NCBI GenBank assembly: GCA_965200815.1
Contig: OZ241387.1
Span: 17,112-81,111 of the forward strand
Length of the DNA: 64,000 nucleotides
Reading direction: 5' to 3'
Source: Terriglobus sp.
GTDB lineage: Bacteria > Acidobacteriota > Terriglobia > Terriglobales > Acidobacteriaceae
Shown here: positions 1 to 64,000 of the stretch, in pieces
Position numbering within the stretch: the stretch's first letter is position 1
How the letters are laid out: each line of letters begins with the position of its first letter
Notes under the pieces: generated by a model
Seen by the model: the letters and a program-made list of their open reading frames with translations, nothing else
Database searches by the model: none
What the model was told of the DNA's origin: nothing
Translations under genes and position numbers: made by a program

Positions 1-1
1 G

Positions 2-316
2 CACCGGCTCGACCGCGACCTGACCAGTCGCTTCGGCTCGGCGGGGTATGCCCAGGAGGAGCTGCGGGCCGAGTTGGCGTCCGTGTTCATCGGCGCCGAA
101 CTGGGCCTGCCGTGCGACATTCCCAACCACGCCAACTACCTGGCGTCGTGGGCCCGGAAGCTGAAGGAGGATAAACGCGAGATCTTCCGCGCCGCGGCCG
201 ACGCGCAGCGCATCGCCGACTACCTGCTGGCCTTCCATCCCGACTACGCCGAGGCGGCTGCCGCACCCGGCAATGACGAAGAGGCCGCTTCGCCCGAGAT
301 GGCGGAGGCGGCGTGA
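2..316 (+). CDS. ardC: ArdC-like antirestriction / zincin-like protein, C-terminal fragment (5' end outside window)
   Basis: The frame is open from the window edge. HRLDRDLTSRFGSAGYAQEELRAELASVFIGAELGLP...ANYLASWARKLKEDKREIFRAAADAQRIADYLL resembles the conserved C-terminal part of ArdC-type proteins as I recall them. The TGA at 314-316 overlaps the next start (GTGATG). Confidence 0.7.
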   Translation, partial: HRLDRDLTSRFGSAGYAQEELRAELASVFIGAELGLPCDIPNHANYLASWARKLKEDKREIFRAAADAQRIADYLLAFHPDYAEAAAAPGNDEEAASPEMAEAA

Positions 317-1293
317 TGCGCCCGCCGCTGCCGCTTGCAGCCTATGACCGCATCCTGGTCGCCCTGTCGGGCGGCAAGGACAGCGTGGCTTGCCTGCTCG
401 CCCTGCTGGAGGCCGGTGCCGATCCGGCCCGCATCGAGCTGCACCACCACGAGGTGGACGGGCGGGGCCCATCCTTCATGGATTGGCCGAGCAGCTCGCC
501 CTACTGTGGAGCGCTTGCCGCGGCCTTCGGCCTGCCGATCTACTTTTCCTGGCGGGAGGGCGGGTTCCTGCGCGAGATGCTGCGGCAGGACGCGGCCACG
601 GCGCCGATCGTGTTCGAGACCCCGCACGGGATCGAGGCCCGGGGCGGCGATGGTCCGCGCAACACCCGGCTACGCTTTCCCCAAGTCTCGTCCGACCTGT
701 CCGTCCGCTGGTGCTCGGCCGCGCTGAAGATCGGCGTCATGGACACGCTGATCCGGGGGCAGGACCGCTTCCTGGGCAGCCGCACCTTGGTCGTCACTGG
801 CGAGCGCGCCGAGGAAAGCCCGGCGCGGGCGCGCTACGCCGAAGCCGAGCGACACCGCACGGACACCCGCGACGGCACGCGGCGGCAGCGCCACGTCGAT
901 CACTGGCGCCCCGTGCATGCTTGGGGGGAACGCGCGGTGTGGGACATCCTGGCCCGGCATGGCGTGGTGCCTGCCATTCCATACCGGCTCGGCTTCGGGC
1001 GCTTAAGCTGCATGACGTGCATCTTCGGCACGCCGGCGCTGTGGGCGACGATCCGCCTGATCGCTCGCGCCTGGTTCGAGCGGGTCGCCGGCTATGAGCG
1101 CCAGTTCGGCTGCACGATCCAGCGTGCCCGCTCGGTGCGCGACCTCGCGGACCGCGGCACTCCTTACCCGGCCGCCCTGTCGCAGCCGAGTCTCGTGGCT
1201 CAGGCCCTGGCCCCGCGCTGGACCGGGCCGATCCGCACCGCGGACTGGCAGCTGCCGGCCGGCGCCTTCGGCGAGGCCGCCGGTCCGGCCTGA
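313..1293 (+). CDS. PP-loop ATP-pyrophosphatase / PAPS-reductase-like family protein (IbrA/DndC-like fold)
   Basis: 326-aa ORF with GTG313/ATG316 coupled to the ardC stop. It has an N-terminal PP-loop (ILVALSGGKDSVACLL). GC3 is high throughout, and there are C-terminal Cys residues (LSCMTCIFG). Confidence 0.75.
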   Translation: MMRPPLPLAAYDRILVALSGGKDSVACLLALLEAGADPARIELHHHEVDGRGPSFMDWPSSSPYCGALAAAFGLPIYFSWREGGFLREMLRQDAATAPIVFETPHGIEARGGDGPRNTRLRFPQVSSDLSVRWCSAALKIGVMDTLIRGQDRFLGSRTLVVTGERAEESPARARYAEAERHRTDTRDGTRRQRHVDHWRPVHAWGERAVWDILARHGVVPAIPYRLGFGRLSCMTCIFGTPALWATIRLIARAWFERVAGYERQFGCTIQRARSVRDLADRGTPYPAALSQPSLVAQALAPRWTGPIRTADWQLPAGAFGEAAGPA

Positions 1294-1338
1294 CCGCGCC
1301 CCCTTTCCCGCTTTCAACCTGAACACAGGAGGCCGCCC

Positions 1339-1977
1339 ATGGGCTAGCTCGTTTCCGATCGCCCGCTGACACATGAGACGCCATCCGCATACCTGACGCG
1401 CTAGTATACGGGCGAGACCGCCGAGGCGTGCAGCGAGGTGCTGGCCGCCTCGCAGGTCGGCGGTGCCGTCTACATGGCCGTGCGTCACACCCACAAGGAG
1501 GGGGAGCACGCCGGGCAGAGCTACGTCTATGCCGCCGTCATCCTGGTGTTCAACAACGCCAAGGACGGCTTCGGCCGCAAGTCGATGACCGAATGCAGCG
1601 GTCCCTGCGAGGTGGACTGCCCGGCCCGGATCATGGCGTTGCTCTCACCTGTCGAGGCCATCCCCAACCCTAGTTATGCCGCTGACTGGCGGAGCCGCGT
1701 GGCTGCAGCCGTGGCCGAGCGGCAGGCCGTCGCTGCCACGAAGCGGCGTTTCCAGCCAGGTCAGCGGTTGAGCCTGACCGAGCCGCTGAGCTTCAAGCAG
1801 GGGCAGGTGATCGCGACCGAGTACGAGGTGGTGGCCACGCCTGCAGGGCGGCGTGGTCCCTTGTTCCGCCCGGTCGGGCAGGACTTCCTGTGCCGGCTGC
1901 CTGGTCGTCTGCTCGCCGTTGCAATGCGGAGTCCTCCCTTCCCGGAGGCACCACAGCAACTGGCGCTGCTGCCGTGA
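1339..1977 (+). pseudogene. Hypothetical backbone protein whose 5' part is interrupted by two in-frame TAG codons; intact ORF from 1438/1474 onward
   Basis: AGGAGG at 1326-1331 is followed 7 nt later by ATG 1339, in the same frame as the 1438..1977 ORF. In-frame TAG codons lie at 1345-1347 and 1402-1404. Codon bias looks coding across the interrupted stretch, and there is no comparable SD before 1438 or 1474. Confidence 0.4.
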
Positions 1978-2948
1978 TCCCCTGGGACGAGGTGCCGGAC
2001 GTGCTGCCCGAGCCGGGGCCGCACCCGTTGGACGCGCACGAGGACCGCTCCCGGCTTCGGCTGACGCTGGGCGACGGCCGCGTGATCGAAGGGCTCTACA
2101 ACCTGATTGCCCAGCAGCACTTCCTGCATCGCACCGGCCCCGGTCTGCCCTTGGTAAGCCAAGTGGAAGGCCCCCTTCTTGCCGATGACATCGCTGGCGT
2201 CGAAGTGGTGATGACCCGTGCCGAGCTTCGGGACCGTGGGCGCGAGCTGATGCAGGAGCCGCGTGTGCCCGGCCGCGAACCAGTGACGCGCGACGACTTC
2301 GAGCACCGGCTGCAGACCCTGGCCCGCGCCGTCGCCGCGGTGCCGGATGCCGGATGGCAGATGCAGATCCGGCTCAAGCGCCAGTTCGAAGCCTGCGCCG
2401 AGCGGATCCAGCTCACCCCAGGCAAGCGCGCCTGGATGTTGGCCGAGGCCAAGTGGGCGCGGCGCTCCAACGCGCCGCCCACCATGGCTGATCTCTGGGT
2501 GGAACCGGTTGCCTCGCCGAGTTGCTTCGCCCGACCCCGGCCGCAGGACTTCGACCCCGATCCAGCCGTGCGCCGCCAGCGGACGCCGGCGCCGCCCGAG
2601 GTGCGGGCTGACCCGCACTCGGTGCCGAACATGCTGGCCGCTTTGGGTGCCGAGGGCCTCAAGGTCCGGATCACCCGGCTCGGCGACCCGGCACACGACC
2701 GCGGGCACATTCAGGTCGAGATGCCGGTGAAAGGACGAGCCCGCTTCGTCCTGCAAGGTGCTCGCGGTGAGGATGGCCTCATGCACTGGCGCAGTGCGTG
2801 GGACGGGAATGAGAGCAAGGCGGGACAGAAGCGCTTCTACCGCGCCGTCACCACCCCGGCCTACGCCGCCATGGTCCGGGTCATGCGCGATGGTCGCCGC
2901 ACCGTGCAACCGGACCTGTTTACCCATGAGAGGACCGTCGGCAGCTGA
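1974..2948 (+). CDS. Hypothetical protein (backbone)
   Basis: The ORF is open from 1890. GTG 1974 overlaps the upstream stop (GTGA), suggesting translational coupling. GC3 is high; I recognise no motif. Confidence 0.55.
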   Translation: MIPWDEVPDVLPEPGPHPLDAHEDRSRLRLTLGDGRVIEGLYNLIAQQHFLHRTGPGLPLVSQVEGPLLADDIAGVEVVMTRAELRDRGRELMQEPRVPGREPVTRDDFEHRLQTLARAVAAVPDAGWQMQIRLKRQFEACAERIQLTPGKRAWMLAEAKWARRSNAPPTMADLWVEPVASPSCFARPRPQDFDPDPAVRRQRTPAPPEVRADPHSVPNMLAALGAEGLKVRITRLGDPAHDRGHIQVEMPVKGRARFVLQGARGEDGLMHWRSAWDGNESKAGQKRFYRAVTTPAYAAMVRVMRDGRRTVQPDLFTHERTVGS

Positions 2949-2975
2949 AGGAGAGCGGACGGAATGGAGAGAGGA

Positions 2976-2996
2976 TGCATCAAGATGCGTGATGCA
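2976..2996. promoter_or_regulatory. Perfect 7-bp inverted repeat TGCATCA-N7-TGATGCA inside a cluster of four GATGC(A/G) motifs; candidate operator
   Basis: Read directly: tgcatca(2976-2982) agatgcg tgatgca(2990-2996). GATGC motifs start at 2974, 2984, 2991 and 3005. The site lies in a locally lower-GC intergenic stretch just upstream of structured repeat copy 1. Confidence 0.3.
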
Positions 2997-3010
2997 CGAA
3001 GCACGATGCA

Positions 3011-3170
3011 GAAATTAGAGATGGAATGGCTGGCATCACGGCCATCCCGGCACCGCTTCGCTCCATCGCCGCCGTCGCAACCCAGCCCGTCTAGGCCGCA
3101 GCCCTGGCGGGCCGCGTCCCGCGCCAGGCAGGGCCGCTCGCCGGCAATGGTGCCGGGCCAGCCGCGCCGC
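3011..3170 (+). repeat. Structured intergenic repeat, copy 1 (purine-rich leader plus long imperfect hairpin)
   Basis: By my alignment 3045-3170 matches 9304-9429 at about 122 of 126 positions, same orientation. The termini are inverted (CCCGGCACC at 3046-3054, GGTGCCGGG at 3149-3157). The upstream GAAATT-purine tract (3011-) is also shared in diverged form. Confidence 0.7.
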
Positions 3171-3227
3171 CTGCTGGGGAGGGGTCAAGGGAAAGCAGAG
3201 GAGAGCCCGGTGACCACAGGAGTGATG

Positions 3228-3506
3228 ATGACAGCGCCGGTAGAGTCCACACCGTTCGACGATGGGGCGGCCCGGCGAGAGAGTTGGCTGATCGCGGGGG
3301 GCGGCACCGACAACGCCGGGCGACGGCGGGTCGAGCTGTAGCGGCTCGATGATCCGCAGCACGGTGAAAACACGTTTCCCGACGATGGCGATGCTTGGAA
3401 GCACGTCGCCGAACGAGCACGGCGCGGGTCGCCGCTGCACCTCCACGCCCTGGCCCTGGTGGACCCGATCGAGCGAGCGTTGATCGAGCAGCACGCCGGG
3501 CACTGA
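3228..3506 (+). pseudogene. Small acidic hypothetical ORF with one in-frame TAG (3339-3341); coding status uncertain
   Basis: AGGAG at 3218-3222 lies 5 nt before ATG 3228 (alternative GTG 3210 after GAGGAGAG). Translation is MTAPVESTPFDDGAARRESWLIAGGGTDNAGRRRVEL*RLDDPQHGENTFPDDGDAWKHVAERARRGSPLHLHALALVDPIERALIEQHAGH, with TGA at 3504-3506. It sits 40-60 nt after repeat copy 1, the same spacing class as parB and ssb. An exactly antisense ORF (3036..3578, minus) competes with it. Confidence 0.3.
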
Positions 3507-3660
3507 TCCCGATCCCACCACAATCCCCAGCGTGACCCTGAGCGCACGTCGGTCCTGAGTGGGCCGGCGCGCGCTCATACGCCCTCCCTTCCATTCCGCC
3601 CTTGGTCCCCCGTCTGCCCCTGGCAGCTGGGCGCCCGGCGCTGCGCACGAGGTTCCCCCC

Positions 3661-6600
3661 ATGAACAAGGCCCGACGCTCCAACCTGCTGCAGTTCTCGC
3701 TGTTCGACAGCACCGCGCTGAGCGCCCCGCTCGGCACCCCAAGCTCCCTGCGTGAGCAAGTGCCGGTGCCGGAGAACGAGGTGCGTGTCGTGCCGTCCGC
3801 GCTCAAGGCACTCACGGCGCGCAACTTCCGCCTGGTTGGCGACCGCGCGCTGGCCCCGACCTGGAAGGGCCGTGCCGCCGACAATCTGGCCGCCATCCGG
3901 CTGCTGCGGGAGATCGAGGACGAGGACCGGCCGATCACGGCCGACGAGCAGGCGCAGCTGGCAAGGTTCACAGGCTTCGGGGCGTCCGAGCTGGCCAACA
4001 CGCTGTTCCGCCGCGCCGGCGAGGCGTTCCGCCCCGGCTGGGAGGACATGGGCACCGACCTGGAGCAGATGGTCAGCCCGGCCGAACTCGCCGGCCTCAT
4101 GCGCTCGACGCAGTATGCCCACTACACCCCCGAGTTCATGGTGCGGGCGATGTGGGCGACGCTGACCCGCATGGGGTTCGTGGGCGGCTCCATCCTCGAG
4201 CCGGGCTGCGGCAGCGGCCTGTTCCTGTCCCTGCTCCCGGACGCCCTGGCCAGCAAGACCAGCCTGACGGGCATCGAGGCGGACCCGATCACCGCCCGCA
4301 TCGCCCAGCGCCTGCATCCGGACGCCTGGATCCGGCCCGAGGACTTCACCAAGGCGAAGCTGGCCGAGACCTTCGACCTGGCGATCGGCAACCCGCCCTT
4401 CTCGGACCGCACCGTCCGCGCCGACGACGCGAGCGGCAAGCTGGGATTGAGCCTGCACGACTACTTCATCGCCCGTTCCGTGGAGCGGCTGAAGCCAGGC
4501 GGTGTGGCGGCGTTCGTCACCTCGCGCTGGACCATGGACAAGACGTCGACCACGGCGCGCGAGCACATCGCGGGCATGGCCGACCTGATCGGCGCCGTGC
4601 GCCTGCCGCAGGGCGCGATGATGGCCGCCGCCGGCACCGAGGTCGTGGTGGACATCCTGTTCCTGCAGAAGCGCCGCCCCGGCCAGGAGCCGTCCGGCCT
4701 GCTGTGGGACAGCGTGACGGAGGTAGTGCCCGCCGAGGACGGCGAGAGCGCGCTGACGATCAACCGCTACTTCGCCCAGCACCCCGAGATGGTGCTGGGC
4801 GAGCACGCCCGCACCAGCAGCCCCTTCGGACCGACCTACACCTGCCGCGCCCGCGACGGCGTGGACACCGAGGCGGCACTCGGCCGCGCCCTGGCCCTTG
4901 TCAGCAGTGCGGCGCGCATCCCTGTCAGTGAGTCGGCCGCCGCGCCGAAGCCCAAGGCCGCGCGCATCGTGATCGGCACCGCGGCGGAGGGCGCCACCAC
5001 CAAGGAGGGCAGCTACATCCTGCTCGGGCTTGACTTGATGCAGGTGGTGGATGGCCAGGCCGAGCCGGTGGCGGTGAAGTCTGCCACGGTGAAGCAGGGC
5101 ATTTTCGCCAAGCACGCGCGGATCATCCGCGGGTTGATCCCCATCCGCGACGCGGTGCGGAGCGTGCTGCGGGCGCAGGAGGCCAACGAGCCCTGGGGGC
5201 AGGCGCAGATCCGGCTCCGGGCCGCCTACTGCAGCTTCGTGCGGCAGTTCGGTCCGATCAACCAGGCCCGGGTCACGACGCGCACCGACGAGGAAACCGG
5301 TGAGGTGAGCGAGACCGTGCGCCGGCCGAACCTGGCGCCCTTCCTGGATGACCCGGATTGCTGGCTGGTGGCCTCGATCGAGGACTACGACGAGGACACC
5401 GACACCGCCAAGCAGGGCCCGATCTTCACCCAGCGGGTGATCCACCCGCCGGTGGAGCCAGTCATCAGCTCGGCCGCCGACGCGCTCGCGGTGACGCTGC
5501 ACGAGGTCGGCCACGTCGATCCCGACCGCATCGCCGAGCTGCTCGGTCGCCCACGCGCCGAGGTGCTGGCCGAGCTGGGGGACGCGGTGTTCCTCAACCC
5601 GAGCCTGACCACGGAGGCGATGGAGGTGTGGGAGACGGCAGACGCCTACCTGTCCGGCCCGGTCCGCACCAAGCTGGCCGCTGCCGAGGCGGTCGCCGTC
5701 ACCGAAGCCCGCTACGTCCGCAACGTGCCGGCGCTGCGTGCCGTGCAGCCCGACGATTTGAAGCCCAGCGACATCACCGCCCGGCTCGGGGCGCCATGGA
5801 TGCCGGCCGACGTAGTGGAAGCGTTCGTCGCGGAGCAGATGGGGGTGACGGTGCAGATCCGGCACACCGTTGAGATCGCGTGCTGGTCGTTCAACATCCA
5901 TGCCTTCGCCGGCATCGCCGCCGCCACCTCCGAGTGGGGCACGGAGCGCCGCCACGCCGGGCACCTGCTGGAGGACGCGCTGAACGCCGTCATTCCGCAG
6001 ATCTTCGACACCTGGATGGAGGACGGCAAAGAACGCCGGGAGCTGAACGCGGCCGATACCGAGGCGGCGAAGGAGAAGTTGGCCAAGATCAAGACCGCCT
6101 TCGAGCGCTGGGTGTGGCAGGACGCCGACCGGGCCGATCGCCTGTCCCGAATCTACAATGATCGCTTTAACAACTTGGTGCCGCGCACCTTCGACGGCAG
6201 CCACCTGCAGCTGCCGGGTGCGTCCAGCGTGATCCAGATGCGCGGCCACCAGAAGCGGGTGATCTGGCGGGTCATCAGCACGGGCACGACCTACATCGCC
6301 CACGCTGTCGGGGCTGGGAAGACCTTCTCCATGGCCGCGGCGATCATGGAACAGCGCCGGCTCGGCCTGGTGACCAAGGCGATGATGGTGGTGCCGGGTC
6401 ACTGCCTGGCGCAGGCGAGCCGCGAGTTCCTGCTGCTCTACCCGAACGCCCAGATCCTGGTCGCGGACGAGACCAACTTCGCCCGTGAGAAGCGGCAACG
6501 CTTCCTGGCACGGGCGGCCACGGGCACCTGGGACTGCATCATCATCACCCACTCGGCCTTCAAGTTCATCCCGGCTCCGGCGCAGTTCGAGAAGGGGCTG

Positions 6601-8736
6601 ATCGACGCGCAGATCCAGAGCTACGTCGACCTGCTGGAGCGGGTGGACAGCGATGACCGCATCACCCGCAAGCGGCTGGAGCGCCTGAAGGAGCGCATGG
6701 AGGCCAAGCTGGAGGCGCTCGCCAGCCGCAAGGACGACATGCTGACCATCGGCGAGATCGGGGTGGATCAGCTGATCGTGGACGAGGCGCAGGAGTTCAG
6801 GAAGCTCTCCTTCGCCACCAACATGGCGAGCCTGAAGGGCATCAGCCCGGACGGTTCGCAGCGCGCCTGGGACCTGTATGCCAAGTCGCGCTACATCGCG
6901 CAGAGCCAGCCGGCGCGGAACCTGATCCTGGCCTCGGGCACGCCGATCACCAACACGATGGGCGAGATGTTCAGCCTGCAGCGCTTCATGCAGCCGGACG
7001 TGCTGGAGGAGCGCGGGCTGCACGAGTTCGACGCCTGGGCCTCGACCTTCGGCGACACGGTGACGGAGCTGGAGCTGCAGCCGTCCGGCAACTACCAGCC
7101 GGTGACGCGGTTCGCCAACTTCGTCAACGTGGCGGACCTGATTGCCATGTTCCGCTCGGTGTCGGACGTGGTGAGCAAGACCGACCTGCGCGGCTACGCC
7201 AAACTGCCGGACGTCCGCACCGGCAAGCGGCAGATCCTGACCTCTGCCACCAGCCCAGCCTTCAAGGCCTATCAGAAGATCCTGGCCAAGCGGATCGACA
7301 TCATCAAGCAGCGCAAGGGCAAGCCCGAGAAGGGGCAGGACATCCTGCTCTCCGTCATCACCGACGGCCGGCATGCGGCGATCGACCTGCGGTTCGTGCT
7401 GCCGGAGTGCGGGAATGAGGAGGGTAACAAGCTGAACAACCTGGTCAGCAACGTCCACCGCGTTTGGCTGGAGACGCGGGATCGCACCTACCGCAACCCG
7501 TTGACCGGGGAGGCCTACGCCATCCCGGGTGCGGCACAGATGGTGTTCTCGGACCTTGGGACGGAGAACGCCGCAACGACGCGGGGCTTCTCCGCCTACG
7601 AGTGGATCCGGTCCGAGCTGATCCGGCTCGGCGTGCCAACGGCCGAGATCGCCTTCATGCAGCACTACAAGAAGTCGGCCGCCAAGCAGGGCCTGTTCAA
7701 CGACGTGAACAACGGCCGCGTACGCATCCTGCTCGGCTCGACGCAGACCATGGGCACGGGGGTGAACGCGCAGCAGCGCCTGGCCGCGCTGCACCACCTG
7801 GATGTGCCGTGGCTGCCCAGCGACATCGAGCAGCGCGAGGGCCGCATCGAGCGGCAGGGCAACCAGAACGAGGAGATCGACATCTACGCCTACGCCACGC
7901 TGGGCAGCGTGGATGCCACCAACTGGCAGCTGCTGGAGCGCAAGGCGCGGTTCATCGAGGCTGCCCTGGGCGGCGACCGCTCGATCCGCCGACTGGAGGA
8001 CGTGGCCGACACCGCCAGCCAGTTCGCCATGGCCAAGGCGCTGGCCTCGGGCGACCAGCGCCTGATGCAGAAGGCAGGGCTGGAAGCCGAGTTGGCGCGC
8101 ATGGAGCGGCTGCGGGCGGCGCACTTCGACGACCAGCACGCCATCCGCCGGCAGATCACCATGGCCCGCGGCACCATCGCCCGCGCCGCGACCCGGATCG
8201 GTCAGATCGAGCAGGACATCGCGGCGAGGCAGCCCACCCGCGGCGACGCTTTCCGGCTCACCGCGGGAGAGAAGGTGTTCGACGAGCGGAAGGTCGCCGG
8301 AGAGTCGCTGCTCAGCCGCATCCGCCTCACCGAGCGGGCGCAGCAGGTCGGTCAGTGGACTCTTGCCACCCTGGGCGCCTTCGACGTGAAGATGGAGGGC
8401 ACGAGCCGGTTCAGGGGCGAGAGCTACGACCTGGAGGTTTGGATCGAGCGCACCGGCATGGAGCAGCCGGTTCGCCTGGACGGCGACCTGACAGCGCTCG
8501 GGCTGATCTCCCGCCTGGAATACGCTCTCGACCACTTCGAGGTGGAACTGGCCGAGGAGCGGCGGTCGCTCAGCGAGGCCGAGGCTCGCCTGCCCGGCTA
8601 CGAGCGCCGGGTGGGCGAGACCTTCAGCCTGCACGACGAGCTGGAGGCAAAGGCCACCGAGCTGAAGGTGCTCGAAGCCGACCTCGCCGCCAACGACAAC
8701 CGCGACACGGATCCGGATGCCGAGCAGGCCGCCTGA
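3661..8736 (+). CDS. Fused N6-adenine DNA methyltransferase / SNF2-DEAD-type helicase with C-terminal coiled coil (~1690 aa)
   Basis: Methyltransferase motifs: SAM motif ILEPGCGSGLF and catalytic GNPPFSDR (NPPF). Helicase motifs: Walker A AHAVGAGKTF, DEAQ box (LIVDEAQEFRKL), ASGTP, and helicase-C motif QREGRIERQGN. The C-terminus is E/R/A/L-rich. The ORF is open from 3559; I chose ATG 3661 because of a GAGG upstream. Confidence 0.85.
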   Translation: MNKARRSNLLQFSLFDSTALSAPLGTPSSLREQVPVPENEVRVVPSALKALTARNFRLVGDRALAPTWKGRAADNLAAIRLLREIEDEDRPITADEQAQLARFTGFGASELANTLFRRAGEAFRPGWEDMGTDLEQMVSPAELAGLMRSTQYAHYTPEFMVRAMWATLTRMGFVGGSILEPGCGSGLFLSLLPDALASKTSLTGIEADPITARIAQRLHPDAWIRPEDFTKAKLAETFDLAIGNPPFSDRTVRADDASGKLGLSLHDYFIARSVERLKPGGVAAFVTSRWTMDKTSTTAREHIAGMADLIGAVRLPQGAMMAAAGTEVVVDILFLQKRRPGQEPSGLLWDSVTEVVPAEDGESALTINRYFAQHPEMVLGEHARTSSPFGPTYTCRARDGVDTEAALGRALALVSSAARIPVSESAAAPKPKAARIVIGTAAEGATTKEGSYILLGLDLMQVVDGQAEPVAVKSATVKQGIFAKHARIIRGLIPIRDAVRSVLRAQEANEPWGQAQIRLRAAYCSFVRQFGPINQARVTTRTDEETGEVSETVRRPNLAPFLDDPDCWLVASIEDYDEDTDTAKQGPIFTQRVIHPPVEPVISSAADALAVTLHEVGHVDPDRIAELLGRPRAEVLAELGDAVFLNPSLTTEAMEVWETADAYLSGPVRTKLAAAEAVAVTEARYVRNVPALRAVQPDDLKPSDITARLGAPWMPADVVEAFVAEQMGVTVQIRHTVEIACWSFNIHAFAGIAAATSEWGTERRHAGHLLEDALNAVIPQIFDTWMEDGKERRELNAADTEAAKEKLAKIKTAFERWVWQDADRADRLSRIYNDRFNNLVPRTFDGSHLQLPGASSVIQMRGHQKRVIWRVISTGTTYIAHAVGAGKTFSMAAAIMEQRRLGLVTKAMMVVPGHCLAQASREFLLLYPNAQILVADETNFAREKRQRFLARAATGTWDCIIITHSAFKFIPAPAQFEKGLIDAQIQSYVDLLERVDSDDRITRKRLERLKERMEAKLEALASRKDDMLTIGEIGVDQLIVDEAQEFRKLSFATNMASLKGISPDGSQRAWDLYAKSRYIAQSQPARNLILASGTPITNTMGEMFSLQRFMQPDVLEERGLHEFDAWASTFGDTVTELELQPSGNYQPVTRFANFVNVADLIAMFRSVSDVVSKTDLRGYAKLPDVRTGKRQILTSATSPAFKAYQKILAKRIDIIKQRKGKPEKGQDILLSVITDGRHAAIDLRFVLPECGNEEGNKLNNLVSNVHRVWLETRDRTYRNPLTGEAYAIPGAAQMVFSDLGTENAATTRGFSAYEWIRSELIRLGVPTAEIAFMQHYKKSAAKQGLFNDVNNGRVRILLGSTQTMGTGVNAQQRLAALHHLDVPWLPSDIEQREGRIERQGNQNEEIDIYAYATLGSVDATNWQLLERKARFIEAALGGDRSIRRLEDVADTASQFAMAKALASGDQRLMQKAGLEAELARMERLRAAHFDDQHAIRRQITMARGTIARAATRIGQIEQDIAARQPTRGDAFRLTAGEKVFDERKVAGESLLSRIRLTERAQQVGQWTLATLGAFDVKMEGTSRFRGESYDLEVWIERTGMEQPVRLDGDLTALGLISRLEYALDHFEVELAEERRSLSEAEARLPGYERRVGETFSLHDELEAKATELKVLEADLAANDNRDTDPDAEQAA

Positions 8737-8791
8737 TCCCTACCGAGATCGGTTAAACGAGCATCATCTATCATCAGGAAAGCCATGGCCG

Positions 8792-9025
8792 ATGCCCTCC
8801 AACAAAGCCAGCCGCAATGAACGCATCAAGCTACTCGCGACGACCCTTAACACGATCGGCTTGGCGTTCCTGGTTCCGGGTGTCGTTGTGCCACTTGTGA
8901 CGCTGCTTTATGGAGCCGATCCACCAAAGTCTCCCTTTTGGCTTGAGGTTGCGATATGGTGGGCACTTCAGGCAGTGATCTTACATATCGGTGCGCGGAC
9001 CGTTCTCGGAGGTATCGAGGAATGA
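8792..9025 (+). CDS. Small membrane protein (77 aa, two predicted TM segments)
   Basis: MPSNKASRNERIKLLATTLNTIGLAFLVPGVVVPLVTLLYG...FWLEVAIWWALQAVILHIGA. ATG 8792 lies in the frame of the 8717 ORF, directly downstream of the methylase-helicase. Confidence 0.5.
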   Translation: MPSNKASRNERIKLLATTLNTIGLAFLVPGVVVPLVTLLYGADPPKSPFWLEVAIWWALQAVILHIGARTVLGGIEE

Positions 9026-9111
9026 CCACTCTAGAGGTTTTCGCCTTCGCTGCGCCGGCGGTCATCACGTCCGTCTGCCTGTTGGCAGTGTGGTGGCAGC
9101 TTCGCCACTGA
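9022..9111 (+). CDS. 29-aa single-TM micro-ORF translationally coupled to the preceding gene
   Basis: ATGA overlap at 9022-9025, with GGAGG at 9008-9012. Translation is MTTLEVFAFAAPAVITSVCLLAVWWQLRH, followed by an 8-bp stem-loop (about 9122-9166). It is below the ORF-track length cutoff. Confidence 0.3.
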   Translation: MTTLEVFAFAAPAVITSVCLLAVWWQLRH

Positions 9112-9242
9112 ACTCAAGGTAAGACGGGCTCAGCAGGCTCTACTGGCCTGACTCAGCCCGTCTAACATCCAGGAACGCCGCGGTCGTAGAACTGGCGAAG
9201 CCGCGTTCTTCCAGCGTGCCGCCGACTAACCTTCTCTGTTCT

Positions 9243-9432
9243 GAAATTGGGAGGAAGGGCGGTAGGAGGATGGGAGAGACGGGATGCGCTCGCAGCGCGC
9301 CCGTCCCGGCACCGCTTCGCTCCATCGCCGCCGTCGCAACCCAGCCCGTCTAGGCCGCAGCCCTGGCGGGCCGCGTCCCGTGACAGGCAGGGCCGCTCGC
9401 CGGCAATGGTGCCGGGCCGGCCGCGCTGCGGG
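9243..9432 (+). repeat. Structured intergenic repeat, copy 2 (ends 24 nt before the parB-like start)
   Basis: The core 9304-9429 is near-identical to 3045-3170. The flank 9291-9313 is complementary to 9408-9430 (21 of 23), which extends the stem beyond the conserved core. The purine-rich leader starts at GAAATT (9243). Confidence 0.7.
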
Positions 9433-9455
9433 CTCGGGAAGGGTCTTCACCAGAA

Positions 9456-11249
9456 ATGGGGAGGACGGAGATCAACCTTCCCAGGAGCGACACCGTGGAA
9501 CTCAGGACCGTCAACCCGCGCAAGCTGAAGTTCAACCCCAACAACCCCCGCCGCACCAAGGCGATGCCGGAGCAGGATGCCCAGCTTGCGGCTAACATCC
9601 TGGCCCATGGCCTGATCCAGCCGCCCCTGGTCCGCCAAGAGGGCGAGGACCTGGTGATCGTCGCCGGCGAGCGTCGCGTGCGCTGCTCGATCAAGGCCAA
9701 GCTCACCGAGATCCCCGTGCTGGTCCGAGGTGCCGACGACGGTGCCGACGCGATGCGGTCCCTGGCGGAGAACGTCGTCCGTGCCGAGATGTGCTCGGTC
9801 GACCTGTGGCGGCACGTCGAGGCCATGCTGGGCAGCGACCAGGGCTGGAACGAGCAGGGCGTGGCCACGGCGCTGAACATGAACGTCCGCTCGGTTAAGC
9901 GTCTGAGGCTGCTGGCCAGCATCCATCCGGCGATCCTCGACCACATGGCGCAGGGCGACGAGCCCGACGAAGAGGAGCTGCCGATCATCGCCAACGCTCC
10001 GCTCGAGGAGCAGGAGGCGGTCTGGAAGGCGCACAAGCCCAAGAAGGGTGGCGAGGTGAACTGGTGGATGGTCGCCAATCCGCTGCGGAAGCGTCGCTTG
10101 CTGCGCAAGCACGCCCGCTTCGACGAGGAATTGGCACGCAAGTTCGGCATCGCTTGGGAGGACGATCTGTTCGGTCCTGGGGGAGAGGACAACCTCTACA
10201 CCACCAAGGCCGAAGAGTTTTTCGGGGCACAGACCGAGTGGCTGGCCGTCAACCTGGCCGAGCTGCACCCGCGCGCCTGCATCCTGACCGTTTCCACCTA
10301 CGGCGGTGCCGAGCTTCCGACCGGTGCAGAACGCGCCTACGGCCAGGCTCAGGAGGGTGACGAGGTGGGCTACTATCTCGACCGCCATACCGGAGCCGTG
10401 GAGAGCATTCCATTCCGGACACTCGTGCGCAGCCGTGGCTCCCGCGACGGGGATACCATGGGTCTGCCCAAGACGTCCGGTGCCCGGGCCGACGTCACGC
10501 AAAAGGGCGTCGCCATGGTCGGTGACTTCCGCACCGACGCGCTGCACCAGGCGCTGCGGGAAAACGAGATCGACGATCAGACCCTGATCGGGCTGCTGGT
10601 CCTCGCCCTAGCCGGGAAGAACGTCACCGTGCAATCGACGGTCGAACGCGCGACCTTCCGGCAGATGGACGGCCGCGGCCAGGTGGCCAAGCAGGTGATC
10701 GAGGGTGGCGTGCTCACCAGCGATCCCGACACGGTGCGGACCGCGGCGCGCGCCATGCTTGGCCAGGTGCTGTCCTGCCGCGACGGCATGACCGACAGCG
10801 GTGCCGTGGCCCGCGTGGCGGGCGATGCGATCGGCGCCGACCGCTTCCTGCCGAACATGGCCACCGACGACTTCCTGAAGTGCCTCAGCAAGGGCGCCAT
10901 GGAACGGGCGGCTTCGGCCGAGCGGGTGCTACCCCGCAACACCGGCAAGGCTACGCGCGCGGCACTGATCGAGCAGATCGGGCAGGGCACCTACGTTCTC
11001 CCGGCTGCCCGCTTCGCATTGACCGGACCTGAGCTGGCCAAGCTGGAGGCCAAGGCCGTCGAGCAAGCTGCGTATGGCAGCATCGGCGAGGACGATCCCG
11101 AGGAACCGCTGGCCGATGTCGAGGAAGGCGAGAGCCTTCCCGAGGACGCCGAGGACACCGGGGCTAACGGCGAAGAAGGTGAGGATGACCTCGCCGTTAA
11201 CCTGCCGCCCCCAGGCAACAATGGCAGCTTGACCCAAGCCGCCGCGTGA
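9456..11249 (+). CDS. ParB/Srx-domain protein (plasmid/ICE ParB-like nuclease-domain protein, 597 aa)
   Basis: N-terminal ParB-fold motifs: VELRTVNPRKLKFNPNNPRR and LIQPPLVRQEGEDLVIVAGERRVRC (GERR arginine patch). A long C-terminal extension ends in an acidic tail (EDDPEEPLADVEEGESLPEDAEDTG). Confidence 0.8.
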   Translation: MGRTEINLPRSDTVELRTVNPRKLKFNPNNPRRTKAMPEQDAQLAANILAHGLIQPPLVRQEGEDLVIVAGERRVRCSIKAKLTEIPVLVRGADDGADAMRSLAENVVRAEMCSVDLWRHVEAMLGSDQGWNEQGVATALNMNVRSVKRLRLLASIHPAILDHMAQGDEPDEEELPIIANAPLEEQEAVWKAHKPKKGGEVNWWMVANPLRKRRLLRKHARFDEELARKFGIAWEDDLFGPGGEDNLYTTKAEEFFGAQTEWLAVNLAELHPRACILTVSTYGGAELPTGAERAYGQAQEGDEVGYYLDRHTGAVESIPFRTLVRSRGSRDGDTMGLPKTSGARADVTQKGVAMVGDFRTDALHQALRENEIDDQTLIGLLVLALAGKNVTVQSTVERATFRQMDGRGQVAKQVIEGGVLTSDPDTVRTAARAMLGQVLSCRDGMTDSGAVARVAGDAIGADRFLPNMATDDFLKCLSKGAMERAASAERVLPRNTGKATRAALIEQIGQGTYVLPAARFALTGPELAKLEAKAVEQAAYGSIGEDDPEEPLADVEEGESLPEDAEDTGANGEEGEDDLAVNLPPPGNNGSLTQAAA

Positions 11250-11310
11250 TCCGCCGCCCGCCCGGCTGAACCCGGGCGGGCCTTCCCCCCTGAGTGGCAT
11301 CGAGGCCCAC

Positions 11311-11586
11311 ATGGACAATCAGATCATCGCGGATCGGCTTGCCGTCCGCCGTCAGCAGGTTTCCTTCATCGAGGACCGGCTGGTGTCCGCCTGCGAACGT
11401 GCCGCCGGCCATGGTCGGCGCGGCCGCCGTCCCCCGGACGACCGGGACGCCTGGGATCGGCACACCTGGGACCGCTACCTGCGCGAGGCCGTGGTGCAGG
11501 AGCGCGAGCTTGGTGCCGACCTCCGCCGCCTCCATGGCGAGATCGCCGCGCTGGAACGGCTCTCGTTGCTGCCGCTCGCGGCCTGA
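11311..11586 (+). CDS. Hypothetical protein (91 aa)
   Basis: ATG-started ORF with high GC3 in the backbone gene train. I recognise no motif. Confidence 0.45.
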   Translation: MDNQIIADRLAVRRQQVSFIEDRLVSACERAAGHGRRGRRPPDDRDAWDRHTWDRYLREAVVQERELGADLRRLHGEIAALERLSLLPLAA

Positions 11587-11664
11587 TCCCTCCTTTCCCC
11601 GCAAGCCTATACCTCGCCCGCTTGGACGAGCCGGTGCCCCGCGGTTCAGGGGCAGAGACCAACC

Positions 11665-12156
11665 ATGCAGATCGAACTACGCAGAGTGAGCTACAGCGCC
11701 ACGCTGAGCCAGGAGACCAGCGCCTTCACCGCCAACATCTGGGTCGATGGCAGGAAGGCGGGCTCGGCCGAGAACCACGGCACGGGCGGCTGCACCAACA
11801 TCCACCCGCACGCGCTGCAGCAGCGCCTCGATGAGCATGGCAAGACGCTGCCCCAGGTGGACATTGGCAGCATGTCAGGCGGTGCGCCGAGCCTCATCGC
11901 CCAGGATGGCGAGTGGATCGTCGGTCGGCTGCTCGACAATTGGATCTTGCTGCACGACCTTCGCAAGCGCCTCAAGAACCGCGTGCTTTATACAAGGAGC
12001 GACAAGCCCGGCATCTTCACGACCAAGGTGCTGCAGCCTGGACAGCAGACGCAGATCCTCGGTTCGGCTGAGATCAAGGGCAAATGGAACGTGGCCACGT
12101 TTTTGAACAGCCTGCCGGAGGCCGAGGCCCTCGTGCTCTATCGCGAGCACGGTTGA
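11665..12156 (+). CDS. Hypothetical protein (163 aa)
   Basis: ATG 11665 with a balanced amino-acid composition (K, W, N, I present, unlike the antisense shadow ORFs). It is the last backbone gene before the cargo. Confidence 0.6.
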   Translation: MQIELRRVSYSATLSQETSAFTANIWVDGRKAGSAENHGTGGCTNIHPHALQQRLDEHGKTLPQVDIGSMSGGAPSLIAQDGEWIVGRLLDNWILLHDLRKRLKNRVLYTRSDKPGIFTTKVLQPGQQTQILGSAEIKGKWNVATFLNSLPEAEALVLYREHG

Positions 12157-13087
12157 CCATGCTCGCCTTCCTGTTCGGCATATCGACAGCGGCTTGGTGT
12201 GGAATCCGGACATAGGTTTGTCCGAGACAAAGGGCCGATTCAATGCCAGAGCAGTTCCCGTTTTCCCATCTCGATCAGTCAATTTCAGGAAAAAGGATTT
12301 GGGAACAGATTTTGGGAAACCGGCACTGCTGCCGCTGTCCTACCCCTGCCTCGAGGTCCGTCTTCCCGCTGCACGTTCCTTTGTGGGAAAGCCGGCTCAG
12401 CCGCTATCGACCTCAACCCGGACAGTCACGGCCCCATTAGACTCAGCCGGAAGCAGACACTCGGAAGAGGTAGTGCCAGGCAGCTACGCGCCGCATCTCG
12501 AACATATATAGCTACCGGTAGAGTGCTCTGAAGCGGTCGCTGGGCAGCCCGCCTAAGCTTTACGGTTTTGTGCATCGTTGCGAACCCGAACTGCAGAACG
12601 GGACGGGTTTGTCTGCACAAGAACCGCAACTCAGCGGAACATGGTTCTCGGCAGTGAACCGCGGCGCTACTAAGGCGGCGGTCTGCCGCACATTCGGCAC
12701 CAAGCGTACTGCAAAAGTCGTCCGGATCATTCGCGTGTCCTGTCGAAGGATGGGCGCGTGCGCGTAGAGCGCCGGGCCGTACTAGCCGAAGCGTGACAGG
12801 GCTCCCCTTCGACCTGGACACCCGTCCTATGCCGGCCTGCAAGGGCGGTGCCGTCGCTTGTCACGCCCGCGGTGCCAAAGGCGCAGCCCCAGGTTTGCGA
12901 CGCGATGGGAGCCGCACAACCAGGTCGCGATGCCCCGCCCCTCGATCAGCCCAAGGTTAGCGAGGGTGCGAGCCACCCGGACCATCCAGGCCGCTGCAGC
13001 GAAGCAGAGGCTTGCCGTCCCGGAATGCCAACCGGCGGCTGACACGCGGGCAGCCGTAACCGGCCGTAACGTCACCACGCCGAGACC

Positions 13088-13504
13088 TCAGCGGAAAAGG
13101 CGCCCGAGGAAGGAGTTGTTGTGCCCGGCGTCGCCGCCGTGCTGGCTTCCGCCGTGACCTCCACCGTGACCACCTTGGTGCCCAGTGTCGTAGCCCTGCC
13201 CCCAACCGGGAGGCGGGCCGGCTGGCGGGTACCCGGGCAGCGCTGTGGGCGACGCCATCCAGGGACTTTGGGTGGGCAGGAACGGACTCTGGGCCGGTTG
13301 GTTCGGCGTCTCTTGTGGCGACGGTGCAGCAAACTGGGCATTGCGCTCGATGATCTTGTCCAACTCGCCGCGGTCGAGCCACACGCCACGGCACTTCGGG
13401 CAGTAGTCGATCTCGATGCCCTGGCGGTCGCTCATCACCAGGTCCACCCGGCACCGCGGGCATGGCATGCCGGCGGCTGCCGACGATGCTGGGTTGTCAC
13501 TCAT
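13088..13504 (-). CDS. Zinc-ribbon protein with Pro-rich linker and His/Gly-rich tail
   Basis: Start MSDNPASS at 13504, overlapping the ATPase stop by 4 nt (ATGA). Two CxxC pairs (CPRCRVDL...YCPKCRGVWLDRGELDKI) indicate a TFIIB-like zinc ribbon. The tail is GHQGGHGGGHGGSQHGGDAGHNN. Confidence 0.65.
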   Translation of the reverse strand: MSDNPASSAAAGMPCPRCRVDLVMSDRQGIEIDYCPKCRGVWLDRGELDKIIERNAQFAAPSPQETPNQPAQSPFLPTQSPWMASPTALPGYPPAGPPPGWGQGYDTGHQGGHGGGHGGSQHGGDAGHNNSFLGRLFR

Positions 13505-15870
13505 GTTGCTGCTCCAATTGCAGAAACTTGGTCTGCACGGGGACGTTCGGCGGCGGGCGTGCCCGCGCCTGGCCCGCCGACCCCGGGCGGTTTCCACCCG
13601 AGCAGCCTCAGCGCGTTCATCGTCACCAGCACGGTTGCGCCCGTGTCGGCCAGGATCGCCGGCCACAGCCCGGTCAGACCCGCCAGTGTCGTCACCAGGA
13701 ACACCAGCTTGAGGCCGACCGCGACGGCCACGTTCTGCTTGACGTTGGACAGCGTCGCACGCGACAGCGCCACCAGCTCGGCCACGCCAGACACGCGCTC
13801 ACGGAGCAGCGCGGCGTCGGCCGTTTCCAGCGCCACGGCCGTCCCGCCTCCCATGGCAACGCCCACGCTGGCCGCGGCCAGGGCCGGTGCGTCGTTGATG
13901 CCATCGCCCACCATGACAACCGGGCCGCGCGCCTTGAGCGCCTCGATCTCCCGCAGCTTCTGGTCGGGCAGCAGCCCGGCGCGCACGTCCATGCCGAGCG
14001 CGCCCGCGATGGCGCGCCCGGTGCGCTCGTTGTCACCGGTCAGCATGACGGAAGCCACTCCCATGCGCTTCAGCGTGGCGACTGCATCACGTGCATCTCC
14101 GCGCGGCTCGTCCCGCAAGGCGAGCACGCCCAGGGCGCGGCCGTCCCGCAACACGACCACAGCTGTCTTGCCCTGCTCCTCCAGCGCGGTGATCCGGACC
14201 GCCAGGCTTGAAAGGTCGGCACCCTGTTCGGCCGCGTAGCCCGGGCTGCCAACCGCGATGCGCGCGCCCTCGACCAGGGCGACGGCCGCCTTGCCGGGTA
14301 CGGCGCTGGCTTCGGTGGCCGGCGGCGGCTGGATGCCCCGCGCCTCGGCTGCTTGCAGCACGGCGACGGCGAGGGGGTGGGCGCTGCCCGCCTCGACACC
14401 AGCCGCCGCGCGCAGCAGCGCCGCCTCGTCCACGCCATCAGCCGTCAGCACGTCCGTCACGAGCGGGCGCCCGGCGGTGAGCGTGCCGGTCTTGTCAAAG
14501 GCGACCGTCGCCGCCTTGCCGATCGTCTCCAGCGCAGCGCCGCCCTTGACCAGCAAGCCGCGGCGCGCTCCGGCCGAAAGTCCCGACGCCATGGCCGCCG
14601 GGACCGAAATGACGAGGGCGCAGGGGCAGGCAATCAGCAGCACGGCCAGGCCGCGGTAGACCCAGGTGCCCCAGTCGCCGCCGAACAGAAGGGGCGGCAC
14701 CAGGATGACAAGCGCCGACACAACCATCGCACCCGGCGTCCAGTAGGTGCTGAACTTCTCGATGAAACGCTGCGTCGGCGCGCGGCTGGCCGTCGCCTCC
14801 TCCACCATCTTTACAATGCGGCTGAGCGTGTTGTCGGCGGCCGTTGCGGTCACACGGATGCGGAGCAGCGCGGCGGTGTTGACCGACCCGGCGACGACCG
14901 CCTCGCCGACGCCGCGGCTCACCGGGACGCTCTCGCCCGTTACCGGGCTTTCGTCCACTGCGGACTGGCCCTCGACGATCATGCCGTCGCACGGGATGCG
15001 GTCGCCAGGCCGGGCCTGCACGATGTCGCCCAGGCTCAATCGGTCGGCTTGCAGTTCGACGGCCGCACCGTCGCGCTCAACCCGCGCCGTGCGGGGGATC
15101 AGGTCGGCTAGGGCCTTGATGCCGGACCGGGCTTGGCCTGCCGCGACGTTCTCAAGCATCTCGCCGACCGCGAACAGCAGCACGACGATGGCAGCCTCCT
15201 CGGCGGCGCCAATGAACACCGCGCCCACCGCAGCGGCCACCATCAGCGTCTCAATGGAGAACGGGGTGCCAGCGAGGGCCAACGCGAACGCGCGGCGGCC
15301 GAAGGGGAACACGGCGACAAGGGTTGCCGCGACGAAGATCCAGTATGCCTCCGCCGGGAACAGGAGCGAGGCGCCATAAGCCACGGCGACCAACGCGCCA
15401 AGCAGCCACACCAGCTTGGCTTTCCCTGTTCGCCACCAGGCCACGCCAGCGCGCTCCTCGGCTTCGTCCTCCTCGCTGTGCGCATGCATGTGCCCTGCGT
15501 GCGATCCGCCGTCGGAGTGGCTGTGCCCGGCGTGGTCGTGCTCAGCACGGTCATGGTCCGCGTGGTCGTGCCCGGCGTGGTCATGTCCCACATGGTCGCT
15601 GGTTGTCGGCGCCGCAGCCTTGCCCTGCCCTTGCCGGAGGGTCGCCTGGTAGCCCAGGGCGCCTACCGCGCGTGCCACGGCTGCGGGGTCGCTTCCCGGG
15701 GCGACGCGTGCCGTCAGCGTCTCTGCCATCAGGTTGACCTGAATGCCCCCGATGCCGGGCAGCCGCGACACGGCCTTCTCGACCTTGGCGACGCAGGACG
15801 CGCAGTCCATGCCCTGCACCTTCCAGGTCGTGACTTCCCCAACTGCCTCGTTCCTCGTGCCGTCCGGCAT
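13501..15870 (-). CDS. zntA: Heavy-metal translocating P1B-type ATPase (Zn/Cd/Pb type)
   Basis: HMA domain GMDCASCVAKVE; His-rich stretch HVGHDHAGHDHADHDRAEHDHAGHSHSDGGSHAGHMHAH; CPC in TM6 (IACPCALVISVP); DKTGTLT; GDGINDAPAL. I prefer ATG 15870 (GGAG 8 nt upstream) over 15936. Confidence 0.9.
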   Translation of the reverse strand: MPDGTRNEAVGEVTTWKVQGMDCASCVAKVEKAVSRLPGIGGIQVNLMAETLTARVAPGSDPAAVARAVGALGYQATLRQGQGKAAAPTTSDHVGHDHAGHDHADHDRAEHDHAGHSHSDGGSHAGHMHAHSEEDEAEERAGVAWWRTGKAKLVWLLGALVAVAYGASLLFPAEAYWIFVAATLVAVFPFGRRAFALALAGTPFSIETLMVAAAVGAVFIGAAEEAAIVVLLFAVGEMLENVAAGQARSGIKALADLIPRTARVERDGAAVELQADRLSLGDIVQARPGDRIPCDGMIVEGQSAVDESPVTGESVPVSRGVGEAVVAGSVNTAALLRIRVTATAADNTLSRIVKMVEEATASRAPTQRFIEKFSTYWTPGAMVVSALVILVPPLLFGGDWGTWVYRGLAVLLIACPCALVISVPAAMASGLSAGARRGLLVKGGAALETIGKAATVAFDKTGTLTAGRPLVTDVLTADGVDEAALLRAAAGVEAGSAHPLAVAVLQAAEARGIQPPPATEASAVPGKAAVALVEGARIAVGSPGYAAEQGADLSSLAVRITALEEQGKTAVVVLRDGRALGVLALRDEPRGDARDAVATLKRMGVASVMLTGDNERTGRAIAGALGMDVRAGLLPDQKLREIEALKARGPVVMVGDGINDAPALAAASVGVAMGGGTAVALETADAALLRERVSGVAELVALSRATLSNVKQNVAVAVGLKLVFLVTTLAGLTGLWPAILADTGATVLVTMNALRLLGWKPPGVGGPGAGTPAAERPRADQVSAIGAAT

Positions 15871-15898
15871 GCCACCGCTCCGAATATCTGCTGGACAC

Positions 15899-15929
15899 GG
15901 TCTACGGCCTGTAGCCACTAGAGGAGCAA
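15899..15929 (-). promoter_or_regulatory. MerR-type promoter: TTGCTC-N19-TAGACC with imperfect dyad CCTGTAG-CCA-CTAGAGG in the spacer
   Basis: On the minus strand, -35 is 15924-15929, the 19-nt spacer is 15905-15923 and -10 is 15899-15904. This is about 30 nt upstream of zntA ATG 15870 and divergent from the ZIP gene. A 19-20 bp spacer carrying a dyad is the hallmark of MerR-family promoters. Confidence 0.5.
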
Positions 15930-15954
15930 GCCCCAATTGACCCCGGTGTCGTCC

Positions 15955-16647
15955 ATGAGCAGCCTGCCAATCTGGTTGATCGCCTTTGTTCCGGTCCTAG
16001 CGACCCTTGGCGGTGCTTGGATCGCCTTGGTGCGACCTCCGGGTCGATCCACGGTGAGTGCGGTTCAGCATCTGGCAGCGGGCGTGGTTGTGGCGGCTGC
16101 GGCTGCCGAGGTGTTGCCGGGATTGAAGCATTCCGGGGCCGAGTGGGCCGTGGCCTTCGGCGGCGGTGCGGGCATTGTCCTGATGCTGGGCATCCGCTGG
16201 TTGGACGAACAATTGAAAGGGACGACGGGGATGCTGGTGACCGTCGGGCTGGACGTTCTTGTAGACGGCCTGGTGCTGGGCGCTGCAGCGACCGCCGGAG
16301 AGCGAGCGGGCCTTCTCCTCACCATCGCGCTGACACTTGAGGTGCTCTTCCTGGGCCTGTCGCTCGCTCCGGCGCTGGCTGAACGGATGGGCACGAAAGC
16401 AAAGGTGCTGGCCGTCATAGGCTCGCTCGTGCTGCTCCTGCCACTCGGCGCCGCAACGGGTGGGTTCATCACTGGCCTACCCAGGTTCTGGCAGGACTGC
16501 TTCCTCGCCTTCGCCCTCGTGGCCCTGCTCTACTTGGTCGTCGAGGAGTTGCTCGCCGAAGCGCACGAGGTTCCGGATACCCCCATAGCAACCGCCTTGT
16601 TCTTCGTCGGATTCCTGGGCCTGCTCGTCTTGGACGGCCTGGCCTGA
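15955..16647 (+). CDS. ZIP-family-like divalent metal permease
   Basis: About 230 aa and polytopic. HLAAGVVVAAAAAEVLPG, VGLDVLVDGLVLG and VVEELLAEAHE resemble ZupT/GufA-type ZIP signature helices, though they are His-poor. ATG 15955 (alternative TTG 15937). Confidence 0.6.
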   Translation: MSSLPIWLIAFVPVLATLGGAWIALVRPPGRSTVSAVQHLAAGVVVAAAAAEVLPGLKHSGAEWAVAFGGGAGIVLMLGIRWLDEQLKGTTGMLVTVGLDVLVDGLVLGAAATAGERAGLLLTIALTLEVLFLGLSLAPALAERMGTKAKVLAVIGSLVLLLPLGAATGGFITGLPRFWQDCFLAFALVALLYLVVEELLAEAHEVPDTPIATALFFVGFLGLLVLDGLA

Positions 16648-16713
16648 GATCCAGAGCTTGATCATGCCACCGCTATCCCGACATAGCTGTAACAGTTACA
16701 GGATTGGACCGAC

Positions 16714-17163
16714 ATGAGCGAGGCGGGTTACGCGATCGGAGACTTGGCCCGGCAGACGGGAACCACCGTCGAGACGATCCGATGGTACGAACGGGACGGC
16801 ACGATGCCAGCGCCCGCGCGCACCGAGGGCGGTCGGCGGCTCTACACCCAGGCTCACCTGGATCGCCTGGCGTTCATCCGGCATGCCCGGGAACTCGGTT
16901 TCCCGCTCGGGGATGTTCGCGCGCTCCTCCAATTGACCGACAAGCCAGAGAGTTCGTGCGCCGAGGCCGATATGATCGCACGGGGACATCTAGGCGCTGT
17001 ACGAAGCCGTATCGCGCGCCTGAAGGCACTAGAGGCGGAGCTGGAACGCATGCTGGATGCCTGCGAGCACGGAAAGGTGGCGGTGTGCAGGGTTATCCAG
17101 GTGCTCGCCAACCATTCGCATGAGCATTGCGTCGCACCTGGACATGGAGGAACGGGACTTTGA
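16714..17163 (+). CDS. MerR-family metal-responsive regulator (CadR/PbrR/ZntR-like)
   Basis: HTH IGDLARQTGTTVETIRWYERDG. The Cys triad spacing is typical of CadR/PbrR (C in SSCAEAD; CEHGKVAVC). A His-rich tail (HSHEHCVAPGHGG) follows. Confidence 0.85.
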   Translation: MSEAGYAIGDLARQTGTTVETIRWYERDGTMPAPARTEGGRRLYTQAHLDRLAFIRHARELGFPLGDVRALLQLTDKPESSCAEADMIARGHLGAVRSRIARLKALEAELERMLDACEHGKVAVCRVIQVLANHSHEHCVAPGHGGTGL

Positions 17164-17639
17164 CAAGAGGTGAGGCCGTCCTTGGGAGATCTATAATCTT
17201 ACGAGAAGGGTCCTATGGACCTGTCCGGTTAAGAAGTTTCAAGGCTTCGGTAAAGCTGCTATCGGTCGGTGCGGCGCTTTGCCTCATTGCGTGCACGGCG
17301 ACAATCAGCTCTCCCCCTCTGGCCTATACCGTTCAGGGTGGTTACGACGATATCGCGAGTTGCATATACCGGGGTGCGGAAGACACGCACACTTTCGGAC
17401 GCGACATCCATTTGACTCGTTTGACCAACCCGCCAGAGATCAGGGTGGCCGTATCAAGTGCGACATCACGTGGGTCGGTAGTGTCTCTCTCCTGGGAGAT
17501 CGAGTTGTTCCCTGCGGGATCGGCGACGCGGCTGCTCGTGCGTCAGGCAGGGACGCTTGTCGACTCTCAGCCGTTTTGGGCGTCGTTCCTAGAGCCGATG
17601 ATCACCCGTTGCGCCGGTTCACGTCCGGTTCCGGCATAA
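17127..17639 (+). CDS. Putative lipoprotein; 5' end problematic (possible 1-nt frameshift or non-canonical start)
   Basis: The lipobox-like signal KLLSVGAALCLIAC (Cys codon at 17292-17294) is only preceded in frame by ATG 17127, which lies inside merR. A well-placed ATG 17215 (GAAGGG upstream, TATAAT at 17192-17197) is in the +1 frame and stops after 5 codons. Confidence 0.45.
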   Translation: MRRTWTWRNGTLTRGEAVLGRSIILREGSYGPVRLRSFKASVKLLSVGAALCLIACTATISSPPLAYTVQGGYDDIASCIYRGAEDTHTFGRDIHLTRLTNPPEIRVAVSSATSRGSVVSLSWEIELFPAGSATRLLVRQAGTLVDSQPFWASFLEPMITRCAGSRPVPA

Positions 17640-17797
17640 GGCGGCCATCCTATTCGACGGAGGGTCGTCAAAGCGGTGAACCTGCATAAACCGGAGCAGA
17701 CGGTCATACCGCAGATGGGCAAGTTGCCGCTTCGCGGAGACCAGCGTCCCGCACCGAACTTGGGAAGGCGGCAAACACCGCCCTCCCAGCCGAGAAC

Positions 17798-18070
17798 TCA
17801 AGGCTTCGGTGGTGCGCTCTTGTCCCGATGGCCTTGCTCGTCGAGATCGCCGGGCTTATGGCCCGGGTGATCATGGTGAGGACCCGGCTTCTCGGTCACG
17901 CTCTTGTCCCGGTGGCCATGCTCGTCGAGATCACCCGGCGTATGGCCAGGGTGGTCGTGGTGCTGTCCGGGCACCTCTTTCGCGGCCTGATCGCGATGGC
18001 CGTGTTCATCGAGATCGCCTGGCTTGTGGCCGGGATGATCATGGTGAGGACCTGGCTTTTCCTGTGACAT
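17798..18070 (-). CDS. His-rich triple-repeat protein (90 aa), no signal peptide
   Basis: ATG 18070 with AAGGAAG upstream. It contains three ~29-aa repeats KPGPHHDHPGHKPGDLDEHGHRD (diverged ~87-bp tandem DNA repeats, about 17810-18067). Confidence 0.6.
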   Translation of the reverse strand: MSQEKPGPHHDHPGHKPGDLDEHGHRDQAAKEVPGQHHDHPGHTPGDLDEHGHRDKSVTEKPGPHHDHPGHKPGDLDEQGHRDKSAPPKP

Positions 18071-18188
18071 GTCTCTTCCTTGCTTTTCTCTTGGTTGGGC
18101 CGTGCACAGGTTGAACGTGGAGGCTGAGAGACTCCCGCTACCCGTGGCGCCGTGTGAAGCAAAGGTGCATTCGCACGACGCCGACCAA

Positions 18189-18219
18189 TGGCTAATGCCT
18201 GTAGTCACTATAGGAGCAA
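18189..18219 (-). promoter_or_regulatory. MerR-type promoter: TTGCTC-N19-TAGCCA with dyad CCTGTAG-TCA-CTATAGG
   Basis: On the minus strand, -35 is 18214-18219, the spacer is 18195-18213 and -10 is 18189-18194. The architecture and most bases match the site at 15899-15929. It lies about 120 nt upstream of the His-rich ORF. Confidence 0.45.
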
Positions 18220-18291
18220 TGCTTTTACGCGGCTTGCACGGATTGGTGATCCGATCCTCAGTCAGGTGGTCGCAGGCACCGTTCCTTTCCC

Positions 18292-18642
18292 CTACTTGGG
18301 CAGACCCGTCTGCGGTCCCTGGACGGACCCGGTGTTTGGCACCAGGCCGGGCGGGGAGACCACGTCGGAATGCGCGGCGTTCGCCGACCCACGTGCGCCC
18401 GGCAAGGCGTTCACGGGATCGACGCCGCGAGCGGCCTCACCTGCAATGGCCCCCGAAGGTGACGTGAGATGCTGGGGCGCGTCGGTATGAGGTGCCGACG
18501 CGCTACCCGGCAGGGCATGCGGGACGACGATCCCCTGTGCCTGTCCGGTGTCGGGAACGCGAGGCGCCTCCGCTCGCGCCCCAACGGTAAAGGCGCCCAA
18601 GGCAATGAAAGCGGCGAGCGCGAGTTGAGTCGAACGTGTCAT
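18292..18642 (-). CDS. Secreted hypothetical protein (116 aa) downstream of the sensor kinase
   Basis: ATG 18642 after GGAGAG; signal peptide MTRSTQLALAAFIALGAFTVGARA; His/Pro/Gly-rich mature part. Confidence 0.5.
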   Translation of the reverse strand: MTRSTQLALAAFIALGAFTVGARAEAPRVPDTGQAQGIVVPHALPGSASAPHTDAPQHLTSPSGAIAGEAARGVDPVNALPGARGSANAAHSDVVSPPGLVPNTGSVQGPQTGLPK

Positions 18643-18711
18643 CGGTGAACTCTCCGGTTTGTTCCCAGCAATCTTCTTGGCTGGCATTAATCGGAGGTGG
18701 CGATGAAATCT

Positions 18712-20097
18712 TTACAACGCTTTGCTCGACCATGACGAAGTATGTCTGCCTGCGGGAAGAATGATCTCGACGCGAAGTCCGCCGCCGTCCGCATCGAGAA
18801 GCCGGATGGTCCCGTTCTCCTGCTCGATGGATTGCCGGACGATCGCCAGACCCAGGCCGACCCCCGCCTTAGGGCCGCCCCGAGACGCATCCAAGCGCTC
18901 GAAGGGTTCGAAGACCCGCTGGCGGTCGGCTTCGGCGATGCCCGGTCCGTCGTCCTCGACGATGATCGTAGCTGCGGCTTCATCCGCCTCCAGCGACACG
19001 CGCGCCCGGGTTCCATAGACCACGGCGTTGCCCACCAAATTCGCGACCGCCCGTTTCAGCGACAGCGCCCTCACGGTTACGGCCAGATGGCGCGGTCCGC
19101 TGTAGGAGGCATCCTGTCCGGCATCGACCGCATCGTCGACCACGGTCTCCAACAGCGTCGCGAGGTCCATTCGCTTTGGAGCCTCGGCTTCCGTGCCAAC
19201 CCGGAGATAGTGCAGCGTCGCCTCGATCATCGCCTCCATCTCATCGAGGTCGGCATCCATCGCGCGCTGAACCTCGGGATCAGCCAGAAACCCGGCGCGA
19301 AGCCGCATGCGAGTGAGCGGAGTGCGCAAGTCATGGCTCACGGCCGCCAGGGCTTGGATGCGGTCGGCAATCAGCCGCTCGATGCGGGCCTGCATCCCAT
19401 TGAAGGCCACGGCGACGTGGCGCACCTCGACCGGCCCATCCTGCGCCACCGTCACGGCTGGACCTCGACCAATCAAGTCCGCGGCGCTGGCCAGGCGGCT
19501 CAGCGGCGAGGTGACCCGGCGCATCATCGCAATGGCAAGTACCGCCACGCCCGCCGTCATCAACGAGGTGGACACGAGTCCAGTGTGACGATCGGAAACG
19601 GTCTGGGTTTGCCGAGCGGTGAAGTTGATGAATGATTCCTCCGACAGCACGGCCGTGCCCTGAATCTCCTGCGCACTAGACGTGATCTTCCGGTCACCAA
19701 GGCGCAGTTGAAACTCGGTCAAGCTGGGCGCCATTTCCTGAAGGCGTTGGGCCATGGAAACTGTCGATGCATTGCTGCGGGTGATTGCCGCCGAGTGGGA
19801 CAGTTCAATCGTGAGCGTGGGTGACGAGAGCGACGTCGCACTAGCGGCCTGGGTCGCCGGCGACGAAGTTCTCACGGCTCGAAGCACGACCGCAAGCCGT
19901 CCCGCCAGTTGGCTGTCCATTAATGCCTGGGCAACTTCCACGGCCTGATTACGGTGGATGACGATGCTCCCGAGATGCACTGCCATCACGGCTCCGAGCA
20001 GCAGGAGCATCACTCGACCATCAAGCCTCTGGCCCCAGGGTACCGGGATCCTGAGCCAGCCGAGGATGCGCGGCATCGCCTGCCGGACCTCCATCAT
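18712..20097 (-). CDS. Sensor histidine kinase
   Basis: Two TM segments and a periplasmic loop; H-box AVSHDLRTPLT; N-box NLVGNAVVYG; G-boxes DDGPGI and GVGLGLAIV. The start overlaps the response-regulator stop (ATGA). Confidence 0.85.
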   Translation of the reverse strand: MMEVRQAMPRILGWLRIPVPWGQRLDGRVMLLLLGAVMAVHLGSIVIHRNQAVEVAQALMDSQLAGRLAVVLRAVRTSSPATQAASATSLSSPTLTIELSHSAAITRSNASTVSMAQRLQEMAPSLTEFQLRLGDRKITSSAQEIQGTAVLSEESFINFTARQTQTVSDRHTGLVSTSLMTAGVAVLAIAMMRRVTSPLSRLASAADLIGRGPAVTVAQDGPVEVRHVAVAFNGMQARIERLIADRIQALAAVSHDLRTPLTRMRLRAGFLADPEVQRAMDADLDEMEAMIEATLHYLRVGTEAEAPKRMDLATLLETVVDDAVDAGQDASYSGPRHLAVTVRALSLKRAVANLVGNAVVYGTRARVSLEADEAAATIIVEDDGPGIAEADRQRVFEPFERLDASRGGPKAGVGLGLAIVRQSIEQENGTIRLLDADGGGLRVEIILPAGRHTSSWSSKAL

Positions 20098-20831
20098 TCC
20101 CGCATGACGTCCGGCACGAACATGTAGCCAGCGCCGCGGACCGTCTTGATCAGCTCCCCCGCCTCGGTCGACTCCATCTTCCGGCGCAAGCGACTGATCA
20201 GCACGTCCACGCTCCGGTCGAAGACGTCACCAAGGCGGGACCGGGACAATTCGAGAATCCTATCGCGGGTCATCACGCGCTGAGGATGTTCGAGGAAGGC
20301 GAGCAGGACATCGTATTCGGCACCGGAGAGTTCGACGGACTCTCCGCCCGGCGCGAGCAACTCCCGCCGCCCGGTATCGAGGCGCCATCCCACGAAGCAG
20401 GCGTATCGGCCACGCGTCGGCCCGCCGCCCGTGGCATCCAGGATGCGCCCTCTCCGCAGAACCGCTCGGATGCGCGCCAGCAGCTCCGCCCGGGAGAACG
20501 GCTTGGGCACGTAGTCGTCAGCCCCTAGTTCGAGGCCCAGGACACGGTCGGTCTCGCTGGCCCGCGCCGTCAACATGATGATGGGCACCGAACCACGGCG
20601 GCGGACCTCGCGGCACAGGTCGAGCCCGGTGACACCGGGCAGCATCACGTCGAGCAGGAGGAGGTCGAACGTCACTCGCTCCATCGCGTCCCACATCTCT
20701 GTCCCGTTGCGGGCTCCGGTGCAGCGGAACCCGTTCTCCTCAAGGAAGCGCAACAAAAGCGCGCGAGTGCCGGAATCGTCTTCGACGACGAGGATCTGGG
20801 GGCTGGCCTGCATGGAAGGTTCGGACTGCAT
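20094..20831 (-). CDS. OmpR/PhoB-family response regulator
   Basis: Receiver domain ILVVEDD...LLLLDVMLPG...DDYVPKPF. Winged-helix C-terminus (LIKTVRGAGYMF). The start is either 20831 or 20813; the longer ORF from 20975 looks spurious. Confidence 0.85.
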   Translation of the reverse strand: MQSEPSMQASPQILVVEDDSGTRALLLRFLEENGFRCTGARNGTEMWDAMERVTFDLLLLDVMLPGVTGLDLCREVRRRGSVPIIMLTARASETDRVLGLELGADDYVPKPFSRAELLARIRAVLRRGRILDATGGGPTRGRYACFVGWRLDTGRRELLAPGGESVELSGAEYDVLLAFLEHPQRVMTRDRILELSRSRLGDVFDRSVDVLISRLRRKMESTEAGELIKTVRGAGYMFVPDVMRE

Positions 20832-20978
20832 CGGTTTATCGTAGGGACAATTTCCGCGGCGTGGCGGCCGAGACATACTTTGAAATAAACCAGCAATCTC
20901 CCGTTCACAAAGAGTGGTCATGGTGCGCCGTCGCCGAGCGCTGTGGGTGCAAGGCCGTTCGGATGGACCTTGCACGCG

Positions 20979-21566
20979 ATGACCATTACCGCCGCCCTTG
21001 CCCTGCTGGCAGCGGCCTCAGCTTGCCCGCAGGGTCACGTGTTCCCTGTGATCGTCACGGAAGAGGCCGAGCCACCCACGGTGGCATCGACATACCGATT
21101 GGACGAGTTGCGCGCCACGGCTCGCCAAGTTGGACATGTCGGGACCCATCCCGTGCTTGGTTTCTACGCCGCCACCTTCGGCTACAGCCTGGAAACATCG
21201 GCCGAGGGCGATTGCCCGAGCGGAACCGTGATCCGATTGATGCTGGGTGCCCGGCATGTCGAGGTGCCATCCGATGCCAAGGCATGGGGCTGCCGCCCAG
21301 AGGTCCTCGCCGAACATTACCTCCTGCACGCCGAAGCCGACATCGCCTCCCTCGGCCAATTGGCACGACAGGTTCAGGCCGCAGTGGATCGCTTGCCGGG
21401 TCGGCCGGACCAGGCGCCTTCGGCGTCAGCCTTAGCATCAGCCGTGGACGACTTGCTTCCCGCTTACGATGCAGATCGCTTGAAGGCATTCGCCGCGTCG
21501 GAGACAGGTTCCGCCGCAAGCCACCTGCGGGATGCCTGCCGCGGTGGAATGCCGGGGTCATTGTGA
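20979..21566 (+). CDS. Hypothetical exported protein upstream of czcC
   Basis: Signal or lipobox-like N-terminus MTITAALALLAAASAC. A His-containing segment (LAEHYLLHAEADI) is present. GC3 is high. Confidence 0.45.
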   Translation: MTITAALALLAAASACPQGHVFPVIVTEEAEPPTVASTYRLDELRATARQVGHVGTHPVLGFYAATFGYSLETSAEGDCPSGTVIRLMLGARHVEVPSDAKAWGCRPEVLAEHYLLHAEADIASLGQLARQVQAAVDRLPGRPDQAPSASALASAVDDLLPAYDADRLKAFAASETGSAASHLRDACRGGMPGSL

Positions 21567-21571
21567 AAACG

Positions 21572-22858
21572 ATGCTCAAGCATGTCGGCGCGTCATTGTT
21601 CGTCGCCATCTTAGGCTGGTCCGCACCGGTGTCCGCGCAACCGCTCGTGCTTTTTTCGCCTAACCAGGCGGTAGCCGAGGCACTGAGCCGCTCGCCCGTG
21701 CTGCGCGGCGCCGATGCGTCTCGTGCCGCCGTGCGGGGTGATGCCCTGGCGGCACCGTTGCGGCCCAACCCGGATGCCTCGATCGTCGTCGAGAATTTCG
21801 GCGGCATTGGCGGGCGCGGCAACTACCGGGAAGGCCGGGCGATCGAGACGACGCTCGGCCTATCGCAGCGCATCGAATTGGGCGGCAAGCGCGGCGCGCG
21901 AATTGGCTTGGCGGGTCGCGCGACCGAGGTGGCGGGATTGGACTACGAGGCGGCGCGTCTGGACTTGGCGCGCGACGTGGTGACGGCTCTGGCCGAGGCC
22001 GAGGCGGCGTTCCGCACGATCGCCGTGGAACGGGATCGGGCCAGGCTGGCGGGCGACACGTTGCGGATCGCCCGCGGTCGGGTCGATGCCGGAAAGGAGC
22101 CGTTGCTCCAGGCTCGGCGAGCCGAGGTCACTCTCACCACGTCGAACGTCGCGGTGGAGCGGGCCACCCGCGATGCCGACATCGCCCTGCGGAACCTTGC
22201 CGTTCTGATCGGGGTGCCCCAGGTTGAACTCGCCGTACGACGGACCTGGTTTGACGACATCGGCCCGGCGCCCGCCCTCCCAGTTCCCGCCGACCCGTTG
22301 CAGCGGGTCGCGGCCAACCCCGATTTCCTGAAGCTGGACGCCGCCATCACTCAGCAGCGCGCCAACATCGCCCTGCAACGCGCCAACGCGACTCCGGATG
22401 TGACGCTGCAAGGCTACGTGCGGCGGTTCGAGGAAGGACGGGAGACGGCCTTCGTGGCCGGTGCCTCAATCCCGCTGCCGTTCAGCGATCGCAACCAGGG
22501 TGGGATCGCCCGGGCGCAGGCCGAGCTGTCGCGCGCCGAAGCGGAAGCCGACCGGGGACGCTTGGCTATCGCCGCCTCTCTGAACACCGCGGAACGCCGA
22601 ACCGACCTGGCGTGGCGAAACGTGCAGACGCTGCGCCGAGCCGCCCTGCCCGCGGCGGAGCAGGCGGCGCGCCTCGCCCTGGGCGGGTTCACGGAGGGCA
22701 AGTTCACCTTCTTGGAGGTGCTCGACGCGCAACGGGCCCTGGCGGACACGCGCGTTCAGCTCACCGACACGCTGCGGGAGTTCCATGCCCGCCGGGCCGA
22801 GGTGGAGCGTTTGCGCGGCCAGGAGCCCGGCGTTCAGCCCGCGGCAGGAGTCAAATGA
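21572..22858 (+). CDS. czcC: Outer-membrane efflux protein (CzcC/TolC family), RND system 1
   Basis: Signal peptide MLKHVGASLFVAILGWSAPVSA. The length and the repeated coiled alpha-helical regions are typical of OEP proteins. The stop overlaps the czcB start (ATGA). The 665-aa ORF from 20861 is an artefactual upstream extension. Confidence 0.8.
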   Translation: MLKHVGASLFVAILGWSAPVSAQPLVLFSPNQAVAEALSRSPVLRGADASRAAVRGDALAAPLRPNPDASIVVENFGGIGGRGNYREGRAIETTLGLSQRIELGGKRGARIGLAGRATEVAGLDYEAARLDLARDVVTALAEAEAAFRTIAVERDRARLAGDTLRIARGRVDAGKEPLLQARRAEVTLTTSNVAVERATRDADIALRNLAVLIGVPQVELAVRRTWFDDIGPAPALPVPADPLQRVAANPDFLKLDAAITQQRANIALQRANATPDVTLQGYVRRFEEGRETAFVAGASIPLPFSDRNQGGIARAQAELSRAEAEADRGRLAIAASLNTAERRTDLAWRNVQTLRRAALPAAEQAARLALGGFTEGKFTFLEVLDAQRALADTRVQLTDTLREFHARRAEVERLRGQEPGVQPAAGVK

Positions 22859-24105
22859 TGACCCGATATATGATGCCCGCGCTCGCCATCATTGCCGGAG
22901 TGGGCCTGGCAGCGGCCGTTCCTTCCATCCCGCAGACGGCTCGGCACCTAGTCGGCCTGCCCGTCTCCGGTCCAGCCGAAGCTCGTCCTGCCGCCGCGGC
23001 GACAAGCCCGGATGCTCATGGCAAGGACGAGAAGGAGGGTGCCCATGCCGAAGAGGGCAAGATCGCCATGACGGACGAGCTGATCGGCGCTGCCGGGATC
23101 AAGGTATCCGCCGTCGGAGGCGGCGCGCTGGTCAGCCGCGTCGCCGCCTCCGGCGTGCTCGCCGCCAGCCAGGACCGGCTGGCCCGCGTGACCGCCCGAG
23201 TTGGCGGCACGGTCGTCGAAGTGCGGCGCAGCCTGGGTGAGCGGGTCGCCAAAGGTGATGTGCTCGCGGTGATCGAGAGCCGGGAGATCGCCGAGGCGAA
23301 GGGCGAGTTCCTGGCGGCCTCCCGTACGGCGTCCCTGGCCGAGAGCACGCTGGCGCGCGAAGGGCGGCTGTGGAAGCAGCGCATCTCCGCCGAACAGGAC
23401 TTCCTGCAGGCGCGCACCACGGCCGAGGAGGTCCGCATCCGCGTCGACCTGGCTCGGCAGAAGCTATCCGCCCTGGGCCTGACCGAGGTCGAGATCGTCG
23501 TGCTGCCGCGGCAGCCCGTGGCATCGCTCCGGCGGCTAGAGGTGCGGGCGCCGATCACCGGGCAAATCACGGCCCGCGCCGCGGTGCTGGGTGCCGCCGT
23601 GGGCGGTGACACGGAGCTGTTCAGCGTTGCCGATCTGTCGACGCTGTGGGTGGAGATGGCGATCCCACCACGGGACCTGCCATCGGCTCGTCAGGGCCAA
23701 GCCGTGGCGGTCTCCGGCGAAGGCGGCAGCAAGGGCGAGGGAAAGCTCGTCTTCCTGAGCCCGCTGCTCGACCCAGAGACGCGCTCCGCTCGCGGGGTCG
23801 CCGAATTGGCAAACCCCGACGGCGCGTGGCGGCCCGGCGCCTTCGTCACCGCACATCTGGCGACGGCCGAACAGAAGGTGGACCTGCTGGTCCCGCGCGA
23901 CGCCATCCAGGAGGTCGAGGGCGAGAAGGTCGTGTTCGTCCGCACCGCGGAGGGCTTCGAGAAGCGGGAGATCGCCATCGGCCGCGAGGATAGCGATCGC
24001 GTCGAGGTGGTCTTTGGACTGGAGCCCGGCACCGAGATCGCTGTGGGCAACGCCTTCGCGCTGCGGGCCGAGCTCGCGAAGTCCGAAGCGTCGCACAGCC
24101 ACTAG
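22855..24105 (+). CDS. czcB: RND periplasmic adaptor (membrane fusion protein), system 1
   Basis: N-terminal TM MMTRYMMPALAIIAGVGLAAA; lipoyl-like hairpin RVTARVGGTVVEVRRSLGERVAKGDVLAVIES; beta-barrel C-terminal part. Confidence 0.85.
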   Translation: MMTRYMMPALAIIAGVGLAAAVPSIPQTARHLVGLPVSGPAEARPAAAATSPDAHGKDEKEGAHAEEGKIAMTDELIGAAGIKVSAVGGGALVSRVAASGVLAASQDRLARVTARVGGTVVEVRRSLGERVAKGDVLAVIESREIAEAKGEFLAASRTASLAESTLAREGRLWKQRISAEQDFLQARTTAEEVRIRVDLARQKLSALGLTEVEIVVLPRQPVASLRRLEVRAPITGQITARAAVLGAAVGGDTELFSVADLSTLWVEMAIPPRDLPSARQGQAVAVSGEGGSKGEGKLVFLSPLLDPETRSARGVAELANPDGAWRPGAFVTAHLATAEQKVDLLVPRDAIQEVEGEKVVFVRTAEGFEKREIAIGREDSDRVEVVFGLEPGTEIAVGNAFALRAELAKSEASHSH

Positions 24106-24121
24106 CCCGGGAGGCGAGAAG

Positions 24122-27100
24122 ATGATCGGACGTATCCTCGATTTCGCAGTTCACCGGCGATGGACGGTGGTCATCATGGCCCTGCTCGCCGCCGCGGTCG
24201 GCGGCCACGCGCTTACCCGACTGCCAATCGACGCCGTGCCGGACATCACCAACAATCAGGCGCAGATCAGCACCGTCGCTCCGTCATTGTCGCCGTTCGA
24301 GATCGAAAAGCAGGTGACGCTGCCGATCGAGATGGCGCTGGCGGGCATCCCGGGCCTCGAATCCACCCGGTCCGTGTCGCGCAACGGCTTCAGCCAGGTC
24401 ACGGCGGTGTTCACCGAGGACACCGGGATCTACTTCGCCCGCCAGCAGGTGCTGGAGCGCCTGGCCGAAGCCCGCGAGACCATGCCGCCCGGCGCCGAAC
24501 CGCGGCTGGGGCCGGTGTCGACCGGCCTGGGCGAGGTGACGATGTGGACTGTGGGCTACGCGGACCGCAAGGCTGGGGATGTCGTTGCCGATGGCATCTC
24601 GGGCTGGCAGGCCGACGGCAGCTATCGGACGCCGGAAGGCGAGCGCCTGGCCGACGATGCGTCGCGAGCCGCCTATCTCCGCACCGTGCAGGACTGGGTG
24701 ATCCGGCCGCAACTGCGTACCTTGTCCGGTCTCGCCGGGGTGGATGCCATCGGCGGCTACGTGAAGCAGTTCGTGGTGCAGCCCGATCCGGCACGCCTCA
24801 TGGCGTTGGGTCTGACCTTCCGCGACCTGGGCGAAGCGCTGGAGCGCAACAACGCCAGCATGGGCGCGGGCTACGTCGAGCGCGGCGGCGAGGGCCTGGT
24901 GGTCCGCTCGGCCGGGCGCTTGTCGAAGGTGGCGGAAATGGAGCAGGTCGTCGTCGCCACGCGGAACGGCGTCCCGGTGCTGCTGCGCGACGTGGCGAAC
25001 GTCGAGACCGGCCAGGCGCCGCGCCTGGGCAGCGCCAGCGAGAACGGGCGCGAGGTCGTGGTCGGCACGGCGCTGATGCTTATCGGCGGCAACAGCCGCA
25101 CCGTGGCCGCGGCGGTTGAGGAGCGCCTGGCAGAGGTCAGGAAGACACTCCCGCCCGGCATCGAGGCCAAGTCGGTGCTGGATCGCGGCGTACTGGTCGA
25201 CAGCACCATCCGGACGGTGGCGAAGAACCTGGCCGAGGGCGCGCTGCTCGTCGTCGCCGTGCTGTTCCTGATGCTGGGGAACATCCGCGCCGCGCTGATC
25301 ACCGCGGCCGTCATTCCCGTCACCATGCTGCTGACTGCCTTCGGCATGGTCCGAGGCGGCATCAGCGCCAACCTGATGAGCCTGGGCGCGCTCGATTTCG
25401 GGCTCATCGTCGACGGCGCCGTCATCATCACCGAGAACAGTCTGCGCCACCTGGCGGAACGGCAGCACGAGTTCAAGCGCAAGCTGGACTTGGAGGAGCG
25501 GCTGCGGACAGTGGCGGAGAGTGCCCGCGAGATGATTCGTCCCTCGCTGTTCGGGCAAGGGATCATCATCCTGGTTTATGCGCCGCTGCTGACCTTCACC
25601 GGGGTGGAAGGCAAGATGTTCGTGCCCATGGCGCTGACGGTCATCATCGCCCTGGTTTTCGCCTTCGTGCTCTCGCTCACCCTGGTTCCGGCGCTGATAG
25701 CCATCGCCATCACCGGCCGCGTCAAGGAGGAGGAGGTCTGGCTGGTTCGCGTGCTGAAGCGTGGTTACGGCCCCACGCTGAATGCGTCGTTGCGGGCACC
25801 GGTCCCGGTGATCGCCGGCGGGGCCGTGCTGTTCGCCCTGTCGCTGATGCTGTTCAGCCGCTTGGGCCAGGAGTTCATCCCAACCCTGGACGAGGGCAAC
25901 CTCGCCATGCAGGCCTTACGGATCCCCAGCACCTCTCTACCCCAGTCGCAATCGATGCAGTCTGCCGTGGAGAAGCGCGTCTCGGCGTTCAAGGAGGTGG
26001 CGTTTATCTACTCCAAGACGGGCACGGCCGAGGTGGCGAGCGACCCGATGCCGCCCAGCGCCTCCGACACCTTCATCATCCTGCGTCCCCGGGCGGAGTG
26101 GCCCGATCCTCACCTAGACAAGGACGAGTTGGTGAAGCGCATCGAAGCGTCGGTCGCGCGGTTGCCGGGCAACGCGCTGGAGTTCTCGCAGCCGATCCAG
26201 ATGCGCTTCAACGAGTTGCTGGCGGGCGTGCGGGGCGACTTGGCGGTGAAGGTGTTCGGCGACGAGTACGAGCCGATGCTGAAGGCCACCAGCCAGATCG
26301 CGGCCATCCTCAACCGGGTGGACGGCGCCAGCGACGTGAAGGTCGAACAGGCGCAGGGACTGCCGTTCCTTGAGATCACCGTCGACCGGGCCGAGATCGC
26401 ACGGCGAGGTCTTAGCGTCACTGCCGTGCAGGACGTCGTCTCAGCGGCGATCGGCGGCAAGGAGTCGGGCGTGGTGTTCGAGGGCGATCGCCGCTTCGCC
26501 ATCGTGGTGCGCCTGGCGGAAAGCGTCCGCAGCGACATGGAGGCGTTGCGCAACCTGCCGGTGCCGCTTCCGGCCGTGGAGGGACGCCCGCTGGGCACCG
26601 TGCCCCTGCGGCAAGTGGCGGCTCTGAACGTTGTGGCCGGGCCAAACCAAATTAGCCGCGAGAACGGCAAGCGGCGGGTCGTGGTGCAGGCCAACGCGCG
26701 AGGTCGGGACATCGGTTCACTCGTGGCGGAGGCGCGCGCCAAGGTCGAGGCGGAGGTGCGGCTGCCACCGGGCTACTACATCACCTGGGGCGGGCAGTTC
26801 GAGAATCTGGCTAAAGCGCAGGCCCGGCTGTCGATCGTCGTGCCCGCTTGCTTCCTGTTGATCATCTTGCTGCTCTACGGGGCGCTTGGCTCCTTTCGAG
26901 ATGCGCTGCTGGTGTTCAGTGGTGTGCCGCTCGCCCTGTCCGGCGGGCTGCTGGCGCTGTGGTTGCGGGACATGTCGTTCTCGGTTTCGGCCGCGGTCGG
27001 CTTCATCGCGCTGTCCGGCGTCGCGGTGCTCAACGGGCTGGTGATGGCCACCTCGATCCGCGGCTTGTTGGAGGCCGGACGGCTTTCGCTGCGCGATGCC

Positions 27101-27370
27101 GTGTTCCAGGGCGCCATGACCCGGCTGCGGCCCGTTGCGATGACGGCCCTGGTGGCCTCGCTGGGCTTCGTGCCGATGGCGTTGGCGACCGGGCCGGGTG
27201 CCGAAGTGCAGAAGCCCCTTGCCACGGTCGTCATCGGCGGACTGATCAGCGCCACGATCCTGACGCTTCTGGTGCTGCCCGCCCTCTACATGCGGTTCAA
27301 TCGGGCCACCGTAACAAATCCTTCGACCGCAGACCAGGTGCCGAAGGCCCAACCTACGGCGGCCGAGTGA
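24122..27370 (+). CDS. czcA: Heavy-metal-efflux RND permease (CzcA family), system 1
   Basis: 1082 aa. N-terminus MIGRILDFAVHRRW...PIDAVPDITNNQAQI, plus the HME-type TM4 motif DFGLIVDGAVIITEN. Confidence 0.9.
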   Translation: MIGRILDFAVHRRWTVVIMALLAAAVGGHALTRLPIDAVPDITNNQAQISTVAPSLSPFEIEKQVTLPIEMALAGIPGLESTRSVSRNGFSQVTAVFTEDTGIYFARQQVLERLAEARETMPPGAEPRLGPVSTGLGEVTMWTVGYADRKAGDVVADGISGWQADGSYRTPEGERLADDASRAAYLRTVQDWVIRPQLRTLSGLAGVDAIGGYVKQFVVQPDPARLMALGLTFRDLGEALERNNASMGAGYVERGGEGLVVRSAGRLSKVAEMEQVVVATRNGVPVLLRDVANVETGQAPRLGSASENGREVVVGTALMLIGGNSRTVAAAVEERLAEVRKTLPPGIEAKSVLDRGVLVDSTIRTVAKNLAEGALLVVAVLFLMLGNIRAALITAAVIPVTMLLTAFGMVRGGISANLMSLGALDFGLIVDGAVIITENSLRHLAERQHEFKRKLDLEERLRTVAESAREMIRPSLFGQGIIILVYAPLLTFTGVEGKMFVPMALTVIIALVFAFVLSLTLVPALIAIAITGRVKEEEVWLVRVLKRGYGPTLNASLRAPVPVIAGGAVLFALSLMLFSRLGQEFIPTLDEGNLAMQALRIPSTSLPQSQSMQSAVEKRVSAFKEVAFIYSKTGTAEVASDPMPPSASDTFIILRPRAEWPDPHLDKDELVKRIEASVARLPGNALEFSQPIQMRFNELLAGVRGDLAVKVFGDEYEPMLKATSQIAAILNRVDGASDVKVEQAQGLPFLEITVDRAEIARRGLSVTAVQDVVSAAIGGKESGVVFEGDRRFAIVVRLAESVRSDMEALRNLPVPLPAVEGRPLGTVPLRQVAALNVVAGPNQISRENGKRRVVVQANARGRDIGSLVAEARAKVEAEVRLPPGYYITWGGQFENLAKAQARLSIVVPACFLLIILLLYGALGSFRDALLVFSGVPLALSGGLLALWLRDMSFSVSAAVGFIALSGVAVLNGLVMATSIRGLLEAGRLSLRDAVFQGAMTRLRPVAMTALVASLGFVPMALATGPGAEVQKPLATVVIGGLISATILTLLVLPALYMRFNRATVTNPSTADQVPKAQPTAAE

Positions 27371-27405
27371 GCTATCTACCTTCCCCACAACCGAGGAGAT
27401 TTGTA

Positions 27406-27783
27406 ATGACGAAGCTCTATTCCACGCTCGCCGTCCTGTTGATGCTCGCGCCGGCCGCTTTCGCCCAGGGCCATGCGCACAGCGACAAGAAGGGACCGCA
27501 TGGCGGCCTGCTGCAAGATGTCATCGGCGTGGAGGCCGAACTCGTCACAGCTGAGCGGACCTTGACACTCCACGTCTATGACGAGGCCGGAAAGCCGGTG
27601 TCTGTGGCGGGCTATTCCGGATCGGCACTCGTCGGAACGGGGGCTGCACGCCAAGTGGTCCAGCTCACACCGGGCTCTGATAATACGATGACCGGGGCGG
27701 CGCCCGCGGCGATTGCGCGGGGAACCTCAGTAACCGTCCAGCTTAAAGGATCGAACGGCAAGAGCGGGCAGGCCAAGTTCTAG
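27406..27783 (+). CDS. Small periplasmic accessory protein with His-rich mature N-terminus (family member 1)
   Basis: GAGGAGA then ATG 27406. Signal peptide MTKLYSTLAVLLMLAPAAFA, then QGHAHSDKKGPHGG. The pattern is shared with 52575..52958 (HGG..V...E..L..YV.DE.GKP...V.L.P). Confidence 0.6.
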   Translation: MTKLYSTLAVLLMLAPAAFAQGHAHSDKKGPHGGLLQDVIGVEAELVTAERTLTLHVYDEAGKPVSVAGYSGSALVGTGAARQVVQLTPGSDNTMTGAAPAAIARGTSVTVQLKGSNGKSGQAKF

Positions 27784-28035
27784 GTTCATCCATCAAGAAT
27801 GCGGGTTGGTGGACATCTAGTGCCTCCGGCCCGCGTCGGATCACCAGAGTAAATCGAGAAATCGATTGCGAGCCGATATTGTCTAAAAATACTAATAGTT
27901 TTCTATTTAGGCGTTACTTTACTGGTGATAAGCAATTGCATATTATGGCATGGTGTGGACTGGAGAACAGGGGCCTGTGTCGACCGCCTCACGCGCCAGG
28001 ATGCCCAATAGGTAAGCGTCAGCGGTCATGGTCGA

Positions 28036-28353
28036 TCACAAAAAGTCCGGCTGCTGCAGCTGCGGCTTTCTTTCCGGCCGGACCGGCAGAGCCTCGATCT
28101 CCGCGCCGAATGCCTGCTCGGCAATGCGGAGATCATAGGCCGCTTGCAGATTGAGCCAGAATTCAGCCGAGGTCCGAAACCAGTGGCCGAGGCGCAAAGC
28201 GGTGTCGCCGGTGACCGCTCGCTTGCCATTGATGATCTGCGAAACCCGGTTCGCCGGCACGTTGATCTGCCGGGCTAACTCGGTCGGTGAAACGCCGAGT
28301 TCTTCCAGCTCGTCGGACAGAATTTCACCGGGGTGGATCGCCGGTCTGGTCAT
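28036..28353 (-). CDS. higA: HigA-family antitoxin (XRE HTH)
   Basis: MTRPAIHPGEILSDELEELGVSPTELARQINVPANRVSQIINGKRAVTGDTALRLGHWF. GGAGGA lies 7 nt upstream of ATG 28353. Confidence 0.8.
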   Translation of the reverse strand: MTRPAIHPGEILSDELEELGVSPTELARQINVPANRVSQIINGKRAVTGDTALRLGHWFRTSAEFWLNLQAAYDLRIAEQAFGAEIEALPVRPERKPQLQQPDFL

Positions 28354-28367
28354 TGGTGCTTCCTCCA

Positions 28368-28652
28368 TCAGTGATAATCGACAATCTCGACATTCGACGG
28401 GCCGGCCGCGTCCTGCGGCCATTCAAAGCAAACCCGCCATTGGCCGTTGATGCGGATGCTGTATTGCCCGGCCCGGTCGCCCCTCAGGGCTTCCAGCCGA
28501 TTGCTCGGCAGGCCGCGCAAGTCGCTCAGGCTGGTCGCCGCGCCCAGAATTTCGAGCCGCTTATGTGCCTGCCGATCGAAACCGGAAAAGGCCGCCATGC
28601 GCTCTCCTGCGGCAAACTGCGCCGTTCGTTTATCCTTAAATCCTATAATCAC
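28368..28652 (-). CDS. higB: HigB-like RelE/ParE-fold toxin (plasmid maintenance system killer)
   Basis: 94 aa: FKDKRTAQF...NRLEALRGDRAGQYSIRINGQWRVCFEW. The toxin-first gene order is typical of hig modules. Confidence 0.8.
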   Translation of the reverse strand: MIIGFKDKRTAQFAAGERMAAFSGFDRQAHKRLEILGAATSLSDLRGLPSNRLEALRGDRAGQYSIRINGQWRVCFEWPQDAAGPSNVEIVDYH

Positions 28653-28791
28653 ATGCCAAGATAACAGGCTTGACGTTTGACGTCACGCGTATTTTCTATC
28701 TGCGCCGCCTGGATTGTAGAAGCCTCGAGCTTTGCAAACGTTTTCAGATGTTTGTTTAATATGCTAATCTGATTCTCTGGAGGAGCCCGAT

Positions 28792-28872
28792 ATGAAGTTC
28801 ATCATTCTGACTCTCGTTAGCCTGATGGTGATGGCCGCTCCGGCTTTCGCTTGCTGCCCCGGTTGCCCATAG
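28792..28872 (+). CDS. 26-codon signal-peptide ORF ending in CCPGCP (candidate secreted or lipidated Cys-rich micropeptide)
   Basis: GGAGGAG lies 6 nt before ATG 28792. Translation is MKFIILTLVSLMVMAAPAFACCPGCP, with TAG at 28870-28872 and a perfect hairpin terminator 25 nt later. It is below the ORF-track cutoff. Confidence 0.45.
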   Translation: MKFIILTLVSLMVMAAPAFACCPGCP

Positions 28873-28896
28873 CGACAAGGTGCTAGGCTGGTAGAA

Positions 28897-28924
28897 ACAA
28901 AGCCGTCCTTTGGGACGGCTTTGT
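28897..28924. terminator. Bidirectional hairpin terminator between the micro-ORF and ccdA
   Basis: acaaagccgtcc(28897-28908) tttg ggacggctttgt(28913-24): a perfect 12-bp stem followed by a T-rich run (tgtgg). It lies between convergent genes. Confidence 0.6.
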
Positions 28925-28971
28925 TGTGGCGAGCCCTAAAGGTTGAGCATCATCTTACCGATCTCCCCTAT

Positions 28972-29709
28972 TCATCCGATGGTCCCAAGGGCAGGAAAAA
29001 ACTGAAGCATCAAAATGGCGAAGTCGGTGAGATGGCCGGTAATCATGGCTACACCCATCACCACCATGACCCCGCCCGCTACGAGTTGAAGCATCACGCC
29101 AAAGCGCCGCAACGTGCGGAACGGGCCGCGCAAAAAGGCGTCAGCGAAAACAGCCACCAGCAGAAAGGGCACGCCTAGTCCTGCTGCATAGGTGGCCAGC
29201 AACAGGATACCGATATGGCTAATTTCTCCGGTTGCGGTTATCGCCAGAATAGCGCCCAACACCGGCCCGATACAGGGAGTCCAGCCAAACGCAAAGGCCA
29301 GCCCCAGCACATAGGCGGATAACGGCGTGCCGCCTCTGAACTTTGGCATGAAGCGCAGATCGCGCTGCAATGGCATTAGCCGCAGCATACCCGCAGTCAT
29401 AAGACCAAACAGGGTGACCACAACCCCGCCGACAATACCTGCCTCGTAGCGGTAGCGGAGCAGGGTATGGCTAAGCGCCGAGGCGCCCGCGCCCATGGCC
29501 ACGAACACAGTGGCAAAGCCCAGCACGAAGCATAGGCCGAGACCGAGCGTTGTAAGACGCGAAGAGGGGGTAGCCACGCTGCCTGCCGTAGTGCCCGCAA
29601 CATAAGAAAGGTAGCCGGGCACAAGCGGAAGCACGCATGGCGAGAGAAAAGAGACCATGCCAGCCGTGAAGGCGGTCAGCAGACCCGACATTTGCAGCAA
29701 GGAGGTCAT
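28972..29709 (-). CDS. ccdA: CcdA/DsbD-family thiol-disulfide electron transporter
   Basis: FLSPCVLPLVPGYLSYV and FGWTPCIGPVLGAIL (the two conserved TM cysteines); six TM segments. Confidence 0.85.
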   Translation of the reverse strand: MTSLLQMSGLLTAFTAGMVSFLSPCVLPLVPGYLSYVAGTTAGSVATPSSRLTTLGLGLCFVLGFATVFVAMGAGASALSHTLLRYRYEAGIVGGVVVTLFGLMTAGMLRLMPLQRDLRFMPKFRGGTPLSAYVLGLAFAFGWTPCIGPVLGAILAITATGEISHIGILLLATYAAGLGVPFLLVAVFADAFLRGPFRTLRRFGVMLQLVAGGVMVVMGVAMITGHLTDFAILMLQFFPALGTIG

Positions 29710-29715
29710 CGAGCC

Positions 29716-30213
29716 TTAGACCGGCGCCGTGGCACGCGTTTCATCGCGCCTTAAAGTCAGCAGCAGCAGGAGCATCACACCCAGGAAAATCGCTGAATCA
29801 GCGATATTGAAGGCAGGCCAGTGATAGCCGCCTGCGTGAAAGTCGAGGAAGTCCGTTACCGCACCATGACGCAGCCGGTCCACCACATTGCCGAGCGCGC
29901 CGCCCGTGATCAAGCCGACCGCTACCGCATTGAAGGGCCTGAAGTCATGGCGGGTCCAGAGGATAAAGCCTGCAATCACTGCAAGCGCGAACGCGGACAG
30001 TATCCATGGCGTTGCGGGATGGTCGGCCGAGAGCATGCCGAAGCTCACACCACGATTTCGACCCAGCACCACGTTGAAGAACGGGGTAACGGTCAGGACG
30101 CGCAGCGGATCGAGCAATGTCGCCAGAGCCCAAGCTTTGGTGACCTGGTCGAGCGCAAACGCGAGGATCGCGGGGGCGGCAATCCAGCCCCAGGGGATGC
30201 GGCGCTCAGCCAT
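29716..30213 (-). CDS. lspA: Lipoprotein signal peptidase II
   Basis: DQVTKAW, FFNVVLGRNRGVSFG, GGALGNVVDRLRHGAVTDFLDF and WPAFNIADS. ATG 30213 overlaps the cadA stop by 8 nt. Confidence 0.85.
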   Translation of the reverse strand: MAERRIPWGWIAAPAILAFALDQVTKAWALATLLDPLRVLTVTPFFNVVLGRNRGVSFGMLSADHPATPWILSAFALAVIAGFILWTRHDFRPFNAVAVGLITGGALGNVVDRLRHGAVTDFLDFHAGGYHWPAFNIADSAIFLGVMLLLLLTLRRDETRATAPV

Positions 30214-32395
30214 GGGCGTCTGCCTCCCGGAAGCGGTAGCGCAGCAGCCGCAGAGCATTGAGGGTCACCAGTACCGTGGCACCCGTATCGGCAAGGATGG
30301 CAGGCCACAGACCAGTGATACCGGCTACGGTTGTCACCAGGAAAACCGCCTTGAGGCCAAGCGCGATAGTGACATTCTGGTGGATGTTGGACAGCGTTGC
30401 GCGAGACAGCGCGACCAGGGCGGCCACGTCGACGACGCGGCTGTTAAGCAGTGCGGCGTCGGCCGTTTCGAGTGCCACATCGGTGCCTCCACCCATGGCA
30501 ATGCCTACGGACGCTGCGGCAAGCGCGGGCGCATCATTGATGCCGTCTCCGACCATGGCAACGGGGGCTTCTGTCTTGAGCGCACCAATTTCGCGCAGCT
30601 TGTCTTCGGGCAGCAGGCCCGCCTTCACCTTAAGGCCAAGCTGTCCCGCGATAGCCTCGCCGGTGCGGATATTGTCCCCGGTAAGCATGACCGACTGGAT
30701 GCCCAGGGCATGAAGCCGGCGAATACCCTCGGCAGCATCGGGCCGCAGCTCGTCGCGGACCGCGATCAGGCCGGTGGGCGTGCCATCCACAGAGACGACC
30801 ACCACGGTCTTGCCTTCGCCCTCCCAGGCGGCAACTGCCTGCTTGGCATCGGCGGGCAGGGATGTGAGGCTCGCTGCATAGCTAGGCGAGCCTACGCTGA
30901 CGCATTTTCCAGTAATGACCGCCTCGACCGCCTTGCCGGGGATCGCCCGTGCGTCCTTGGTTGGGCGCAGCGGAATACCGTCAGCCTCGGCGCGTTCGAG
31001 GATGGCGCGGCCGAGCGGATGGCTCGATCCGTTCTCGACCGCAGCGGCGAGGCCCAACATGGTACGCTCCTGACCTGACAAGGCCAAAAGATCGGTCACG
31101 CGTGGTCGCCCTTCGGTGAGCGTGCCGGTCTTGTCGAACGCCACGGCACGGATGCGGCCAATAGTCTCAAGTGCGCCGCCGCCCTTGATCAGCAGGCCGC
31201 GCCTGGTTCCGACTGCAAGCCCGGAAGCAATGGCAGCAGGGGTTGAAAGCACGAGCGCGCACGGGCATCCGACCAACAGCAAGGCCAAGCCGCGATAGAT
31301 CCAGGTGGCCCATTCTGCGCCAAGCAGCAGCGGCGGCACCACGGCGACCAGGGTGGCGACCAGCACCGCAATCGGCGTGTAGATGGCGGAAAAGCGTTCG
31401 ATGAAGCGCGCGGTCGGTGCCTTGGCTTCCTGGGCCTCCTCGACCAGGCGGATAATGCGGGCAATAGTATTATCGGCGGCGGGCGTGGTCACCCGCACCT
31501 GAAGCGCACCCGAGGCGTTGATGCTGCCTGCGAAGACGGCGGCACCCTCAGTCTTAGCCACGGGCACGGATTCTCCGGTCACGGGGCTTTCATCAATCTC
31601 GGAGGTTCCCTCCGTGATGGTGCCATCGGCCGAAACCCGGTCGCCTGGGCGGATCAACACCAAGTCGCCAACCACGAGGCTGGCCGCCTGCACCTCGCGC
31701 GCGGTTCCCTGCTCGATGCGTAACGCGGTCCTCGGCACGAGCGCGCCAAGTGCCTCAATGCCGGCGCGAGCGCGGCCCGCCGCGACGCTCTCAAGCAGCT
31801 CGCCCACGGTAAACAGGAACACCACGACCGCAGCCTCGGAGGTGGCGCCGATGAGGATGGCGCCCACAGTCGCGATCGACATGAGCATTTCGATGGAGAA
31901 AGGCGAGCCTGCGCGGGCGGCGGCGATAGCCTTACGCCCGAAAAACACGAGGCCGACGAGCGCGGCGGGCAGATAAGGCCAATGGTCGAGGGCAGGGACC
32001 GCAAAGGAAACCACGAACCCGACCACGATCAACATGCCTATGAGCGCAGCCAGGCGAGCCTTGGTGCCTGTCCACCACGGCTTGCGCGCGCGAACAGGTG
32101 CTGCCTCTGCGACTTCAGTGCCTGCTTCGCCCGTGACCACGCGCGGTGCCTCGACGGGGGCCACGCCGTAGCCAAGCTTACGGATGGTCTCTTCGACGGT
32201 CGCGCGGGGCGTTGCCGTTTCGTCCAGCCGGAAGGCCAGGACCTGAGCATGGTAGTTGACGCGGATGTCCTCGGCACCGCTGACGCGACCGACTGCCGTT
32301 TCGATCTTCGTAGCGCAGGAGGGGCAGTCCATGCCTTCGACATGGTAGCGCAAGTTGGCCTGCGGCCGGGTCGGGGCGGTGTCGGTATCTGTCAT
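30206..32395 (-). CDS. cadA: Heavy-metal translocating P1B-type ATPase (Cd/Zn/Pb type)
   Basis: HMA domain GMDCPSCATKIE; CPC (LVGCPCALVLSTP); DKTGTLT; GDGINDAPAL. Confidence 0.9.
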   Translation of the reverse strand: MTDTDTAPTRPQANLRYHVEGMDCPSCATKIETAVGRVSGAEDIRVNYHAQVLAFRLDETATPRATVEETIRKLGYGVAPVEAPRVVTGEAGTEVAEAAPVRARKPWWTGTKARLAALIGMLIVVGFVVSFAVPALDHWPYLPAALVGLVFFGRKAIAAARAGSPFSIEMLMSIATVGAILIGATSEAAVVVFLFTVGELLESVAAGRARAGIEALGALVPRTALRIEQGTAREVQAASLVVGDLVLIRPGDRVSADGTITEGTSEIDESPVTGESVPVAKTEGAAVFAGSINASGALQVRVTTPAADNTIARIIRLVEEAQEAKAPTARFIERFSAIYTPIAVLVATLVAVVPPLLLGAEWATWIYRGLALLLVGCPCALVLSTPAAIASGLAVGTRRGLLIKGGGALETIGRIRAVAFDKTGTLTEGRPRVTDLLALSGQERTMLGLAAAVENGSSHPLGRAILERAEADGIPLRPTKDARAIPGKAVEAVITGKCVSVGSPSYAASLTSLPADAKQAVAAWEGEGKTVVVVSVDGTPTGLIAVRDELRPDAAEGIRRLHALGIQSVMLTGDNIRTGEAIAGQLGLKVKAGLLPEDKLREIGALKTEAPVAMVGDGINDAPALAAASVGIAMGGGTDVALETADAALLNSRVVDVAALVALSRATLSNIHQNVTIALGLKAVFLVTTVAGITGLWPAILADTGATVLVTLNALRLLRYRFREADAHG

Positions 32396-32450
32396 AGCAT
32401 GCCTTCTTTCCGCAGCACCTGCCGCCGGTCGTCATGGATAGAAGGTTCTT

Positions 32451-32481
32451 GATATAAACCCTGTAGTTGCTACAGGGTCAA
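32451..32481 (-). promoter_or_regulatory. MerR-type promoter/operator: TTGACC-N19-TATATC with perfect dyad ACCCTGTAG-TTG-CTACAGGGT
   Basis: On the minus strand, -35 is 32476-32481, the 19-nt spacer is 32457-32475 and -10 is 32451-32456. The dyad spans 32458-32478. It lies between divergent cadA and cadR; the cadR ATG is at 32484, implying a near-leaderless cadR transcript. Confidence 0.65.
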
Positions 32482-32483
32482 GG

Positions 32484-32936
32484 ATGACATCAGAAACACC
32501 TTTGAGCATTGGTGCCCTCGCAAAAGCGACCAACACCAAGGTCGAGACGATACGATGGTATGAGCGGGTCGGGCTGCTGCCGGTGCCGCCCCGTACTGCC
32601 GGAAACTATCGAACCTATGGCACGGCCGATCTTGGGCGACTGAGCTTCATCCGGCGCGCGCGGGATCTCGGATTTTCCCTCGATCAGACCCGCGCATTGC
32701 TCGACCTTGCCCTGGACCGCGAGCATTCTTGTGAAGGCGTCGATGTCATTGCTCGAGAACATCTCGGCGAGGTGGATCGCAAAATTGCTGATCTCCAGGC
32801 GTTGCGGCGCGAATTGGACGCGCTGATCGGGCAATGTCGCCATGGTAAGATTGCGGACTGCCGCATCATCGATGCGCTTGCTCCGTCCTCATTGCTCTCG
32901 GAACCTGTCACCAGCCCTAAAATGCAAAAACCCTGA
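32484..32936 (+). CDS. cadR: MerR-family Cd/Pb/Zn-responsive regulator
   Basis: IGALAKATNTKVETIRWYERVGLLP; Cys triad (HSCEGVD; CRHGKIADC). Confidence 0.85.
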   Translation: MTSETPLSIGALAKATNTKVETIRWYERVGLLPVPPRTAGNYRTYGTADLGRLSFIRRARDLGFSLDQTRALLDLALDREHSCEGVDVIAREHLGEVDRKIADLQALRRELDALIGQCRHGKIADCRIIDALAPSSLLSEPVTSPKMQKP

Positions 32937-33014
32937 GTTTTGCAAATCAGGCCGCACGGGGAGAGCCAGAATCAACGGTCAAGCAGATGGGTGTACGGCC
33001 GCTCCCCGGTCCCT

Positions 33015-34004
33015 TCACTCTGTCCCGGATGCGACAACGGCGTCGCGGTCCTGACTACCGAGTTTCGGTATGAGCCGCATGTAGGCGAGCGAGGCCACCA
33101 GTTCCACCAGGGTTTGCATGACGATGATAGCCGGCAGCACGGGCACCGCACCGGGCACCGCAAAGGCCAGTGGCAGCACCACCAGGGCGTTGCGCGTCCC
33201 TGCGCTGAACGCCACGGCGCGGCCCGCCGGTGGTTCGAGGCCGGCAAGCCGCGCTATTCCCCAGCCGAGCAATGGCGCGATCATGGCATAGGCGATGTAG
33301 AGCGGCAGAGCCCGTAACGCGCCATCCAGGGCAAGGCCGAGCTGGGGGGTGACAGAGGCGATCACCACAAACAGCACGACTGCTGTGGCCGGCACCGGGA
33401 GGAGGCCCAAACCCACCGATATCTTTGCCAAGCCAGCATTGCGCGCGGCAATGAGCTGGACGATCCCAGCCAGCACGAGCGGTCCCGCGATCAACCAGAC
33501 GAAAGCGTGCAGGAAGGGACCGGCTTGGATAAGGCCCGCTGCATCATCGCCGAGGAAAAAGCGGAGATAGAGTGGCAGCAACAGCATTTGCAGCAGCAGC
33601 AACGCCGGAGTGGAAGCGAGCAGCAGTCGGGCATCGGCACGGCCGATGTAGGAGAAGGTCACAACGTAATCGACGCAGGGAGCCAGCAGCACGATCAACA
33701 CGCCGAGCCGGATCATGGGATCGGGTGGCAGGAATTGGACGAGGGCAAAGACCAGACAGGGGATAACGACGAAGTTGGCGGTGAGCAGGGCAGCGACGAA
33801 GCGAACGCGGACGAGCGCCCAGCCAAGGTCTGCTAGCGGGACTTGCAGGAAGGTGACGAACAGCATGAGCGCCAAGGCGGGGTTGATGGTGTTTTCCAGT
33901 GCCGCCGCACCGGGCACCAGGAAGCCGACAACGGCACCGACGATCACGGCCACGAAGTAGATGGCAACCTGACGAGCCTCCAGGGCATCGCGCAAGCCAC
34001 TCAT
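33015..34004 (-). CDS. SBF/BASS-fold (ACR3-related) putative arsenic/metalloid transporter
   Basis: About 330 aa and polytopic, with ATG 34004 overlapping the arsR stop (ATGA). Segments such as FSAGTRNALVVLPLA resemble the bile-acid/arsenite symporter superfamily. Substrate is not inferable from sequence. Confidence 0.6.
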   Translation of the reverse strand: MSGLRDALEARQVAIYFVAVIVGAVVGFLVPGAAALENTINPALALMLFVTFLQVPLADLGWALVRVRFVAALLTANFVVIPCLVFALVQFLPPDPMIRLGVLIVLLAPCVDYVVTFSYIGRADARLLLASTPALLLLQMLLLPLYLRFFLGDDAAGLIQAGPFLHAFVWLIAGPLVLAGIVQLIAARNAGLAKISVGLGLLPVPATAVVLFVVIASVTPQLGLALDGALRALPLYIAYAMIAPLLGWGIARLAGLEPPAGRAVAFSAGTRNALVVLPLAFAVPGAVPVLPAIIVMQTLVELVASLAYMRLIPKLGSQDRDAVVASGTE

Positions 34005-34435
34005 GCCGCCACCTGCCGCTTGCGCTGCTTCTGGCGTGTTACCGGGGCGACGGGTTCGCAGATCATCGACGCACGCGACGGCAGACTGCCTGCCGTCGGC
34101 CGCCCTGTACAGCGAGCAAATAGGGAGATGGCCTGGTCGCAGACCTCGCAATGTCCCTCGCAGCAGTCGCGCATGAGGAAGGCCACGAGGTCGGACAGGG
34201 CGGGAAAGATGGCGCTGTAGATGATAGAGCGTCCCTTGCGGCGACTCTCGATAAGGCCAGCGTGTTCGAGGTGGTTCAGGTGGAAGGAAAGGCCCGAAGC
34301 CGAAGCTCCGACCGCCTCCCCGATGGCGCCTGCCGACATCCCATTTGCGCCGACGACGACGAGGCGGCGAATGATGCGAAGGCGGGTCTCCTGCGAGATC
34401 GCCGCAAAGGCTGCGAGAGCTTCTGTTTCCTGCAT
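34001..34435 (-). CDS. arsR: ArsR/SmtB-family regulator with C-terminal Cys cluster
   Basis: ISQETRLRIIRRLV...LSFHLNHLEHAGLIESRRKGRSIIY, then CCEGHCEVC and a ~45-aa extension. Confidence 0.8.
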   Translation of the reverse strand: MQETEALAAFAAISQETRLRIIRRLVVVGANGMSAGAIGEAVGASASGLSFHLNHLEHAGLIESRRKGRSIIYSAIFPALSDLVAFLMRDCCEGHCEVCDQAISLFARCTGRPTAGSLPSRASMICEPVAPVTRQKQRKRQVAA

Positions 34436-34447
34436 ATCACTTCAACT

Positions 34448-34465
34448 ATTCAACAATCATTGAAT
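34448..34465. promoter_or_regulatory. Inverted repeat ATTCAA-N6-TTGAAT, candidate ArsR operator
   Basis: A perfect 6-bp inverted repeat 13 nt upstream of the minus-strand arsR start, in the divergent ars intergenic region. A TTGACA hexamer lies at 34583-34588 for the + operon. Confidence 0.35.
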
Positions 34466-34617
34466 TATCTAGCCTGAGCGATGCTCGGTCTGCAACGGGT
34501 CGAGACTGGCCGAAGGGTGTGGTTACGTTCTTGGTCTGGAAACACGCCTGGCGGCAGCGTCAGTGAACCCTCTGCGGAAGGATTGACATCCTTCAATATT
34601 TCGACATTTGTAGAGAT

Positions 34618-34980
34618 ATGGAGAAATTAGACGTTATCGCCGCCCTCGGGGCGCTCGCACAAGAAACCCGCCTAGATGCGTTCCGGCTGCTGGTGCAGGC
34701 CGGGCCGGCAGGCATGCCTGCCGGTCAGATCGGTGAAAGGCTGGGGCTGCCTTCGGCAACCCTGTCCTTTCATCTGACCCAGCTTCGTCAGGCGGGGCTG
34801 GTGACGTTCAAGCGGGAAGGGCGCTCGCTGATCTATGCCGCCGAATTCGCCGTGATGAACGATCTGCTCAGCTTCCTGACCGCCAATTGCTGCCAGGGCG
34901 ATCCTGCGGCCTGCGGCCTCGATGTTGGTTTCTGCGACCCCTCCACGCTCACCATGACAAAGGGGGGCACGCGCCAATGA
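34618..34980 (+). CDS. arsR: ArsR-family arsenite-responsive repressor
   Basis: LAQETRLDAFRLLV...LSFHLTQLRQAGLVTFKREGRSLIY. A C-terminal CCQGDPAAC motif suggests an As(III) site near the C-terminus. Confidence 0.85.
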   Translation: MEKLDVIAALGALAQETRLDAFRLLVQAGPAGMPAGQIGERLGLPSATLSFHLTQLRQAGLVTFKREGRSLIYAAEFAVMNDLLSFLTANCCQGDPAACGLDVGFCDPSTLTMTKGGTRQ

Positions 34981-35411
34981 CCGTCACCATCTATCACAAC
35001 CCGGATTGCGGCACGTCGCGCAACGTCCTCGGGCTAATCCGCAACAGCGGGGAAGAGCCGCACGTCATCGAATATCTGAAAACCCCGCCCTCCCGTGCCG
35101 AGCTGGTGGATCTGATCGGCCGCATGGGGATTCCGGTGCGCGACCTGCTGCGCGAAAAGGGCACGCCTTATGCCGAGTTGGGTCTGGGCAATCCGAACCT
35201 GACGGATGATGTGCTGATCGACGCGATGATGGCGCATCCCATCCTCATCAACCGACCGATCGTGGTGACGGACCAAGGCGTGAAGCTGTGCCGTCCGTCC
35301 GAGGCCGTGCTGAACATTCTGCCGAACCCGCAACGCGCCGCCTTCTCGAAAGAAGACGGGGAGCGGGTGGTGAACGGGCAGGGCAAGCCAGTCGCGGGGC
35401 TGACCCCATGA
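34977..35411 (+). CDS. arsC: Arsenate reductase (glutaredoxin-coupled ArsC type)
   Basis: MTVTIYHNPDCGTSRN catalytic loop and ILINRPIV. ATGA overlaps occur with both neighbours. Confidence 0.9.
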   Translation: MTVTIYHNPDCGTSRNVLGLIRNSGEEPHVIEYLKTPPSRAELVDLIGRMGIPVRDLLREKGTPYAELGLGNPNLTDDVLIDAMMAHPILINRPIVVTDQGVKLCRPSEAVLNILPNPQRAAFSKEDGERVVNGQGKPVAGLTP

Positions 35412-36481
35412 GTGACGCTGTCGCGGTCGCACCGGGCAAAGCGCCGTCCCTGGGAGTCTTCGAGCGATATCTGACGCTATGGGTCGCCCTGTGCATCGTG
35501 GTCGGCATCGGCCTCGGTCAGCTCGTGCCGAGCCTGTTCCATGCCCTCGGCACCGCGACGGTCGCTGAAATCAACCTGCCGGTCGCGGTGCTGGTCTGGC
35601 TGATGATCGTTCCCATGCTGCTCAAGATCGACCTGGCCGCGCTCGGTCATGTCGGCAAGCACTGGCGCGGCATCGTGGCGACGGTCGGCATCAACTGGCT
35701 GGTCAAACCCTTCTCGATGGCCCTCTTGGGCTGGCTGTTCATCGGCACTCTGTTCCGGCCCTATCTGCCTGCCGACATGATCGACGGCTATATGGCCGGG
35801 CTGATCCTGCTGGCGGCCGCACCCTGCACGGCCATGGTGTTCGTCTGGTCGAACCTGGTGGACGGGGAGCCGCATTTCACGCTGAGCCAGGTCGCGCTCA
35901 ACGATGCGATCATGATCGTCGCCTTTGCGCCGCTCGTGGCCCTGCTGCTCGGCCTGTCCGCGATCACCGTGCCATGGGCGACCCTGATCCTGTCGGTGGC
36001 CCTCTACATCATCGTGCCGGTTCTGGTCGCCCAGCTCTGGCGTCGCGCCCTGATCGCCAAGGGCGGTGAGGCGATGTTGAACCGGACCCTGCGGCTTCTG
36101 GCTCCCTTGTCGCTGTCCGCGCTGCTGCTGACGCTCGTGCTGCTGTTCGGGCTGCAAGGCGAGCAGATCATGCGCCAGCCGGTCGTCATTGCCCTGCTGG
36201 CGGTGCCGATCCTGATCCAGGTCTATTTCAACGCGGGGCTGGCCTACTGGCTGAACCGCAAGCTCGGCGTCGAATGGTGCGTGGCGGGGCCGTCCGCCCT
36301 GATCGGTGCCAGCAACTTCTTCGAGCTGGCCGTGGCGACGGCGATTGCCCTGTTCGGGTTCCAGTCGGGCGCGGCGCTTTCGACGGTCGTAGGGGTGCTG
36401 GTCGAGGTGCCGGTGATGCTCTCGGTCGTCCATATCGTCCGCCGATCGCGCGGCTGGTACGAGCGAGGGGCTGGGGCATGA
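35408..36481 (+). CDS. acr3: ACR3-family arsenite efflux permease
   Basis: [34 protein letters not shown] (conserved Cys), ten TM segments. Confidence 0.9.
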
Positions 36482-37212
36482 TGGCGGACACTCCCGACGA
36501 TCTACCGGCGCTCGATCGGGACCATAGCCGGTTTCCTGATCCGGCCCGGCTGTCCGGCCCGGTTTCGACGCATCCGCCGCGTATCCTGCTGCTACATGGG
36601 TCGCTGCGGGAACGCTCCTATTCCCGCCTGCTGGCGGACGAAGCCGAACGGCTGCTGGTCGCCATGGGATGCGAAACCCGCCGCTTCGATCCGACCGGCC
36701 TGCCGCTGCCGGACGGTGCTGAGTCCTCGCACCCGAAGGTGCAGGAATTGCGGGCGCTGTCGATCTGGTCGGAAGGCCAGATCTGGAGCAGTCCGGAGCG
36801 GCACGGCACCTTGTCCGGCATCATGAAGGTCATGATCGATTGGCTACCCCTGAGCGAAGGCGGGGTCCGACCGACACAGGGGCGGACATTGGCCGTGATG
36901 CAGGTTTCGGGCGGAAGCCAGTCGTTCAATGCCGTGAACGCCATGCGCCTGCTCGGCCGGTGGATGCGGATGGTCACGATCCCCAATCAGTCGAGCGTCT
37001 CCAAAGCTTTCGAGCTGTTCGATGCGGCGGGTCGCCTTCCGGCCGGGCCGCATTATGAGCGGCTGGTGGATGTCTGTGAGGAGCTGGCGCGGTTCACCTG
37101 GCTGGTGCGGGACAATGCTGTCGAGCTGGTCGATCGCTACAGCGAACGCCTGGAACGGGCCGGAAAAGAGGCTGCCGCTGCCCGCAGCATCGCCGAAACG
37201 CGCACGGGATGA
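36478..37212 (+). CDS. arsH: ArsH, NADPH-dependent FMN reductase family
   Basis: [19 protein letters not shown] and [20 protein letters not shown]; the length (244 aa) fits. Confidence 0.9.
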
Positions 37213-38402
37213 CCTGGCGGACGCCACCTCATAAGGGTGTCGTCGTCTCGGCGCTCGGCGTCACGCAAACCCTGGCCTGGGCCTCGACCTATTATCTGAC
37301 GGCCGTGTTCACCGATCCGGTAGCGGCCGATCTGCATCTAAGCCGCACCTGGTTCTATGGCAGCGTGTCGGCGGCGCTGCTGCTCTCCGGTCTGCTCGGC
37401 CCGATCGCCGGGCGCATGATCGACCGCTATGGCGGGCGGGACGTGCTGGCGGCAACCAACCTGATCTTTGCGGCCGGGCTGATCCTGCTGTCTTTCGCAA
37501 CCGGGCCGATCACCCTTGTTGCGGCCTGGCTGGTGCTGGGGATCGGCATGGGCTTCGGCCTCTATGAGGCGGCATTTGCGACTGTAGCTGGTCTTTACGG
37601 TCGGGAGGCCCGCAACGCTATCACCGGCATCACCCTGTTCGCGGGTTTTGCCAGTACGGTCGGCTGGCCTTTGAGCGCGGCGATGATCGATGCGTTCGGC
37701 TGGCGTGGTGCGCTGCTGGCCTGGGCAGGGTTGCATGTGGCGCTCGGGCTGCCGCTCAACCGGCTGCTGGTGCCCCGCTCTCCGGCCCCGATTGCGGAGG
37801 GATCGGGATCGGAAGCGGCGTCTGCCGGGGTGCCGTGGACGATGATCGTCCTGGCGGGCGTGTTTGGGGCGACCTGGTTCGTCTCGACGGCCCTGGCTGC
37901 CCATCTGCCCCGGCTGCTGGAAGCCATGGGTTCCACGCCTGGTGCAGCGATGCTGGCGGCGTCCCTGGTCGGCCCGGCCCAGGTTGCGGCGCGGGTCGCA
38001 GAATTTGGTCTGCTGCGCCATGCCGCACCGATGATCTCGGCGCGGTTAGCGGCTGGCCTCCATTCGGTCGGGGCGTTGCTCCTCGGAGTAGTCGGCGCAC
38101 CTGCCGCCATTCCTTTCGTCCTGCTGCATGGCGCGGGCAATGGGATGCTAACGATCGCTCGGGGGACCTTGCCGCTCTCGATGTTCGGCTCGGTTGGTTA
38201 TGGCCTGCGAACCGGCCTGCTGGCCGCTCCTGCCCGCCTTTTGCAGGGCGCGGCTCCGTTGCTGTTCGGCCTGGTGCTGGATCGGGGCGGACCGTTTGCG
38301 GCTCTGCTGCTGACGGGTTCGCTGACCGGCCTGTCCCTTCTCGCCCTGTTGCTTCTGAAGACGCCATCACAGTCCAAAGCTTTGAAGCGGATTGCTGGAT
38401 GA
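37209..38402 (+). CDS. MFS transporter, last gene of the ars operon
   Basis: 397 aa, 12 TM segments, with an MFS loop motif [15 protein letters not shown] overlap with arsH. It could be an ArsK/ArsJ-like metalloid exporter, but I cannot discriminate. Confidence 0.75.
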
Positions 38403-39000
38403 CACTTGGCGTTCATTGCCCTTGCGGCGAAGCCTGGTTGTGTCCGTCTATCCAAGATCCAAGCCAACCTGAAGGTGTTAGCCGTGTTTTCGGTCTGCCA
38501 CTGCGCTTATTGTGCAGTTTTGAGCAAACGGTGGGGTGACACTCAGTAATAAGTCTACAAACCATCCCGAATAGCGGTAGCACAAGTCGACGCAGGCGAG
38601 CCGTTCCGCGCTCACCGCGCACCTGATCCAACTGGCAACCTCGATGACGCCTTGCTTCACCACGCGATCGGGAGTTGCAGGGACGTTTCAGCATCGGCCC
38701 TGCCCCGCTCCAGCTTGAGGTCGGTACCCGGCCCACCCATGCCTACTCGCGTCCAAACACGCCGTTTGACCCCGCAAGCCGTATGGAAAGTTCGTGGGGC
38801 AGGGCCGCGCTTTTCAACCTGAAGCCAACGTATCGAGTGAACTCGACGCCACGCTTCCTTTCAGAAAACAACCACACACCATCCTGGTGCAGGCCCGGCA
38901 GCAGCAGGGCCTGCAATTCGTTTAGGTCTTTGGCGGCCAGATGTCTCTGATAACTTCTGATGCTTGAAGCGCTCCCGCGGAGTGCTAGGTTGATGGTGAG

Positions 39001-39363
39001 ATGCTCAAGGCCACATACCGCATCCTGCTCGTGCTCATCGTGTTCGCCGTCATCGGCGGACCGGTGCTGCATTTTGCTCAACCTGAGACAGCTTCAATGG
39101 CGCCCATGGTCATGGCCGAAATGCCCTGCGACATGGCGATGTCGATGGCTGATGCTGGCCCTGGCGCGCCCTTTGCGCCGTGCAAGGGCCTGACGTCCGA
39201 GTGCGTCAAGCAAATGGGCTGTGTCGCCAATGCAGCCCTGCCGACCCGGATTGTGAACGATGATGTTACGTTCGCATTCAGCCTCGTCTCCTATTGGTCC
39301 ACCGGGTCCGAGATGACCGGTATGGCCCAGAAACCGGAACCCTTTCCGCCCCGAACGGTCTGA
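39001..39363 (+). CDS. Small Met/Cys-rich membrane-anchored protein preceding RND system 2
   Basis: N-terminal TM LKATYRILLVLIVFAVIGG, then MAPMVMAEMPCDMAMSMAD and CKGLTSECVKQMGC. The position and layout are analogous to 45789..46205. Confidence 0.45.
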   Translation: MLKATYRILLVLIVFAVIGGPVLHFAQPETASMAPMVMAEMPCDMAMSMADAGPGAPFAPCKGLTSECVKQMGCVANAALPTRIVNDDVTFAFSLVSYWSTGSEMTGMAQKPEPFPPRTV

Positions 39364-39462
39364 GTCCAACCGGCGCACACCCGAGGTGCGCCCAGTCGAC
39401 AATTGGCTGTTCCACTGCCCGCAGCGCGCCTCACCATAGCGCGGGCCACAAAGGGTTCTCAC

Positions 39463-39861
39463 ATGACCAGCACACGCATACTGGCGGGCGCAGCGGCGTT
39501 CGCTTGCGCCCTCGCGTTTCCCGCCATCCGGGCGCCCGCCGCGGCCTCTGACTACCGCTTCGAATTAGTTGGAAAGCCAAAGCTCGTCGCCAAGAAGGAC
39601 ATAGTGCAAGTCCGGCTCGTGCGCGTGACCGACGGCAAGCCCGTTCTGGACGCCGTCATCTTCGAGAGCAAGGCCGACATGGGTCCGGCCGGGATGGAGA
39701 CCATGACCGCCCCAGTTAACGCCATGCCCCCCAAGGGCGGCACCTACAGCTTCGAGATTGATCCCGGCATGGCCGGCCCCTGGGCGCTGCACCTGGCCGC
39801 CAAGGTACAAGGCGAGGCGGAGACAGTGCGCGGGACGGTCAACGCCGATTTGGTGAAGTGA
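39463..39861 (+). CDS. Periplasmic accessory protein (YtkA/FixH-like beta-sandwich suspected), family member 2
   Basis: Signal peptide MTSTRILAGAAAFACALAFPAIRA. YRFELVGKP...VQVRLVRVTDGKPV and a Met-rich loop (MGPAGMETMTAPVNAMPP). Its stop is adjacent to the cusC GTG. Confidence 0.55.
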   Translation: MTSTRILAGAAAFACALAFPAIRAPAAASDYRFELVGKPKLVAKKDIVQVRLVRVTDGKPVLDAVIFESKADMGPAGMETMTAPVNAMPPKGGTYSFEIDPGMAGPWALHLAAKVQGEAETVRGTVNADLVK

Positions 39862-39862
39862 C

Positions 39863-41119
39863 GTGCGCGCCCAGTGGAGGCAGCTCGGCGCTGGCGCGAT
39901 GCTGGCGGCGGGCCTACTCGCCTACCTGCCCGTCAAGGCTCAGCCCACGGACGCCCCGCTGGGCGCTACCGTCGAGGATCTGCTGGCCGCTGGCAGGCGG
40001 CTAAGCCCGGGGCTGCGCGCGGCGGCCCTGGACACAGAGGCGGCCGCGGCCAAGGCGAGTGGCGCCGACAGGCTGGACGATCCGACGATTACGGACAGCT
40101 ACACCTACTACAAGGACCCGAACGTCTTCAGCGCCCACACGGCGATGCTGACCCAAGCGTTCCCGCTATGGGGCAAGCGGGACCTACGCCGTCAAGCAGC
40201 CCTGGCGGATGTGGATGCTAGCCGGGGGCGGGAGCAGGCTGCCCAGGACGAACTGGACGAGCGAATTAAGGTCGCCTTCGCGCAGTATCTCCTGCTCACC
40301 AAGAGCATGGCGGTGAACCGGGAGATCACAGAGTTAGCACGGCGCATGAAAACCGTTGCTGCAGCCCGCTACGGCCAGGGCGGAGGCGACCAGGCCGGGG
40401 TTATCCAGGCATTCGGCGAGGAAACGGCCGCCAAGGTGGAAGCGGTTAGGCTGGCAGGCGCCAGGGGTGCGGCCCAGGCGCGCTTGAATGCACTTATCGG
40501 CCGGCCAACCGGCACTCCCCTGGCCGATCCGGTTTGGGCGCGGCCGATGCCGGCGGCCGATCCGCTCCTTGCCGTGCTTATCGAGCGTGCCCGTGCAGGC
40601 AACCCAACGCTGTTGACCAGCACGGCTGCAATTGCGGCTGCCAGGGTGCGGAGCACGCTGGCCGACAAGGCATGGTATCCGGATGTCACTGTTGGCGCTG
40701 GGCCGTTGGTGCAGACGAACAACCGCCCGGTCGGCTTCGCGGCCACGGTCGGCCTGAACATCCCGCTCCCTTGGGGGCGGGCAGCGTCCGGCCAGCGGGA
40801 GGCGGCGGCCCAGGTGGGCGCCACGCAGCAGCGCCACGACGCAACACGGCTGGAGGTCGAGGGCGCCCTAGGCGAGGCGGTCGCCAGGCTGCGAGCCATC
40901 CGTGCCACCGAGACGCTCCTGCGGCGAGAAACGATGCCGCAGGCCCAGGCGGGCTTCCGGGCGGTGCTGGCGGGCTACGGGCAAGGCAGAGGCGACCTGA
41001 CGGTCGCCATCAAGGCCGAACGGCAGGTGCATGACGTCGAGCTTCGCCTCCTGCAGGCCCAACTGGACGCGCAGGTTGAGATAGCCGCCATCGAACGCCT
41101 CATCGGGGGTGACCTATGA
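39863..41119 (+). CDS. cusC: Outer-membrane efflux protein (CusC/TolC family), RND system 2
   Basis: GTG start, signal peptide, 418 aa with an OEP-type repeat structure. The stop overlaps the cusB start. Confidence 0.8.
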   Translation: MRAQWRQLGAGAMLAAGLLAYLPVKAQPTDAPLGATVEDLLAAGRRLSPGLRAAALDTEAAAAKASGADRLDDPTITDSYTYYKDPNVFSAHTAMLTQAFPLWGKRDLRRQAALADVDASRGREQAAQDELDERIKVAFAQYLLLTKSMAVNREITELARRMKTVAAARYGQGGGDQAGVIQAFGEETAAKVEAVRLAGARGAAQARLNALIGRPTGTPLADPVWARPMPAADPLLAVLIERARAGNPTLLTSTAAIAAARVRSTLADKAWYPDVTVGAGPLVQTNNRPVGFAATVGLNIPLPWGRAASGQREAAAQVGATQQRHDATRLEVEGALGEAVARLRAIRATETLLRRETMPQAQAGFRAVLAGYGQGRGDLTVAIKAERQVHDVELRLLQAQLDAQVEIAAIERLIGGDL

Positions 41120-42534
41120 TGCGCGAGCTGCTTGCGGCCGGCGTTGCCGCCCTCATTGCCACCGGCGTTGCCGGTGGAATTGCCAAGGCTGAGGACGGCC
41201 GGCAACCGCTCTACTATCAAGACCCGGATGGCAATCCATTCTATTCGGCCGGTCCCAGAAAGGCGGCAAGCGGGCACGATTACGTGCCGGTCTTCGATGA
41301 CGCCGCACCGACCCCGGGAGTTGCTGCGAACGACACGCCGGCGGCACCAGCAGCAGGGACAACCGTACAGGCAGCGTCCTCCTCTGGCCAAAACCGCATC
41401 CTGTTCTACCGCAACCCCATGGGCCTGCCCGACACCTCACCCGCGCCCAAGAAGGATTCGATGGGCATGGACTACATCCCCGTCCGTGAGAGCGAGGCGG
41501 TGGATGCAGGCGCCGGCTTGGTCACCATCGCGCCCGGCCGGATGCAGGTCCTCGGCGTCCGGACCGCTCCCGTCGAAAGTCGCGCGGCGCTGACGCGGAC
41601 GATCCGGGCAACGGGGACGGTGCAGTTCGACGAGCGCCGGATGGCCGTCGTGAGCACGCGGGTGGGCGGCTGGGTCGAGCGCCTGGAAGTCGGGGCGACC
41701 GGAGATGCTGTCAGGCGCGGCCAAGTGATGGCTGACCTCTACTCGCCGGACCTGGTTGCAGCAGAGGAAGAGTTCCTAGTGGCGTCGCGCATGGGCGGCG
41801 CGATGGCGGCAGCCTCAGTTCAGCGCCTGCGCGCCCTGGGCGTGCCTGATGGCGAGGTCACCAGGCTGCGGCGCACCGGCAAGACGGCGCAACGCATCCC
41901 GGTCCTGGCGCCGGCGGATGGTGTAGTCACCGAGAAGATGGTGGTGCAGGGCACCCGCGTCGGACCGGACCAGCCGCTGTATCGGACGGCAACCCTGTCG
42001 CCCGTATGGGTAATCGCCGAAGTTCAGGAAGGGGAGCTTGGCGGCGTGCGGCCGGGCCAGCAGGCCAAGGCCGGCTTCGTCGCCTTCCCGGGCCGCGGCT
42101 TCACCGGCACGGTGGACTTCATCTACCCGAGCCTGACGGCCGAGACGCGCACCGCCCGTGTGCGCGTCATCATGCCCAACGCGGACGGGGCGCTACGGGC
42201 AGGAATGTTCGCCAGCGTGGAGATCGAAGCACCCGCTGCCAACGGCGCGGGGCCGATGCTTGCGGTGCCATCTTCGGCCGTCCTGGACAGCGGTACGCGG
42301 CAGGCCGTGCTGGTGGAGCGTGGCGAGGGACGGTTCGAGCCACGCCAGGTGCGCGTCGGCGCGCAGGGCGATGGCACCGCCCAGATTCTCGACGGTCTCA
42401 AGCCCGGCGAGCGGGTGGTGGTCGGCGCGAACTTTCTGATCGACGCCGAGAGCAACCTTCGGGCCGCGCTGCAAGCCTTCACTGTGCCCGGCGGGCCGGG
42501 GCAACTTAACGGACAGAGAGGCAAGACGCCATGA
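41116..42534 (+). CDS. cusB: RND periplasmic adaptor, CusB-like
   Basis: N-terminal segments YYQDPDGNPFYS and FYRNPMGLPDTSPAPKKDSMGMDYIPV are typical of Cu/Ag adaptors. An MFP core follows. Confidence 0.85.
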   Translation: MMRELLAAGVAALIATGVAGGIAKAEDGRQPLYYQDPDGNPFYSAGPRKAASGHDYVPVFDDAAPTPGVAANDTPAAPAAGTTVQAASSSGQNRILFYRNPMGLPDTSPAPKKDSMGMDYIPVRESEAVDAGAGLVTIAPGRMQVLGVRTAPVESRAALTRTIRATGTVQFDERRMAVVSTRVGGWVERLEVGATGDAVRRGQVMADLYSPDLVAAEEEFLVASRMGGAMAAASVQRLRALGVPDGEVTRLRRTGKTAQRIPVLAPADGVVTEKMVVQGTRVGPDQPLYRTATLSPVWVIAEVQEGELGGVRPGQQAKAGFVAFPGRGFTGTVDFIYPSLTAETRTARVRVIMPNADGALRAGMFASVEIEAPAANGAGPMLAVPSSAVLDSGTRQAVLVERGEGRFEPRQVRVGAQGDGTAQILDGLKPGERVVVGANFLIDAESNLRAALQAFTVPGGPGQLNGQRGKTP

Positions 42535-45500
42535 TCGCCCGGATCATCGCCGGTTCGGCGCGCAACTGGCTGCTGGTCGTGTTCGCAACCGCGTTCCTCG
42601 TGGGCGCAGGCATTTGGGCGGTGCTTAAGACGCCGCTCGACGCCATCCCCGACCTCTCCGACACGCAGGTGATCGTTTATACCGACTACCCCGGTCAGGC
42701 TCCGCAGGTGGTCGAGGACCAGGTCACCTATCCGCTCACCACCGCGCTGCTGGCGGTGCCGCGCTCGAAAGTGGTACGGGGCTTCTCCGCCTTCGGTGCC
42801 TCGTTCGTCTATGTGGTGTTCGAGGACGGCACGGACCTGTACTGGGCCAGGAGCCGTGTGCTGGAGTACCTCAATTTCGCGCAGAAGCGGCTGCCATCAG
42901 GCGTGACGCCCTCGCTGGGTCCCGACGCGACAGGAGTCGGTTGGGTGTATCAGTACGCCGTGGTCGGCGCGCAGCGAACGCTGGCCGAGCTTCGCAGCGT
43001 GCAAGACTGGCTGATCCGCTTCCAGCTTACCAAAGCGTTCGGCGTGGCCGAGGTCGCGTCGGTCGGCGGGTTCGAGAAGCAGTATCAGGTCGTCGTGGAT
43101 CCGCGAAAGCTGCAAGCATTCGGCATCCCGCTGTCCCGGGTGACGGAGGCGGTGCGCACCAGCAACCGCGACGTGGGCGGCCGTACCATCGAAATGACCG
43201 AGACCGAGTACATGGTCCGTGGGCGTGGCTACCTGACGGGCGCAGGCGACCTGGAGCGGGTGGTGCTGCGCGCGAATCCGAGCGGCACGCCCGTGCTGCT
43301 GCGCGACGTAGCCCGTGTGCAGATCGGCCCCGACGAGCGGCGCGGCATTAGCGAGATGGACGGAACTGGGGAGGCGGTCGGCGGCATCGTGGTCAAGCGC
43401 GACGCCGCGGATGCGCTCACCACAATCCGAGCCGTCAAGGAGCGCATCGCCGAGCTGCTGCCCAGTCTGCCGGAGGGCGTCAGCGTTCAGACGGTCTATG
43501 ACCGCTCCGAGCTGATCCTGCGCGCCATCGCCAACCTGCAACGCACGCTGATCGAGGAGAGCCTGATCGTCTCTTTGGTCTGCGTCGTGTTCCTGCTGCA
43601 CGTCCGCAGCGCGCTCGTGGCCATCGTGACGCTACCCATCGGCGTCTTGCTTGCAGTGCTCGCCATGCACACCATCGGCGTCGGGTCGAACATCATGAGC
43701 CTGGGTGGCATCGCCATCGCACTTGGCGCCATGGTGGATGCCGCCATCGTCATGATCGAGAACGCGCACAAGCACGTCGAGCGGCTGAAACCCGGCGAAC
43801 CGCGCGGCCCTGCACTGATCGCCGCCGCGCAGGAGGTCGGGCCCTCGCTGTTCTTCAGCCTGCTCATCATCGTGGTCTCATTCCTGCCGGTGTTCAGCCT
43901 GGAGGGGCAGGAAGGCCGGATGTTCAAGCCGCTGGCCTACACCAAGACTTTTGCGATGGCCGGCGGCGCGCTGCTGTCCATCACGCTGGTGCCGGTGCTG
44001 ATGCTGGCCTTCGTGCGGGGCCGGATCATCCCGGAAAGGCGCAACCCGATCAACCGCGCGCTGATCTGGCTCTACCGCCCGCTGATCCGCGGTGTGCTCC
44101 GGGTGCCGGCGCTGCTGCTCTTGCTTGCCGCGGGTGCTTTGGCCGCAACCGTATGGCCTGCAATGCAGCTTGGCAGCGAGTTCATGCCGGAGCTGCGCGA
44201 AGGCACGCTGCTCTACATGCCCGTGACCCCGCCCGGTTTGTCCATCACCAAGGCGGCCGAGCTGCTGCAAACCCAGGACCGCATCATCCGGAGCTTCCCC
44301 GAGGTGGCGTCGGTGTTCGGCAAGGCGGGCCGGGCCGCGACCGCAACCGACGCGGCGCCCACCGAGATGTTCGAGACTCTCGTCAACCTCAAGCCGGAGA
44401 GCGAGTGGCGGCCGGGGATGACGCTGGACGCCCTTAAGGCGGAGATGGACGAAGCGCTACGCCTGCCCGGCGTCAGCAACGCCTGGACGCAGCCCATCCG
44501 GGCCCGCATCGACATGCTCTCCACCGGCATTCGCACGCCGATCGGCGTCAAGGTGTTCGGTCCGGACCTCACCCAGCTTTCCGCGCTGGCCACGCAGGTG
44601 GAGCAGGCGGTCCGCGCCGTGCCCGGCACCACCAGCGCCTTCGCGGAGCGGTTGCAGGGCGGGCGCTACCTTGAGATCGCACCGGACCGGGACGCCGTTG
44701 CCCGCTACGGCCTCTCCATCGGCGATGTGCAGGACGTGGTGGCGACGGCGCTTGGCGGAGAGACGGTCACGACGACCGTCGAGGGCCGGGAGCGCTACGG
44801 CGTAATCGTTCGCTACCCGCGCGACCTGCGCGACGATCCCCGATCCATCGGGGACCAAGTGCTCGTGCCGACGCCTGGCGGCGCCATGGTGCCATTGGAG
44901 CAGTTGGCGCGCATCGCCCTGACTGGCGGGCCGCCTTCCATCCGTACAGAGAACGCCCAGCTTGCCGCCTACATCTATGTAGACATGCAGGGGCGCGATA
45001 TGGGCAGCTACGTCGCCGACGCTGCCCGGGTGGTGCGCGGCCAGGTGCAGGTGCCGCAGGGCTACCGTATCGAGTGGAGCGGGCAATTCGAGAACCTGGA
45101 ACACGCTAAAGCCCGGCTTAAGCTGGTTGTTCCGGCAACGCTGGCCGTGATCTTCCTGCTGCTCTACCTCAACTTCGGCCGGATCGCGGAGACGCTGATC
45201 GTCATGCTGTCCGTGCCATTTGCCATTGTAGGCGGCATCTGGCTGATGTGGTGGCTCGGCTACAACGTCAGCGTCGCGGTCGTGGTCGGGTTCATCGCGC
45301 TGGCCGGCGTCGCCGCCGAAACCGGAGTCATCATGCTGATCTACCTCGATCACGCGCTGGAGGCAGTCCGGGCGGAGCGGGCCAGGGAGGGCCACGCGCT
45401 GACCCGGGCTGACCTGCGTGCCGCCATCATGGAAGGAGCCGTCGAGCGCGTGCGCCCCAAGATGATGACGGTGGTGGCGATCATGGCCGGCTTGGTGCCG

Positions 45501-45701
45501 ATCCTGTGGAGCACTGGGAGTGGGTCAGAGGTTATGCGTCGCATCGCCGCGCCGATGGTGGGCGGCATGGTGTCCTCGACCGTGCTGACGCTACTCGTCA
45601 TCCCGGCGCTCTATGCTCTGGTCAAGGGTTGGCGGCTGCCGCATGGGGATCTCGTGACGGCGAAGCCGCGTCTGGCGGTGATGTCTCAAGCCGCCAAATA
45701 G
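42531..45701 (+). CDS. cusA: Cu(I)/Ag(I)-type HME-RND permease, CusA-like
   Basis: 1056 aa. WRPGMTLDALKAEMDEALRLPGVSNAWTQPIRARIDMLSTGIRTPIGVKVFG closely parallels the E. coli CusA region as I recall it. Confidence 0.9.
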   Translation: MIARIIAGSARNWLLVVFATAFLVGAGIWAVLKTPLDAIPDLSDTQVIVYTDYPGQAPQVVEDQVTYPLTTALLAVPRSKVVRGFSAFGASFVYVVFEDGTDLYWARSRVLEYLNFAQKRLPSGVTPSLGPDATGVGWVYQYAVVGAQRTLAELRSVQDWLIRFQLTKAFGVAEVASVGGFEKQYQVVVDPRKLQAFGIPLSRVTEAVRTSNRDVGGRTIEMTETEYMVRGRGYLTGAGDLERVVLRANPSGTPVLLRDVARVQIGPDERRGISEMDGTGEAVGGIVVKRDAADALTTIRAVKERIAELLPSLPEGVSVQTVYDRSELILRAIANLQRTLIEESLIVSLVCVVFLLHVRSALVAIVTLPIGVLLAVLAMHTIGVGSNIMSLGGIAIALGAMVDAAIVMIENAHKHVERLKPGEPRGPALIAAAQEVGPSLFFSLLIIVVSFLPVFSLEGQEGRMFKPLAYTKTFAMAGGALLSITLVPVLMLAFVRGRIIPERRNPINRALIWLYRPLIRGVLRVPALLLLLAAGALAATVWPAMQLGSEFMPELREGTLLYMPVTPPGLSITKAAELLQTQDRIIRSFPEVASVFGKAGRAATATDAAPTEMFETLVNLKPESEWRPGMTLDALKAEMDEALRLPGVSNAWTQPIRARIDMLSTGIRTPIGVKVFGPDLTQLSALATQVEQAVRAVPGTTSAFAERLQGGRYLEIAPDRDAVARYGLSIGDVQDVVATALGGETVTTTVEGRERYGVIVRYPRDLRDDPRSIGDQVLVPTPGGAMVPLEQLARIALTGGPPSIRTENAQLAAYIYVDMQGRDMGSYVADAARVVRGQVQVPQGYRIEWSGQFENLEHAKARLKLVVPATLAVIFLLLYLNFGRIAETLIVMLSVPFAIVGGIWLMWWLGYNVSVAVVVGFIALAGVAAETGVIMLIYLDHALEAVRAERAREGHALTRADLRAAIMEGAVERVRPKMMTVVAIMAGLVPILWSTGSGSEVMRRIAAPMVGGMVSSTVLTLLVIPALYALVKGWRLPHGDLVTAKPRLAVMSQAAK

Positions 45702-45788
45702 TGAACGGTAAGTTGACCCGAGAGGGCTGCCGAATGCCCTTTGACGCTTAACTCGACAGCACGGGCGAGTAGAAGGTATTGTCAGCCT

Positions 45789-46205
45789 ATGGTGATGGCG
45801 CGTTTCCGTCAATTTGCATGGATGCTCCTCCTGGTGTTGTTCGCCGGGGTGAGCCTGCCCGTGCTCGCGTCCGCAGGTCCAAGCTTCGCGCAAGCCCGTG
45901 CCAAAGTTGCCACCGTGTCTCATGTCCATGCCGACGGAACCGCCCACACGCACGCGGTGAAGGCCGACGTTCGCACGTCGGATATCAAAGCGGTGCCATC
46001 AAAGGTGAAAACGACCGATTGCTCCTGCTGCCTGACCAACACCGCGTGTGCCTTGTCCTGCTTCGGCATGGCGTTGCTGCCCATGAATGTCGATTGGGCA
46101 TGGGCTTCCACGTTAATGCCTTGGTCTTATGCCGTGGTCAGTGCCCCGTCCGGCGTAGGTCCTTCGGGCGACATCGACCCTCCTAGACTCGTCTCCCTCA
46201 GCTAG
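45789..46205 (+). CDS. Small His/Cys-rich exported protein preceding RND system 3
   Basis: Signal/TM segment FAWMLLLVLFAGVSLPVLASA, then SHVHADGTAHTHAV and CSCCLTNTACALSCFG. Analogous to 39001..39363. Confidence 0.45.
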   Translation: MVMARFRQFAWMLLLVLFAGVSLPVLASAGPSFAQARAKVATVSHVHADGTAHTHAVKADVRTSDIKAVPSKVKTTDCSCCLTNTACALSCFGMALLPMNVDWAWASTLMPWSYAVVSAPSGVGPSGDIDPPRLVSLS

Positions 46206-46313
46206 GCCCGCTTCGCGCGGGCTACGACGCCCTGCGTGTGCCTTGTGCACCAGCAGGGTGGCCAGTGAGCGGATGCGCCCGAGCCAAGTGCCGGGCCTGC
46301 AACGAGGACCATC

Positions 46314-47792
46314 ATGTTTTCTCCGATCCATCGGGCAGCGCTCATCGCGCTCTCCGCCCTGCCTGCAACGGGGTGGTCAGCCCACGCCCAGGGCTTCATT
46401 TCTCCCGGTGCGCGGGCCGTTTCTCCGGCAGGGCAATCCGGCAACGCTCCTGGGCGCACCGCGCCAGCTCCGTCTGTCACCGCACCGTCCGGACCGGGAC
46501 ACGCTCTGCCGACCTTGAGCATGCCCAGTGGCGATATCTCCGCCTTGCCAGTGCCGGATGCCGCAGATGCTGGAAGCGATGGAGCTTCGACGCCACGTGC
46601 AGCACTACCCCCGTCGAAAGCCGTCATCCCACCATCCACCTTGCCTCCGCCCGAAGCGGTATCCCGTCTCAGGGCAGCCATGGACGGAGCTTGGACCCGA
46701 AGCGTCGAGCTTGCAGGGGTAGCGGGCAGGCAAGCCGCCGCGAGAGCGCGAGGACGCTCGGCGGACAGCGTGACGCCAGGCTCTCCTTCATTAGGAGGCG
46801 GCTTCGTCAGCGACGGAATCAACAATGCACGCGGCGGCCGCGAGGCCGAACTGTCCGTAGCTACGCCCCTGTGGTTGCCCGGTGAAGGAACCGCAAGCCG
46901 CCGGGTAGCGGACGCGGACCTATCGCGGCTCACGGCGGGGCAGCAGGCCCAGCGTCTTGTCGTGGCCGGAGAGGTCCGCGAGGCCCTAGCCACGGTGGCG
47001 CTCGCCAAGGTGGAGGCAGACGGCGCGGAAGCTCGGCTTCGCAATGCGGCTAGCCTGGAGACCGACGTTGCTCGGCGGGTGCGCGGGCGTGAGGCAGCCG
47101 AAGCTGAATTGCTGACCGTGCGGCTGGACCGGATGGAGGCGGAGATTGGATTGGCCGATCGCCGCGCGACCTTGGAGGGCGCACGCCTGGCGTTCCGGTC
47201 GCTGACTGGGATCGAGCCGGACCCCGCGGCATTGAACGAGGCCGACCCGGGATCGAGTGCACCAACACATTCGAGGCTGGCCGAAGCGGATGCCGCCGTG
47301 ACGGCGGCCGATGCCAACCGCCGCCTGACCGCCTTGCAGGTGCGGGAGAGCCCCGAGATCGGGTTGCTCGCGCGGAGTTCGCGGGAGGCCGGGAACAACT
47401 ATTACGACAACCGGGTCGGCATCCAGTTCCGCCTGCCCTTCGCCACCGAGGCCCGCAACGCGCCACGGCAGGCCGCGGCCGAGGCCGAACTGACCGAGGC
47501 CACGGCCGCGGCGGCAAACGTCCGGCGCCAAGTGGACCTTCAGGCGGTCCGTGCCCGGCTCGACCTATCCGCCGTGCAGCAGGCGCTGGGAACCGTTCGG
47601 CAACGCGTGACGATGCTCCGGCAGCAACGTGGATTGTCGGAGGCCGCATACCGGGGCGGTCAGGTGTCCCTGGGCGATGTCATCCGCATCCGAGCTCTGG
47701 TGATAGAGGCGGAAGTGGCGAATGGTCGCGCGGAAATTGCCGTCCGGCAGGCGCGATCGCGGGTCAACCAGGCGCTGGGGATCCTGCCATGA
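46314..47792 (+). CDS. Outer-membrane efflux protein (TolC family), RND system 3
   Basis: A signal peptide, then a long Pro/Ala/Ser-rich linker, then an OEP core. The stop overlaps the next start. Confidence 0.8.
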   Translation: MFSPIHRAALIALSALPATGWSAHAQGFISPGARAVSPAGQSGNAPGRTAPAPSVTAPSGPGHALPTLSMPSGDISALPVPDAADAGSDGASTPRAALPPSKAVIPPSTLPPPEAVSRLRAAMDGAWTRSVELAGVAGRQAAARARGRSADSVTPGSPSLGGGFVSDGINNARGGREAELSVATPLWLPGEGTASRRVADADLSRLTAGQQAQRLVVAGEVREALATVALAKVEADGAEARLRNAASLETDVARRVRGREAAEAELLTVRLDRMEAEIGLADRRATLEGARLAFRSLTGIEPDPAALNEADPGSSAPTHSRLAEADAAVTAADANRRLTALQVRESPEIGLLARSSREAGNNYYDNRVGIQFRLPFATEARNAPRQAAAEAELTEATAAAANVRRQVDLQAVRARLDLSAVQQALGTVRQRVTMLRQQRGLSEAAYRGGQVSLGDVIRIRALVIEAEVANGRAEIAVRQARSRVNQALGILP

Positions 47793-49432
47793 GGACGATC
47801 GCCGCTCTCACCCTTTTGGCCATCCTCGCGGCAGGGCCGGTTCATGCCCATGCCGGGCACGACGATGCGCCTCCACTCGCGGCGACCGCAACGACCCTGC
47901 CGCGTGCGGAGGCTCACTCGGACCTGTTCGAACTGGTCGCCAGGATCGAAGGCGGTGCCGTGATTATCCACCTGGACCGCTTCGCGACCAACGAACCCTT
48001 GGGCAACGCCACAATCGAGGTAGCCGAAGGCACCGAGACCTCTACGGCGCAGCCACAGCCGGATGGGACGTATCGACTGGCGGCCCCCTGGATCGGTGCC
48101 CCAGGCCACCATGAGCTGGTGTTCACCGTGGCGGCCGGAGATGAAGCCGACCTGCTGAGTGCCAGCATCGACATCCCGGCAGACGATCACGGCGCGGCAC
48201 CCGCGACGGGCGCACGGGCGCGAATGCAGGCGGCGCTCGGCGACAGCCGGGTTCCCGTGGTCGCTGGATTGGGCTTCCTGCTCGGCGCTTTTACCATCCT
48301 GCTGTTCCAGGCGCGTGGCCGAAGGCGAGCGGCCATGGGCGGGATGGCACTGCTCTCCGGCGTGCTGGTGGCTGGCGTCGCGTTCGCCCATGCCGGGCAC
48401 GATGGTGAGGAGGCACCGCCACCTGCCACGGACGCACCGCGGCGCCAACCGGACGGCAGCGTCTCCATGCCAAAGGATGCGCAGCGCCTGCTGGCCATCC
48501 GCACCGTGCTGGCAGGTTCCAACGATGCGACCCGAACCGCTCTGGTCATCGGGCAAGTCATCGCCGACCCCGAAGCCGCCGGACGCGTGCAGACCAGCCA
48601 GCCCGGTCGTGTCGGCCCCGGCAAGAAGGGGCTCGCCCGTCTGGGTCAGCGGGTCGAGAAGGATGACGTGCTCGCGATCGTGACCCCATCCATCGGCACC
48701 GTCGAGCGCGGTGGCGTGCAGGCGCAGGTGGCGGAACTGGACGGGGCGGTTCGCTTGGCGCAGGCCAGGCTCTCCCGCCTTTCGGCCCTGGCGGGCAGCG
48801 TCGCGGGTAAGGAAATCGACGATGCCCGGCTGGAGCTGGACGGTGCCCGCAGGCGGCGTGCCGCACTTGCACCTTCGTTGGCCCGTGCCGAGGTGCTGGT
48901 CGCCCCGGTGACCGGCGTGGTCTCGGTGGTGAATGCCCAGGTCGGCGCGGTGGTCGACAGCAAGGACATCCTCTTCGAGATCGTCGACCCGAACCGGCTT
49001 TGGGTAGAGGCGGTGCTGACGGACCCGAGCCTCGCCGGACAGGTTCGAGGCGGCTCCGCCATCACCGCAGATGGCACGACGATCGCCGTGACGTTCATCG
49101 GCCGCGGCATGACCCTGCGGCAGGGTGCGGTACCGCTGCAATTCCGTATTGACGCGCCGCCGCCGGGTCTTTCTGTCGGCTCTCCCGTCACCGTCGTCGC
49201 CGAATTGGATGGTAGGGAGCACGGGATCGCATTGCCGCGCGCAGCGGTGGTGCGGCAGGCGAATGGCACGGCGGCCGTGTGGGAGCACGTCTCGGCCGAG
49301 CGCTTCGTGGCCCGTTCTGTCCGTGTGCGACCACTGGATGCAGGACGCGTGCTGGTGCTGGGCGGGCTCGCGGCGGATCCGCCGCCGCGCATCGTGGTGC
49401 AGGGTGCCGAGTTGCTGGGTCAGGTGCGCTGA
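47789..49432 (+). CDS. RND periplasmic adaptor fused to an N-terminal accessory domain (duplicated signal peptide plus HAGHD motif)
   Basis: Domain order: MRTIAALTLLAILAAGPVHA-HAGHD, a ~130-aa domain, a TM segment, RGRRRAA, MGGMALLSGVLVAGVAFA-HAGHD, then the MFP core (lipoyl hairpin, beta-barrel). Confidence 0.8.
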   Translation: MRTIAALTLLAILAAGPVHAHAGHDDAPPLAATATTLPRAEAHSDLFELVARIEGGAVIIHLDRFATNEPLGNATIEVAEGTETSTAQPQPDGTYRLAAPWIGAPGHHELVFTVAAGDEADLLSASIDIPADDHGAAPATGARARMQAALGDSRVPVVAGLGFLLGAFTILLFQARGRRRAAMGGMALLSGVLVAGVAFAHAGHDGEEAPPPATDAPRRQPDGSVSMPKDAQRLLAIRTVLAGSNDATRTALVIGQVIADPEAAGRVQTSQPGRVGPGKKGLARLGQRVEKDDVLAIVTPSIGTVERGGVQAQVAELDGAVRLAQARLSRLSALAGSVAGKEIDDARLELDGARRRRAALAPSLARAEVLVAPVTGVVSVVNAQVGAVVDSKDILFEIVDPNRLWVEAVLTDPSLAGQVRGGSAITADGTTIAVTFIGRGMTLRQGAVPLQFRIDAPPPGLSVGSPVTVVAELDGREHGIALPRAAVVRQANGTAAVWEHVSAERFVARSVRVRPLDAGRVLVLGGLAADPPPRIVVQGAELLGQVR

Positions 49433-52400
49433 TGGGCCGCTTATTCGGCGCGCTGGTCCACGCCAGCCTGCACAACCGACTGTTTGTGCTCGTCGCGGCG
49501 GCGCTGCTGGTCGCTTATGGCGGCTTCGAGCTGAGCCGAATGCCTGTGGACGTGTTCCCGGACCTGAACCGCCCCACGGTCACGCTGATGACTGAGGCCG
49601 AGGGCATGGCGCCGGAGGAGGTGGAGCAGCTCGTCACCTATCCGCTGGAAACCGCCATGAACGGCATGCCCGGCGTGGAACGGGTGCGCTCCGTCTCCGG
49701 TGTGGGCCTGTCCATCCTCTATGTGGAATTCGCCTGGGGCACCGACCTCTACAGGAACCGCCAACAGGTCGCCGAGCGCATCGCTTCCGTCCGCGAGCAG
49801 CTTCCGGCAAGCGTGGTGCCTCAGATGGGTCCAGTCACGTCCATCATGGGCGAGATCATGCTGGTGGCGATGACGGCGGAAGACGTGAGCCCGATGCAGG
49901 TGCGGGAGCTCGCGGACTTCACGGTGCGTCCCCGCCTGCTGGCGATCCCCGGCGTGGCCCAGGTCATCCCCATCGGTGGCGAGGTGCGGCAGTATCAGGT
50001 CACGCCCAACGTCCCGCAGATGGCCCGGCTCGACATCTCGCTCGACGAGGTGGAGCGTGCGGTGAAGCAGTTCGGCGCCAACACCGGCGGCGGCTTCGTC
50101 GACCAGAACCGGGCGGAGTACGTCGTTCGCAACATCGGGCGCACCACCCGCATCGAGGATCTCCGCAGCCTGGTGGTCACGATGCGCGCCGGGCAAGCCA
50201 TCACCCTGGGCCAAGTGGCCACGGTGGACTTCGCCGCCCGTTTCAAGCGCGGCGACGCGGGCGCCAACGGCAAGCCCGTCGTGATCCTCTCCGTCCAGAA
50301 GCAGCCCGGTGCCGACACCGTGCCGCTTGCCAGGGCGGTGGAAGCCGCGCTGGCGGATTTGACCCGAACGATGCCGCAGGGTGTACGGGCCGACCAAGTG
50401 CTGTTCCGCCAAGCCAACTTCATCGAGGCCAGCATCGGCAATGTGGAGGAGGCGTTGCGGGATGCGGTGATCGTCGTCGCGGTGATCCTGTTCGCTTTCC
50501 TGCTGAACGTGCGGACCACGCTGATCTCGCTGCTGGCGATCCCGATCTCCATCCTGTTCACCGTGCTGGTGTTCCGGCTCTCCGGTCTGTCCATCAACAC
50601 CATGACCCTTGGCGGCCTCGCCATCGCCATTGGCGAGCTGGTGGACGATGCCGTGGTTGATGTGGAGAACGTCTTTCGTCGGCTGAAGGAGAACCGCGAG
50701 GCGGGCAATCCTCGCCCCGTGCTGGTGGTGGTGGCGGCGGCGAGCCAGGAGGTGCGGTCCGGCATCATCTACGCGACCATCATCGTGATGCTGGTGTTCC
50801 TGCCCCTGTTCGCGCTGCAAGGTATCGAGGGCAAGCTGTTCGCCCCGCTGGGCATCGCCTACATCGTCTCGATCCTGGGCAGCCTGGTCACCTCGGTCAC
50901 GGTGACGCTGGTGCTCTGTTACTACCTGATCCCCGGCATGAAACGGCTGACAGAGCGGGAGAGCCCGATGGTCCGAGTGCTGAAGCGCTGGGACACCCGA
51001 CTGCTTCACTGGTCGTTCGGTAAGTTGGCGCCACTGTCTTTCGTGGTGCTGGCCCTGGTCGGCCTGGCCGCAGCCGGTGCGTGGTTCCTCCCCCGCAGCT
51101 TCCTGCCGCCCTTCAACGAGGGCACGCTCACCGTCAGCATGACGTTCCAGCCCGGCATCAGCCTGGCCGAGAGCAACCGCTTGGGTGGCATCGCGGAACG
51201 GCTGATCATGCAGGTGCCGGAAGTGAAGTCGGTGGGACGCCGGGTCGGCCGGGCCGAGCTGGACGAACATGCGGAAGGTGTCCACTCGACCGAGATGGAC
51301 GTGGACCTGCGGCCCGGTCGGCCCAAGGAGCAGGTGTTGGCGGAGTTGCGCCAGCGTGTCGCCGTGCTGCCCGCCGCGTTCAACATCGGCCAACCCATCG
51401 GACATCGACTGGAACACCTGCTGTCCGGCGTCAACGCGGCGATCGCGGTCAAGCTCTACGGCGACGACCTCGACACGCTGCGAGGGTTGGCCGAGGACCT
51501 GCGCACGCGCATGGCCGCGGTTCCTGGCCTGGTGGACGTGCTGGTGGAACGCCAGGTCCGGGTGCCGCAACTTCAGGTTCGCCTGGATTACGATCGCGCC
51601 GCGCTCTACGGCGTGACCCCGGCGGCACTGGCTGACAGCTTAGAGAAGCTGACCAACGGCAAGGTGGTCAGCCAGGTGGTCGATGGGCAGAAGCGGTTCG
51701 ACGTCGTCCTCCGGCTCGCCGACAGGGAGCGTACGACCGAGGCGCTGGCTGGACTCCTGGTGGAAACACCGAAAGGCCGGGTTCCGCTGCGGACCTTCGC
51801 CGATGTGGAGGACACGGACGGACCCAACCAGGTCCTGCGTGAGAACGGGCGGCGCCGCATCGTCGTGCAGGCCAACACCGATGGCGGCGACATGGGGCTT
51901 GCCGTCGAGGGCATCCGCGCGGCGGTGGGCAAGCTCGCCCTTCCGTCCGGCTACTCGGTCGAGGTCGAGGGCACGTTCCAGGCGCAGGAGGAAGCGGCCA
52001 AGTTGATTGGCGTGCTGTCTCTGGTCAGCCTGGCGATGATCTTCACGGTTCTCTACTCGCGCTATCGCTCGGCGGTGCTGGCGCTGCTGATCATGGGCAA
52101 CGTGCCACTGGCCTTGATCGGCTCCGTGGCGGCGCTGTGGATCGCGGGCCAGCCGCTCTCGGTAGCCAGCATGGTGGGCTTCATCACCTTGACCGGCATC
52201 TCGGCCCGCAACGGCATCCTCAAGGTCAGCCACTACATCAACCTCGTGCTGCACGAAGGCTGCGCCTTCGGGCCGGAGATGGTGGTGCGCGGCAGCCTGG
52301 AGCGGCTGACCCCGGTGCTGATGACGGCGTTGTCGGCCGGGTTCGCACTGCTTCCGCTGATGCTAGGCGCCGACGCACCGGGCAAGGAGATCCTGCACCC

Positions 52401-52551
52401 CGTGGCGATCACCATCTTCGGCGGCCTGGTCAGCGCCACCCTGCTCGACACGCTGCTGACCCCCGTCCTGTTCCTGCGTGTCGGCCGCAAACCACTGGAG
52501 CGGCTGATGCAGCCGGATGCAGACGGCCTCCGGCCCGCCGAGGCCTTTTGA
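49432..52551 (+). CDS. HME-RND permease (CzcA/CusA family), system 3
   Basis: 1039 aa. MGRLFGALVHASLHNRL...MPVDVFPDLNRPTVTLMTEAEGMAPEEVE, and a TM4 motif AIGELVDDAVVDVEN. The start overlaps the MFP stop (TGATG). Confidence 0.9.
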   Translation: MGRLFGALVHASLHNRLFVLVAAALLVAYGGFELSRMPVDVFPDLNRPTVTLMTEAEGMAPEEVEQLVTYPLETAMNGMPGVERVRSVSGVGLSILYVEFAWGTDLYRNRQQVAERIASVREQLPASVVPQMGPVTSIMGEIMLVAMTAEDVSPMQVRELADFTVRPRLLAIPGVAQVIPIGGEVRQYQVTPNVPQMARLDISLDEVERAVKQFGANTGGGFVDQNRAEYVVRNIGRTTRIEDLRSLVVTMRAGQAITLGQVATVDFAARFKRGDAGANGKPVVILSVQKQPGADTVPLARAVEAALADLTRTMPQGVRADQVLFRQANFIEASIGNVEEALRDAVIVVAVILFAFLLNVRTTLISLLAIPISILFTVLVFRLSGLSINTMTLGGLAIAIGELVDDAVVDVENVFRRLKENREAGNPRPVLVVVAAASQEVRSGIIYATIIVMLVFLPLFALQGIEGKLFAPLGIAYIVSILGSLVTSVTVTLVLCYYLIPGMKRLTERESPMVRVLKRWDTRLLHWSFGKLAPLSFVVLALVGLAAAGAWFLPRSFLPPFNEGTLTVSMTFQPGISLAESNRLGGIAERLIMQVPEVKSVGRRVGRAELDEHAEGVHSTEMDVDLRPGRPKEQVLAELRQRVAVLPAAFNIGQPIGHRLEHLLSGVNAAIAVKLYGDDLDTLRGLAEDLRTRMAAVPGLVDVLVERQVRVPQLQVRLDYDRAALYGVTPAALADSLEKLTNGKVVSQVVDGQKRFDVVLRLADRERTTEALAGLLVETPKGRVPLRTFADVEDTDGPNQVLRENGRRRIVVQANTDGGDMGLAVEGIRAAVGKLALPSGYSVEVEGTFQAQEEAAKLIGVLSLVSLAMIFTVLYSRYRSAVLALLIMGNVPLALIGSVAALWIAGQPLSVASMVGFITLTGISARNGILKVSHYINLVLHEGCAFGPEMVVRGSLERLTPVLMTALSAGFALLPLMLGADAPGKEILHPVAITIFGGLVSATLLDTLLTPVLFLRVGRKPLERLMQPDADGLRPAEAF

Positions 52552-52574
52552 CCCGTTAACCAAGGAGAACCACG

Positions 52575-52958
52575 ATGAAACTGCACATTCTGGCCGCCGC
52601 GTGCGGCTTGTTGCTCGCGCCTACCGGGGCGTTCGCCCATGGCGAGCCGCCCGCACCTTCCCATGGCGGCCAAGTCGTCGAGGACTCGTCAGAACACTGG
52701 ATCGAATTGGTCGCGAGCGCCGGTGGGTTGACCGTCTACGTCCTCGACGAGGGCAAGAAACCCATTCCGAGCACCCAACTCGGCGGCAAGGCAACCGTGC
52801 TGGTCGGCGGCAAGTCCCAGGTCGTGATGCTCACACCCGGCCCGGGCAACAGCCTCGGCGGCAAGCTCGCGGCTCCGGCCACCGGAAAAATGACGACGGT
52901 GCTGTCGCTCACCGTGTCTGGCAAGCCCGCCCAGGCGCGCTTCGCCTCCACCCACTGA
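52575..52958 (+). CDS. Small periplasmic accessory protein with His-rich mature N-terminus (family member 3)
   Basis: Signal peptide MKLHILAAACGLLLAPTGAFA, then HGEPPAPSHGG. HWIELVASAGGLTVYVLDEGKKPI parallels LFELVARIEGGAVIIHLDR in the 47789 fusion and the 27406 protein. Confidence 0.6.
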   Translation: MKLHILAAACGLLLAPTGAFAHGEPPAPSHGGQVVEDSSEHWIELVASAGGLTVYVLDEGKKPIPSTQLGGKATVLVGGKSQVVMLTPGPGNSLGGKLAAPATGKMTTVLSLTVSGKPAQARFASTH

Positions 52959-52981
52959 CCCGTCACCATAAGGAGTTCACC

Positions 52982-53392
52982 ATGATGCATTTCTTCAAGC
53001 GCACTGCCGTTGCCCTCGCGACGTTGACTGTCGTTGCCGCCGCTCTGCCCGTTCACGCCCAGCAACCTGCCGCTGCGGCGCCGATGAAGCCGACGCCGGG
53101 CATGGCGCCAATGGCTCATTCCGGCGGCGGCACGGCTGCACCGGACTCGCTGATGGGGGCGATGGACAAGATGTCGAAGGACATGGCCGCGGTCCCCATG
53201 ACCGGGGACTCCGACAGGGACTTCGCGGCGATGATGATCCCGCACCACCAAGCCGCCATCGACATGGCCCGCTACCAACTCGCGCATGGCAAGGATCCCG
53301 TGATGCTCAAGCTAGCTCGGGCTGTGGTGGCAGCACAGGAGAAAGAAATCAGCGAGATGAAGCAGTGGCTTGCTAGGCATTCTACTCGATGA
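52982..53392 (+). CDS. DUF305-family periplasmic protein
   Basis: AAGGAG then ATG 52982, with a signal peptide. DRDFAAMMIPHHQAAIDMA and AQEKEISEMKQWL are typical of DUF305. The linker is Met-rich. Confidence 0.75.
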   Translation: MMHFFKRTAVALATLTVVAAALPVHAQQPAAAAPMKPTPGMAPMAHSGGGTAAPDSLMGAMDKMSKDMAAVPMTGDSDRDFAAMMIPHHQAAIDMARYQLAHGKDPVMLKLARAVVAAQEKEISEMKQWLARHSTR

Positions 53393-53418
53393 TTAGCGTT
53401 ACGATAAATGATGCAGAC

Positions 53419-53452
53419 GGCAGTCAGCGCGGCCATGGCCGCGCTGACTGCC
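53419..53452. terminator. Perfect 16-bp palindromic hairpin after the DUF305 gene
   Basis: ggcagtcagcgcggcc at ggccgcgctgactgcc, 27 nt after the stop. Confidence 0.6.
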
Positions 53453-53831
53453 AATCGCTTCTGTTATGGTCTATAAACATTAAGATGGCCGCTTACACGG
53501 GTCTTGCGTTCCATTGCTCTTCAAACCCGATACTGTGAGGCTAATCGCGGCAGCATTCCCGAAATACGATCCACACTGTGCGAAAACCCGGTTCTAGATT
53601 TGGCGAACAGAATATCATGCTGATTGGAGCCGCTTCTTCCACGGATTGCTGGCAAGCACCGCTCTAAAATCCAGTATTTTTGATCGAACGGCTCAGGAGG
53701 GCAGAAGGTCATTCTCCAAACTTTTTGCGACTAGGAGTTTTCGCACGGTCTGCGATCCTTTTCGAGAAAAGCAGAGGCGCCGACGCCGGGCGGTGAAGGT
53801 CTGCAAAGTATGGATTGCAGCGAATTCCATC

Positions 53832-55292
53832 CTTAGCTCGACTTTGGCCAATTCTGACGATTTTGGGCGGCAGAGCGGGTCTGGCGGTAGTTTGTCGCGT
53901 TCCCGCCAAGAGACGTCGTCATGCCCCCTCTGTCATCCCGTTTCGCCGGGGTCATCCTAAGCTTCGCACCGCTGTTCCTTCAACGCAGTTGGCGTCACGC
54001 CGAGGTGTTGCTGACCGGCGCCATCCTGGTGCCGGGCCAGCGCACGGTGACCAGCATCTTGCGCATCATGGGCCTCAGACAGGAGCGGCGGTTCGTGAAC
54101 TACCACCGCGTGCTGAACCGGGCGGCCTGGTGCCCGCGGGCGGCATCGCGCACCCTGCTTGGTCTTCTCGTCGCAGCGTTCGCGCCAAGAGGCCCCCTCG
54201 TGCTGGGGATCGACGACACGATAGAGCGCAGGCGCGGTAAGCGGATCGCGGCCAAAGGCATCTACCGTGACCCCGTGCGATCCAGTCATGGGCACTTCGT
54301 CAAGGCAAGTGGCCTTCGCTGGCTCAGCCTCATGCTGCTGGTCCCGGTTCCGTGGGCCAAGCGCGTGTGGGCTTTGCCGTTCCTGACAGCGTTGGCTCCC
54401 TCGGAACGATATTGCCAGGAGCGCGGACAGCGCCACAAAAAGCTGACGGACTGGGGACGCCAGCTCGTGTTGCAGGCCCGCCGCTGGCTGCCCGGCCGTG
54501 AGTTGGTCGTGATCGGCGACAGCGCCTTCGCCGCTCTGGAGTTCCTGGCCGTCACCGGCCGCCACGGGGTGACCTGTGTCACACGCTTGCGGCTGGACGC
54601 GGCCCTCTACGATCCGGCATCGCCGCGTCGGCCTGGCACCAACGGACGGCCCCGCACCAAGGGCAGGCGACTGGCGACGCTGTCCGAGATCCTGACCGAC
54701 CCGGCGACGCCCTGGCAGCGCGTCACCGTGCCGGGCTGGTATGGTGACGGCGAGCGCGAGATCGAGGTCAGCACCGACACCGCGGTCTGGCGGCACAGCG
54801 GGATGCCCATCGTGCCGATCCGATGGGTGCTCGTCCGGGACCCCGTAGGCCGGTTCGAATCTCAAGCTCTGCTCTGCACCGACCTGGCCCAGGATCCCGC
54901 CCAAGTCCTGCGCTGGTTCGTCCAGCGCTGGCAGGTCGAGGTCACGTTCAGGGAAGTCCGCGACCACCTGGGTGTGGAAACGCAACGCCAGTGGGCGGAC
55001 ACGGCCATCGCGCGCACGACACCCTGCCTGCTTTGCCTGTTCTCGGTCGTGACCCTGCTTGGAAAGCAGCTCACGCCGTATACCCGCCGAGCTACAGCTA
55101 CCAGCGCCTGGTAACGCAAGATACGCCCGACCTTTGCCGACACCCTCGCCGCCGTGCGCCGAGATATTTGGAAGGAAAGGGGTTTCGGCACATCCAGTCG
55201 AACCGCCCGCATGATAAAACTCAGGCCAGCAATCCGCAACGCCATCACCTACGCGCTTTGCCACGCAGCCTGATGGCCAAAGTCGAGCTTAG
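53832..55292 (+). mobile_element. Insertion sequence (~1.46 kb) with 19-bp terminal inverted repeats; IS4/IS701-like DDE transposase
   Basis: IRL is cttagctcgactttggcca (53832-53850). IRR is tggccaaagtcgagcttag (55274-55292), 18 of 19 complementary. A single transposase frame fills the interior. I could not identify target-site duplications. Confidence 0.75.
53921..55273 (+). pseudogene. DDE transposase interrupted by an in-frame TAA at 55112-55114
   Basis: The 397-aa ORF ends ...TRRATATSAW*. The same frame continues RKIRPTFADTLAAVRRDIWKERGFGTSSRTARMIKLRPAIRNAITYALCHAA to TGA 55271-55273, which abuts IRR. DDE-type motifs are present (LGIDDTIERRRGKRI, VIGDSAFA, QRWQVEVTFREVR). Confidence 0.7.
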
Positions 55293-55398
55293 TCGGTGAC
55301 CGTGCGAGCCGTGAAACGGTGACGAGAGGAGGCGAGGTAGTGAAGACGGGAAGGATGGTTGAGAGGGTTGAGAGGGGAGAGACTTGGGGCTGACACTG

Positions 55399-55647
55399 CT
55401 CGTGCCGGCCTGTCCCCTCGGGTTGCTGCGGTCTGAGCCACGGGGCCGGGCGCTCCTACCCCCGCTTTCCCTGCGGGAAAGCGCCTTCGGTTCGGCATTC
55501 TCGCTCAGGCATCCGGGCCGTGCCGTGCGCAGGGCCAAGGCCCCGCTTCGTCGCAACCCGAACGCCCTCCCTCACATGCCTCAGAGATAGGAGCGCCCGG
55601 CCCCGCGTCTCTCTTCGACCGCACCCGAGGGAACAAACCGGCACGAG
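55399..55647 (+). repeat. About 250-nt compound imperfect hairpin preceded by a purine-rich tract, 40 nt upstream of ssb
   Basis: The outer stem is ctcgtgccgg(55399-55408)/ccggcacgag(55638-55647). An inner perfect 17-bp stem is cggggccgggcgctcct(55441-55457)/aggagcgcccggccccg(55589-55605). A sub-hairpin cgctttccc-tgc-gggaaagcg also forms. The purine-rich leader at 55321-55390 resembles those of repeat copies 1 and 2. Confidence 0.6.
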
Positions 55648-55686
55648 CCGGAAGCCCTGGGGAAGAGAGATGAAGAGGGTCAGACC

Positions 55687-56157
55687 ATGGCGAAGTTCGT
55701 CAACAAGGTGCAGTTGCTGGGTAACCTGGGTGCGGACCCGGAGGTGCGGAACTTCCAGAACGGCGGGCGGGTGCTGACCTTCAGCCTCGCGACCAGCGAC
55801 ACCTGGAAAGACCGCCACAGCGGCGAGCGGAAAGAGCGGACCACCTGGCACCGCGTTTCGATTTTTGCCGATGGCCTGATCGACGTGGCCGAGAAGTATC
55901 TGAAAAAGGGCAGCAAGGTCCTGGTTGAGGGCAAGCTGGAGAACCGCGAGTGGACGGACGGTGAGGGCGTGAAGCGCACCTCCACCGAGGTGGCGCTGCG
56001 CCCGTTCAGCAGCGACCTGGTGCTGCTGGGCGACGCCCCGGCGAGCCGGAGTGAGAGCGCACCGCGCCGGGAGCGCCAGACGATGGGAGCCGGTGCCGGC
56101 GGACGTGGCTACAACCTGCCGAAAGACAACGATCTGGACGAATCCATCCCGTTCTGA
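55687..56157 (+). CDS. ssb: Single-stranded DNA-binding protein
   Basis: OB-fold N-terminus MAKFVNKVQLLGNLGADPEVR...TTWHRV, a Gly-rich linker, and an acidic tip DNDLDESIPF. Confidence 0.9.
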   Translation: MAKFVNKVQLLGNLGADPEVRNFQNGGRVLTFSLATSDTWKDRHSGERKERTTWHRVSIFADGLIDVAEKYLKKGSKVLVEGKLENREWTDGEGVKRTSTEVALRPFSSDLVLLGDAPASRSESAPRRERQTMGAGAGGRGYNLPKDNDLDESIPF

Positions 56158-56273
56158 GGCCCGGGTTCGGGCGCCCTACGGGGCGCCGCTCCCACCCCTT
56201 TCTCCCTTACCAAAAGGCTCGGTCTCATGATCCGCCAGTACTTTGCCCACGTTTCCAGGGCGGCACCAATCCA

Positions 56274-56651
56274 TTGCGGGTCGGTGTCGTCGCCACCGGC
56301 TCGATCTTCTACCTGCAGGATGAGGGCTTCTTCCGCGACCGCCACGGCGGCCGGGCCATTTGCCGCACGCCGTGGATCGTCGAGAGCTTCCTCAACGGTC
56401 AGTGCCATGCCGCCCGACGCGATCCGGCAACGGGTCGCTGGCTGGACACCTTCGTCAGCGGCCGATCCGACATGGCCGTGGTCCGCTCGCTGCGCGATGG
56501 CCGCCACCAGCAGGTCGCGGTCCGCATCCTGCAGCTGCACGACGATCTCGGGCTCTCGAAGGAGCCCACGCGCTACCCGCCTTTGCCGGACCTGCGGTTC
56601 TACCGCCGGCAGGCGCGCTGCCAGCCGATGCCGATGCGGCGAGCTGCCTGA
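56274..56651 (+). CDS. Hypothetical protein (125 aa, TTG start)
   Basis: My hand count gives GC3 of about 88% in this frame against about 72% at codon position 1. This favours the + frame over the exactly antisense ORF 56109..56540. There is no clear SD. Confidence 0.5.
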   Translation: MRVGVVATGSIFYLQDEGFFRDRHGGRAICRTPWIVESFLNGQCHAARRDPATGRWLDTFVSGRSDMAVVRSLRDGRHQQVAVRILQLHDDLGLSKEPTRYPPLPDLRFYRRQARCQPMPMRRAA

Positions 56652-56701
56652 CAGCAGCCTTGCAACCCCTCCTTCCGATCGCCCAATCTAGCGAGCACAC
56701 C

Positions 56702-57031
56702 ATGGCCGCCATCACCATCAATCTGCCGCTCTACCAGGTCCTGACCGAGTTGAAGGTCGGGGAGGACCGCGCCCGACAAGCGGCCGAGGCCTCGATCCCG
56801 GACCTCTCGGCCTTCGCAACCCGCGACGACCTCAAGATTGCCCTGGACGGCCTGGAGCAGCGGCTCGGCCGCACCATCGCCGAGAAGACGGACGGGCAGA
56901 CCAAGTGGATCGCGGCCATCGCCGCGAGCACGATCATCGTTCTGCTCAGTGGCTCGGCCTGGTTGTGGCCGCCGACCCGCTTCGCCGGGCCGCCCAGCCC
57001 GCCCGCGGCCGTCACTCTTCCCCAACACTGA
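56702..57031 (+). CDS. Hypothetical coiled-coil protein with C-terminal TM anchor (109 aa)
   Basis: MAAITINLPLYQVLTELKVGEDRARQAAEA...WIAAIAASTIIVLLSGSAWLW. Confidence 0.55.
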   Translation: MAAITINLPLYQVLTELKVGEDRARQAAEASIPDLSAFATRDDLKIALDGLEQRLGRTIAEKTDGQTKWIAAIAASTIIVLLSGSAWLWPPTRFAGPPSPPAAVTLPQH

Positions 57032-57089
57032 CCTGATCGCCCCGGACACTTCGCGCCGGCGTCTCTCGATCCTGCCCTGCTGACGGGCG

Positions 57090-57105
57090 CCCGGCGAAAG
57101 CCGGG
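57090..57105 (+). terminator. GNRA-loop hairpin cccggc-gaaa-gccggg followed by attgtt
   Basis: Read directly; it lies 59 nt after the stop at 57031. Confidence 0.4.
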
Positions 57106-57217
57106 ATTGTTCAGCACCCCTTATCAGGAGTTTTCCCATGACCCGCACGCGCTTCGGCACGGGCACACGCGCTGCTGCGCGCGTGCGCCGCCTCTCCCCC
57201 TCTCCGGGAGAGCCGTC

Positions 57218-57451
57218 ATGCTGATCGCCGAGATGGAGCGGCAGAGCTGCCTGGCCAGCGCCGAGCAGTGGCGTCGACAGGCCGAACAGATCCGCGAACA
57301 CGCAGGGCGCAGCTATCTGCAGCCTCGGCAGCGCGACACGCTGCTGGCCGAGGCGGACGCCTGCGACCGGCAAGCCGATTGGTGGGTGGCTGGCGCAGAC
57401 GACTACGTGCCGGCCGCGGCCACTGCATGCCTGGCAGCCCTGCTGCGGTAA
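57218..57451 (+). CDS. Hypothetical protein (77 aa)
   Basis: GGGAGAG lies before ATG 57218. Translation begins MLIAEMERQSCLASAEQWRRQAEQIREH. The start is overlapped by a 28-codon upstream ORF (57138..57224) that has its own AGGAG. Confidence 0.45.
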   Translation: MLIAEMERQSCLASAEQWRRQAEQIREHAGRSYLQPRQRDTLLAEADACDRQADWWVAGADDYVPAAATACLAALLR

Positions 57452-57643
57452 AGCGGAACGATCGGCAACGCTCCACGTCGTTACCCAAGCGCAAACGTGA
57501 TTGCGCCTGGCAATTACATCACCGCTTCTGGCCGGTCTGCCGCGTTCACAAGCAACGCAAACCAACGATCGGCTGAGCTCCACGACAATCAACCTAAATT
57601 GCGAGCTCGCAGCCTCGTTGCCGAGCAGCTCAGGAGGTCCACG

Positions 57644-57922
57644 ATGGTTAAGTTCAGCATCCGGCTGGTGCAACAAATCACGGAGCAGGGCTCCGGAGAT
57701 TTCATCATCGAGGCGTCAAGCGCCGAAGCTGCAGCCGGTATCCTTTTGGCGGCCTACAAGGCAGCTCAGGCCGAGGACTCCAGCGTCGTCGAGCTGCTGG
57801 ACGGTCAGGTGCAGCTGATTGAGCGCGCGGAGGTGCTGGGCCGCAGCGTCTCCTTCAAGTTGCTCGATGAGGATGGCGCCGAGGTTCGCTTGGTCACGGC
57901 ACCAGATGGTCGGGGCTCGTAA
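57644..57922 (+). CDS. Hypothetical protein (92 aa)
   Basis: AGGAGG at 57632-57637, then ATG 57644. Translation begins MVKFSIRLVQQITEQGSGDFIIEASSAEAAAG. Confidence 0.55.
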   Translation: MVKFSIRLVQQITEQGSGDFIIEASSAEAAAGILLAAYKAAQAEDSSVVELLDGQVQLIERAEVLGRSVSFKLLDEDGAEVRLVTAPDGRGS

Positions 57923-58151
57923 GCTCCTCCAACGGTTTGCAGCCTGCTGCGTCGATAAGCCAGTTCTTCTTCATGTCGCCCGAGCTATCTGGGTCAACGA
58001 TGATCTGAGTGGCGGAGGCTGCGGCACGTCGCGGTCCGCTTCAACCTGACGGTGCTCCACTGTGTTGCGCCCCCTTCGGGGTGAGGCGGGCCGCGTCGCG
58101 CCGCCGGTCGCATCCGCCGATCACGGCAGACCCACACAGCGGAGCGACACC

Positions 58152-58331
58152 ATGAAGACACTGACCTACCTCAAGAAGTTTTCCCGCAGCGCCAGCCGAT
58201 CCATCAAGCGCCTGCTGCGCCACCTCACCGGCAAGAGCATCGTCAGCGCCACCCTCACGCTCTCCATTCCCCCATTCATCAAGCTGGAACTCGGCTTCAA
58301 GCAGGAGGTTGAGCAGCACGGGGCCGCTTAG
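58152..58331 (+). CDS. Small basic hypothetical protein (59 aa)
   Basis: ATG 58152. Translation MKTLTYLKKFSRSASRSIKRLLRHLTGKSIVSATLTLSIPPFIKLELGF. GC is locally lower, and a terminator follows immediately. Confidence 0.4.
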   Translation: MKTLTYLKKFSRSASRSIKRLLRHLTGKSIVSATLTLSIPPFIKLELGFKQEVEQHGAA

Positions 58332-58339
58332 CAGCCCAA

Positions 58340-58363
58340 GGCCGCCGGCTTTGGCCGGCGGCC
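58340..58363 (+). terminator. Hairpin ggccgccggc-tttg-gccggcggcc
   Basis: A perfect 10-bp GC stem 9 nt after the TAG at 58329-58331. Confidence 0.55.
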
Positions 58364-58478
58364 TCTACCCTGCTGCCCATGGTGGAGAGAGCGTAGTGCT
58401 GTGCCCCTGAACGGGCTATTCTCACCAGACGAAGTTCGCTGGGCCAACAGCCCGAACCATCACCAAAGGAGAGCGACG

Positions 58479-58769
58479 GTGGCTGACCTACTCGATCGTT
58501 CGACGGAACTGGATATGAGCGGGGTTGGCGACGTCGCGGCCGCGATCAGCACCTTGGCTTGGACGCACGGCGTCACCGCCGCAGCCGAGCCGGTGGACGC
58601 CTTCGCCGACGCCACGGCTCGGCTGTGCGACACGGAGGTCACGTTCGACCATACCGAGCGACTGCTCCTTGGGCTGGCGCGCGGCGGGTTCGTCACCGAC
58701 GAGCAGCGCTTCGCGCTGCACGCAGCCTACTTGCAGCAGCTGGCCGGTGACGTTCGACCCGTTCGGTGA
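58479..58769 (+). CDS. Hypothetical protein overlapping the Fic gene start; candidate cognate antitoxin or partner
   Basis: AGGAGA lies 6 nt before GTG 58479 (ORF open from 58401). The protein is 96 aa and its 3' end overlaps the fic GTG by 23 nt. It contains TAAAEP, a near-match to the (S/T)xxxE(G/N) Fic-inhibitory helix motif. Confidence 0.45.
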   Translation: MADLLDRSTELDMSGVGDVAAAISTLAWTHGVTAAAEPVDAFADATARLCDTEVTFDHTERLLLGLARGGFVTDEQRFALHAAYLQQLAGDVRPVR

Positions 58770-59403
58770 CCGGGACACGCGTGGCTACCTGCGCAATCGC
58801 CTCGGAACCAATGACGCCGCCCTGATCTCCCGGCTGGAGGCGCACGCCTTCTCCGCCAACGTGCTTCCGGCCCTCACCGCCCTGAAAGCAGCGCCGACAG
58901 TCAGCTACGACCAGGTGCTCGACACGCACCGCCGGCTGTTCAGCTCCGTCTACCCCTGGGCTGGGCAGGATCGAGCCACGCTCGCGCCTGACATCGCCAT
59001 CGCCAAGGGCGGCGTGGCCGACCTGTTTTCACACCCGGCCGATGTGCGCCGCGCCACCGATTATGCGCTCGGCATGGGCCTGGATGCCCGCACTCTGCGG
59101 GCCAAGCCGGGGGAGGTGTTCGGCGCTTTGGCGTACGCACACCCCTTCTTGGAAAACAACGGCCGCACGCTCATGACGGTGCATGCCGACCTCACGCGAC
59201 GTGCCGGGTTTCACGTCGACTGGACCGGGATCGCAAAGCCGGAGTTCCTCGCCGCACTCACGGCCGAACTGCGCCAGCCGGGCTCCGCCCTCGATGCGCT
59301 GCTGCTGCCGCACGTCCGGCCAGGCCCATTGCCAATCGAGCGCGCCGCGGTGAGCTTGGCGCAGAACCCGGGGCTCAACCGTTCCGGACCCTCGCCGTCC
59401 TGA
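58747..59403 (+). CDS. Fic/DOC-family protein with a non-canonical active-site motif
   Basis: VTFDPFGDRDTRGYLRN..., THRRLFSSVYPWAGQDR, and the Fic motif region HPFLENNGRTLM (canonical HPFx[D/E]GNGRxxR). I chose GTG 58747; the ORF is open from 58525. Confidence 0.8.
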   Translation: MTFDPFGDRDTRGYLRNRLGTNDAALISRLEAHAFSANVLPALTALKAAPTVSYDQVLDTHRRLFSSVYPWAGQDRATLAPDIAIAKGGVADLFSHPADVRRATDYALGMGLDARTLRAKPGEVFGALAYAHPFLENNGRTLMTVHADLTRRAGFHVDWTGIAKPEFLAALTAELRQPGSALDALLLPHVRPGPLPIERAAVSLAQNPGLNRSGPSPS

Positions 59404-59593
59404 GTAGATCAGCCCTGACCTGATCCGTTAGATCGCCAGCGTCAGCTGCTGGTTGCCAAGTCCGGGGCTGGGTGAGGAGAGTCCAACACGGGGGAAGATT
59501 ACCAGCCCTGGCCGGCGCTGCGCATGGGCTTCCTTTCCGGTCGCCCGACGATCCGGCGTGGCGCCCTGGCCCAGGGCGTCCTACCCTGACGCC

Positions 59594-60295
59594 ATGTGTG
59601 GTCGCTTTGCCCTGTCCCAGACGCCTGCCGCCCTTGCCAAGGTGTTCGGCACCCACAACGCTGTTCCCAACTTCCAGCCCAACTGGAACTTGCCACCCAG
59701 CCAGCCAGCGCCTGTGGTGCGGCACAATCCCAAGACGGGCGAGCGGAGCCTGGACGTGCTGCGCTGGGGCCTGATCCCGCACTTCGAGAAGGACCCTGCC
59801 CACGCCCGCATGCTCAACAACGCCCGGGCCGAGACGGTAGCCAAGCTGCCGAGCTTCCGCGGTGCCTTCGCGTCCCGGCGCTGCATCGTCCCGGCCGATG
59901 CCTTCTACGAGTGGAAGCGGGACGGCAAGCTGAAGCAGCCTTTCGCCATCGCCCGGGTGGATGGGGCACCGCTCGCCTTCGGCGGCATTTGGGAAAGCTG
60001 GACAGACCCGGCGAGCGGCGACATCACCCGGAGCTTCGCGATCGTCACCACGGAGGCAAACGGGACCATGGCGCCGATCCATGATCGCATGCCCGTCATT
60101 CTGGAAGCTTCTGACTGGCCGGTGTGGTTAGGCGAGGAAGAAGGCGATCCGAAGTCGCTGCTGCGTCCGGTTGCCGACAGCGTGCTTCGGACGTGGCCGG
60201 TAAGCACGGACGTGAACAGCGTGCGGCATAAAGGGGCCGAGTTGTTGCAGCCGATGCGCGACGAGGCGGTAGAGGGTGGCCCGAACTCGGCATGA
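59594..60295 (+). CDS. SOS-response-associated peptidase (SRAP, YedK/HMCES family)
   Basis: N-terminal MCGRF (catalytic Cys2). Also WGLIPHF, NARAETV, RRCIVPADAFYEW, PIHDRMPVIL. Confidence 0.9.
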   Translation: MCGRFALSQTPAALAKVFGTHNAVPNFQPNWNLPPSQPAPVVRHNPKTGERSLDVLRWGLIPHFEKDPAHARMLNNARAETVAKLPSFRGAFASRRCIVPADAFYEWKRDGKLKQPFAIARVDGAPLAFGGIWESWTDPASGDITRSFAIVTTEANGTMAPIHDRMPVILEASDWPVWLGEEEGDPKSLLRPVADSVLRTWPVSTDVNSVRHKGAELLQPMRDEAVEGGPNSA

Positions 60296-60328
60296 GATAT
60301 CGTCGAGGGATTGGGTCCTAACCCTATC

Positions 60329-63304
60329 TTACCTCTCCAGCCGAACACGGAGACGTCTTGCTCTCTCGCGGAACGCGGGTTCCCCCCCTTCAAGCACCTT
60401 GCAGACGAGCGTACGAATATTGGCTCGCTCTAATCCGCCGGAAAGGTAGGAGATGGGCGGTAGCGCGTCGCTCGCGTGCGGGCCGACGTTCGCCACGATG
60501 ATCTGATCGGCGTCGGTGTTGATGACCAGATTAGCGTTGTGCGTAATCATGATCACCTGTCGACGGGACTTGGCTTCGGTGAAAAGACCCACGAGCTCGT
60601 CGAAGATAGATTGCGGGTCCAAGTTCTCTTCGGGCTGGTCTATGATCAACGGGCGGTCATCGGCTTTGTCGAGGGCCAGATAAAGCAGAAGCAGGACGAT
60701 CCCGCGCGTGCCGGGCGACAGCTTGCTGATGTCCGTCCCGTCATACCGGACACTGTAGTTGATCGTGATATGGTCCGTGCTGTAGAGCCATTTGGCAAAT
60801 TGCTTGAGCCAAAGGCGGTATTGGGTAGGGTCCGTCTTTGCAACACGGGCTTGTTCGAGCAAATCGCTCTGGTGCGCGTCTCGAAAAGATTTCATGGCAG
60901 CTGTAACCTCAGCGCCATCACCCGCTTCCCAGGCCTTCTTTAAGTCCTGGTCTGCAATCTTCTGCAGCGATCCAGATCCTTTGAATTGGCCTTGACGCCG
61001 GAGATCAATTAACTCGTCTTCCCCTCGCTTTGCCCACCGCGCAACATCGGCGGTTCGTGTGACGGTGAAGGAGAGTTTGTTCAGGGCTCCGCTTGCGTTG
61101 TTTAACCTCTCTTGAATCGGAGCGTAGAGCAGCTCCAGGACGCTTTGTTCGTTCAGCACATAGTCAAATACCAGCTTGTAGGATGCTTCACGCCGGGCAT
61201 GAAGTTCAGCCGCGCGTGCTTTGGCCCCCTGGGCGTCCGTAAGCTTCTGCCGCAGTCCGGTTAACAGCTCGTTCTCTTGCACCAAGCGTGTCGAAAGGGC
61301 CGCATATCGGTCAGTAGTAGCTTTGTCGACGCTGATCAGCCCGTTCAAGCGCGTAATCTCAGCCTCCAGCTTCGCAAGTGGCTGGCGCGTCAAGTCATCA
61401 CCTTGGCTGATATAGGACATCTTGTTGTCGGCAAGCTCAGCTGGCGGCGTTCCCTTCCAATCTTTCACCAGCTTCGTGGCCTGTCGTAGGTTCTGAGCGA
61501 GAAGGCTGTCCACATCCCCTACGTAGTCCGTAAGGAAGCTCTTCCATGTATCTATCTCGAGGCCACTTGCCGCGTGCAGGCGTTGTACCTCCCGCAAAAT
61601 GGCTGGGGCTTTGTTGTTGCGGCGATCGACTACTTCATCCTGCATCGTTAGCAGGTCGTCGACCCTAAGATTGCTGTGCCGCAAGTGACCGCGGACGGTC
61701 TCCGCGGCGGCAGTAAGGGCTTGCAGCTGTCCCACCCGCTCCTGGCTGCCTTTCGCCACCAAACGGGCTCGCTCTGCTTCTGTCCTCCGTATCAGCGCTT
61801 CCTTATCTCTGATCTGAGACTGGTAAGTCGCTGCCAGCTTGTCCTTTTCTAGCTCGGTGCCGATCTGGTCTGAGAGATCGGTTAGGGCTTCCTCTTCGCG
61901 CTGCCGCGCCTGGCGATATCTCCTCGATCGCAGCTCCAACAGGTCGTGGAAATCTACCGCGCCATCGCGGTCTGAGGCCGAATGAGACTCAAAGATTACG
62001 CGCTCAATCTCTCGGAGCAGCGCGTCTGTCATACCGTAGGACGAGCAGAGGTTCTCGACGAATTGCTGGGAGAGGTAACGTGCCCTTGGGTAGCTCTCGG
62101 AGTCGAGTTGCTCGGTGAGATGCCGCCTTTCCTCGTCCCCGGACGCCCACTTTAATGTCACCCAGTTCTGGTTCAGAAACTCACGGGCACGCCAGAGGAA
62201 GGACTGTTGGTTCTCGGGCGACGGACCCGCGTCGCAAGCGCGTGCGATAATATCGGCCAGTGCTGTCTTCCCCGATCCCCGCGCACCAATGATGGCAACT
62301 AAACCTGGGTTTAAATTGATATGCGGGGTCATCGCCCATGGGGCATTATGCAGGGTGATGGAGGCAATGACGTCTGATGGGCACGTTCCAAGCGGCGGCG
62401 CGTCACCCACATGAGCACGGCTTTCAGGGTCGATGTATGCCTGACGCAGGGCATCGAAACTTGGGTCGCCTTTGATCCAGGTGTAGCGGTTCTCGGCCGG
62501 CTTGCCGACCATGCCGAGCGTGTGGGCATCACACCCATGAATACAAGGCTTGACCCCGTTGTAGTCTGCCTTCAGCTCGTCAACTAGGACGCTCCGCCTC
62601 CCGAGCCAGAACTCCCTCTGTGCTACCGAGGAAGCTAGAATTACATGCGCGAAGCTTTCAACGCTTTTGCGATTTGTAGCCTCCGCCGCGTCACGCATGC
62701 CGCCGGTGCCATCGTCGCCGCCAGCAACAGCGATTAGGATGTTCTTCTGTGCCCACTCATGCCCTTGGTACACCGTGCGCAGCTGGTCGAAAGTCACCTT
62801 GAACTGTCGTGCGCCAAGTTCAAGCGCAGCCGGTGTATTGGGTGCCGCACCTGATGACTCTCCGAGCCGCATCAGCTCGTCACGCGTGCATCTGAAGATG
62901 TCACCAGGAGTCTGGTATGTGAGGTTCGCTAAAAATCGCCGGGCTTCGGTAATATGTTTCGGATCTTCTGGGCTAATTAAAAGGTGCAAGTTAGTCCAAT
63001 TACCTTTAACAGTCCCAAAGTTAAGCCTTGTTTCTATGTTGGCAAAAACTAGTTTGCAATTACTAAGGCGACCTGCCGCCTTTGCCTCAAGGACCTTCTC
63101 ATAGCACTCGAGGCAGTAGTAATCAGTGATACCTAGAACTTCGATCACCGGTGTCGCGGCCTCAAGCGCCTTCAGATATTCATCCCAGACATCGGGGCCA
63201 CGAAACTGGTTCGCCATGATCGTGCCGGGTGCATGAATGTGAGGGTCCCATCGCCGCCAACGTGATCCCGAGTCCTCCGGCAAGGCATCCATAACCATGT
63301 GCAA
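60329..63304 (-). CDS. PHP-domain phosphoesterase fused to a Rad50/SbcC-like ABC ATPase with long coiled coil (991 aa)
   Basis: N-terminal PHP motifs WDPHIHAPGT (DxHxH) and HGCDAH. Walker A is AIIGARGSGKTALADII. About 450 aa of E/R/L/Q/A-rich heptad-like sequence follows. The C-terminus carries a signature-like LSPGTRG, Walker B LIIDQPEENLD and H-loop ITHNANL. Spot GC counts are about 52-60%, against about 65-68% in the flanks. Confidence 0.8.
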   Translation of the reverse strand: MHMVMDALPEDSGSRWRRWDPHIHAPGTIMANQFRGPDVWDEYLKALEAATPVIEVLGITDYYCLECYEKVLEAKAAGRLSNCKLVFANIETRLNFGTVKGNWTNLHLLISPEDPKHITEARRFLANLTYQTPGDIFRCTRDELMRLGESSGAAPNTPAALELGARQFKVTFDQLRTVYQGHEWAQKNILIAVAGGDDGTGGMRDAAEATNRKSVESFAHVILASSVAQREFWLGRRSVLVDELKADYNGVKPCIHGCDAHTLGMVGKPAENRYTWIKGDPSFDALRQAYIDPESRAHVGDAPPLGTCPSDVIASITLHNAPWAMTPHINLNPGLVAIIGARGSGKTALADIIARACDAGPSPENQQSFLWRAREFLNQNWVTLKWASGDEERRHLTEQLDSESYPRARYLSQQFVENLCSSYGMTDALLREIERVIFESHSASDRDGAVDFHDLLELRSRRYRQARQREEEALTDLSDQIGTELEKDKLAATYQSQIRDKEALIRRTEAERARLVAKGSQERVGQLQALTAAAETVRGHLRHSNLRVDDLLTMQDEVVDRRNNKAPAILREVQRLHAASGLEIDTWKSFLTDYVGDVDSLLAQNLRQATKLVKDWKGTPPAELADNKMSYISQGDDLTRQPLAKLEAEITRLNGLISVDKATTDRYAALSTRLVQENELLTGLRQKLTDAQGAKARAAELHARREASYKLVFDYVLNEQSVLELLYAPIQERLNNASGALNKLSFTVTRTADVARWAKRGEDELIDLRRQGQFKGSGSLQKIADQDLKKAWEAGDGAEVTAAMKSFRDAHQSDLLEQARVAKTDPTQYRLWLKQFAKWLYSTDHITINYSVRYDGTDISKLSPGTRGIVLLLLYLALDKADDRPLIIDQPEENLDPQSIFDELVGLFTEAKSRRQVIMITHNANLVINTDADQIIVANVGPHASDALPPISYLSGGLERANIRTLVCKVLEGGEPAFRERARRLRVRLER

Positions 63305-63421
63305 ACCGATCGACCTGCTGATTGGTATCTGACAACGTCTTCATAGCAAGAGGCAGTAACTTACCTACAACTCAGCTAGCAGCAAGCATGCTGCGGGACG
63401 GCTACCGGCAATGTGCCGTCA

Positions 63422-64000
63422 TCAAAAGTCACGGCTTTCCGGCATCCTAGCCTTCGGCCGCGCTGATCCGGGTTCTGCGTGCCGGACTTCATCACCGCGC
63501 AGCAGAGCTACATCGTCCCAACGCGCTCCACCGTCGGATCGCATCAGCCCGTTCAGCAGGTCTGAGCGGTCGACCAGCTTGCGGCAGATCAGATGTGTGA
63601 TGGGCACCTCTGCGTGCTCGATCTCTCGTTCCACCCGGCCTTCGGCAATCAGCAGCCGGGCGCCAATCATCGCCGCCCGGTCCCGCGCACCTACATCGGC
63701 GTAGACAACGAGGTTTGCCGTGCCAAACTCGTCCTCCATGGTGATAAACACGATGCCCTTGGCCGTGCCCGGCCGCTGCCGCATCAGCACCAAACCCGGT
63801 AGCTTGATCCAGGTCCCTGGCCGCGCTGTGCCAAGCCGGCGCGTGTCATGCAGGCCGAGGCGCTGCAGCTGCTCGCGCAGCAGCGCCAGCGGATGTTGGC
63901 GCAGGCTGAGCCCGGTTGCCATGTAGTCCAGCACGGTCGATTGCCCATCCGCTTCCGCCGGCAGGGCCGGGGCGAGCTCTTGGATAAAGGACGGCTCGCC
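63422..64000 (-). CDS. dnaE2: Error-prone DNA polymerase DnaE2 (ImuC), C-terminal fragment (5' part outside window)
   Basis: The frame is open to the window edge. VLDYMATGLSLRQHPLALLREQL...LVLMRQRPGTAKGIVFITMEDEFGTANLVVY is the OB-fold/C-terminal region typical of DnaE2. Confidence 0.8.
   Translation of the reverse strand, partial: GEPSFIQELAPALPAEADGQSTVLDYMATGLSLRQHPLALLREQLQRLGLHDTRRLGTARPGTWIKLPGLVLMRQRPGTAKGIVFITMEDEFGTANLVVYADVGARDRAAMIGARLLIAEGRVEREIEHAEVPITHLICRKLVDRSDLLNGLMRSDGGARWDDVALLRGDEVRHAEPGSARPKARMPESRDF

Follow-up and report, generated by a model that had tools for sequence, protein, structure and literature searches.

Whether a long ORF on the minus strand, close to the right end of the 64,000-nucleotide Terriglobus sp. 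stretch analyzed here (the window), constitutes by itself a defence or DNA-processing system was the question raised by an earlier note on this DNA. The ORF and all the motifs quoted for it were present, and each motif could be given coordinates (Table 1). Its extent, however, needs a correction: the 991 aa of the ORF list are counted from a TTG codon at 63304, whereas the true start is likely the ATG at 63298, which would yield a protein of 989 aa. In the upstream-region alignment the closest DNA relative has TCG at the TTG position and keeps ATG-GTT-ATG, and a homologue 91% identical to the protein (P0001) is 989 aa long. An ORF encoding the identical protein, with 99.4% nucleotide identity, was found on an independent metagenome contig.

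The protein matched the NCBIfam model NF045780 (TrlF family AAA-like ATPase) with 681.3 bits (E=3.6e-204, curated cutoff of 350 bits), its residues 13-985 aligning with positions 2-943 of a model of 944, and PGAP applies the TrlF family name to plasmid homologues showing 50-59% identity. A relationship with Ppl, a system reportedly first described by Gao et al. in 2020, was also found. The hhalign comparison of the TrlF profile with Ppl (99.6%, E=2e-23) extended over 797 columns, covering 22-998 of the profile and 3-893 of Ppl, and BLASTP aligned the two proteins with 26% identity (E=6e-11) in the N-terminal region and with 36% identity (E=1e-21) at residues 841-985. Judged by these profile and pairwise alignments, the gene is a member of the catalogued TrlF family, related to Ppl over its full length. 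A PADLOC search gave Ppl as the best match (104 bits), but the alignment was good only over the C-terminal ~140 residues (best stretch 839-985); likewise, the Ppl equivalog model NF042955 scored 117.8 bits, below its 1000-bit cutoff, with its best stretch only at 835-985. Both proteins show the same full-length order of PHP domain, ABC N-lobe, helical arm and ABC C-lobe according to hhalign, and Ppl is likewise a single-gene system found on plasmids. They differ in that identity is just 23-36% and in that the members of the TrlF clade are ~100 aa longer, with additional segments in both the PHP domain and the arm. Two articles that summarise Xu et al. (Mol Cell 2026; PMC12904381, PMC13434339) present Ppl as a validated one-gene anti-phage PHP 3'->5' exonuclease, whose activity on ssDNA is inhibited by NTPs and depends on how much NTP is available and on DNA ends with a 3'-OH. 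The reading as a single-gene defence or DNA-processing system is thus supported, because the homology to Ppl is full length and no conserved partner appeared in 38 homologue loci; from homology and context we infer a defence role for the TrlF-clade protein. The newness of the architecture that the earlier note implied is not there, since the combination of PHP domain and ABC ATPase already bears the names of the validated Ppl and of TrlF NF045780.

The N-terminal ~300 residues, modeled as an isolated domain with AF2 (pLDDT 84.4, pTM 0.86), have by this model a PHP fold, that is, a distorted TIM-barrel. The PHP-type domain recognized before from its motifs was recovered in Foldseek searches of the PDB, where 20 of the 20 best matches were PHP proteins (best 3e0f, E=3.3e-6), among them RNase AM (9etk, 7ug9) and the PHP domains of Pol III alpha and PolC. 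Since the Pfam PHP model (PF02811) had no match in the protein at E<=1, the assignment rests on fold, motif and homology to Ppl. Seven of the candidate metal ligands (H22, H24, D61, E91, H107, D259 and H261) were invariant in 54 homologues, and all of these except D61 are common to Ppl (HxH, E, H and DxH). H220 was found in 52 of the 54, while position 32, an N in the window sub-clade, is D in 45 of them. In the TrlF clade the His of PHP motif II is replaced by Tyr62 (TDYY), in contrast to SDHN in Ppl, and the third metal site, when set against the trinuclear site of YcdX, may be degenerate. A full PHP set would comprise nine ligands (HxH, D/H, H, E, H, H, DxH). With Tyr at motif II and N32, the protein could thus bind metals in another stoichiometry than Ppl and act on another substrate.

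The remainder of the protein is, in the models, an ABC head of the SMC/Rad50 type that is interrupted by a helical insert of ~285 residues. Walker A, Q-loop, signature, Walker B, H-loop and a coiled-coil insertion between the lobes were all present; a catalytic Glu directly after the Walker B Asp and a hinge or zinc hook at the arm tip were looked for and not found. The position of the Glu in Rad50 aligns with Q890, which is invariant in the TrlF homologues and in Ppl (DQPE), as are G340-T347 and Q413. Also common to the head of Ppl are S863/G865 (SPG), H922 and a C-terminal EGGxxAF motif. The stretch formerly described as heptad-like corresponds to long helices predicted by AF2 (mean pLDDT 82.5) at 452-514, 521-564, 643-656, 661-692 and 694-736, ascending through 452-564 and descending through 643-736 on either side of an apical region (565-642); a zinc hook is absent because this apex contains no cysteine. 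Foldseek with the whole model retrieved an SMC head (5xei, E=4.9e-9) and the heads with coiled coils of JetC, MukB, Rad50 and RecN, so that the architecture first proposed, with a PHP domain in cis and a coiled coil interrupting the ABC head, is borne out by AF2 models, Foldseek and Rad50 alignments. All the catalytic motifs were invariant in the 54 homologues, whose identity ranges from 55 to 91%, a conservation that indicates purifying selection on a working protein.

Table 1. Coordinates of the TrlF-like gene, its domains and motifs, and its surroundings in the window.
Feature	Residues	Positions	Strand	Evidence
TrlF-family PHP + ABC/SMC-like ATPase gene		60329..63304	(-)	ORF; NF045780 match; start-codon conservation
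PHP-fold phosphoesterase/nuclease domain (modeled)	~13-305	62390..63268	(-)	AF2 domain model, Foldseek, conservation, Ppl alignment
WDPHIHAPGT	19-28	63221-63250
HGCDAH	256-261	62522-62539
Candidate PHP metal ligands	H22, H24, N32, D61, E91, H107, H220, D259, H261	N-terminal domain		column conservation
ABC head N-lobe	312-450	61955..62371	(-)	Pfam AAA_23 + SMC_N; Rad50 N-lobe alignment
Walker A GARGSGKT	340-347	62264-62287
Q-loop YLSQQF		62060-62077
Long helical insert	452-736	61097..61951	(-)	DSSP of AF2 model; Foldseek
ABC head C-lobe	744-985	60350..61075	(-)	Pfam AAA_21 E=6.6e-13; BLASTP to Ppl; Rad50 alignment
Signature LSPGTRG	862-868	60701-60721
Walker B LIIDQPEENLD	886-896	60617-60649
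H-loop ITHN	920-923	60536-60547
Upstream non-coding stretch shared along with the gene		63305..63370	(-)	nucleotide similarity to L003; upstream alignment
SRAP + TrlF-like gene segment (4,044 bp) absent from Roseomonas mucosa plasmid backbone		59382..63425	.	blastn synteny

Other known systems resemble the TrlF-like protein in part. In SbcCD and Mre11-Rad50, too, an antiparallel coiled coil interrupts the ABC head, which is coupled to a metal-dependent nuclease for DNA ends; in them, however, the nuclease is a separate calcineurin-like subunit (Mre11/SbcD) and not a PHP domain fused in cis, and the arm of the TrlF-like protein is short (~100 residues per strand), lacks the CxxC zinc hook and belongs to a head with Gln for the catalytic Glu. 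No gene for an SbcD/Mre11 calcineurin-like partner was found in the window, nor a recurrent neighbour in the 38 loci. OLD nucleases, Gabija GajA and PARIS AriA are defence-associated AAA_21-type ABC ATPases coupled to a nuclease, in their case a TOPRIM nuclease that is fused or acts as partner, but the similarity is confined to ~80 residues of the signature/Walker B region, and the AriA and GajA models matched the C-lobe weakly (GajA over ~65 residues, E~1e-3). Membership in the OLD/GajA type is not supported: no TOPRIM domain appeared among the Pfam matches at E<=1, and the nuclease is the N-terminal PHP domain. The PHP domains of RNase AM/YciV, bacterial PolX and Pol III alpha were the best structural matches and have HxH...E...H...DxH in common with the N-terminal domain, but the stand-alone PHP exonucleases are without an ABC head and reached only TM-scores of 0.4-0.6 to that domain, at 11-16% identity.

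The base composition of the gene differs from that of its surroundings, as the spot counts of the earlier note had suggested. Its GC content is 0.567 (GC3 0.643) against a window mean of 0.659 (sd 0.029), and it is the lowest-GC 3-kb stretch within the window. Nearby genes for an RND pump, an IS transposase, SSB, Fic and SRAP have GC values of 0.65-0.69 and GC3 values of 0.80-0.86, DUF305 being the exception among the neighbours (GC3 0.664); the spacer at 63305-63421 has a GC of 0.53. Nucleotide similarity to the closest DNA relative (L003) covers 60324-63370 and ends there, that is, it comprises the gene and only ~66 bp upstream. This short conserved stretch presumably holds the promoter and 5' UTR, and a search for a sigma-70 consensus upstream of the gene gave no match. 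By blastn, window positions 55416-59381 and 63426-64000 aligned with 5986-10398 and 10457-11031 of a Roseomonas mucosa plasmid (L013), in which Fic and error-prone polymerase genes are convergent and 58 bp take the place of the SRAP and TrlF-like genes. The neighbouring Fic protein in the window matches the PADLOC candidate PDC-S04. The proposal of lateral transfer holds up: composition, the break of synteny with the Roseomonas plasmid and the confinement of the L003 similarity to the gene and its ~66 bp all point, at the level of sequence, to a horizontal acquisition as a one-gene unit, carried as cargo by a plasmid or integrative-element backbone that is Roseomonas-like.

The explanation we favour, and hold to be reasonably probable, is that of a horizontally acquired stand-alone TrlF gene, whose PHP nuclease and SMC/Rad50-type NTPase head would most likely act in the manner of Ppl. 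From what is known of Ppl and of ABC/SMC proteins, two protomers would pair via their heads, and NTP would lie between one protomer's Walker A and its partner's signature motif. As long as NTP is at its normal level, the bound nucleotide would hold the PHP 3'->5' exonuclease off; when a phage infects or foreign DNA enters, the NTP level would drop, free 3'-OH DNA ends would appear and the PHP domain would then degrade the invading DNA. With the invariant Q890 where a catalytic Glu would stand, the head is better understood as a sensor that binds nucleotide than as a fast-hydrolysing motor.

The genomic contexts of the homologues bear on the purpose of such a nuclease. The absence of a partner gene, claimed at first for the window only, extended to the 38 loci surveyed, as no neighbouring family occurred in more than three of them; the most recurrent neighbours were IS66 (three components) and two further clusters, probably IS/integrase-like. 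Solitary organisation is the norm because the 30 close-clade loci included in the survey lack a recurrent partner. The TrlF clade has more than 4,186 matches at 90% clustering and 2,586 representatives of 50%-identity clusters with the N-terminal domain, and 55-60% identity over ~990 residues is kept across Alpha- and Gammaproteobacteria, Acidobacteriota and Planctomycetota. As judged by eye in ~25 neighbourhoods with no background set, the homologues lie on plasmids and integrative elements and beside restriction-modification, toxin-antitoxin, CBASS and Abi genes; the neighbours included CBASS, a type I restriction-modification system, an MmeI-type enzyme, VapBC, RelB/YafQ, Abi, AbiEii, NACHT, caspase, TIR, DUF4365, GIY-YIG and T5orf172. 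These contexts could also be those of a weapon or accessory in the conflict between mobile elements, attacking the DNA of competitors or serving plasmid establishment instead of acting against phages. Among 528 plasmid records with a match, many of them for conjugative plasmids of clinical Klebsiella and E. coli, 387 were conjugative, while the matches in phage records were few (7) and weak; relaxase, coupling protein, ParB, SSB, ArdC or DUF932 genes often adjoin the homologues in transfer or leading-region neighbourhoods, the window gene sits in an SSB...Fic...imuABC plasmid backbone, and the SMC-like fold relatives Wadjet and Lamassu act on plasmids. We nevertheless regard this alternative as unlikely. 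Ppl, the nearest relative with a validated function, acts against phages, and the family has members both in chromosomal contexts and on 17 viral or prophage contigs of IMG/VR. Moreover, every sort of defence system gathers on plasmids and integrative elements, so that location does not discriminate. A related possibility, to which we give a small probability, is that the TrlF clade is functionally distinct from Ppl and supplies a conjugative-element nuclease that protects the element carrying it from competing mobile DNA. The target would then be a free 3'-OH end, either on single strands arriving by transfer or on rolling-circle intermediates. Three features set the clade apart: the head, with its natural Gln for the catalytic Glu, may be purely a sensor of nucleotide levels, the third metal site of the PHP domain seems to be partly lost (Tyr in motif II), and the 55-60% identity noted above is kept over ~990 residues.

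The immediate neighbours could suggest yet another function, an accessory nuclease of DNA repair or of the SOS response that would work as a cis-fused analogue of SbcCD/Mre11-Rad50 together with imuA-imuB-dnaE2 and the SRAP abasic-site peptidase. An error-prone polymerase gene, dnaE2, lies 117 bp upstream of the TrlF-like gene on the same strand, and since no terminator was predicted between the two, transcription of the imuA-imuB-dnaE2 operon could continue into the TrlF-like gene. The naming of this flank as dnaE2 stands on the nucleotide identity (79%) of the fragment at the window end to an annotated error-prone DNA polymerase of the Roseomonas plasmid, but the 170-aa fragment gave no Pfam match. 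On the other side the SRAP gene is convergent with the TrlF-like gene, their stop codons 33 bp apart; a homologue with 68% identity (L004) also adjoins SRAP, 7 kb from a DnaE2-type polymerase, and Rad50/SMC heads are the closest fold. However, the Roseomonas plasmid has the Fic-dnaE2 junction without SRAP or the TrlF-like gene. The adjacency to SRAP is not co-inherited, because the SRAP proteins of the window and L004 share only 29% identity, whereas the TrlF-like proteins share 68%, and the orientation differs. SRAP was present in 2 of the 38 loci and dnaE2 nearby only in the window and L004, the GC content of the TrlF-like gene is unlike that of both neighbours, and the homologues are dispersed over plasmids of many phyla instead of occupying conserved chromosomal repair loci. 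A role in repair is thus improbable.

TrlF of the Photorhabdus laumondii temperature-restriction locus, the namesake of NF045780, belongs to the same family by HMM score and coverage, and both proteins are auto-annotated only as ATPase or histidinol phosphatase; it sits, however, in an operon with the regulator TrlR and with TrlG (AlbA_2/HATPase_c_4), whereas the window gene, flanked by SRAP and dnaE2, and 30 close relatives are solitary. In the sole genetic study of trlR-trlF-trlG only trlG mutations gave a phenotype and none was attributable to trlF (PMC7554251). That the window gene is an orphan of such a three-gene system, inactive or non-functional alone after the loss of its partners, would agree with these genetics and with the lack of a TrlG-like protein (AlbA_2 or HATPase_c_4) among the scanned window ORFs, but it is highly improbable in view of the close-clade loci without a recurrent partner, the intact ORF with its identical counterpart on the metagenome contig, the invariant catalytic motifs and the activity of Ppl as a single gene.

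The copy in the window adds little by itself; its value is that of a clean example of a single-gene cassette inserted in a plasmid backbone that is already known. As regards annotation, the gene becomes readable as a Ppl-like PHP nuclease-NTPase fusion, and so do thousands of relatives of ~990 aa that carry automated labels such as AAA family ATPase, EcfA2 or AbiEii toxin. Should the function of the clade prove distinct from that of Ppl, the temperature restriction of Photorhabdus might be an autoimmune effect of the same machinery in a TrlF/TrlG variant. If, on the other hand, the TrlF clade defends as Ppl does, it would represent a widespread plasmid-borne barrier to phages or other plasmids, with a bearing on phage therapy and on plasmid spread.

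The earlier note had read the minus-strand ORF at 60329..63304 as a one-gene unit of lateral origin, coding for an SMC/Rad50-like ATPase to which a PHP nuclease is fused in cis, and as a defence candidate; our analysis supports this reading as a whole. The gene is not new: its architecture is already known from the anti-phage protein Ppl and its product falls within the curated, very large TrlF family. The 991-aa ORF is present, and all the motifs quoted for it were found and their coordinates checked (see the table, where residues are counted from the TTG at 63304). The true start is probably ATG 63298 and not this TTG, because the TTG is replaced by TCG in the closest DNA relative, the downstream ATG-GTT-ATG is conserved and P0001, a homologue with 91% identity, has a length of 989 aa. 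A sigma-70 promoter scan gave no match, which carries no information where the element is GC-rich and alphaproteobacterial. The lower GC content was confirmed, as the gene has a GC of 0.567 and is the lowest 3-kb stretch in the window (mean 0.659, sd 0.029). Its GC3 is 0.643 and that of the neighbouring RND pump, IS transposase, SSB, Fic and SRAP genes is 0.80-0.86, the exception among the neighbours being the DUF305 gene (0.664). The SRAP gene (SRAP Pfam E = 8.6e-70) is convergent with the TrlF-like gene, and the error-prone polymerase gene lies on the same strand with its 3' end 117 bp upstream.

Pfam matched the ABC head alone in the protein (AAA_21, SMC_N and AAA_23), and its PHP model gave no match even at E <= 1. 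The NCBIfam model NF045780, 'TrlF family AAA-like ATPase', aligned residues 13-985 with positions 2-943 of its 944 at 681 bits (cutoff 350), and partial matches were obtained with the models 'anti-phage protein Ppl' (118 bits, cutoff 1000) and 'Spaf_1101 family'. Ppl was the top match in PADLOC as well. An AlphaFold2 model of the whole protein, built on 54 homologues (mean pLDDT 82.5), bore out the SMC/Rad50-like head split by a coiled coil, as its best Foldseek matches in the PDB were the heads and coiled coils of SMC, JetC, MukB, Rad50 and RecN (best E = 4.9e-9). Helices 452-564 and 643-736 part the two ABC lobes, with an apical region between them; no cysteine is found in this apical region of the arm and, therefore, there is no zinc hook. 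The N-terminal PHP domain was recovered when the first 310 residues were modelled on their own (pTM 0.86): the 20 best PDB fold matches were all PHP-fold proteins, headed by the metal-dependent phosphoesterase 3e0f (E = 3.3e-6), and RNase AM and the PHP domains of Pol III alpha and PolC were also matched. Searches of the PDB by sequence, with the protein or with the family profile, returned ABC-head matches only and none for the N-terminal domain, and no Ppl structure was found in the PDB by sequence or by fold. The PHP residues H22, H24, D61, E91, H107, H256, D259 and H261 are invariant in the 54 homologues and H220 is present in 52 of them.

The comparator was a Ppl annotated on a plasmid of Klebsiella oxytoca; the primary study of Ppl is that of Xu et al., Mol Cell 2026;86:180. 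BLASTP aligned the TrlF-like protein with Ppl at the N-terminal side (26% identity, residues 13-353, E = 6e-11) and at the C-terminal side (36% identity, residues 841-985, E = 1e-21), and an hhalign comparison of the window family's profile with Ppl ran end to end over 797 columns (probability 99.6%, E = 2e-23). Invariant features common to the two proteins are the PHP motifs HxH, E, H and DxH, the Walker A motif, the Q-loop Gln, the 'SPG' signature, the 'DQPE' Walker B, the H-loop His and a C-terminal EGGxxAF. Whereas Rad50 has a catalytic Glu, the TrlF-like protein shows Q890 at the aligned position. The TrlF clade is about 100 residues longer than Ppl and carries TDYY at PHP motif II, where Ppl has SDHN. 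Position 32 is N in the sub-clade of the window and D in 45 of the 54 relatives. Since, by comparison with the trinuclear site of YcdX, this position and that of motif II presumably both form part of the site for the third metal, the third site may be degenerate in the TrlF-like protein.

The window contains a heavy-metal resistance island, with ars-type genes in it, joined to a plasmid-type backbone, which encodes a PAPS-reductase, a 1,725-aa methylase-SNF2 helicase, a large ParB, SSB, Fic and imuABC and shows 73-81% nucleotide identity to Roseomonas (Acetobacteraceae) plasmids. Plasmid unnamed3 of R. mucosa HV2 carries ParB, SSB, small ORFs and Fic in this order, and right after Fic comes the error-prone polymerase gene, which is convergent with it. 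Positions 55416-59381 and 63426-64000 of the window align to this plasmid, and the 4,044 bp between them, with the SRAP and TrlF-like genes, stand against 58 bp in R. mucosa. The closest DNA relative, locus L003, encodes a 79% identical protein on a comparable ParB/SSB backbone. Nucleotide similarity to it is restricted to 60324-63370, that is, to the gene and a conserved stretch of about 66 bp upstream, so that the TrlF-like gene is a mobile cassette of a single gene that brings along its own upstream region. The synteny break, the limits of the similarity to L003 and the low GC thus agree with the proposed lateral acquisition as a single gene. Concerning integration signatures, the direct or inverted repeats and target-site duplications looked for around 59382-63425 and 60324-63370 amounted to short chance-level repeats and were rejected as such; an example is a perfect inverted pair of 12 nt at 59360/63468, for which the number expected by chance is estimated at about 0.5.

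The metal island is a second, far larger cargo insertion in the same backbone, as ParB and SSB are only about 800 bp apart in the related R. mucosa plasmid. A second copy of dnaE2 considered at 49279-52551 was rejected, this ORF being a RND pump. A further lower-GC patch at 27000-31000 (3-kb windows of about 0.59) may be another mosaic part of the island. At the junction of the island with the SSB backbone, right after a low-GC dip at 53250-54000, lies a DDE_5-family IS transposase gene (53921-55114); a DDE_5 transposase is also found directly downstream of the TrlF homologue in locus L021. ARAGORN called a plus-strand tRNA-Gly (anticodon acc) at 15629-15707, inside the minus-strand P-type ATPase ORF 13501-15936; this tRNA call is probably a false positive. 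The plus-strand ORF 3559-8736 encodes the 1,725-aa protein, an Eco57I-like N6-methylase fused to a ResIII/SNF2 helicase, whose similarity to the DISARM DrmD and BREX BrxH models is at the domain level only; the overlapping minus-strand ORF 3091-8634 (1,847 aa) had no Pfam match and is probably a high-GC artefact. The Fic-domain protein adjoining SRAP (58525-59403) scored 83.5 bits (E=4e-24) against PDC-S04, a PADLOC candidate for single-gene defence. At this place the annotation of the R. mucosa plasmid shows just a short Fic ORF.

Motifs of the TrlF-like protein and features of the metal island in the window
Feature	Position	Strand	Remark
WDPHIHAPGT	residues 19-28		
HGCDAH	residues 256-261		
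GARGSGKT	residues 340-347		
LSPGTRG	residues 862-868		
LIIDQPEENLD	residues 886-896		
ITHN	residues 920-923		
Heavy-metal island	11300-55600		~44 kb, between ParB (9456-11249) and SSB (55687-56157)
Two HMA P-type ATPases	13501-15936, 30206-32395	- (both)	
Sensor kinase	18712-20097		
Three OEP-HlyD-RND operons	20861-27370, 39863-45701, 46314-52551		
DsbD_TM protein	28972-29709	-	in the 27000-31000 patch
Signal peptidase II	29716-30258	-	in the 27000-31000 patch, with a P-type ATPase start
ACR3/ArsH/MFS genes	35288-38402		

The homologue search gave more than 4,186 matches among 90%-identity clusters; the best 120 of these are nearly all of about 950-1,020 aa and reach a plateau of 55-60% identity. 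The taxa among the matches listed include a Planctomycetota MAG (P0050), Terricaulis (P0118), an Acidobacteriota MAG and alpha-, beta- and gammaproteobacterial plasmids. When genome contigs were scanned with the protein as query, one locus was obtained. With the N-terminal domain alone as query, 2,586 representatives at 50% identity were obtained, and most of the 150 listed are of about 900-1,010 aa, the shorter ones being fragment-like. By tblastn, 528 plasmid records were matched, 387 of them conjugative; hundreds of the plasmids are from Klebsiella and E. coli and have genes that are about 30% identical and also bear the PGAP name TrlF family. Matches in phage records were seven, all weak, and IMG/VR contributed 17 loci. 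One record deposited as a phage genome, the 22-kb Microcystis phage Mwe-JY31 (PP438423.1, locus L045), encodes at 3404-6109 a TrlF/Ppl-like protein of about 900 aa (30% identity over about half of the query) with a ParA-like gene nearby, and may be a plasmid-like or satellite element and not a typical phage.

The claim that the gene has no partner was examined by clustering all the ORFs up to 4 kb from the TrlF-like gene in 38 homologue loci (30 of the close clade, with at least 38% identity), sampled from plasmids, genomes, metagenomes and IMG/VR via plasmid records, exact-protein look-ups and IMG/VR. It held, as no neighbour family was present in more than three of the 38. Three loci were reached by IS66 (three components), the sole annotated family to do so, and by two more clusters, probably IS or integrase-like. 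A full IS66 (TnpA, TnpB and transposase) lies 0.4-2.6 kb from the TrlF-family gene in the unrelated loci L003, L007 and L015. An 'Abi family protein' of about 350 aa adjoins the gene, in differing orientations, in Klebsiella pWSD411_5 (L015, 8935-9963) and Yersinia ruckeri pYR4 (L016, 4566-5615), and could be a clade-specific partner in this enterobacterial, about 30% identical TrlF-like clade. The annotated neighbourhoods are mixed, yet typical of accessory, mobile and defence DNA: the genes of mobile elements are ParB/DUF932, relaxase/T4CP, ArdC, integrases, IS66 and Tn3, and those of defence and toxin-antitoxin type are CBASS, type I restriction-modification, an MmeI-type enzyme, VapBC, RelB/YafQ, CcdAB, Abi, AbiEii, NACHT, caspase, TIR, DUF4365, GIY-YIG and T5orf172. 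That the TrlF-like gene acts in mobile-element conflict, and not against phage, appears unlikely. An accessory role in SOS or repair with imuABC and SRAP, its neighbours in the window, is less probable still, for synteny and neighbour data speak against it. SRAP adjoins the gene in two of the 38 loci, in differing orientation, and the two SRAP proteins are 29% identical compared with 68% for the adjoining TrlF-like proteins; their adjacency is therefore not co-inherited and a functional SRAP-TrlF pair was rejected. The metagenome contig L004, whose homologue is 68% identical, encodes a TIR_2-domain protein and a methyltransferase (5455-6672) in the interval that separates the gene of a DnaE2-type polymerase from the SRAP/TrlF-like pair. 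This layout suggests that more than one element has, beside the mutasome cassette, a site where cargo or defence genes vary.

TrlF was named after trlR-trlF-trlG, the temperature-restriction locus of Photorhabdus laumondii, in which the mutations selected hit trlG in every case and never trlF (PMC7554251); the phrase 'TrlF family' was not found in the literature searched. That the gene is an orphaned, inactive component of such a locus is very improbable in view of purifying selection and of solitary organisation as the norm. Ppl, in turn, is a validated one-gene anti-phage system with an ATPase and a PHP domain (PMC11482910). According to a 2026 review (PMC12904381), it degrades ssDNA as a 3'-5' exonuclease, and its activation depends on two things: NTP on both the PHP and NTPase domains is inhibitory until nucleotide depletion caused by the phage lifts the inhibition, and the 3'-OH ends left by phage homing endonucleases are sensed. 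We lean towards a mechanism of this kind, an NTP-gated PHP exonuclease, for the TrlF-like protein. It would dimerise via its ABC heads around bound NTP, and with its natural Gln at the catalytic-Glu position the head would be a nucleotide-binding sensor and not a motor. The bound NTP would keep the PHP 3'-5' exonuclease off, and once NTP drops and free 3'-OH DNA ends are present in the course of an invasion, it would be turned on and degrade the foreign DNA.
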